DNA of 32,000 bases from NCBI RefSeq assembly GCF_965208555.1, contig NZ_OZ242342.1, positions 2,253,544 through 2,285,543 on the forward strand. Direction: 5' to 3'. The position numbers and the translations under genes are program-made. This DNA is from Candidatus Poriferisodalis sp. (GTDB taxonomy: Bacteria; Actinomycetota; Acidimicrobiia; Acidimicrobiales; Poriferisodalaceae). The first letter of the stretch is position 1. Every line of letters starts with the position of its first letter. Of the stretch, positions 1 through 32,000 are shown piece by piece. A model generated the notes under the pieces. The model made no database searches, had not been told where the DNA came from, and worked only from the letters and a program-made list of their open reading frames with translations.

Positions 1-576
1 ATGCAATTGTCTGAGCCGCTGGCCGACATCTCAAATCAAATAGTTGGCTACTACGACCGACAATTGGTACCTCCATTCATCGTGTACCAATATCCGCCAT
101 CGGATGAATACTTAGTTCGCCAAGAGCTGTTAGTGCTGACACGATGGCTCAAGGCTAAGCATGATATCGGCAGTCGGACGGTTTCACTGGCGGAGATATT
201 CTGGGAATCACTGACTGAACATGGCCGACTGCAAATGGTTGTCGAAGCAGAACAAGCGGGAAACTATGCCGACGCGCAGCTGGCTGTGCGCCAGATCTTG
301 GCTACTGCCCCTACACTCTCTGATCGCATTGTAGCGAAAATTGCAATTCCTCAAGACGAACGTGAAGCTGTCTTCTTGTACCGTGCTGGGGCATTGTATC
401 CAGCACACCGCACTAGCTCTTTGCTCGACGCTTTGAAAGATAAAATTGATCGACCGGTTACCATGCTCTACCCAGGCCGATTAGTCGGAGACTACGGCCT
501 GAGATTCATGGGCAAAACCGAACCGGCCTATGGATACCGGGCACTCATAGTTTCTCGTGAAGGAAAGCGCCAATGA
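1..576 (+). CDS. brxB: BREX protein BrxB (DUF1788 family)
   Basis: The ORF starts at base 1, so 5' completeness cannot be verified. It is ~190 aa. Segments PFIVYQYPPSDEY, FLYRAGALYP and TMLYPG fit my recollection of DUF1788/BrxB. It has an ATGA stop/start overlap with brxC and sits directly upstream of brxC, as in type 1 BREX. Confidence 0.7.
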   Translation: MQLSEPLADISNQIVGYYDRQLVPPFIVYQYPPSDEYLVRQELLVLTRWLKAKHDIGSRTVSLAEIFWESLTEHGRLQMVVEAEQAGNYADAQLAVRQILATAPTLSDRIVAKIAIPQDEREAVFLYRAGALYPAHRTSSLLDALKDKIDRPVTMLYPGRLVGDYGLRFMGKTEPAYGYRALIVSREGKRQ

Positions 577-3500
577 ACATAGGGCAGTTGTTTAGCCGTG
601 AGATCGACAGAGATATCAAGGAGGTAATCAAGGTTGATGATCATGATGCGGTGCTTGACGAGGTAGAGGAATACGTACTCACTAGCCACATCGCGTCGCA
701 AATGGTCGGAGCTCTCGAGTCCTTTCAGAGCACAATCAATAGTCCGAGCGAGGAGATCAACATTTGGATTAGTGGCTTCTTCGGTTCAGGCAAGTCATCA
801 TTCGCCAAGATACTAGGGTACCTGCTGGCCAATCCTCAGATTGATGGAAAGCCAGTTGCCAACCGATTCTTCGAGCTCCACGAGGTTCCGCCAGCCAAGG
901 CCCTCTTGAATACAATCTACGCAGCGGCGCCGACTGAGACCGTGCTGCTTGATCTCAACACTTCTCCCAACGTGCTTGAGGAGGGTGAGCCAGTCGTATT
1001 GCCCATATATCGCACTCTGCTACAGGCGCTTGGCTACAGCCGAGATCCGGTTCTCGCGGAACTTGAGTTCGAACTTGAAGGAAGAAACGATTACATTGGG
1101 TTCAGCGTTAAATATGAAGAGGTATTCGCTACAGAGTGGGTCGACCAGCGGGACTTTATTACGGCCAAGAACCGGGCTAGTCGTGTACTTCATGAGCTTG
1201 ATGACGCAACCTTTCCAGCGGCAGACTCATGGTCTAACGCGGCTAGCTTGCCTGCGGTTACTGCAAAATGGTTTGCCAATCGGGCTCTGGAATTGCTCCG
1301 GAGGCGGCGTCCTGGCAAAGAGCGACTGGTTCTGGTCGTAGATGAAGTCGGGCAGTACGTTTCTCGTTCTACCGACCGTATGCGTCACCTACAAGGTCTC
1401 GCGGAGGAATGCCAGAAGACAAAGGGTCGGCTTTGGCTAGTTGCTACATCGCAAGAAAAACTGACAGATGTTGTCGACAGCCTGGAAGGCAAGCAGACTG
1501 AACTGGCTAAGGCACAAGATCGCTTCCCTGTTCGAGTCGATCTGCTGCCATCGGACATCGACGAGGTCACTGGTAAACGAGTCCTCAACAAGACCGCGGC
1601 TGGCGCCGCGCGTGTTCGAGAATTGCTTGATGTGGATCGAAACAAGCTCGTGACGTCAGTTTCTCCACAATCTGACCGACATGGACCGTTCGCCGATGAG
1701 GACTTTGTGCGGCTCTATCCTCTCGTTCCTTATCAGCTTCACGTACTCATTGATGCTGTATCGGCTCGACGCGCGGAGGGTGGTGCGCCGCAAACCATGG
1801 GCGGATCTAATCGGACATTGATTCGCCATGCGCAACAGCTGATCAGTAATCAATCGGTGGGCCTTGCACCGATGCCAGTCGGCGCTCTCGTCACTCTGGA
1901 TCGGTCCTATATGCTGCTCGAGGATGTCATCCCCACAGCTTGGAGGCACGAGGTCGATCAAGTTGCGGCTAAGCACGGAGATGAGAGTCTCGAGGTGAAG
2001 ATCATGCGAGTAGTGGCGCTGTGCGCGGATGTGCCGGGCCTCGCGCTGACGACTCGAAACCTCGCAGTTGCCCTTCACCCGTCTATATCGGGGGATCCAA
2101 TTGAGGATGCTATCAGCGTGGCACTCGACAATCTGGTTGCTGAGGATCGTGTTCGCGAAACAGACGACGGTTACCGTTTGCAAAGTCCAGAGCAGAAAGA
2201 TTGGGAGAACACCAGGCGCGGCATCGAAATGAAGCCTGGAGACGCAGTGCGTTTGCGGCGGCACATTCTTGAGGACGCGCTAGGTACATTAACTGTGACG
2301 AAGAGGCGCTCCTTCAAGATTGAGCTGTTCGCAGAACGTGAGAAGGTGAGTGACGGTGATATCACGTTAGATGTGCGCGATCAGACCTCCATCGAAGATA
2401 TTCGTCAAACATCGCGCTTGGAGGATGCAAAGAATCGAATTTTCTGGTCCTTCAGCACTGAGGATGACACTTGGGAGGCGCTGGCCGAGTGTTATCGCAG
2501 CAACCAGATGATCGATCGCTATGACAACGTCGGTCAGTCCGATGTGCAACGTGTGCTTCTGGCCGAGGAGCGCAAGCGTCGTGACCGGGTACTCAGGACC
2601 GCTGAACAGCTCGTCGCTCGCGACGCCACTAACGGCACGACGATCTTTCGAGGAGTCTCGAGCGAGGCTCCCTCGGGTGAGCTTCGGGCTGCCGCAGGCC
2701 GGTTGATCAGCGGTTTGCTCGACGACATCTACCCCAGCATTCGTACATTCGCAGGCTCGATCAGGCGAGCCGAGGTGCTTCAAGTTCTCGAGGCCGACAG
2801 CCTTGATGGATTCGCCGATCAGCTCGGGCCCGAAGGACTTGGCCTCTTCAAGCTCACGGCGACAGGCAGACAGATGGTCACTGACGGCGGTCCAGTTGCG
2901 GCAGTCGTGACGCACATTCAGGCGCGCAATCAGTATGGCGAGGATCAGAACGGCGCACAGATTGAACGATTCTTCGGGGCGCCGCCGTTCGGTGCTCCGG
3001 TCGAATCAGTGCAGGCGGCCTTGGCAGCTGCAATGCGCGCTGGACTGATCGAGGTCGTTTCTCAGGCGGCTCGCATCACCTCGTTCACGGATCAGCGCCT
3101 CGGGCAGGTATTCGGAAGCATCACAAAATTCCGCGCCGCTTCGTTCAAACCGGCAGAGGAATCAGGGCCGTCGACCGAAGTACGCGGGGCCGTGAGCGAA
3201 TGGCTTGGAGGTATCACCGGCGAGGTCCTGTCGCTGGATCTCCACGAGCTAGCGGACGCTGGTCGCAACTCGTTTGCCGACTACCGCCAGCCCTGTACCG
3301 AGGCTCGCTCGACACTGGCTGGTGCGGGTCTGACCGTTCCTCAGTCGCTTGTCGACATGGACGAGCTCTTGGCACGCGTCACGAGTGCCGATGATGAGCT
3401 CGTTGTGACGACGCTGTTCGAGCGGCAGGCGGACCTGGATGCAGGGCGGGATTCGATTTCTGAGCTAGCGGCGGTTGTCGACGACCAGCTTGGGACTTTG

Positions 3501-4028
3501 CGTGCCGCAAAGAGTGCGAGGGAAATCGCAATACTGCTTGCCGATGGAGCCGGCTCAACTTGGGCTACTGAACTCGGAGAACTGCTCGATCGGGCTCAGT
3601 ACTCCGACGACCTAGCGCAGCTGAGGTCTTTGACTGCAAGTGTCGAACTGGCCGCGGAGCAGGAACGGATCGAGTTCCGGGCACGCGTGACTTCGCAAGT
3701 CGAGGACGCCTTGGAGAACCTGCGATCTCGCTACCCCCGGGTCGACGACAGCGCATTCGAAGATGCCACGGAACCGCTGCGCGGGCTCACAACCAGCAAT
3801 GATCTATCTCTCTTGCGTGCCAGCGCAGACGCCGTGCCCGGAATCGTCCTCAGGGTCGCAGAATTACTCGATGCTCTGTCCACGACCAAAGAAGTCCGTC
3901 ATATTCGCGTAAGCGACGTGTGGGGCGGCCCGATCACGTCACTTGACGACGTCGATACGGCTCTCGAACGTCTCCGCGAGGCTCTGCTCGCGCAACTCGA
4001 CGACAACACTGAAGTGCGACTCCGATGA
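573..4028 (+). CDS. brxC: BREX P-loop ATPase BrxC/PglY
   Basis: This is a 1151-aa ORF. The N-terminus MNIGQLFSREIDRDIKEVIKVDD and the P-loop ISGFFGSGKSSFAKILGYLL (nt ~770-800) are hallmark BrxC features. Its size and its position between brxB and pglX also fit. Confidence 0.9.
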   Translation: MNIGQLFSREIDRDIKEVIKVDDHDAVLDEVEEYVLTSHIASQMVGALESFQSTINSPSEEINIWISGFFGSGKSSFAKILGYLLANPQIDGKPVANRFFELHEVPPAKALLNTIYAAAPTETVLLDLNTSPNVLEEGEPVVLPIYRTLLQALGYSRDPVLAELEFELEGRNDYIGFSVKYEEVFATEWVDQRDFITAKNRASRVLHELDDATFPAADSWSNAASLPAVTAKWFANRALELLRRRRPGKERLVLVVDEVGQYVSRSTDRMRHLQGLAEECQKTKGRLWLVATSQEKLTDVVDSLEGKQTELAKAQDRFPVRVDLLPSDIDEVTGKRVLNKTAAGAARVRELLDVDRNKLVTSVSPQSDRHGPFADEDFVRLYPLVPYQLHVLIDAVSARRAEGGAPQTMGGSNRTLIRHAQQLISNQSVGLAPMPVGALVTLDRSYMLLEDVIPTAWRHEVDQVAAKHGDESLEVKIMRVVALCADVPGLALTTRNLAVALHPSISGDPIEDAISVALDNLVAEDRVRETDDGYRLQSPEQKDWENTRRGIEMKPGDAVRLRRHILEDALGTLTVTKRRSFKIELFAEREKVSDGDITLDVRDQTSIEDIRQTSRLEDAKNRIFWSFSTEDDTWEALAECYRSNQMIDRYDNVGQSDVQRVLLAEERKRRDRVLRTAEQLVARDATNGTTIFRGVSSEAPSGELRAAAGRLISGLLDDIYPSIRTFAGSIRRAEVLQVLEADSLDGFADQLGPEGLGLFKLTATGRQMVTDGGPVAAVVTHIQARNQYGEDQNGAQIERFFGAPPFGAPVESVQAALAAAMRAGLIEVVSQAARITSFTDQRLGQVFGSITKFRAASFKPAEESGPSTEVRGAVSEWLGGITGEVLSLDLHELADAGRNSFADYRQPCTEARSTLAGAGLTVPQSLVDMDELLARVTSADDELVVTTLFERQADLDAGRDSISELAAVVDDQLGTLRAAKSAREIAILLADGAGSTWATELGELLDRAQYSDDLAQLRSLTASVELAAEQERIEFRARVTSQVEDALENLRSRYPRVDDSAFEDATEPLRGLTTSNDLSLLRASADAVPGIVLRVAELLDALSTTKEVRHIRVSDVWGGPITSLDDVDTALERLREALLAQLDDNTEVRLR

Positions 4029-7000
4029 GCACAGCTCTCGCGGCTGACCAACGATCAGAGCTTGAGCAACTGATCCAGGACACCCGCGGCTGGCTGGAGG
4101 ACGATCTCAGCGAGAGTCTCGAAGGCAGATTCGGGATCCGACGTGACGGCCGCATCGAGTCCACGGAACGTCTCTCTTTGTCGAATTCGGATTCTCTTGT
4201 TCGGGCCAACCTTGTCGACATCGTGGAGTACTTGCGTTCGGAGGGCGCCGGTCGGGCGGAATCGGTTTCGCGCCTCATTCGAGAGGCGGCGTTTACCCAC
4301 ATCAATCGGATGGTGGCAGTGCGCGTTGCCGAAGCGGTCGGATTGCTCCCGGAGACCATAGCCAAGGGGCTTGCGTCATCTGGCTTCCGCGATTTCTCCG
4401 AACTCGCGCCTACGGTTGCGGTTACCGAATGGGGTCGGTTCAGCGAGTTTGTCCGGCTCTGCGCAGATGAACTTGCGACGGACGTGCCCGCGCTGTTCGA
4501 TCCGCGCAACCCTCTCATCGAACTCATGATGTCGGAGGCTGTGCTCGCCAGAGTTGTCGAGGCCTTCATTGACCTCGACGACATCATTTGGGCGGCTCCT
4601 GACACTCTGGGATGGACCTACCAGTACTTCAACACCGGAGCAGAGCGACGTGAGATGCGTGAGTCTTCTGCACCGCAGGACTCCCGCGAGCTCGCAGTCA
4701 GGAATCAGTTCTTTACGCCGAGCTACGTAGTCGATTTCCTGGTCCACAATGGCTTGGGCGCCTACCTCGCGAGCGGTCTTCCGGGCCTCGTTGAAGATCT
4801 CCCGTTGCTCGTCGATGCGCCGGTTGATCCGGCCGTGATCGACCTGAGTGCTGTCAACGTGCTGGATCCTGCTTGCGGGTCGGGCCATTTCTTGCTAGGC
4901 GCCTACGATGTCCTAGAAAGAGCTTGGCAGCACGTCGGTGTTGAGCCGGGCGCCGCTGCGCCGGAAATCTTGGCGTCGCTCTGGGGCATCGACATCGACC
5001 CGCGGGCAACACAGATCGCACAGGCAGCGATCATGTTCCGAGCTCGCCGACATTGCCGTGATGGTTCACTGCCGCCGGCAAACATCATCTGTGCACGATC
5101 GCTGCCGAGCGGACCAGCAGTGGAGGCGCTCATCGACGCGCTTCCCGCGCATGTGGCTCGGGTGGTGCGGTCAATCGGTACCGAGCTGAGCGACGCACCG
5201 GTACTGGGCTCCCTGCTGAGGATTGAGGAGCGGTTGACCCAGGAAGTACGGGACGTCTTTGGCGCAGGCGTCGTCGAGGGCACGTTGTCTGAAGTGGTGG
5301 TCTCAGGGGCCGACGACGTCGAAGCAGCTGTGCTCGCAGCGTTGAGCGAGATCGCAGGTTCGACCACCGCCGGTGCTGCGCAGCGGTTGTTCGCTGCCGA
5401 GGCCAGCGATGCAGTCAAGTTCGTGGAGGCGATGGCGCGCCGCTATACGGCCGTGCTGATGAATCCTCCCTTCGGTGAGCCGGTCCCCTCCACCAAGGAT
5501 TACCTCAAGTCGGCGTACCCATGGATTCCCGGCAAGGACTACAACCTTCTAGCGGCGTTCGTTGGGCGGGGCATCGAGCTAGCGGAGCCTGGGATCGGCA
5601 CATGCGGGGCAATTACCTCCCGCGCAGGACTGTTTCTCAAGACTTACGAGGCCTGGCGAAACGAGGTGTTGCTCGCGCACAAGCTCATAGCGACGGCCGA
5701 CCTTGGATACGGCGTGATGGACCAGGCTCTCGTTGAAGCTGCTGCGTACGTCCTGCGAAACGACCGGCCGGGTGGACGTAGCACGTTCATCCGACTGCTC
5801 AAGGATGCGGACCGCCCACGCGCGATGCAAGAAGAGATAGACGACGTTCGAAGGATCGGTGAAGGGGATCGAACCTTTCGAATAGCGCTCGACGATCTGC
5901 GAGGGATCCCCGGGTCACCGGTCGCGTACTGGATGGACGAGTCGGTTCGGCGCCTCTTTCGTGAGTTGCCCGCGCTCGAGGGTTCGGGAGCTTACGCAAG
6001 GCAGGGCTTAGCAACGGGCGACGACTTCCGATTTGTCAGAGCCTTTTGGGAGGTGGATCCTGAGCGAATTGGCAATTCGGTCTCTGACACTAAGCGTGGA
6101 CACCGTTGGGTTCCGTTCGCCAAGGGCGGCGAGTACAGCCCATTTTGGGCCGACATTCACTTAGTAGTTGATTGGTTGAACGATGGCGAGGTGATTCGAG
6201 GGCACGACAAGTCGCGCGCGCAGAACACGCAGTTCTATTTCCGACCTGGCCTCACTTGGCCTCGGCGCACCAATTCTGGTCTAGGCATGAGAGTCTTACC
6301 GAGCGGGACTGTATTCGCCGATAAGGGATCAGCAGTCTTTGCCGTAGACGATCTCTTCAGCGTCCTTGGGTGGCTGCGTGGCCGACTCGCTCAAGCGATG
6401 ATCGACGCGATGGTGTCGGCGGGTGAGGAGGTGTCATCCGGCGGCGCGTCACGGAGCTACGAGGTCGGCCTCGTGCAGAAACTCGCTTGGGTTCACATTC
6501 CCGAACTGAACCCAGTAGCAGCCCGTCTCGCGAGCAGAAGAGCTTGGCAAGACGATTCTGACGAGACGACGCGTCGGTTCGTCCGGCCGAAGGGCTTCGT
6601 CACGACGGACTTATCGAATCACCTTGAGCAGTTGGCGGACGGTCAAGAATTGGACGAGCTCGTGATCCGTCATGCCGGGATCGACGATGGTGGTCGGGCG
6701 TATCTCGATGAGGAAATCGGTCCGTTTCCACTCTCTTACCCAGAGACTGACAGTCTTGATGATCGCATCGCCGATCTATACCAGAGGCCAATCAAGGAGA
6801 TCATTGATGAACTCATCCAAGAGAGAGGCGGCTCGAGAGCGATAGCGAATCTGACTTTCGTCGCAGACCGTCGACTCGAAGTGATTTCCCACGGACTCGA
6901 AGTCAATCCGAGGACGATTGTACGAGTGATTAAGGAACGCGGGCTCACTGTGCCAGGCGAATCCGAGGACCAGGCGTTCCGACTCGTCTCGTACCTTGTT

Positions 7001-7804
7001 GGACTCGCCTTTGGACGCTGGGATGTGAGAATCGGACGCGACGCGGGGTTGGCGACGGTGGCGTCAGATCTCCAGTCGCCGCCGGCCCGCTACGCACCCG
7101 GCACATTGCTGACGCCCGACGGCCGCGCTGCGGCTTCGACTCTGCGCGACTATCCGATCGAGTTTCCAGCAGACGGCGTCTTGGTTGACCAACCCGGCCA
7201 TGAACGAGATGTCACCGCAGCGGTTGAGCAAGCTGGGGTTGCGCTGAGCGACTCCGATGAGGCGCTCGACGCCGCCCTTGGCGCGCTCATGCGCCGGCCC
7301 TCGCTGTCAGTGTTTCTGCGAAACCAGTTCTTCCGACGACATCTCAACATGTACACGATGAGTCGACGCAAGGCTCCTATCTACTGGCAGCTCCAGGTGC
7401 CCTCGAAGCGATGGGGCCTTTGGCTGTACGCGCCCAAGTTGTGCCGCGAAATGCTGTTTGCGGTGGTTCACGAAGCCGACCAGCGGCGACGGTTGGCTGA
7501 TCAGCAAATGAGGCAATTGCAGCGCGAAGAGGCGGCAGGCAACAGTGGCCGTCGAGCAAGCGAGATCGCCACCGATCTTGCATTAGAGCACGAATTGGCC
7601 GTCGAGCTTGAGGCGTTCCTCGCGGCAGCCGAACGGGTTGCCAACCTTGGCTGGCAACCGAACCTTGATGACGGCATCGTTCTCAACGCTGCACCGCTGG
7701 CCGACTTGTTTCCTGCGTGGAGAGAGGCTGCCATGTTCCGCACGAAGTTGCGAAACGGACACCACCGGTGGGCAGCCGTGGCCGAATACGCGGATCAGCT
7801 GTGA
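4025..7804 (+). CDS. pglX: BREX N6-adenine DNA methyltransferase PglX
   Basis: This is a 1259-aa ORF. It has SAM-binding motif I, VLDPACGSGHFLLGAYD (nt ~4860-4905), and catalytic motif IV, MNPPFGEP (nt ~5460-5480). It has an ATGA overlap with the brxC stop, and its size and position are typical of PglX. Confidence 0.9.
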   Translation: MSTALAADQRSELEQLIQDTRGWLEDDLSESLEGRFGIRRDGRIESTERLSLSNSDSLVRANLVDIVEYLRSEGAGRAESVSRLIREAAFTHINRMVAVRVAEAVGLLPETIAKGLASSGFRDFSELAPTVAVTEWGRFSEFVRLCADELATDVPALFDPRNPLIELMMSEAVLARVVEAFIDLDDIIWAAPDTLGWTYQYFNTGAERREMRESSAPQDSRELAVRNQFFTPSYVVDFLVHNGLGAYLASGLPGLVEDLPLLVDAPVDPAVIDLSAVNVLDPACGSGHFLLGAYDVLERAWQHVGVEPGAAAPEILASLWGIDIDPRATQIAQAAIMFRARRHCRDGSLPPANIICARSLPSGPAVEALIDALPAHVARVVRSIGTELSDAPVLGSLLRIEERLTQEVRDVFGAGVVEGTLSEVVVSGADDVEAAVLAALSEIAGSTTAGAAQRLFAAEASDAVKFVEAMARRYTAVLMNPPFGEPVPSTKDYLKSAYPWIPGKDYNLLAAFVGRGIELAEPGIGTCGAITSRAGLFLKTYEAWRNEVLLAHKLIATADLGYGVMDQALVEAAAYVLRNDRPGGRSTFIRLLKDADRPRAMQEEIDDVRRIGEGDRTFRIALDDLRGIPGSPVAYWMDESVRRLFRELPALEGSGAYARQGLATGDDFRFVRAFWEVDPERIGNSVSDTKRGHRWVPFAKGGEYSPFWADIHLVVDWLNDGEVIRGHDKSRAQNTQFYFRPGLTWPRRTNSGLGMRVLPSGTVFADKGSAVFAVDDLFSVLGWLRGRLAQAMIDAMVSAGEEVSSGGASRSYEVGLVQKLAWVHIPELNPVAARLASRRAWQDDSDETTRRFVRPKGFVTTDLSNHLEQLADGQELDELVIRHAGIDDGGRAYLDEEIGPFPLSYPETDSLDDRIADLYQRPIKEIIDELIQERGGSRAIANLTFVADRRLEVISHGLEVNPRTIVRVIKERGLTVPGESEDQAFRLVSYLVGLAFGRWDVRIGRDAGLATVASDLQSPPARYAPGTLLTPDGRAAASTLRDYPIEFPADGVLVDQPGHERDVTAAVEQAGVALSDSDEALDAALGALMRRPSLSVFLRNQFFRRHLNMYTMSRRKAPIYWQLQVPSKRWGLWLYAPKLCREMLFAVVHEADQRRRLADQQMRQLQREEAAGNSGRRASEIATDLALEHELAVELEAFLAAAERVANLGWQPNLDDGIVLNAAPLADLFPAWREAAMFRTKLRNGHHRWAAVAEYADQL

Positions 7805-10287
7805 CTGAACTACGCGAACAGCTGAGGGCCGATCTGGCGGCGCACGTAGAGCAGCGTGGCGTTGTTGTCTGGGACGACCCTGAAGCTGCATACGCAGGAG
7901 TCGCCGCTGACGTCGTGCCCGAAGGCACGGCACTGCAGGAGTTCAGCGGCAGTTGGCTGGAGCTCCGACATCGGCTGGAGCGCCACATGGCCGGGCAAGA
8001 GCCCCCTGCCTTGATTGTGTACGTACCGACCAAGCCCCCTGACCCAGACCCCCTTGAGGAGATACGTGCGGTTTGTAGGCCTTACCGCAGGAGATTGCCG
8101 ACCCTACTGAAGCACGCACTCAAGGGTCAGCTCACAGAGCAAAGGATCACTCAGATCGGCCGACAGTGCGCAACATTTGCGGACGCCGAAGCCGCACTCG
8201 ATGCTGGCGACAGGCAGGTTGACGCGCGATTGATCTCGGTTCTTGGCGAGACATCAACAGCGGCCCTGGCTGCCGCCCTGATTTGCGGCACGCATGAAGC
8301 AGCACTGGCTAGGCGGTCACTGGAGAGTGCCTGCCGCCAGTTGATCACCGAGGCAATCGGCGGAAGCTATGACAGTCTCGATGACTCCGAGTTCCGGGAT
8401 GCCGCTTTTCGGCAGGTTGTGCTTGGCCACCTTGCTGAGGCCGGTGTGGGTCTACCGCCCGACCTGAATGCCTCGGTTGCGACGACGACGCCGTTGCAGC
8501 GGAGGAACTGCGCGGACATCATCGAGATGCTCCAGGTTCGTATGGAGTTCCGAGCGGCCTACGTCGAGCTGGCTGAGATGGCCGACCAGCAACTTCATCT
8601 CGGGACACTGCTGACATGGGCTCACGAGCTCCGCACAGTGGATGCAACGCCTGCAATCGATCTGCTCGGCCTTGACGCCGCAATTCGAGCTCTCGAGGCT
8701 GGTGATGAGCAAGTTGCCGTCGAGCTCGCCAGCGACCGCTTGTCGATGAGCTGGTGGCTGAGATCTTCAGCGCCCGATGCAGTTTCGCTCGTCGTGAAGT
8801 TCCGCGCCGTCCGAGCGCTCGCACAACTTGGGATCTCCATCGCACGGCCTGTGCCGGCGCTTCGCTCCCTGTTGGATGTCCGCGATTGGTACCAGGACGA
8901 GGGCTGGCAGGTTGATTCTGGGTACCGCCAAAGTGAGTTGATTCGCGTCTCGTCAGGCATTGTTCTCGACGAGTTCGACGAGCTGTATCACAGCGCTCGT
9001 CGGCGCTACGAGGCATGGCTTGATCAGATTCTCCGTGACTCCGCGGATGCGTTGTCGGCGCCTGAGATCCCGACCAACGATCAACAGCGCTCGATCCACG
9101 CAAGCTTCTTGCGCGATCAAACCATGCGGACCGCGTATTTTCTCGTTGACGCTCTCCGATACGAACTCGGCATGGATCTCGTCGAACGATTGGGAGCCTT
9201 GAATGCTGATGTCGAGCACCGAGCAGTTGTGGCCACGCCCCCGACCATTACGCCGGTCGGAATGGCAGCCCTTCTGCCGAATGCCGATACTGAGTTCCTC
9301 GTCGAACTTGACGAAGGCGATCGGCTCGTGGTGTCCGTCGGTGGCAGCGTGGTCAAGTCGGCCAGAGATCGCGTTCGTCAGCTGGAGCACGCGCACGGTG
9401 CGATCACCGACTTACACCTCGATGATGTAGCACAGCTAACGAACCAAGAACTCAAGAAGGTGCTCGGCGACTCTTCACCGGTGCTAGTGCGCTCAACCGA
9501 AATCGATTCCGATGGTGAGTCCGACCAACTCGCTGCCAGTTGGGGCTCATTCGACTCGACACTGGGCGTGCTGCAAACGGCAGTCGCCAAGCTGTTTCAT
9601 GCAGGGGTTGAGAGGGTTGTGATTGCGTCTGACCATGGCTTTCTCGCCGTTAGGCAGCTCGGCGAGGAACGCCGGATCGACAAGCCATCGACTGGCGCCG
9701 GCGAGTCACATCGTCGCTCGTGGATCGGTCGCGGAGGCACGGCGTCTCAGTCGATGGTCAAGATCTCGCTTGCTGCCTTCGGCATCGCTGGAGGTCTCGA
9801 GATCATTACTCCCCGAGGACTCGGTGTGTTCGCAACCGGTGGGGGCCTCCAGTTCTTCCATGGGGGGCTATCGCCTCAGGAGCTCGTCATTCCGGTGATA
9901 GTTGCCACCGCCAGAGATGCTTCAGACGATCCGCAGTACAGGATCGACCTCGATGTTGCAGGTCAGCGAATCACGACCGGCGTCGTCGCTGTCACCTTAA
10001 TGATGACTGGCAACCTCTTCACCCGAGAGAGCCGGATTCGCCTGCAGCTTGTCCAGGATGACAACCGGGTTGGCGCGGTTGTTGGCGGCGACGGATTCGA
10101 CCCCGCGACCGAGACGATTGACGCCAGCGTCGACGCCGCACGTGTCATCACTGTGCAGGTGACGGCGAACCTCGTGGCCGGCTCGATCGCCACACTTGAG
10201 GTGAGCGACGCCGCAACCGGTGTTCGGCTTGAGACTCTGAATATTGCAGTCGGTGCGAATGTGATTGTGGAAGACAACCTTGACTGA
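7801..10287 (+). CDS. pglZ: BREX alkaline-phosphatase-superfamily protein PglZ
   Basis: The ORF-track start at 7717 overlaps pglX by 88 nt. I prefer the in-frame GTG at 7801, which gives a GTGA overlap with the pglX stop at 7802-7804. Motifs YFLVDALRYELG (nt ~9130-9170) and VIASDHGFL (nt ~9620-9650) are typical of the PglZ domain. Confidence 0.88.
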   Translation: MTELREQLRADLAAHVEQRGVVVWDDPEAAYAGVAADVVPEGTALQEFSGSWLELRHRLERHMAGQEPPALIVYVPTKPPDPDPLEEIRAVCRPYRRRLPTLLKHALKGQLTEQRITQIGRQCATFADAEAALDAGDRQVDARLISVLGETSTAALAAALICGTHEAALARRSLESACRQLITEAIGGSYDSLDDSEFRDAAFRQVVLGHLAEAGVGLPPDLNASVATTTPLQRRNCADIIEMLQVRMEFRAAYVELAEMADQQLHLGTLLTWAHELRTVDATPAIDLLGLDAAIRALEAGDEQVAVELASDRLSMSWWLRSSAPDAVSLVVKFRAVRALAQLGISIARPVPALRSLLDVRDWYQDEGWQVDSGYRQSELIRVSSGIVLDEFDELYHSARRRYEAWLDQILRDSADALSAPEIPTNDQQRSIHASFLRDQTMRTAYFLVDALRYELGMDLVERLGALNADVEHRAVVATPPTITPVGMAALLPNADTEFLVELDEGDRLVVSVGGSVVKSARDRVRQLEHAHGAITDLHLDDVAQLTNQELKKVLGDSSPVLVRSTEIDSDGESDQLAASWGSFDSTLGVLQTAVAKLFHAGVERVVIASDHGFLAVRQLGEERRIDKPSTGAGESHRRSWIGRGGTASQSMVKISLAAFGIAGGLEIITPRGLGVFATGGGLQFFHGGLSPQELVIPVIVATARDASDDPQYRIDLDVAGQRITTGVVAVTLMMTGNLFTRESRIRLQLVQDDNRVGAVVGGDGFDPATETIDASVDAARVITVQVTANLVAGSIATLEVSDAATGVRLETLNIAVGANVIVEDNLD

Positions 10288-12286
10288 GACTTCGACCCAC
10301 GCCTACGAACGGTTGGACGAGATTGCCAACCGAAACTTCCCAGGTCGCGTCGTTCGCAAGGACCTTGTGCGACAGGTGAAGGTGGGAGCCAGCGTTCCTG
10401 TCTACGTTCTTGAGTTTCTCCTCGGCAGGTACTGCGCGTCTGACGACACTGCTGCCATCGAGGCTGGACTTGCAGTTGTCAATCAGACACTCGCAGAGAA
10501 CTTCATCCGCCCGGACGAGTCCGAGAAGGCCAAGGCAGAACTCAAGAAGAAGGGCAAGCACCGATTGATCGACAAGGTCGACGTGCGCTTCGTGGAGGGC
10601 GATAAGAAGTTCTGGGCGACGCTCCACAACTTTGGCTCTCGGTACGTCAACGTTCCTGAGGAGATCGTGTACAAGTACGACCGTCTCTTGGGCGGTGGTG
10701 CTTGGTGCCAGCTCGACCTAGTCTACAACGACCTTGAAGACGCGGCTCAGAAGACGCCGTTCTACATCTCGGCGCTCAAACCCATCCAGGTCGCAGCGTT
10801 CGACTACGACTTCTACGTCGAGGCTCGCGACGGATTCAGCCGCGATGACTGGCTCGACCTCATCATGCGCACCGTTGGTCTCGAGCCAACGGAATACGAC
10901 TTGCGCGGCAAGCTGCTCGCGCTCACGCGGTTGATTCCCATGGCCGAGCGCAACTACAACCTCATCGAGCTAGGCCCGTGGGGCACTGGCAAGTCATTTG
11001 TGTTTCGCGAGTCGAATCCGAACACCATCCTGATCTCGGGAGGCAAAGTCACTGTCGCGCAGCTCTTTGTCAACATGTCGACGGGTCGCGTAGGCCTGCT
11101 CGGCACATGGGATGTCGTCGCCTTCGACGAGGTTGCCGGCCTCCAGATGTCGGACTCGACGGTGATCAACATGCTCAAAGACTTCATGGAGTCCGGTTCG
11201 TTTGCTCGCGGCAAGGAGGAGATCCCGGCTGAGGCGTCCATCGTGTATGTCGGCAATACGTCGAAGCCACACGAGGAGTTGGTCCGAACAGCGCATCTCT
11301 TCGCTGATCTACCACCGTCGATGATCGATCCCGCGTTCTTGGATCGGCTGCACTACTACGTGCCAGGCTGGGAGACCCCGAAGCTTGAAAAGAGGCTCTT
11401 CACGAACCACTTCGGATTTGTGTCTGACTACTTCGCTGAGGCGCTACGACAGCTACGGAAACAGAGCTACGTACGGGCGATCGACACCGACTTCAGCCTT
11501 GGCTCCCATCTGGCAGCGCGCGACGAGAAGGCCGTGCGCAAGACCGTCTCCGGCTTGCTGAAGATTTTGCATCCGCACGGAAAGTGGAGCCATGGAGAGC
11601 TCCGCGAGTACCTCGAGTTTGCCCTCGAGGGCCGGCGGCGGGTAAAGGAGCAGCTTAGGAAGCTGGCCGCTCATGACTACGCAAAAACCGCCTTTTCCTA
11701 CGTCGAGAACGACACAGGCCGAGAGATTTGGGTCGATGTTCCAGAACAGCCCGAGGCATTTGACGCTGAGGAGGCCGTCGCCGAGGACGCTTCAGCGAGC
11801 GATTCAAGTCTCAGCATTGCTGAGCTTGTCGCGGCGGGCGAAAGTAAGACGGTTGAGTTCAAGCGATCCGCCCGCTATAACGAACACACAGGTGTTCGGG
11901 ATAAGAACATCGAACGCGCTGTGGTCAAGACCGTCGCGGGCTTCATGAACGCTGCCGGTGGAGTATTGCTCATCGGTGTAAATGATGACGGCTCCGTTTC
12001 GGGCATTGAGATTGACTACCCACTAACTGGAAACAAGGGTCGAGACGGCTTCGAAAACTGGCTCATTACCAAGCTTGAGCAGGAACTAGGCAAGACGCCC
12101 ACAGCATCATTACTGTATGTCACATTTGAGCAGACTGAGGATGGCGACATATGTCGGGTCGACATCGAGCCCTCCGACCAACCCGTATACATGGGCGGCG
12201 AAGCAGATTTCTACGTTCGTATGGGCAACTCCACACGCTCATACAACACGCGTGATGCGCTCACCTATATCCAAGCGCATTGGTGA
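10265..12286 (+). CDS. brxL: BrxL-family AAA+ protein with a non-canonical C-terminal AlbA_2/Schlafen-like domain in place of the Lon-like domain
   Basis: N-terminal motifs match BrxL: NFPGRVVRKDL, VPVYVLEFLLGRYC, Walker A GPWGTGKS (nt ~10975-10998), Walker B VVAFDEVAG, EGRRRVKEQLRKL and FSYVENDTGREIWVDVPEQ. After an acidic/Ser-rich linker, the C-terminal ~165 aa read AELVAAGESKTVEFKRSARYN...VKTVAGFMNAAGGVLLIGVNDDGSVSGIE, which is AlbA_2-like. Only TTG starts are available, at 10265 or 10280. The second has GGAAGA 5 nt upstream. Confidence 0.85.
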   Translation: MWKTTLTETSTHAYERLDEIANRNFPGRVVRKDLVRQVKVGASVPVYVLEFLLGRYCASDDTAAIEAGLAVVNQTLAENFIRPDESEKAKAELKKKGKHRLIDKVDVRFVEGDKKFWATLHNFGSRYVNVPEEIVYKYDRLLGGGAWCQLDLVYNDLEDAAQKTPFYISALKPIQVAAFDYDFYVEARDGFSRDDWLDLIMRTVGLEPTEYDLRGKLLALTRLIPMAERNYNLIELGPWGTGKSFVFRESNPNTILISGGKVTVAQLFVNMSTGRVGLLGTWDVVAFDEVAGLQMSDSTVINMLKDFMESGSFARGKEEIPAEASIVYVGNTSKPHEELVRTAHLFADLPPSMIDPAFLDRLHYYVPGWETPKLEKRLFTNHFGFVSDYFAEALRQLRKQSYVRAIDTDFSLGSHLAARDEKAVRKTVSGLLKILHPHGKWSHGELREYLEFALEGRRRVKEQLRKLAAHDYAKTAFSYVENDTGREIWVDVPEQPEAFDAEEAVAEDASASDSSLSIAELVAAGESKTVEFKRSARYNEHTGVRDKNIERAVVKTVAGFMNAAGGVLLIGVNDDGSVSGIEIDYPLTGNKGRDGFENWLITKLEQELGKTPTASLLYVTFEQTEDGDICRVDIEPSDQPVYMGGEADFYVRMGNSTRSYNTRDALTYIQAHW

Positions 12287-12395
12287 GAACAAATCAACGT
12301 CGGACTACGACGCAGCCCTCGACTACAACGTAGCAACCCATCCCATTTTGCCAGATTGCTAACCAGCAGAGCGAACAGACGGAAGGACTCAAGAC

Positions 12396-13376
12396 ATGGA
12401 TGCTAAAGGCGATGGGGAAACGGCCGAGAACTCAAACGATCGAACAATAGGCTCCGATGACTTTTTTGGGCCGTGGGAGCCAGCGCCAATTCAATCGTTA
12501 GACGAGTTTCTCCAACTCATCCGTGACACGTTTTCGCGCTGGAGTTCCAAAGATGTGCACTATGCCTGGCGCGGTGTTCAGAATGCGGGTTGGCCGTTAC
12601 ACAGCGCACTCTATCGACGGATGATTTGGACAAACCCACATCAAACATATGAAACAAGCCTAGAGAGGCTTGAGGGCAAGATCTTAGCTGATGCCAACCG
12701 TTGGGGTTTGCATTTCTTGGATCGAGCACACTTGCCGGTGTTATATCAGTTGGCGATGCTCCAGCATTTTGGTGCTCCTACCCGGCTGATTGATGTCACG
12801 TTTAATCCGCTCATTGCTTTGTATTTTGCAGTTGAGGCTAAAGAAGATACTCCAGGAACGGATACTCATGCCAGCGATGACGGCCGACTCTTTATTTTCG
12901 ATGTTTCGAATCGATTAATCAATGAGTCGAATCGCATTGAGCGTCAATGGGAGCTGGTGTCCAAGAGACCGTGGCGCTCGACAGTGAAGGGCGTCAAGGA
13001 TTGGAGTACTCGCTACTGGGCATGGCGTCCAGCCGCTATTGAGGCGCGATTCTCAGCGCAAAATAGTGGCTTTATCTTTGGAGGCGTGCCTAAGACGGGA
13101 AGTATAACTTGGCCAAAATCGACGTTGCCCGGTGACACTTGGGGCATTGAGACGGTGAAACGCTTCACGTCGGTACCACTCCGGCTGCACAAGCTCGAAA
13201 TGAACGCTGGCCGTCCGCCACATAATCCTACAATGACCGTTCGAGTAGATGCCGATGCCAAAGTCAGGATTCGTGAAGAGCTGGGACAATGGTTTGATAT
13301 CGAAGCGCGAACCGTGTTTCCCGATTATCCGGGATTCGCCGAGCGCGGAGTGTCAGGCCTAAAACGTGGCTTATAG
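12396..13376 (+). CDS. FRG-domain protein
   Basis: This is a 326-aa ORF with GGAAGGA 8 nt upstream of the ATG. It has YAWRGVQNAGWPLHSALYRR (a WRG variant of the FRG motif), LAMLQHFGAPTRLIDVTFNPLIALYFAV and ARFSAQNSGFIF. The C-terminal IREELGQWFDIEARTVFPDYPGFAE matches the FRG family (PF08867) pattern as I recall it. It has the lowest GC in the window. Confidence 0.8.
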   Translation: MDAKGDGETAENSNDRTIGSDDFFGPWEPAPIQSLDEFLQLIRDTFSRWSSKDVHYAWRGVQNAGWPLHSALYRRMIWTNPHQTYETSLERLEGKILADANRWGLHFLDRAHLPVLYQLAMLQHFGAPTRLIDVTFNPLIALYFAVEAKEDTPGTDTHASDDGRLFIFDVSNRLINESNRIERQWELVSKRPWRSTVKGVKDWSTRYWAWRPAAIEARFSAQNSGFIFGGVPKTGSITWPKSTLPGDTWGIETVKRFTSVPLRLHKLEMNAGRPPHNPTMTVRVDADAKVRIREELGQWFDIEARTVFPDYPGFAERGVSGLKRGL

Positions 13377-13638
13377 GGGTTCGGTGACTTGTACCTTTGA
13401 TTCTCCAGCAAATCGCCTTGATGGAGACTCAATCGTTGAGGCTGGGTTGGATCTGGACGGGTAGTGTGCCGCTCCTAAAGTTCATGGCGACAACCGGGTT
13501 TGGAATACTGATCGTCGAGCCAGGTCTCTAGCGAGCTGCTATATGTCTCCTTGGCGATAGCTGAGTAGAAGCCAGCGCTAGTCGTGGGATTTCCCATGTG
13601 GCCTAATGGACGTCGAACCCTGTCTCTACGGTTGAGGT

Positions 13639-14385
13639 GTGGCTGACAAGTCGGCGATCGAGTGGACCGAGGCGACGTGGAACCCGACCACGGGCTGCGA
13701 TCGGGTGTCGCCGGGCTGCGACCGCTGCTATGCGCAGACCCTGGCCAAGCGGCTCAAGGCGATGGGGTCGCCCAAGTACCAGAACGACGGCGACCCGGCG
13801 ACGAGCGGGCCGGGCTTCAAGCTCACCTTGCATCGGTCATCGCTCGACGTGCCTCGACGCTGGAGCGCACCCCGCCTCGTGTTCGTGGACTCGATGAGCG
13901 ATCTCTTCCATGACGATGTGCCGCCCGAGTTCATCGCGCAGGTCTTCGAGGTGATCCGCCAGACGCCCCAGCACACCTACCAGGTGCTCACCAAGCGAGC
14001 GCAGCGGCTGAGCCGGATCGCAGGCGATCTCGACTGGCCGTCGAACCTGTGGATGGGCGTGAGCGTGGAGACTCGCCGGTACGCCTTCCGCATCGATCAC
14101 CTGCACAAGGTGCCTGCAGCGGTGAGGTTCGTGAGCGCCGAGCCGTTGCTCGGCCCGCTCGGCGAGCTCGATCTGGCAGGCATCGACTGGGTGATTGCCG
14201 GCGGCGAGTCCGGTGCCGGCGCCCGGCCCATGGAGCTGGAGTGGGTCACCGAGCTGCGCGACAGGTGCACGGCGGCGGGCGTGGCGTTCTTCTTCAAGCA
14301 GTGGGGAGGCAGGACGCCCAAGGCCGGCGGTCGGGAGCTCGAGGGCGAGGTGTGGAACGAGCTGCCGGCGGGGGTGGCGAGCTAG
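13639..14385 (+). CDS. DUF5131 / phage Gp37-Gp68 family three-Cys protein
   Basis: GTG start, 248 aa. The N-terminus SAIEWTEATWNPTTGCDRVSPGCDRCYAQ carries the three-Cys motif. Downstream segments VFVDSMSDLFH, YQVLTKR, FVSAEPLLGPL, DWVIAGGESG and FFFKQWGG are characteristic of this family. Confidence 0.85.
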   Translation: MADKSAIEWTEATWNPTTGCDRVSPGCDRCYAQTLAKRLKAMGSPKYQNDGDPATSGPGFKLTLHRSSLDVPRRWSAPRLVFVDSMSDLFHDDVPPEFIAQVFEVIRQTPQHTYQVLTKRAQRLSRIAGDLDWPSNLWMGVSVETRRYAFRIDHLHKVPAAVRFVSAEPLLGPLGELDLAGIDWVIAGGESGAGARPMELEWVTELRDRCTAAGVAFFFKQWGGRTPKAGGRELEGEVWNELPAGVAS

Positions 14386-14652
14386 CTGGAGGCAGTTCTC
14401 AGCCGAGTCTCGGCGCAGAGCGGGTATCCGCTGATCTGGGCGGGTTCAGAATTGCGTTGCCAAGGCCGCGGGAATGCCAATACTGTGAGCGTCGTAAGCC
14501 CCTCGTCGGCCTCTCGTTGAAGCTGCTTGGGGCAGAATTTGGGGGGCGACGTCAACTGTGGCGGCGCCCCCCGATTGCTTTCCCTACGAGAGTTCGGTTA
14601 CGCCGCCGGCCGAGCGCTCTGCGGATCCGAGCTGACGGTAGGCAGCACGCGA

Positions 14653-14675
14653 GCTTCGGCTGAAGCCGTTTTTCC
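14653..14675 (+). terminator. Weak intrinsic-terminator-like hairpin followed by a T5 tract
   Basis: GCTTC-ggct-GAAGC is followed by cgTTTTT. The stem is only 5 bp, and it lies ~270 nt downstream of the DUF5131 stop. Confidence 0.3.
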
Positions 14676-14695
14676 GATACCGTGAGGGCACCCCA

Positions 14696-14741
14696 CCGGG
14701 GCGCGTAGCCCCGGTCCGACGGCCCCGACTTCGGTCGGGGC
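14696..14741. terminator. Two tandem GC-rich hairpins between convergent genes
   Basis: The first is CCGGGGC-gcgta-GCCCCGG (14696-14714). The second is GCCCCGAC-ttcg-GTCGGGGC (14722-14741), followed by tgttt on the + strand. They lie immediately 3' of the minus-strand MBL gene stop at 14752. Confidence 0.45.
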
Positions 14742-14751
14742 TGTTTAGCGT

Positions 14752-15429
14752 CTAGGCCTCGAATGCCTGGGGGTCGTGGCTGAAGTGGGCCCGGGCTGGG
14801 TTCAGGGAGCGCAGCCGGGCAACGGATTCCAGGCCGACGGAGTGCCAGGCAGAATCGTGCATGTCGTCTGCAGTTGTTGTAGCCGCGGCGAACTCTGCGC
14901 ACGAGTAGCAGGCCTGGCCGACGACGATCTCGAGGCCTCGTTTCGTCTGCACGGCGATCGAGAGGTGGCCGGGGGAGTGGCCTGGGGTATGCAGCACTCG
15001 GACTCCGTCCGCAATCAGCTCGCCGTCAGCGGCGAGTCGGAGGCGGCTCGGCTCGATGTGAGCCCACTCGGGCACCGTGTAGCGCTCGGTGGTCGACACC
15101 CGCAGCTCAGCTTCGGTGACCCAAACCGGGGCGTGGCCGAGGAGATGGTTCTGGCCGCAGTGGTCGAAGTGCAGATGCGTGTTGACCACCGCGGCAACGT
15201 CACGCTCATCGAACCCGGCGGCGGCGAGCACGCTCGTGATCACCGCCACGTCCGGCGCATATAACTCGTCGATGAGCGGGTGGCCGGCCCTCGGGCCGGT
15301 GTCAACCACGATGACCCCGTCGGGGTGATCGATGACGTAGCAGCAGATCTCGCAGATTTGCTCCGCGGCTCGTGGGTGGCTCTGCGGCAGGCTCATGCGG
15401 CCGAGCCGGAGCTGGTGGACAGCAGTCAT
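14752..15429 (-). CDS. MBL-fold metallo-hydrolase (N-acyl-homoserine-lactonase-like)
   Basis: It has the HxHxDH motif in NTHLHFDHCGQNH, and HTPGHSPGH. I prefer the start MTAVHQLRLG at 15429. The maximal ORF extends to 15510 and would crowd the divergent promoter region. Confidence 0.8.
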   Translation of the reverse strand: MTAVHQLRLGRMSLPQSHPRAAEQICEICCYVIDHPDGVIVVDTGPRAGHPLIDELYAPDVAVITSVLAAAGFDERDVAAVVNTHLHFDHCGQNHLLGHAPVWVTEAELRVSTTERYTVPEWAHIEPSRLRLAADGELIADGVRVLHTPGHSPGHLSIAVQTKRGLEIVVGQACYSCAEFAAATTTADDMHDSAWHSVGLESVARLRSLNPARAHFSHDPQAFEA

Positions 15430-15525
15430 TGCGCTGCAATTGTCGACGAATCGTGACCCCGTCACGTCAACCATCGCCCAGAGTGCCCGCCTAGGCCTTC
15501 GCATCGCCAAAATCGCTTTGCTGGC

Positions 15526-15547
15526 ATTATCGCAATAATGCGATTAT
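15526..15547. promoter_or_regulatory. Imperfect 22-bp palindrome; candidate operator and -10 region of the toxin-antitoxin operon
   Basis: In ATTATCGCAATAATGCGATTAT, 9 of 11 positions are self-complementary. It ends 8 nt before the GTG at 15555. The overlapping TATCCT (15545-15550) fits the actinobacterial TANNNT -10, which implies a leaderless or near-leaderless transcript. Confidence 0.35.
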
Positions 15548-15554
15548 CCTTCCC

Positions 15555-15878
15555 GTGGCAGACGTCGAGATTCACGACGAGGTAGCGGAGTGGCTCAATC
15601 AGCTCAACGAAGCCGACTGGCACCGCGTCGTCGTGATCATCGACAGGCTTGCCGAACTGGGCGCAATGGCACGAATGCCGTTGTCGCGAAGTCTCGGCGG
15701 CGGTCTGTTCGAGCTGCGGTTCACGCTCGGGCCGACATCCCGACGCATTACGTACCGATTCACGATGGACGGTCGCGTAGTGCTCCTGACGACGTTTCGC
15801 AAACAGCGCGACAACGAGCGCATCGAGATCGCTCGGGCGCGTCGTGTTGCCGCCGAGTGCGCGGGTAGCGATCCGTGA
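15555..15878 (+). CDS. Type II toxin, RelE/ParE superfamily (Gp49/HigB-like)
   Basis: GTG start, 107 aa. The pattern LGGGLFELRF...RRITYRF..DGRVVLLTTFRKQ matches the phage Gp49-like RelE-fold toxin family. An HTH gene follows 12 nt downstream. Confidence 0.75.
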   Translation: MADVEIHDEVAEWLNQLNEADWHRVVVIIDRLAELGAMARMPLSRSLGGGLFELRFTLGPTSRRITYRFTMDGRVVLLTTFRKQRDNERIEIARARRVAAECAGSDP

Positions 15879-15890
15879 GGGAGCCGGGCT

Positions 15891-16211
15891 GTGGCTAATC
15901 GATCTCGTTGGGAGGATGTCAAGGCGGGTCGCGGTGAGCCTTCTCCTGTGACGCGTGCCGCCGTCGAGCAGGATCTCGCCCTGGGTCAGCTCATTCACGA
16001 TCTCCGGGTGCAGGCGGGTCTGAGCCAGCGGGAGCTCGCCGACCGCATGGGCACTACGCAGTCGGTGATCTCCCGCCTGGAAGAGGGCGGCGGCGCACGC
16101 AATCGGATCGACACCCTCGCCCGTGTGGCGTCCGGGCTAGACCGACATCTCGTGCTGTCATTTCCCGCAGAACCGCCCGGCCAGCTTCACGACGCAGTGC
16201 AAGTCGCCTGA
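15891..16211 (+). CDS. XRE-family HTH antitoxin
   Basis: GTG start, 106 aa. LRVQAGLSQRELADRMGTTQSVISRLEEG is a classic Cro/C1 helix-turn-helix. It sits immediately downstream of the RelE-like toxin, in HigBA-type order. Confidence 0.75.
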   Translation: MANRSRWEDVKAGRGEPSPVTRAAVEQDLALGQLIHDLRVQAGLSQRELADRMGTTQSVISRLEEGGGARNRIDTLARVASGLDRHLVLSFPAEPPGQLHDAVQVA

Positions 16212-16233
16212 ACCTTCCTAGGTATCGCTCACG

Positions 16234-16608
16234 TCAGCCGGCGACGAGTTGCTGGACCCGTTGGTGGGACACGCCCAGCAGACGAGCCGCATCACGGCGT
16301 GAAACACCGGCATCGGTGAGGCGCAGCGCTGCGGCGCGTTGACAAGCCAGGTAGATCTCGTGGGCCTCCAGTGCCTGGTCGCGCAGGCGTACGAGTTCGT
16401 CGACATCGACGTCCGCAACGTCGATGCGCTCGTCGAGCTCCACAGCGGATTCGGGGACATCGACGGTGACAGCAATGGCCTCGCGGGCATTCGTTGCCGC
16501 TTCGTCGAGGTTCCGGCCGAACGTGTGAACGTCGGCCATGCCGTCGATGTCGACGAGCCAAGCGTTGTCGCCGGGGTCGCGCCGGTACGTCACTGCGTAA
16601 GTGGTCAT
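16234..16608 (-). CDS. HicB-like (UPF0150) antitoxin-fold protein with a C-terminal HTH
   Basis: I prefer the start MTTYAVTYRRDPGDNAWLVDIDGMADVHTFGRNLDEAATNAREAI, which is HicB-like. The C-terminus is SRRDAARLLGVSHQRVQQL. The ORF-track start at 16680 adds 24 non-conserved-looking residues. Confidence 0.6.
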   Translation of the reverse strand: MTTYAVTYRRDPGDNAWLVDIDGMADVHTFGRNLDEAATNAREAIAVTVDVPESAVELDERIDVADVDVDELVRLRDQALEAHEIYLACQRAAALRLTDAGVSRRDAARLLGVSHQRVQQLVAG

Positions 16609-16745
16609 CGCCTCAACTCGTCGTCGATAATGTGTCAACCGCACTAGACAGACTAGTTGGCACCCGATCTTGCAGGGCATTCATCCCGGCATTGGATCGG
16701 GCCGCGGCTTCCCTGAGGGGCGCAGCGAACAGGAGGACTCTGCTG

Positions 16746-16904
16746 ATGCCGAGCACCAAGAAGTTCAGCGAATTGCGGGACGAGGCACGTCGCGATCCCG
16801 AGCGCGCCCGGCGGATCGAAGAGGCCAAGCTGCGAGCTCTGGCGGAGTTGCGTCAGGACGACCGGGCGATCTTCCCACGGCGGAGGATGCCGAACTCGAG
16901 CTAG
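16746..16904 (+). CDS. Hypothetical 52-aa protein
   Basis: A strong Shine-Dalgarno AGGAGGA (16731-16737) lies 8 nt upstream of the ATG. The N-terminus MPSTKKFSELRDEARRDPERARRIEEAKL resembles the leader segment of many HTH antitoxins, but no HTH follows. It may be a gene remnant. Confidence 0.3.
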   Translation: MPSTKKFSELRDEARRDPERARRIEEAKLRALAELRQDDRAIFPRRRMPNSS

Positions 16905-16996
16905 CGCAGAGGCCGCCGGTGAGCGCTGTTTGACGGGGGAGTGGTTAGGGGTTCTGTCCCCTGGCTGTCTAGTAGTGGTAACTACAATCAGTCTGA

Positions 16997-19900
16997 ATGG
17001 GGGCCGTTGCTGCGTGGTGGGGCCGCGGGTCGCGGTTGTTGAGGGCTGGGGCTGCGGTGTTGGTGGGGGCGGCGGCGGTGTTGGGACCGCTGGCGCCGGC
17101 CATGGGTGCGTCGCCGGAGCTGCAGCTACGCGACGATCCCGAGGCGGTGGAGCTGGGCGACATCACCGACGAGGCCAAGACCGTTGTCAACAGCACGATC
17201 GACGACGCGGCGGGCGGTGTGGAGCGGTACCAGTTCGAGCTGTCGTCGCCGAAGTCGGTGGAGGTGGTGCTGCGGCTGCTGACTGCCAACGCGGACGTGT
17301 ACTTGGAGAGCGCCGAGGGCGATCTGCTGGGCTCGGGCGTCGAGCTCGGGCGTTCTGATGAGCGGTTCAGCATCACCTTGGCGGCGGGCACCTATGAGGT
17401 GCGGGTGGAGTCCTCCAGCCCCGTGCGGTACCGCATGAAACTGAAGCTGTCCGAGCCGGTGGGGGAGCCCGTCGGCGGGACGTCCACAGACTCGTCGGAA
17501 TCGCCCGCCGACAGCCGCACGGACCTGGGCACCGAGACGGATCTGGGCACTGGCACGGACCTTGTCGAGGCGTGGACGGCGGTGCTGGACGTGGGGGCGA
17601 CCGACGGCACGGTCGGCTACTCGCGCTGGGCGAATTTCGGCTCGCTGACCTCGGAGAGCTTCGATGTCGACGGGTCGTCCTATGGGGTCATCTTGCTCGC
17701 GGAGCTCGCCGGCGGTCTGTATCTGGGCCTGCGCAGCTCGCTGGACACCGAGTTCGTGCTCGAGATCGACGGCGAGCAGTTCGTCGGCTCGCAGAGCCAG
17801 GTGCCCGCCGGGCTGCCGCTGCGCGGCACGTACTGGTGGCCCTCCGACGGCCTGCTGTCAGGCTCGGTAGGCGACGCGCTCGACGTGTCGCTCAGCGCTG
17901 GCGCCGACGCCCTCCCCGAGCGGGGCACGGCGCCGCCGGGCGCGTGGTTCTCCCGGGTGCCCGACGCGCACGACGGATCGTCGCAGTTCACGCTGCGCCT
18001 CAACTTCGACGAGGACGACGTCGGCGTCGTCTCGGGATCGCTCGCCGATGCGCTGACGGTGACCGGCGGATCGCTGGCGGCCGTGTCGGAAGTAGCGCCC
18101 GTCGGCAAAACCTGGGAGCTCGCCGTGACGCCCGACGGACCCGGCGACGTGACCGTGACGCTCGCCGCGCCAGCCGACTGCGCGTCGGCCGCCTCGGTGT
18201 GCTCCGCCGGCGGGCGCATGCTGCGCAACTCTCCCCAGGCCAACATCGGAGGGCCTGGGGCCACAACGCGACTGGCGTCGCTGACTGTGGGCTCGCTCGC
18301 GCTGTCACCCGCATTCGATCCCGAGGTGACGTTGTACTCGGCGACCGCGCCGGCGGGAACCCAGCAGATCACGGTGGAGGCGGGTCCCGCCAATTCCTCA
18401 TCGGTGGCGACCGTCTCGCCCGCAGACGCAGACGCCGTCGCCACGGGGCACCAAGTCGCACTCGCGCAGGGCGCGCAGACCGTGATCGCAGCGACCGTCG
18501 TCGCCGCCGACGGCGCCGAGCGGACCTACTGGGCGGTGGTCGACGTCCCCGGAGCGGGTCCCTCAGAGCAGGGCTCGGAGCCGCCGAAGCTGAACGGCCT
18601 CGCCGTCGACGGCGTCGACGACCTGGGATTCGATCCCGCAACCACCCGCTATGAGACCACCGCTGACCCAGACGCCGACACCGCCACGATCATCACCGGC
18701 CTGCACGACACTGACGCCACCGTGCAGGTCATCACGTTGCACGGTGACGACCCGACCCTCACCCCGGACCTCGACGACGGTGACCCGGTCGAAGGCGGCC
18801 ACCAAGCTCCCCTCGCCGCCGACGGCGACACGTTGGTGCTGGTGATCGTCACCTCCGCCGACGGGCTGCGCCAGCGGGCCTACGTCATCCTCATCAGCCA
18901 GCAGGCATCAGGCGGAACCCCGCGCTACTCCCAGACGCCCGGCAAGCAATCGCAGGTCAGCCTCGAACCAGGACGGCTGCGGTCCTCCGGCATCTTCACC
19001 CGCCACACCAACCTGCCCACGCTCGACAGCATCACGCTCGCCGACACCACCCTCAGTCCGGCGTTCGCCGCAGGCACCACCGCCTACACCGCAGAAGTCG
19101 CGGCCGACGTCGCCACTGTCACCGTCAACGCCACCGCCCCCGCAGGCACCACCTACATCGTCACCCCAGCCGACGCCGACGACATCACCGACGGCCACCA
19201 GGTCAACCTGGCCGAGCCCGGCCCCGACGGCGTCCCCACCCAGACCGTCATTGCCGTCATCGCCCGCAACGCCCAGAACGCCGTCAACGCCTACATCATC
19301 ACCGTCGCCCGCGACAGCCCGCTCTCGGCGATCCTCCCCGCAGGCTGCGAGCTCGAACATCTGCAAGATCAAGGCGACGGCACGCTCACAGCGTCGGGCC
19401 GCTTCGTGCCGAGCTGCACGTCGCTCTTCGAGTATCCGCAGTGGACCAGCCATCTCCCCGCTGGGATAACGACGACCGGGAACGCGCACTTCTACGAATT
19501 GACGCTGCCACGGATCAGCGACGTGACGATCCGTCTCGATACCAGGCAGCCTGGGCACGCGGACTGGTGGACGACCAGCACCCACACCGTGGTGCGCTCC
19601 TCTGACGGCACGCAGCTCGCGCACTACTTCGATCACGTCGACTACGACAACGACGAGTGCCTCGCGTACTTCGACATCCCGTGCCCCGATCACGGGCGCC
19701 TCAAGGCGACGCTGGAGGCGGGCACCTATCTCATCGAGGCCATCCAGCACTACAGCCTTGACGGCCGCCAGCGGCTCTTCAGGATCGATGTCGCGGTGAG
19801 CGACTACGTCGGCTCCTCGGCGCCGCTGCTGGCCTCGTTGACCGTGGACGGCAGCTCGGTGCCGTCGTTCTCGTCGGAGACCTTCCTCTACGAGATGGAT

Positions 19901-21982
19901 CGCCCCGGCGCGCAGGTGACGGTGGCGGCCGAGGCGAAGGCCGCAGATCCGGCGTTCGGGGTTGCGATCTCGCCGGCCGATGCCGACACGAACACGGCAG
20001 GCCACCAGATCGACGTCGCCGAGCACGGGCTGACCGAGGTGACGGTGTCGGTGTCCGATGACGTGACGGGATATGTCCACGAGTACAAGGTGGTGCTGTC
20101 GGGCGATCACTCCGCCGATGTGAGCTCGACGGGGGCGGTGTCGGTCGGCGGCAGCACCCGGGCGCGGGTCGACTTCGCCAACGACCGGGACTGGTTCGCA
20201 GTGGATCTGGTAGCCGGCACGGCGTACGTGATCGAGCTGTTGGGGGTCGACAGCCCGCCGGGCACGCCCGCCTCCGGCACGCTGGAGGATCCGAAGATCT
20301 GGGGCATCACGCTCGAAGACGGCACCGCAGTGGCGAACACCTCCGACGACAGCAGCGGTACTGGCAACAACAGCGCCGTGTGGTACCGGCCCACCGCTTC
20401 GGGCAAGTACTTCGTGATCGCCGGCGCGGCGGCGTCGGGTCTGGGCATCTACAACCTGGCGGTGAGCGAAGTGGTCGACGACTTTGCGGCCAGCACGTCC
20501 ACGACGGGCGTGGTCACGGTCGGCGGGGCTGCCGCTGTGGGCGAGATGGAGATCGGCGACGACCAGGACTGGTTCGAGGTCACCCTGGCGGCCGGGCACA
20601 GCTACTGGTTCATGGCCAAAGGCGCCTCGACCGGCCGGGGGACGCTGACCGATCCCCACCTGTACGGGGTGTTCGACAGCGCCGGCACGCTGGTTGCGGA
20701 CACCGCCGACGCTGATGGCGGCGTGGGCACGGATGCACAGGTGGTGTTCGAGCCTGCGTCTGCCGGCTCCTACTACGTCGCGGTGGGCACCGGCAACAGC
20801 GGGCGGGGCACCTACGAGCTGACGGCCGGCGTCGACGACTATTCAGCCGGCACCGCTACCAGCGGCACGGTTGCGGTGGACGGGGGAGCGACGTCTGCAG
20901 AGGTGGACTACCGCGGCGACCGGGACTGGCTGGCGGTGACCCTGGCGGCGAACACGACCTACTGGCTGGAGGTGCAGGGCGCCCCGAGCAAGAACGGCAC
21001 GCTGGCCGACCCGCACCTGTACGGGGTGATGGACAGCGTCGGGACGATGGTCGCGGACACTGCTGATGCCGACAACGGCCACGGCGCGGACGCCGAGCTG
21101 ATCTTCGAGGTGTCGACCGCGGGCACCTACTACATCGATGTCGGGTCTGGCGAGGTGGGCACCTACCAGGTGTCGGTGACCGACGTGAGCGCCGGGTTCA
21201 GCGACGACTTTGCGGGCGACGCCACGACTGCCGGCACGGTCGCCGTGGGCGGCAGCGTGGACGGGCAGGTGCAGTACCTGGGCGACCAGGACTGGTTCGC
21301 AGTCACCCTTGAGGCCGACCAGGAGTACTTCGTGTGGCTCGACGGCCGCGGGCGCCGCCGGGGCACCCTGCCCGATCCGCACCTGTACGGGGTGATGGAC
21401 AGCACGGGGACGCTGGTAGCCGGCACGAGCGATGCCGACTCCGGCGCGGCGCTGGACAGCTTCTTGCTGTTGACGGTGGACACCGGCGGCACCTACTACA
21501 TCGCAGCGGGCTCGGCCGGGGGCGAGCGGGGCACCTACCGGGTGACGGTCGTCGAACGGCCGCTGGTGAGCGTCTCGGAGCCGCCCGGTTACGGCACCGA
21601 CCATCCCGACGGCGCGCGCACCCACGCGTATGTGGCGCTCGACGACACCGCGTTCGGACACGTACCCCCAGGGGATGCGGACTGGTACTGGGTGTATCTG
21701 GAGGAAGGCCAGCGATACCAGTTGGAGATGTGGAGGGTTACCTACCCGTGGAGCGACTGGCGTTGGGACGGACGCGTCCCCCGCATGCGGCTGCGTGACG
21801 ACGACGGCAACAGGCTGGACGGCATGTCCGAAGACGACCTTACGGATTTCTATGGTGACCGGCGCTTTTACACCGCCGAGCGCACCGGTATGCACCTGCT
21901 GGAGGTGTGGAGCGAGTGGAGATTCGGGGACGGCGCGTACTTCAACTACGACCTCGATTTCACTGAGGCCAGCGACGAGTAG
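16997..21982 (+). CDS. Large secreted multi-domain protein (PPC-like and cadherin-like beta-sandwich modules; no recognisable catalytic domain)
   Basis: 1661 aa. The signal peptide is RLLRAGAAVLVGAAAVLGPLAPAMGA. There are four modules of the L(A/D)SLTV...LSPAF...TxY type (cadherin-like beta-sandwich). There are also several PPC-type modules with the D(R/Q)DWF.V.L ... GTY motif. I saw no LPXTG motif and no C-terminal TM segment. TACAAT at 16983-16988 lies 8 nt upstream of the ATG, so the transcript may be leaderless. Confidence 0.85.
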   Translation: MGAVAAWWGRGSRLLRAGAAVLVGAAAVLGPLAPAMGASPELQLRDDPEAVELGDITDEAKTVVNSTIDDAAGGVERYQFELSSPKSVEVVLRLLTANADVYLESAEGDLLGSGVELGRSDERFSITLAAGTYEVRVESSSPVRYRMKLKLSEPVGEPVGGTSTDSSESPADSRTDLGTETDLGTGTDLVEAWTAVLDVGATDGTVGYSRWANFGSLTSESFDVDGSSYGVILLAELAGGLYLGLRSSLDTEFVLEIDGEQFVGSQSQVPAGLPLRGTYWWPSDGLLSGSVGDALDVSLSAGADALPERGTAPPGAWFSRVPDAHDGSSQFTLRLNFDEDDVGVVSGSLADALTVTGGSLAAVSEVAPVGKTWELAVTPDGPGDVTVTLAAPADCASAASVCSAGGRMLRNSPQANIGGPGATTRLASLTVGSLALSPAFDPEVTLYSATAPAGTQQITVEAGPANSSSVATVSPADADAVATGHQVALAQGAQTVIAATVVAADGAERTYWAVVDVPGAGPSEQGSEPPKLNGLAVDGVDDLGFDPATTRYETTADPDADTATIITGLHDTDATVQVITLHGDDPTLTPDLDDGDPVEGGHQAPLAADGDTLVLVIVTSADGLRQRAYVILISQQASGGTPRYSQTPGKQSQVSLEPGRLRSSGIFTRHTNLPTLDSITLADTTLSPAFAAGTTAYTAEVAADVATVTVNATAPAGTTYIVTPADADDITDGHQVNLAEPGPDGVPTQTVIAVIARNAQNAVNAYIITVARDSPLSAILPAGCELEHLQDQGDGTLTASGRFVPSCTSLFEYPQWTSHLPAGITTTGNAHFYELTLPRISDVTIRLDTRQPGHADWWTTSTHTVVRSSDGTQLAHYFDHVDYDNDECLAYFDIPCPDHGRLKATLEAGTYLIEAIQHYSLDGRQRLFRIDVAVSDYVGSSAPLLASLTVDGSSVPSFSSETFLYEMDRPGAQVTVAAEAKAADPAFGVAISPADADTNTAGHQIDVAEHGLTEVTVSVSDDVTGYVHEYKVVLSGDHSADVSSTGAVSVGGSTRARVDFANDRDWFAVDLVAGTAYVIELLGVDSPPGTPASGTLEDPKIWGITLEDGTAVANTSDDSSGTGNNSAVWYRPTASGKYFVIAGAAASGLGIYNLAVSEVVDDFAASTSTTGVVTVGGAAAVGEMEIGDDQDWFEVTLAAGHSYWFMAKGASTGRGTLTDPHLYGVFDSAGTLVADTADADGGVGTDAQVVFEPASAGSYYVAVGTGNSGRGTYELTAGVDDYSAGTATSGTVAVDGGATSAEVDYRGDRDWLAVTLAANTTYWLEVQGAPSKNGTLADPHLYGVMDSVGTMVADTADADNGHGADAELIFEVSTAGTYYIDVGSGEVGTYQVSVTDVSAGFSDDFAGDATTAGTVAVGGSVDGQVQYLGDQDWFAVTLEADQEYFVWLDGRGRRRGTLPDPHLYGVMDSTGTLVAGTSDADSGAALDSFLLLTVDTGGTYYIAAGSAGGERGTYRVTVVERPLVSVSEPPGYGTDHPDGARTHAYVALDDTAFGHVPPGDADWYWVYLEEGQRYQLEMWRVTYPWSDWRWDGRVPRMRLRDDDGNRLDGMSEDDLTDFYGDRRFYTAERTGMHLLEVWSEWRFGDGAYFNYDLDFTEASDE
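20101..21560 (+). repeat. Four tandem ~355-370-bp coding repeats (PPC-domain units)
   Basis: Units start at ~20107, ~20476, ~20831 and ~21197. Each encodes ...G.V.VGG....V.....D(R/Q)DWFAV(D/T)L.A....W......G.....GTL.DP.LYGV.DS.GT.VA.T.DAD......A......SG.YY......G.RGTY.... DNA strings such as gaccaggactggttcg and ccgcacctgtacggggtgatggacagc recur between units. Confidence 0.8.
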
Positions 21983-22010
21983 CCGGGCGGTTCGCGTTTC
22001 GGCCGCTGGG

Positions 22011-22739
22011 TTACTCGCCGAGCCAGTCCTTGGGCTTGTCGGCTCGGAACTGCCACAGGGTGACGGCGATGAACAGGGCCGTGAACCCGAGCAGCATGGC
22101 GATGGCGCGGCCGAAGCCCTGCTCGCCGGCGAGCACGCTGCGGTAGGCGTCGATTGCCCAGTACACGGGGCTGGCGGGGGCGATGGCCTGCACCCAGCCC
22201 GGCAGTGTGGTGATCTGGGCGATGGCGCCGCCGGCGCCTGCGACGGCCATCGTGCCCAGCATCGAGGCGGCGTTGAGCTGCGACATGGTGCGGCACAGCG
22301 AGGTCATCGCGATCGCCAGGGTGACGTAGGCGGCCGCGCAGGCCAGCGCCGTGATGATGAGCTGGGCCGCGCCGCCGGGCACCTCGAGGCCGAAGGTGGC
22401 GATGCCGACGGCCACCAGCAGGAGCTGCTGGGCGGCGGTCACGGCGAGCATGGGGATGGCCTTGCCGGTGACGATCTCGATCGTGCGGATCGGGGCGATG
22501 CGCAGCCGGTCCCAGGTGCCCCATCCGTGCTCCCGGAAGAACGAGAACCCCATCGATCCGGTGCCCAGCAGCGCGAACAGCGAGGCCAGGGCGGGCACCG
22601 AGTGCGCCGGCCCGCCGATGAGCGCGTCGGACACGAAGAACAGCAGCACGCCCGGCATGCCGACCAGCACGAACAGGGGGAAGGGGTCGCGGCGCAGCAG
22701 GCGCAGCTCGTTGCGGGTGACGAGGAGGGTTCTAGACAT
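22011..22739 (-). CDS. ABC-2 type transporter permease
   Basis: 242 aa with about six hydrophobic segments. Its start overlaps the upstream ATPase stop by 8 nt (ATGTCTAG). This arrangement is typical of DrrAB-like exporters. Confidence 0.8.
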   Translation of the reverse strand: MSRTLLVTRNELRLLRRDPFPLFVLVGMPGVLLFFVSDALIGGPAHSVPALASLFALLGTGSMGFSFFREHGWGTWDRLRIAPIRTIEIVTGKAIPMLAVTAAQQLLLVAVGIATFGLEVPGGAAQLIITALACAAAYVTLAIAMTSLCRTMSQLNAASMLGTMAVAGAGGAIAQITTLPGWVQAIAPASPVYWAIDAYRSVLAGEQGFGRAIAMLLGFTALFIAVTLWQFRADKPKDWLGE

Positions 22740-23628
22740 CGGCGGTGCTTCCGGGGGTGACTTCTGCCGTGCTGCCGGCGGCGCTGTTGCCGTCGGCGCC
22801 GCCGATCACCCGCTCGTACAGGCGGCGGACCGAGGGCCGCTCGACGACCACTTCGGCAATCTGGTCCTGGTCGACCGAGTTGATCGCCGCCAGCAGGTCA
22901 CGGTCGTCGAACGACACCGTCTCGCCGCTGCCGAGCGTGATGACCGTGGCGGGGTCGGCGACGGCTGCGAGCAGGTCGGCGAGCGACCCGGCCGCGACCC
23001 GCCGGCCGTGGTCGATGATCACCAGCGAGTCGCACGCCTCGTCGGCTTCCTCGAGGTAGTGGGTGCTGAAGATGACCGCCGTGCCCTGGGCCGCCAGCCG
23101 GCGGATGCCGTCGATCACTCGCCGGCGGGCAGCGACGTCGAGGCCGGCCGTCGGCTCGTCCACCAGCAGCAGCCGGGGCTCGTGGATCACGGCGGTCGCC
23201 AGGTGCACCAGCTTCTGCTGGCCCACGCTGAGGTCCTTCACCCTGCGATCGGTCAGCGGGCCGAGATCGAAGAGTTCGACGATCTTGCTTGTTGCAGTGG
23301 TGAGCGAGCCGCCCCGCAGGCCGTAGAGACCGCCGAAGTAGGAGAGGTTGTCCGACACCCGCAGCGACAGGTACAGCGCCGTCCGCTGGGCCGCGTACCC
23401 GACCATGGCGCTAACCGGCGGCGAGTTCGGCGCCAGCCCGTCGACGGCGATCTGCCCGCCGTCGGGCTGCAGCAGGCCGACGATGCAGCCCATCGTGGTG
23501 GTCTTGCCGGCGCCGTTGGGGCCCAGCAGGCCGACCGTCTCCCCAGGCGCAACCGAGAACGACAGGTCGTCGACGGCGACGATCGAGCCGTACCGCTTGG
23601 TCAGCGACTCGACCTCCAGCAGCGTCAC
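22732..23628 (-). CDS. ABC transporter ATP-binding protein
   Basis: GTG start. Walker A is GLLGPNGAGKTTT, the signature-like motif is LSVGQQKLVHLA, and Walker B is LLLVDEPTAGLD. Confidence 0.9.
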   Translation of the reverse strand: MTLLEVESLTKRYGSIVAVDDLSFSVAPGETVGLLGPNGAGKTTTMGCIVGLLQPDGGQIAVDGLAPNSPPVSAMVGYAAQRTALYLSLRVSDNLSYFGGLYGLRGGSLTTATSKIVELFDLGPLTDRRVKDLSVGQQKLVHLATAVIHEPRLLLVDEPTAGLDVAARRRVIDGIRRLAAQGTAVIFSTHYLEEADEACDSLVIIDHGRRVAAGSLADLLAAVADPATVITLGSGETVSFDDRDLLAAINSVDQDQIAEVVVERPSVRRLYERVIGGADGNSAAGSTAEVTPGSTADV

Positions 23629-23747
23629 GGCCGACAGTCTGGCCGCCCAGCCCCGTCAGCCAACGCCGGGAGGCGGGAATGCGGGACCGAAACCCGAGCC
23701 TCGGTTGAGGCAGCGCTTCCCTGAGACTCGAACGTCGGGCGGGACGG

Positions 23748-24314
23748 CTAGAGCTTGGCGGCGATGCGTTCGAGCGTGTTCCAGTTGCGGGCCGTGGCGG
23801 TCACGTCGAGATGCCGTTCGAGGTGCGAGTACGACAGACGCAGCGCCTTGATGCCATCGGGTGCCCAGACGTATGCCTCGGTGCCCTTGACGTGGACGAC
23901 CTCGGGGCTGTGGTCGGCGTCGACGAGCTCACGGACGGCTGCGGGGCTCGGTTTCGCTGACAGGAAGTTGACCAGGTAGCGGGACCCGTCGTCGGCGACG
24001 TGGCCGAGTGGGTTGCGCTCGAGGATGGCTTCGATCTCGGCGGCGGTGCGGGCCGCGCAGGGCACGTTCACGTCGAATTCGTCGGCCAGGAGTTGTTGGA
24101 CGGCGGCGGCCACGGCGGCGGCGCTGGGTTGGTCGGGTTGGTCGGGTTGGTCGGCGGTGATCTCGGCGGTGACGATGATGTTGCCGCTCTGCAGGATCGT
24201 GACGGGATCGCCGTAGCCGGCCTCGGCCAGCTTCGGGCGCAGCTCGGCCATGGGAACCCGGTTGTGCCCGCCGACGTTGATGCCCCGGGGGAGGACGACG
24301 CAGCGGGTGCTCAC
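23748..24314 (-). CDS. DUF1697 domain protein
   Basis: GTG start. The N-terminus CVVLPRGINVGGHNRVPMAELRPKLAEAGYGDPVTILQSGNIIV is the characteristic DUF1697 opening. Confidence 0.8.
   Translation of the reverse strand: MSTRCVVLPRGINVGGHNRVPMAELRPKLAEAGYGDPVTILQSGNIIVTAEITADQPDQPDQPSAAAVAAAVQQLLADEFDVNVPCAARTAAEIEAILERNPLGHVADDGSRYLVNFLSAKPSPAAVRELVDADHSPEVVHVKGTEAYVWAPDGIKALRLSYSHLERHLDVTATARNWNTLERIAAKL
24126..24152. repeat. Perfect 3 x 9-bp tandem repeat (gggttggtc) inside the DUF1697 gene
   Basis: Read directly: gggttggtc gggttggtc gggttggtc. On the coding (minus) strand it encodes DQP-DQP-DQP. Confidence 0.9.
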
Positions 24315-24593
24315 GGGGCCGGCTCAGCCGGACTCGCCGGCGAGGCGATTGAGAATGCGGCTGTGGCGATTCATGGACGCCGCAAGTCGTTGCTGGAAGG
24401 TGTCGTCGGTGCGGCAGGCGCCGGCGGGTTGCTCGTGGGCGCTGCGGTGTGCCTTGGCCATGGGAGAACGGTAGGGCAGTGGCGGCTTCTGGTCCGCATC
24501 GTTTTGGGGCGGAGCCCGCACGGCGGCTTGCAGGTCACCGCTGCGGCGCCAGCTCGGAAGAACTTGTCACACCCCTCTCCTACGTTGGCCGCC

Positions 24594-26333
24594 ATGAACC
24601 CCGCCGTACGAAACCGACCGGTCGGCGGCCGGCGGCCCTCGCCCCGCTCGTCTGTCGGCGGTGCCTGTTTGGTGGAGCTGCGTACCCGGCTGGCACGAAG
24701 CTGTGAGGCCGAAGGGAGCGGCGACGACAACGGTTTGGGCAGCGATGTCGCCGGTGCTCGGAGCGTCCGTGATGCTGTGGATGCCGCAGTGAGCCCGCTG
24801 GCTGGCACCGGTCCGCTGGTCGGTGCGAGGGCGGCTCGGTCTGTTGACGATGGGGATCTGGTGTGGTGCGCGCAGGCGGTGCAACGGGCGATCAACGTGC
24901 TCGAGGGAGCACGCAGTGCGCTTGCGGCCGAGGCCTCACGGCGCCAGTTGCATGCGCGCCGTGGGGAGGCCTCGGCGGCCGAGACGCTGGTCAATGCCAC
25001 TGGGGTGGGAGGCGCGTTGGCCCGACGTGTCGAACGCGAGGCAGAGGTTCTGGATGCTCAACCGCAGGTGGCCGAGTCCTTGGGGCACGGTGCGATTAAC
25101 GCAGAGCAAGCTGCCCTGGTTGCCGCGGCCGAGGTCCCCGACGAGGTGCGAAGGGACCTGTGCAAGCAGGCTCGAAACCAGACAGCCGACGAGACACGGA
25201 AGACCGTGCGCGCCGCCGAAGCCGCGTGGCGACGCGAGAGCGATGCGCAGCGGCAGGCTCGTCAGCGCGCAGCGAGGTCGGCCTCGATGTGGATCGATCC
25301 CGACAACGGCATGTGGCACCTGCGTGCGAAGTTCGACGCGCTGACTGGCGACGCAGTCAACCGACTCTTGGTGAGCGCTATCGAGCGGAATTGGCGCAGC
25401 GACAAAGAGCTGCCTGAATCGAAGCGCCGCAGCGTTCAGCAGCGTGCCGCCGACGCGCTCGCGTGGCTGATCACGGCCGCCGGCGCCCAAGGTGCGACAC
25501 GAGCGGACGGAAGCGCTGCTACCGCCAGCGCTGGCCAACGGGCTGGTTCCTTGCCTCGCGAGGTCGCTGCGGCGGCCAGAGCTCCAAGCGCAAACAGCGC
25601 TTCCCATGAGCCCGCGTCGGCTGCCGGCTTCCCTAGAGCGGGGCTCGCGTCCCGCGATTCCGGAAACGTCGTCGGCGGGGGCACGGGAGACGACGTCTGG
25701 ATCGTGCCGAATCCAACGCAGATGATCGTGCTCACCACGCTGGACAATCTGCGTGGCGGCTCGAGCGAACGAGCTACGGCCGCGGGCGCCAATGGCGAGT
25801 CGCCGTCGCTCGCGCGTCCATTGTCGGCAACGCCAGCTGCTCAGTCCACGGACGTGGCGTCGAGGCTGGCGATGGACCCGTTGGCAGTTCCCGGCGTTGC
25901 GGGCATCACCGAGAACGGCACCGTGCTCGGCGCCGCCGATCTGCGCAGAATCGCCTGCGATACCCAGATCATCCCGGTGGTGATGGGCGGCCCGAGCGAA
26001 GTGCTTGACGTTGGACGGGCCAAGCGCACCATTACGCCGGCCTTGCGTCGGGCATTGATTGCACGCGACCAACGATGCGTATGGCCCGGCTGCGATCGAG
26101 CGCCCGTTCACTGCGACGGGCATCACCTCCAGCACTGGCTCGACGACGGGCCGACCAGCCTGGACAACTTGGCGCTGCTCTGCCACAGCCACCACCACCG
26201 GTTGCACGAATACAACCTGGTGCTGCACCCGCCGACCGGCCCCGCTCCGCCCGGGGATGGCTGGACTGTCACACAGGCCGCGCCCCGCAAGGCATGCACG
26301 CCGGTCCGAGATCACACTCGACAGAACCGTTGA
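24594..26333 (+). CDS. DUF222 + HNH endonuclease (actinobacterial 13E12-type)
   Basis: The C-terminal HNH motif is CVWPGCDRAPVHCDGHHLQHWLDDGPTSLDNLALLCHSHHHRLHE. The upstream region is helical and Ala/Arg-rich, as in DUF222. I chose the ATG at 24594 because the 24000-24593 part of the ORF lies antisense to DUF1697. Confidence 0.8.
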   Translation: MNPAVRNRPVGGRRPSPRSSVGGACLVELRTRLARSCEAEGSGDDNGLGSDVAGARSVRDAVDAAVSPLAGTGPLVGARAARSVDDGDLVWCAQAVQRAINVLEGARSALAAEASRRQLHARRGEASAAETLVNATGVGGALARRVEREAEVLDAQPQVAESLGHGAINAEQAALVAAAEVPDEVRRDLCKQARNQTADETRKTVRAAEAAWRRESDAQRQARQRAARSASMWIDPDNGMWHLRAKFDALTGDAVNRLLVSAIERNWRSDKELPESKRRSVQQRAADALAWLITAAGAQGATRADGSAATASAGQRAGSLPREVAAAARAPSANSASHEPASAAGFPRAGLASRDSGNVVGGGTGDDVWIVPNPTQMIVLTTLDNLRGGSSERATAAGANGESPSLARPLSATPAAQSTDVASRLAMDPLAVPGVAGITENGTVLGAADLRRIACDTQIIPVVMGGPSEVLDVGRAKRTITPALRRALIARDQRCVWPGCDRAPVHCDGHHLQHWLDDGPTSLDNLALLCHSHHHRLHEYNLVLHPPTGPAPPGDGWTVTQAAPRKACTPVRDHTRQNR

Positions 26334-26391
26334 GCAGCTGGCAGAGGGAATCCGGCAGGGGGAATACTGAGACCAGGGAAGGGGACGAGCG

Positions 26392-27021
26392 ATGAACGGA
26401 CAGGTCAGCGACCCGGCAGGGCTGCGGGAGATTTACCGTCAGCCATCCAAGCTGGTGGCGAACAAGACCGCACCCAAAATCGATGCCGAGTCGGCCCGAT
26501 TTCTGGCGATGTCGCCGCTGTGCGTGCTGGCCACGCACGGGCCGGGCGGTACCGATGCCTCGCCTCGAGGCGGGCCGCCAGGGTTTGCCCGGGTGCTCGA
26601 TGGCGGCACACGCCTGGCGTTCGGCGACCTCAGCGGCAACAACCGCCTCGACTCCTACACGAACCTGGTCGAGAACCCCCAAGTCGGCCTGATCTTCTTC
26701 GTGCCCGGCACCGACCACACCGTCCGGGTCAACGGCGCCGCCTCACTGACCACCGATCCCGACGTCTGCGCTGCCACCGCAGTCGGCGAGCGGGTGCCCA
26801 AAGCAGCGGTAGTTGTCGATGTCGATGAATGCTTCGTGCACTGTGCGAAAGCGCTCTTGCGGGCAAGCATCTGGGACACCTCGACATGGCCGGACGCCGA
26901 CGTGCCCACGCTGGGCAACATCATCGCCTGCCAGCACGACCTGGGAGTCGAGGCCGAGGTCATCGACCGCAACGTCGACACCAACTACACCGAGACCATG
27001 TGGGAGAGCGGGGGCTCCTAG
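26392..27021 (+). CDS. Pyridoxamine 5'-phosphate oxidase (PPOX) family FMN-binding protein
   Basis: 209 aa with GGAAGGGGA upstream. It has SPLCVLATHGPGGTDASPRGGPPGF, GNNRLDSYTNLVENPQVGLIFFVPG and VRVNG, typical of the PPOX class split-barrel family. Confidence 0.7.
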   Translation: MNGQVSDPAGLREIYRQPSKLVANKTAPKIDAESARFLAMSPLCVLATHGPGGTDASPRGGPPGFARVLDGGTRLAFGDLSGNNRLDSYTNLVENPQVGLIFFVPGTDHTVRVNGAASLTTDPDVCAATAVGERVPKAAVVVDVDECFVHCAKALLRASIWDTSTWPDADVPTLGNIIACQHDLGVEAEVIDRNVDTNYTETMWESGGS

Positions 27022-27043
27022 GAATCGTCAGGCCGAGCAGTCG

Positions 27044-27793
27044 CTAAACGGTGCGGAGCGTCTCGGTGTTGCCGTCCACGCTGAGGATCTGTCCGGAGAC
27101 ATAGCGGGCGGCATCCGAGAGCAGCCAACAGCAGGCCTCGCCTATGTCGGCGCCAGTGACCAACGTGTGCAGCGAGACCTGGGCGGTGTAGCCGGCCTTG
27201 ATGGCTTCGGGTGTGGTCCCGGTGGCGGCGGCCTCCCGCTCGATGACGCCATCCATGCGCGGGCCCTCCACGGTGCCGGGGCACACGGCGTTGACCCGGA
27301 TGCCGCGCTCGCCCAGCTCCATCGCCCAGGTCTTGGTGAGACCTACCACCGCCCACTTCGAGGCCGCATAGGGGCTGCGCAGCGGGTAGCCGAAGATGCC
27401 GGCTGTGGAGACGATGTTGACGATCGAGCTGCCGACGCCGAGCAGCGGCACGGCGGCGGCGGTGCAGCGGAACGTGCTGCCCACGTTGACCTGCACGCAG
27501 TCGTCGAACGCTGATGGGTCGAGGTCTTCGACCCGGCCGGTCGGCCCGGCGATGCCGACGTTGTTGACCAGCCCGTCGATGCCGCCCATGGCGCTGGCCG
27601 CCGCCTCGAACAGCCGGGCCACGTCAACCTCGTCGGCGACGTCGTAGTAGCCGTCGGCGTGGGTACTCCGGTCGATGTCGACACCGAATACCTGGGCCCC
27701 GTAGCGACGAGCAGTGTCGGCAATGGCTGCGCCGATGCCGGCGCCCGCTCCGGTCACCACGATCCGCTTGCCTTCCAACATGTTCGGCGGCAT
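27044..27793 (-). CDS. SDR-family oxidoreductase
   Basis: The Rossmann motif is KRIVVTGAGAGIGAAIA. It also has NNVGIAG and the catalytic YAASKWAV (YxxxK). The start is MPPNMLEGK at 27793, or the M at 27781. The longer ORF to 27943 has a non-SDR-like extension. Confidence 0.85.
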   Translation of the reverse strand: MPPNMLEGKRIVVTGAGAGIGAAIADTARRYGAQVFGVDIDRSTHADGYYDVADEVDVARLFEAAASAMGGIDGLVNNVGIAGPTGRVEDLDPSAFDDCVQVNVGSTFRCTAAAVPLLGVGSSIVNIVSTAGIFGYPLRSPYAASKWAVVGLTKTWAMELGERGIRVNAVCPGTVEGPRMDGVIEREAAATGTTPEAIKAGYTAQVSLHTLVTGADIGEACCWLLSDAARYVSGQILSVDGNTETLRTV

Positions 27794-27973
27794 GGGCAGC
27801 ACGCTACGAGCCGCTGAGTACCTGTCTTGGCCTGCCCGACCGGTACCGATCCGTCTGCACCTGCCCTGGCTGGTCCAACCGATGCCGATCTGCCCGCGCG
27901 CCCTGACAGTCGGGGATAGTCCGCTCGACAAGGGCGAGACCAACTGTTCCCGACGGCGTCATAGGGTGGCCGC

Positions 27974-29617
27974 GTGCGGCTCCGTGAGTGCGTCTCGAGT
28001 CGGCGTCGTTGCGCCCCAAGCGCTTCCGCTAGGTGTGTCGCTGCGTGCCGTGCTCGCGCCCGGAGCATCGCGGCGATGCTGGCGATCACCCTGCTCGCAA
28101 CGGCTTGTGCCACCACGGACTCGACTGTGCCGGTACCCGACGCCGAACCTGCATCGAACACATCAGGCGACCCGGCAGCCTCGTCGGGAGAAGACTCTGG
28201 CCAGCAGGCCACACCCGCCACCACAGCGGACACTTCGGGGACCACCGCTGACTCGTCAGCGGCGGCCGCCGGCACGAGCGAGAACACCGTTGTCCTCGAC
28301 CCGCGCGAAATCGGCTCGCTGCGCAACTTCCTCGGCTACACGTTCCCTCCTGCGCCGGAGGTGCCGACAGGCCCGCTGTCACGGGCCGCTCAGAACGACC
28401 TCAACATGGTCTGGTCCGGCCTGCAGCGAGGCGGGGTCAGCGGCGACGCCATCGCCCGGCTCGGCCAGACGGACGACCCTCGACTCGGGTGGATCGTCTC
28501 CGACCTGCTCAGGTTCGTTCCGCCGGGCGAACTCACCGACGGGGCCATTTCGGCCTTCCAGTCGTTGACCAGCGTCAGGCTCGCCGACGACCCCGTCGCC
28601 CTCCGCAGCCCATGGCAGTCGGTGACCGACCACCTGCTCGCCTGGGACTTGCCCGTCTTCGACGGCTATGCCGAGTACAAGGAGCGGCTGTTCACGCTGG
28701 TCGAGCCCGGCTGGCAGCCGTTCTTCGACGACCCCGACGCCAAGATCGACTGGCGCATCGTGAGCTGGGGCGGGGTGCTCATCGACAACCGTGACCTCGG
28801 CGACCCCCGCCTCTGCCCCCGGGGCTGCATCCCCGCGCTTGACAACCCGGGCGTCACCGATGCGGCGGGCGGCTCGTGGTACCCCGACGACGGCGTCGTG
28901 TTCGCCGTCGTGCTCGGCGGCGAGGCCCGGGCCTACCCCCGCCACATCATGGAAATCCACGAGATGATCAACGACTCGCTCGGCGGGCGGCGCATCGGCA
29001 TGCCCTACTGCACGCTGTGCGGCTCGGCCCAAGCGTACCTGACCGAGGAGGTGCCCGACGGCGTCGCCACCCCCGTGCTGCGCACCTCGGGCCTGCTGTC
29101 ACGGTCCAACAAGGTCATGTACGACCTCATCACGAAGTCGGTGTTCAACACCTTCACCGGCGAAGCGGTATCGGGACCGCTGCGAGAGCAGGGCGTCGTG
29201 CTGCCGCAGACCACTGTCGTGACCACCACGTGGGGCGAATGGAAAGCCGCCCATCCCGAGACGACGATCGTGGCCTCGGACGGGGGGATCGGCCGCCAGT
29301 ACCCGCTGGACCCGCTGGGCGGCCGCGACGATCGCGGGCCGATCTTCCCGGTCGGCGACGTCGACGGGCGCCTCAGCGTCCAGGACCAGGTCTTCGGCGT
29401 AGTGCTCGACGACGGCACCCCGGTCGCGTTCCCCGTCGCCGCCGCCGTGGTCGAGCTCGAAGCCGGCGGGGTGGTGGAGCTGAGCGGGGTCACGCTGCAG
29501 CTCGACGGCGGTGGGGTGCGTGCGGTGGACGCCGATGGCAATCCCGTCGAAGGCCACCAGTCGTTCTGGTTCGCCTGGAGCCAGTTCATGGCCGACACCC
29601 TGCTCTGGGAGCCCTAG
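27974..29617 (+). CDS. DUF3179 domain lipoprotein
   Basis: The lipobox LLATAC follows an Arg-rich n-region. The DUF3179 core is GCIPALDNPGV, VFAVVLGGEARAYP, HEMINDSLGGRRIGMPYCTLCGSAQAY, LRTSGLLSRSNKVMYDLITKSVFNTFTGEAVSGP. The start is uncertain: GTG at 27974 or ATG at 28076. Confidence 0.8.
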   Translation: MRLRECVSSRRRCAPSASARCVAACRARARSIAAMLAITLLATACATTDSTVPVPDAEPASNTSGDPAASSGEDSGQQATPATTADTSGTTADSSAAAAGTSENTVVLDPREIGSLRNFLGYTFPPAPEVPTGPLSRAAQNDLNMVWSGLQRGGVSGDAIARLGQTDDPRLGWIVSDLLRFVPPGELTDGAISAFQSLTSVRLADDPVALRSPWQSVTDHLLAWDLPVFDGYAEYKERLFTLVEPGWQPFFDDPDAKIDWRIVSWGGVLIDNRDLGDPRLCPRGCIPALDNPGVTDAAGGSWYPDDGVVFAVVLGGEARAYPRHIMEIHEMINDSLGGRRIGMPYCTLCGSAQAYLTEEVPDGVATPVLRTSGLLSRSNKVMYDLITKSVFNTFTGEAVSGPLREQGVVLPQTTVVTTTWGEWKAAHPETTIVASDGGIGRQYPLDPLGGRDDRGPIFPVGDVDGRLSVQDQVFGVVLDDGTPVAFPVAAAVVELEAGGVVELSGVTLQLDGGGVRAVDADGNPVEGHQSFWFAWSQFMADTLLWEP

Positions 29618-29806
29618 CCCGCACTCCGATCCCCGAGGCCGCGGTCTCAAGAACCCGGCACGCCGACAGGCCGCGCCGACGCGCGCGGAGGCCGCGGCCG
29701 AATGGCTCGTGAGCGCAGCGAACCAACGCGCGAGCCAACAGCATGGCCATGCGAAGGATCGCGTCGTGGAGCAGCCGCGAGCGGCGCGCTGGCTAGCGGC
29801 GGACCG

Positions 29807-31462
29807 TCAGCACATGAGCAGGCTGTCGAAAGCGGCCATGGCGGCAGTGGTCGTCGCATTGGGGTGGCGCCAGGCGACATGGCCGTCGGGGCGCACCAGC
29901 ACGGCACCCGCCTGACCGATGCCATACGCGGCTGCGAGGTCACCGCCTGGATCGTTGAGGTCGATGCCGAGCCGCAGCGCACGAAGCATCGGGTGGGCCG
30001 CAACGCCATCTCCGGCTTCGGTCCCGTCGGCCTTAGCACCAGTGTCGACGTCGGCAAGATCGACGTCGGCACCGCAGATCAGCACGAACTGCGTGTCGTA
30101 GAGGTCCAGCGTCGATGTCGCCCCGTCGAAGTCGATCGGCACATGGGGAGCACGGTGCCCCGGCCGGGCCGTCGGGGCGTAGTCGGTCACCGGGTCGTCC
30201 ACCTGCGGCGGCGCTGTGCCGTCGCCGATCAGGCAGCCGTCCTCGTAGTGCAGCCCGAGGTCCATCCCGAGCCAGTTCCCGTACCGCTCCGAGGATGCGA
30301 GGGCCACACGCTTCTCGTCGATGGTCGCCGTGCCCGATTCGACCAGCCGCCGGATCCGCCCGACGCTTCGAGAGTTCTCACGGGACCGATCAGCGTTGTA
30401 CTGGGCAATGGGTGCCCGCTCGGCCTCGTACGTGTCCAGCAACCCCTCGCCGGCATGGCCGCCGGCCACGGCAGCGAACTTCCACGCCAGGTTGTGGGCG
30501 TCCTGAACGGCCGTGTTCATGCCGAAGCCACCCGTGGGCGGCAGCTGGTGCGCAGCATCGCCGATCAGGAACATCCGCCCGTCCCGGAACCGCTCTGCCA
30601 CCGTCGAGGACATCACCCACGGGATGACGTCGGTCACCCGCAGGTCAAAGCTGTCGGAAAGCGCCTCGTCGCCGATCGAACGCCGGATCCACTGTTCGGC
30701 CATGTCGGTCGTGAAGTCCTCCGGACGGTGCGTCGACGGGTCGTAGTTGATCTGGCACAGCCATCGATCATTGGTGTCGATCTTCTGGAAGACGTTGCGG
30801 GCCGGCTTCGTCGTCCAGTACAGGGCGGACGGTCGATGATCGGTCCACGGCCCCAGGTCGGCGTAGAACTGGCAGTTGATCATCGTGCCGAAGCTGGCGA
30901 TGCCGTCCATCTCGATGCCGAGGCTGCGACGCACGCTTGACGACGCCCCGTCGGCACCGACCAGCCAACGTGCCGTCAGGTGCTGCGTGCCCGATGGATC
31001 GCCCACCTCAGCCGTCACGTGCTCGCCGTCTTGGACCACCTCGAGGAGCTCCGTGTCCCAGCAGATCTGCACCTCGCTCATGCCCGCCAGCCGGCGCAGC
31101 AGGACTTCCTCGATCCGGTCCTGCGATGTCAGCAGCCACGGCGCCGGCGACAGCTCCACTCCGTTCACGACCGGCTGCACTCCCGTCGTCACCCGGCCGA
31201 TCTCGGTGCCGGCCAGCGTCTCGCAGTACACGAACTGCTCGGTCCACGGCAGCGGCAGGCTCACGGCCTCGATCTCGTCCAGCACGCCCCACTGGCGCAT
31301 CAGCTCGGCCGTCCGCACGTTGACCGACCGGGCGCGGGGATGGGGATTCACACCTCCGCGGCGCTCGACAACGACGGTGTCCAGCCCGAAGCGCCCGAGC
31401 AGGATCGCCATCGACAACCCCGCCGGCCCCGCACCCGCCACCAGCACCGTCGTGTCAGTCAC
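29807..31462 (-). CDS. FAD-dependent aromatic-ring monooxygenase (PheA/TfdB-like)
   Basis: GTG start. The dinucleotide fold is VLVAGAGPAGLSMAILLGRFG. It has the motif FLIGDAAHQLPPTGGFGMNTAVQDAHNLAWKF. At 551 aa it has a C-terminal extension like phenol-hydroxylase-type enzymes. Confidence 0.85.
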   Translation of the reverse strand: MTDTTVLVAGAGPAGLSMAILLGRFGLDTVVVERRGGVNPHPRARSVNVRTAELMRQWGVLDEIEAVSLPLPWTEQFVYCETLAGTEIGRVTTGVQPVVNGVELSPAPWLLTSQDRIEEVLLRRLAGMSEVQICWDTELLEVVQDGEHVTAEVGDPSGTQHLTARWLVGADGASSSVRRSLGIEMDGIASFGTMINCQFYADLGPWTDHRPSALYWTTKPARNVFQKIDTNDRWLCQINYDPSTHRPEDFTTDMAEQWIRRSIGDEALSDSFDLRVTDVIPWVMSSTVAERFRDGRMFLIGDAAHQLPPTGGFGMNTAVQDAHNLAWKFAAVAGGHAGEGLLDTYEAERAPIAQYNADRSRENSRSVGRIRRLVESGTATIDEKRVALASSERYGNWLGMDLGLHYEDGCLIGDGTAPPQVDDPVTDYAPTARPGHRAPHVPIDFDGATSTLDLYDTQFVLICGADVDLADVDTGAKADGTEAGDGVAAHPMLRALRLGIDLNDPGGDLAAAYGIGQAGAVLVRPDGHVAWRHPNATTTAAMAAFDSLLMC

Positions 31463-32000
31463 AAACGCTCGTCAACGCGGCCAAGGCTTCTCGCAACTGA
31501 GCGTCGAGGTCGGGATCGCTCACTGCGCCAGCCCCGGTGTCGAAGTTCTCGCCGAACCGGGGAATCGACAGGGTCGCCAGAATCTCGTTGCCGAAGTACC
31601 CGGCGAGGTGACTGGCCGTTCGCAGCACGAAGCCGCCACCCCCGCCGCCCGGCGATGTGGACAGCATCACGATCGGCTTGTCGTGGTAGACGCGCATGTC
31701 GATCCGCGACGCCCAGTCGAACACGTTCTTGTAGGCGACCGTGTACGAGCCGTTGTGCTCGGCGAATGAGATCAGCAGCGCATCAGCCGCCCCGAGCGCG
31801 TTGTAGAAGTCGTGCGCCGGCTGCGGGATGCCCCCGGCCTCCTGCCGGTCGATGCTGTAGATCGGCATCTCGAAGTCGTTCAGATCGAGCATGCTGATCT
31901 CCAGCGCATCGGGGTCGACACCGTCGATCTCGCCGCCTTGGAGCAACCTGACGGCGTAGTCCACCAGTTGCCGGTTGATCGACTGGCTGCTGTTGGAGGC
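31455..32000 (-). CDS. NAD(P)H-dependent FMN reductase family protein (5' end outside the window)
   Basis: It has LLISFAEHNGSYTVAYKNVFDWASR, typical of the FMN_red family. The reading frame stays open to the window edge (...ASNSSQSINRQLVDYAV). Its stop overlaps the monooxygenase GTG start by 8 nt. Confidence 0.75.
   Translation of the reverse strand, partial: ASNSSQSINRQLVDYAVRLLQGGEIDGVDPDALEISMLDLNDFEMPIYSIDRQEAGGIPQPAHDFYNALGAADALLISFAEHNGSYTVAYKNVFDWASRIDMRVYHDKPIVMLSTSPGGGGGGFVLRTASHLAGYFGNEILATLSIPRFGENFDTGAGAVSDPDLDAQLREALAALTSVCD

What the first reader, a model, noticed from the sequence alone, without database searches (positions are those of the whole stretch)
11777..12286. BrxL whose Lon-like C-terminal domain appears to be replaced by an AlbA_2/Schlafen-type domain
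Residues ~1-495 track canonical BrxL: the N-domain, the MCM-like AAA+ core with Walker A GPWGTGKS and Walker B VVAFDEVAG, then EGRRRVKEQLRKL and FSYVENDTGREIWVDVPEQ. Canonical BrxL continues from there into a Lon-protease-like domain. This ORF instead has an acidic/Ser-rich linker (EAFDAEEAVAEDASASDSS). That is followed by ~165 aa beginning AELVAAGESKTVEFKRSARYN and continuing VKTVAGFMNAAGGVLLIGVNDDGSVSGIE. This is the E-x-x-E-F-K opening and central beta-strand pattern I associate with AlbA_2 (PF04326), the fold at the core of Schlafen nucleases. How BREX actually stops phage is unresolved. A nucleic-acid-binding or nuclease module swapped onto the BrxL motor would be a mechanistic clue, and it implies that the BrxL C-terminus is a modular effector slot. 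I cannot tell from the sequence alone whether this architecture is already catalogued.
Basis: partly seen in the sequence, partly recalled or inferred. Interest (0 to 1): 0.78.

Follow-up and report, generated by a model that had tools for sequence, protein, structure and literature searches.

The report
BrxL motor with Schlafen-type nuclease tail
The last gene of this BREX anti-phage operon encodes a normal BrxL DNA-loading ATPase whose usual inactive Lon-like end is replaced by a Schlafen/AlbA_2 nuclease domain with every catalytic residue intact; this variant is real and widespread but barely described, and it suggests that some BREX systems carry a built-in RNA- or DNA-cutting effector.

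Summary
ORF 10265-12286 (+, 673 aa; WP_419930863.1, Candidatus Poriferisodalis, Acidimicrobiia) closes a type-1 BREX operon (brxB-brxC-pglX-pglZ-brxL).

- **Motor:** residues 1-496 are canonical BrxL, 15-496 aligning with the solved Acinetobacter BrxL up to where its C-terminal domain starts.
- **Tail:** after an acidic, variable linker, residues 526-673 are an AlbA_2/Schlafen domain (Pfam E 1e-17; AF2 pLDDT 92). Foldseek hits bacterial AlbA_2 proteins, SAMD9 and SLFN5/11/13/14, and no Lon.
- **Active site:** E526-x4-E531-x-K533, the AGFMN box and D574 are invariant or nearly so in 153 tails, while the tail overall diverges faster than the motor (57% vs 84% identity).
- **Not an artefact:** all 120 best homologues share the architecture, and 26 species-representative genomes from several phyla have the fusion in frame behind BREX genes.
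- **Slot:** BrxL C-termini carry Lon-like, PLD/MIT_C, AlbA_2 or kinase domains, Lon+AlbA_2, Lon+PIN/NYN, Lon+HEPN, MIT_C+AlbA_2, or nothing.

Published surveys list only the Lon, HKD/MIT_C and tail-less forms.

Best reading: an oligomerisation-gated Schlafen nuclease, probably a tRNase, tethered to the BrxL ring. This is a new variant of a known kind, of moderate interest.

The parts
1..576 (+). brxB (BREX type 1 component); brxA would lie upstream of the window
   Evidence: Pfam PF08747 BrxB, E 1.4e-18
573..4028 (+). brxC (BREX P-loop/AAA+ protein)
   Evidence: NCBIfam NF033441 BREX_BrxC, E 1.6e-176, above cut-off
4025..7804 (+). pglX (BREX adenine methyltransferase)
   Evidence: NCBIfam NF033452 BREX-1 PglX, E 1e-147 (493.9 bits, just under the 500 cut-off); Pfam Eco57I and MmeI_Mtase
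7717..10287 (+). pglZ (BREX alkaline-phosphatase-fold protein); true start may be downstream of the first GTG
   Evidence: Pfam PF08665 PglZ, E 3e-14; best NCBIfam hits are BREX PglZ models, all below their cut-offs
10265..12286 (+). brxL-AlbA_2: whole ORF, 673 aa (NCBI aa, WP_419930863.1)
10334..10726 (+). BrxL N-terminal DNA-binding domain (residues 24-154)
   Evidence: Pfam PF20442, E 2.3e-42
10760..11698 (+). MCM-like AAA+ ATPase core (residues 166-478). Walker A GPWGTGKS at nt 10973-10996; Walker B VVAFDEVAG at nt 11114-11140.
   Evidence: Pfam PF13337, E 6e-126. Aligns with 8EMC BrxL. Walker residues are invariant in 38 homologues.
11753..11839 (+). Acidic, Ser/Ala-rich flexible linker (residues 497-525; 8 D/E, no K/R)
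   Evidence: 24% identity among homologues and 22-38 aa in length. pLDDT 52-74 in the tail model and <50 for 495-508 in the full-length model.
11840..12283 (+). AlbA_2 / Schlafen-type domain (residues 526-673), occupying the position of the Lon-like CTD of canonical BrxL
   Evidence: Pfam PF04326, E 1e-17. AF2 pLDDT 92.3. Foldseek hits 3LMM, SAMD9 7KSP/9O0D, SLFN13 5YD0, SLFN14, SLFN5 and SLFN11.
11840..11863 (+). Predicted catalytic motif E526-x4-E531-x-K533 (ESKTVEFK)
   Evidence: Aligns with SLFN11 E209/E214. 153/153 tails conserve E, E and K. The motif is described as catalytic in PMC13056530 and in the SLFN-pAgo preprint.
11936..11950 (+). Schlafen box equivalent AGFMN (residues 558-562), followed by GG 565-566
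   Evidence: A558, F560, N562, G565 and G566 are 99-100% conserved. Compare the SAFAN box in the SLFN-pAgo preprint.
11984..11986 (+). D574, the third acidic residue of the predicted metal site (IGVNDD)
   Evidence: Aligns with SLFN11 D252. 151/153 tails conserve it.
12396..13376 (+). Neighbouring FRG-domain gene (PADLOC candidate PDC-S15). Shares the low GC of the BREX block but is not conserved next to brxL-AlbA_2 elsewhere.
   Evidence: Pfam PF08867, E 3e-16. PADLOC PDC-S15, E 2e-26. Absent from the other 80 loci. GC 0.516.

Best explanation
This is the BrxL restriction-arm ATPase of a type-1 BREX system. The catalytically dead Lon-like C-terminal domain, which in canonical BrxL only glues two rings tail to tail, has been swapped for a catalytically competent single-lobe Schlafen/AlbA_2 nuclease on a flexible acidic tether.

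Proposed mechanism:
- Shown by sequence: the N-domain and MCM-like AAA+ core are intact, so the motor should still assemble ATP-dependently into rings around DNA, as solved for Acinetobacter BrxL.
- Inferred: ring assembly, licensed by the BREX complex on unmethylated phage DNA, brings the six tethered Schlafen domains into the dimer or higher-order contacts that single-lobe prokaryotic Schlafens need for activity.
- Inferred: the activated domains then cleave nucleic acid in a metal-dependent manner. The substrate is most probably tRNA, giving translation arrest or abortive infection as a built-in second layer. Less probably it is the nucleic acid held by the ring.

BrxL is thus sensor and scaffold, and the tail is the effector.
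For: **Domain identity and fold:**

**Intact active site despite fast divergence:** E526, E531 and K533 are conserved in 153/153 tails and D574 in 151/153, with the AGFMN/GG box also conserved. Tail identity averages 57% against 84% for the motor. These positions align with SLFN11 E209/E214/D252.

**Experimental precedent:**
- The Ex4(E/D)xK motif is required for defence and for Mn-dependent tRNA cleavage in RorSlfn5, which is a hexamer (PMC13056530).
- SLFN-pAgo needs ATP-driven oligomerisation to pair single-lobe SLFN domains into an active tRNase (preprint 10.64898/2026.05.29.728809).
- Cash is activated by filament formation (PMC13462974).

**Same slot, other effectors:** in other BrxLs the terminal position holds PIN/NYN, HEPN, PLD/MIT_C or kinase domains. 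AlbA_2 also occurs appended after an intact Lon_C or MIT_C domain (P0140 family, P0144), so it is an add-on effector and not merely a structural substitute.

**Conserved BREX context:** found in 26 genomes from several phyla.

**Motor likely functional:** Walker A/B and other motor residues are invariant.
Against: - No biochemical or genetic data exist for any BrxL-AlbA_2 protein.
- Conservation of the motif is also a feature of the Pfam family at large and cannot by itself prove catalysis.
- The substrate is unknown. SAMD9's and SLFN5's AlbA_2 domains also bind DNA.
- The canonical CTD has a structural, ring-dimerising role (PMC10164562) that the tail might simply take over.
- The full-length model was too poor (pLDDT 63.7) to show how tails could pair, and model coordinates could not be inspected for active-site geometry.
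- The closest relatives of the tail outside BREX are membrane-anchored ~260-aa proteins of unknown function.
Confidence: 0.6

Rival explanations
1. The AlbA_2 tail is a non-catalytic module. It would be either a nucleic-acid-binding or regulatory domain, or a replacement for the tail-to-tail ring-dimerisation interface that the Lon-like CTD provides. Restriction would then still be carried out by other BREX parts such as PglZ.
For: - The canonical BrxL CTD is non-catalytic, lies far from the DNA and mediates ring dimerisation, and a CTD mutation alters ATPase regulation (PMC10164562).
- AlbA_2 domains of SAMD9 (7KSP) and SLFN5 (7CUX) are DNA/RNA binders, and both are among the fold hits.
- Schlafen domains naturally self-associate.
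Against: - The complete catalytic set (E-x4-E-x-K, D, Schlafen box) is invariant in a domain that otherwise diverges quickly.
- AlbA_2 is also found appended behind an intact Lon_C or MIT_C domain, where no structural replacement is needed.
- The same slot hosts PIN/NYN, HEPN and PLD enzymes.
Confidence: 0.25
2. The tail is an active nuclease that acts on DNA rather than tRNA. It would cut or nick the phage DNA on which the BrxL ring is loaded, making this BREX a degradative restriction system analogous to the proposed BrxL-HKD DNase variants.
For: - The tail is tethered by a 22-38 aa flexible linker to a ring that encircles dsDNA.
- The parallel BrxL tail class is a PLD/HKD fold that was proposed to be a DNase (PMC12839542, PMC12065111).
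- MIT_C+AlbA_2 double tails exist (P0144).
Against: - Every prokaryotic or animal Schlafen/SAMD9 nuclease characterised in the papers read cleaves tRNA/RNA, and RorSlfn5 was reported not to act on DNA (PMC13056530, PMC13462974).
- The alternative modules in the terminal slot behind Lon_C (PIN/NYN, HEPN) are RNase folds.
Confidence: 0.12
3. Artefact: a frameshift, a misassembly or a read-through join of a tail-less brxL with a separate downstream AlbA_2 gene.
For: - Standalone relatives of the tail exist.
- One locus (L006) holds only the last ~90 motor residues plus the tail, without BREX genes.
- One locus (L005) has an interrupted brxL.
Against: - The ORF is uninterrupted.
- An identical RefSeq protein exists.
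- 120 of the 120 best homologues have the same architecture.
- The fusion is in frame in 26 genomes of different phyla.
- The linker is retained although variable.
Confidence: 0.01

Closest known systems
Acinetobacter BrxL (PDB 8EMC/8EMH; Shen et al. 2023, PMC10164562)
   Same: The N-terminal DNA-binding domain plus MCM-like AAA+ core align over residues 15-496 (E 1e-153). Same position as the last gene of a type-1 BREX operon. Walker A/B intact.
   Different: The ~180-aa Lon/RadA-like C-terminal domain that dimerises the rings is absent. In its place are an acidic linker and an AlbA_2/Schlafen domain with an intact nuclease motif.
BrxL-HKD / BrxL-MIT_C variants (PMC12065111, 2025; PMC12839542, 2026: 1030 of 2913 type-1 BrxLs)
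   Same: Same principle: the Lon-like domain of BrxL is replaced by a putative nuclease domain at the C-terminus. The two classes are intermixed on the motor tree.
   Different: Different fold and chemistry: PLD/HKD with an HRD motif versus Schlafen with E-x4-E-x-K...D. The AlbA_2 version is not listed in either paper's text or in the held supplements.
Prokaryotic Schlafen defence nucleases: RorSlfn5 (PMC13056530), Cash (PMC13462974), SLFN-pAgo (preprint 10.64898/2026.05.29.728809)
   Same: Single-lobe PF04326 domain with the Ex4(E/D)xK motif and a SAFAN-like box, fused to a sensor or oligomerising module in a defence context. In those systems activity is gated by oligomerisation.
   Different: The partner is a BrxL MCM-like AAA+ ring inside a multi-gene BREX system, and the Schlafen domain is C-terminal. 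No activity data. The fusion is not named in those papers. Cash 'Cluster 2' mentions ATPase-containing Schlafens associated with BREX, without detail that I could read.
Schlafen-GHKL/HisK-wHTH genes adjacent to BREX loci (PMC12839542: at least 1017 taxa)
   Same: A Schlafen RNase domain recruited to BREX as a presumed back-up effector.
   Different: Those are separate genes with their own ATPase and wHTH. Here the Schlafen domain is covalently part of the core BrxL protein.
Human SLFN11 (PDB 7ZEL and others)
   Same: A Schlafen nuclease coupled to an NTPase that senses DNA. The catalytic residues E209/E214/D252 align with E526/E531/D574.
   Different: SLFN11 has a bilobal N-terminal Schlafen core and a C-terminal SF1 helicase. 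Here a single lobe sits C-terminal to an AAA+ ring ATPase. Sequence similarity is marginal (E 0.26).

Membership tests
BrxL (BREX type-1 AAA+ protein) | BrxL N-terminal domain (HTH-like + OB) | tested here: met
   PF20442, E 2.3e-42, residues 24-154
BrxL (BREX type-1 AAA+ protein) | MCM-like AAA+ ATPase core with Walker A/B | tested here: met
   PF13337, E 6e-126. TIGR02688 scores 557.7 bits (cut-off 329) and TIGR02653 scores 682.4 bits (cut-off 628). GPWGTGKS and DEVAG are invariant.
BrxL (BREX type-1 AAA+ protein) | Encoded at the 3' end of a brxA-B-C-pglX-pglZ operon | tested here: met
   brxB, brxC, pglX and pglZ lie directly upstream on the same strand. brxA is outside the window. The same context holds in 26 related loci.
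BrxL (BREX type-1 AAA+ protein) | C-terminal Lon/RadA-like domain (classical definition; the literature now accepts HKD and tail-less forms) | tested here: not met
   TIGR02653 is matched only to position 483 of 675 and 8EMC only to residue 487. There is no Lon_C/ChlI Pfam hit and no Lon fold hit.
Schlafen / AlbA_2 nuclease domain (PF04326) | Profile match above the curated threshold | tested here: met
   62-65 bits against a gathering score of 25.3, covering model positions 1-116 of 118
Schlafen / AlbA_2 nuclease domain (PF04326) | Two-layer alpha+beta AlbA_2 fold like the Schlafen C-lobe | tested here: met
   AF2 pLDDT 92.3. Foldseek probability 1.00 to 3LMM, 7KSP, 9O0D, 5YD0, 9NYY, 7CUX and 7FEX; TM (query-normalised) 0.43-0.59.
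Schlafen / AlbA_2 nuclease domain (PF04326) | Catalytic E-x4-(E/D)-x-K motif plus a third acidic residue, and a SAFAN-like box | tested here: met
   E526/E531/K533 conserved in 153/153 tails, D574 in 151/153, and AGFMN 558-562 conserved
Schlafen / AlbA_2 nuclease domain (PF04326) | Divalent-metal-dependent tRNA/RNA cleavage | not testable with these tools
   Needs biochemistry; precedent only from RorSlfn5, Cash and SLFN-pAgo
Schlafen / AlbA_2 nuclease domain (PF04326) | Oligomerisation that pairs single lobes into a bilobal active unit | tested here: inconclusive
   The monomer full-length model was of low confidence (pLDDT 63.7). No multimer prediction tool was available.
Lon protease S16 C-terminal domain | Lon_C fold, with or without the Ser-Lys dyad | tested here: not met
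   No Pfam/NCBIfam or structural match in residues 497-673. Lon_C is readily detected in sibling BrxLs.

The most novel reading that the evidence does not exclude
In this BREX clade the long-sought 'restriction' step would be, at least in part, executed by BrxL itself. DNA-licensed, ATP-dependent ring assembly would switch on six tethered Schlafen tRNases, making BREX here a hybrid of self/non-self methylation sensing and Schlafen-type translation shut-off.

More generally, the BrxL C-terminus would be an interchangeable effector socket (Lon-like, PLD, Schlafen, PIN/NYN, HEPN, protein kinase). Its diversity would show that BrxL is the activation platform of BREX rather than a replication roadblock.
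Probability: 0.35. Interest if true: 0.78.

Novelty: new variant of a known kind. Interest (0 to 1): 0.57.

Why it matters
How BREX stops phage, and what BrxL does, are still open questions (PMC12707154 lists both). A BrxL that carries an enzyme with an easily assayed output (tRNA or other nucleic-acid cleavage, E526A/E531A controls) would give a direct read-out of when and on what BrxL is activated. That is something the inert Lon-like domain of the model systems cannot offer.

The survey also shows that the C-terminal slot of BrxL is much more varied than the three published forms. It includes three unrelated RNase folds and a protein kinase, which argues that BrxL is a platform delivering effectors.

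Practically, these proteins are all annotated 'protease Lon-related', which hides the variant from annotation-based searches.

Tried and rejected
- **Full-length AF2 model:** pLDDT 63.7, with the ATPase core below 50. It is unusable for domain packing and only confirms a disordered linker and a confident tail.
- **Supplementary tables:** those of the two Schlafen survey papers are not held. I could not check whether a BrxL fusion hides among 'pSlfn1-55' or in Cash 'Cluster 2'.
- **Are the published 'HKD' tails mis-called AlbA_2 tails?** Rejected. MIT_C/PLD tails form a separate class, and one protein has both.
- **Frameshift or fusion artefact:** rejected.
- **Linkage of the downstream FRG and DUF5131 genes to the fusion:** FRG is absent from the 80 related loci and DUF5131 appears in only 2, one of them without BREX, so they are independent island cargo.
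- **brxL-FRG intergenic region:** the promoter/terminator scan gave nothing above shuffled expectation.
- **NJ motor tree:** it has no support values, so 'polyphyletic' is indicative only.
Full report
**1. The observation**

The window holds an uninterrupted ORF at 10265-12286 on the + strand (TTG start, 673 aa).
- Walker A GPWGTGKS, residues 237-244
- Walker B VVAFDEVAG, 284-292
- EGRRRVKEQLRKL, 455-467
- FSYVENDTGREIWVDVPEQ, 477-495
- acidic linker EAFDAEEAVAEDASASDSS, 497-515
- ESKTVEFK, 526-533

Pfam finds BrxL_N (24-154, E 2e-42), BrxL_ATPase (166-478, E 6e-126) and SLFN_AlbA_2 PF04326 (526-659, E 1e-17, 62 bits against a cut-off of 25.3).

The Lon-containing BrxL model TIGR02653 is matched only over its positions 3-483 of 675. 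The solved Acinetobacter BrxL (8EMC) aligns only over query 15-496 / chain 7-487, which is where that protein's linker to its C-terminal domain lies. No Lon_C or ChlI match is found here, although both are readily found in sibling BrxLs.

**2. Context**

The gene is the last of a co-directional type-1 BREX operon:
- brxB, 1-576
- brxC, 573-4028
- pglX, 4025-7804
- pglZ, 7717-10287
- brxL, 10265-12286

brxA would lie upstream of the window. The identical protein is WP_419930863.1 from Candidatus Poriferisodalis sp., an Acidimicrobiia lineage. It is named 'protease Lon-related BREX system protein BrxL' although it has no Lon domain.

The BREX genes and the following FRG gene have a lower GC content (0.51-0.61) than the window as a whole (0.64), which fits an acquired island.

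**3. The tail is a genuine Schlafen-type domain**

An AlphaFold2 model of residues 497-673, built with a 41-sequence alignment, has pLDDT 92.3 and pTM 0.87. The first ~20 linker residues are of low confidence.

Foldseek against the PDB returns only AlbA_2/Schlafen folds at E < 1e-3:
- C. diphtheriae DIP2311 (3LMM)
- the SAMD9 DNA-binding/tRNase domain (7KSP, 9O0D)
- SLFN13 (5YD0), SLFN14, SLFN5 and SLFN11

A RecG-related N-domain (2KYY) follows at E 2.5e-3, and no Lon-like structure appears.

phmmer aligns the tail with SLFN11 so that E526, E531 and D574 fall on SLFN11 E209, E214 and D252 (PDB numbering +28). The identity of those SLFN11 residues as catalytic is from my own knowledge, and is consistent with the Ex4ExK motif described in PMC13056530.

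Conservation was measured across 153 tails, comprising BrxL fusions of 40-100% identity plus standalone relatives:
- E526, E531 and K533 are 100% conserved.
- D574 is 98.7% conserved.
- A558-x-F560-x-N562 and G565-G566, the equivalent of the SAFAN box, are 99-100% conserved.

This holds although the tail evolves much faster than the motor. Mean identity to the query is 57% for the tail against 84% for the motor, and the linker is 24% identical and 22-38 aa long.

**4. Not an artefact, and not rare**

All 120 best database homologues (68-100% identity) carry the same three Pfam domains.

A scan of one genome per species found at least 550 stretches related to the tail. Of the best 80 loci:
- 26 have the tail in the same reading frame as a BrxL motor. 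BrxC, PglX and PglZ lie upstream wherever enough sequence is available.
- These 26 come from Acidimicrobiia, other Actinomycetota (Mycobacterium sp. E2733, Rubrobacter, Gaiella, Solirubrobacterales), Thermoanaerobaculia and Gemmatimonas.
- 53 encode the tail subfamily outside BREX. Of the 34 that yielded a short ORF, most are ~260-aa proteins with three predicted N-terminal transmembrane helices.
- One locus had too little upstream sequence to classify.

**5. The BrxL C-terminus is a swap site**

I searched 50%-identity representatives with the motor alone. This gave 690 proteins at E <= 1e-30, of which the best 150 were inspected. Of these, 97 have an intact motor end. Their tails are as follows:

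| Tail | Representatives |
|---|---|
| None (<40 aa) | 39 |
| Short tail (40-89 aa), not classified | 7 |
| Lon_C | 24 |
| AlbA_2 alone | 7 |
| MIT_C/PLD-like | 7 |
| Protein kinase | 5 |
| Lon_C+PIN | 1 |
| Lon_C+HEPN | 1 |
| Lon_C+AlbA_2 | 1 |
| MIT_C+AlbA_2 | 1 |
| Unassigned | 4 |

The Lon_C+AlbA_2 form is a recurrent family:
- Its members are P0140, P0301-P0303, P0318, and P0320 at only 42% identity.
- P0140 sits in a pglX-pglZ-brxL operon behind a large, unannotated upstream ORF.
- Its nearest relatives include MAGs labelled as Asgard archaea. They carry either no extra domain, or a NYN/Zc3h12a RNase (PF11977), or HEPN_Swt1, at the same terminal position.

On a rough neighbour-joining tree of motor domains, AlbA_2-tailed BrxLs are scattered among Lon-, MIT_C- and kinase-tailed ones (no support values). 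This suggests repeated swaps.

**6. How it most likely works**

*Shown by sequence.* The DNA-binding N-domain and the AAA+ core, with invariant Walker motifs, are intact. The protein should therefore form ATP-dependent rings on DNA like Acinetobacter BrxL, whose CTD only makes tail-to-tail ring contacts, lies far from the DNA and lacks protease residues (PMC10164562).

*Established elsewhere:*
- Prokaryotic Schlafen domains are defence effectors whose Ex4(E/D)xK motif is needed for Mn-dependent tRNA cleavage. RorSlfn5 is a hexamer (PMC13056530).
- Single-lobe Schlafen domains must be paired by regulated oligomerisation to become active. In SLFN-pAgo this is ATP-driven tetramerisation. In Cash it is filament formation.

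*Inferred.* BrxL ring assembly on BREX-licensed, unmethylated phage DNA brings the tethered tails together and switches on a nuclease. The substrate is most probably tRNA, which would give translation arrest as a built-in second layer.

Two observations argue for an effector rather than a structural substitute:
- Three unrelated RNase folds (Schlafen, PIN/NYN, HEPN) occupy the same terminal slot.
- AlbA_2 can be added behind an intact Lon_C or MIT_C domain.

I put about 0.6 on 'active nuclease effector'. Within that, tRNA/RNA is favoured over DNA.

Rivals are a non-catalytic binding or dimerisation module (0.25), a DNA-targeting nuclease (0.12, a sub-case of the first as regards catalysis), and an artefact (about 0.01).

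**7. Comparison with what is known**

The general idea that the Lon-like domain of BrxL can be replaced by a nuclease is published:
- 1030 of 2913 type-1 BrxLs with an HKD-endoDNase, and tail-less type-4 BrxL (PMC12839542).

That survey lists Schlafen RNases only as separate HisK-wHTH-fused genes next to BREX. Its text and held supplements list just three BrxL versions.

The two Schlafen surveys do not mention BrxL. One reports ATPase-containing Schlafens 'tightly associated' with BREX, without readable detail. A full-text search for BrxL together with Schlafen or AlbA found nothing else.

PADLOC's five BrxL models do not cover the tail. The tail's only PADLOC hit is a weak match to the N-terminus of a pAgo model, which I take to be an SLFN-pAgo-type protein.

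The protein is therefore a bona fide BrxL by motor and context, and a bona fide PF04326 domain by profile, fold and motif. The combination is a new variant of a known kind.

**8. Verdict**

The finding is real and correctly interpreted. It is common in nature, and present but mislabelled in databases. It appears not to be explicitly described in the literature I could search.

Its value lies in offering an assayable effector on BrxL, and in extending the 'effector slot' picture to Schlafen, PIN/NYN, HEPN and kinase modules. Its surprise value is tempered by the 2025-2026 reports of BrxL-HKD and of Schlafen genes near BREX. Interest: 0.57.

Noticed in passing
P0130, P0132, P0158, P0182, P0240 (BrxL homologues, not in the window): BrxL motors with a C-terminal Ser/Thr protein-kinase domain (PF00069, E 1e-33 to 1e-38) in place of the Lon-like domain. 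This is a BrxL tail class I did not find in the BREX literature searched.
   Followed up: partly
P0123, P0135, P0310/P0311/P0313/P0314, P0391/P0408 (BrxL homologues, several from MAGs labelled as Asgard and ANME archaea): Lon-type BrxLs with an extra terminal RNase-type domain: PIN_4/DUF5615, NYN/Zc3h12a (PF11977) or HEPN_Swt1 (PF18731).
   Followed up: partly
P0144 (MEN8713848.1, Verrucomicrobiales MAG): A BrxL with two putative nuclease tails in series: MIT_C/PLD-like (E 8.5e-44), then AlbA_2 (E 1.6e-19).
   Followed up: no
Loci L013, L020, L022, L027, L028, L033-L036, L038, L042-L045, L049-L053, L058 and others; P0284-P0299: The closest non-BREX relatives of the tail (40-50% identity) are ~260-aa proteins with about three predicted N-terminal transmembrane helices (two matched YeaQ/YmgE PF04226) followed by the AlbA_2 domain with the same catalytic motif. 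These are membrane-anchored Schlafen-like proteins of unknown role.
   Followed up: partly
L006 9743-10474 (Acidimicrobiaceae MAG COS4_bin_1; probably the same gene as P0272, not checked): An ORF made of only the last ~90 residues of a BrxL motor plus the AlbA_2 tail, with no BREX genes in the 10 kb upstream. It is apparently a remnant of a decayed BREX locus, or a solo tail gene.
   Followed up: no
window 12396-13376 (+): An FRG-domain protein (PF08867) matching PADLOC candidate defence family PDC-S15, directly downstream of brxL. It shares the low GC of the BREX block (0.516) but is not found next to brxL-AlbA_2 in the other loci.
   Followed up: partly
window 13639-14385 (+): A DUF5131 (phage Gp37/Gp68-like) protein matching PADLOC candidates PDC-M41B/M30B, with a weak hit to 'radical SAM mobile pair protein A'. 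Its GC is very high (0.688; GC3 0.90), unlike the BREX block.
   Followed up: no
window 16997-21982 (+): A 1661-aa ORF with repeated cadherin-like beta-sandwich and PPC (pre-peptidase C-terminal) domains, probably a large surface or adhesion protein. No NCBIfam or PADLOC match.
   Followed up: no
window 24000-26333 (+): A 777-aa ORF with a DUF222 domain (PF02720). From my own knowledge, not checked here, this domain often accompanies HNH endonuclease genes in Actinomycetota.
   Followed up: no
window 10265-12286; WP_419930863.1: The public annotation names this and related proteins 'protease Lon-related BREX system protein BrxL' or 'ATP-dependent Lon protease' although they contain no Lon domain. 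The TIGR02653 cut-off is passed on the motor alone (682 against 628 bits).
   Followed up: yes
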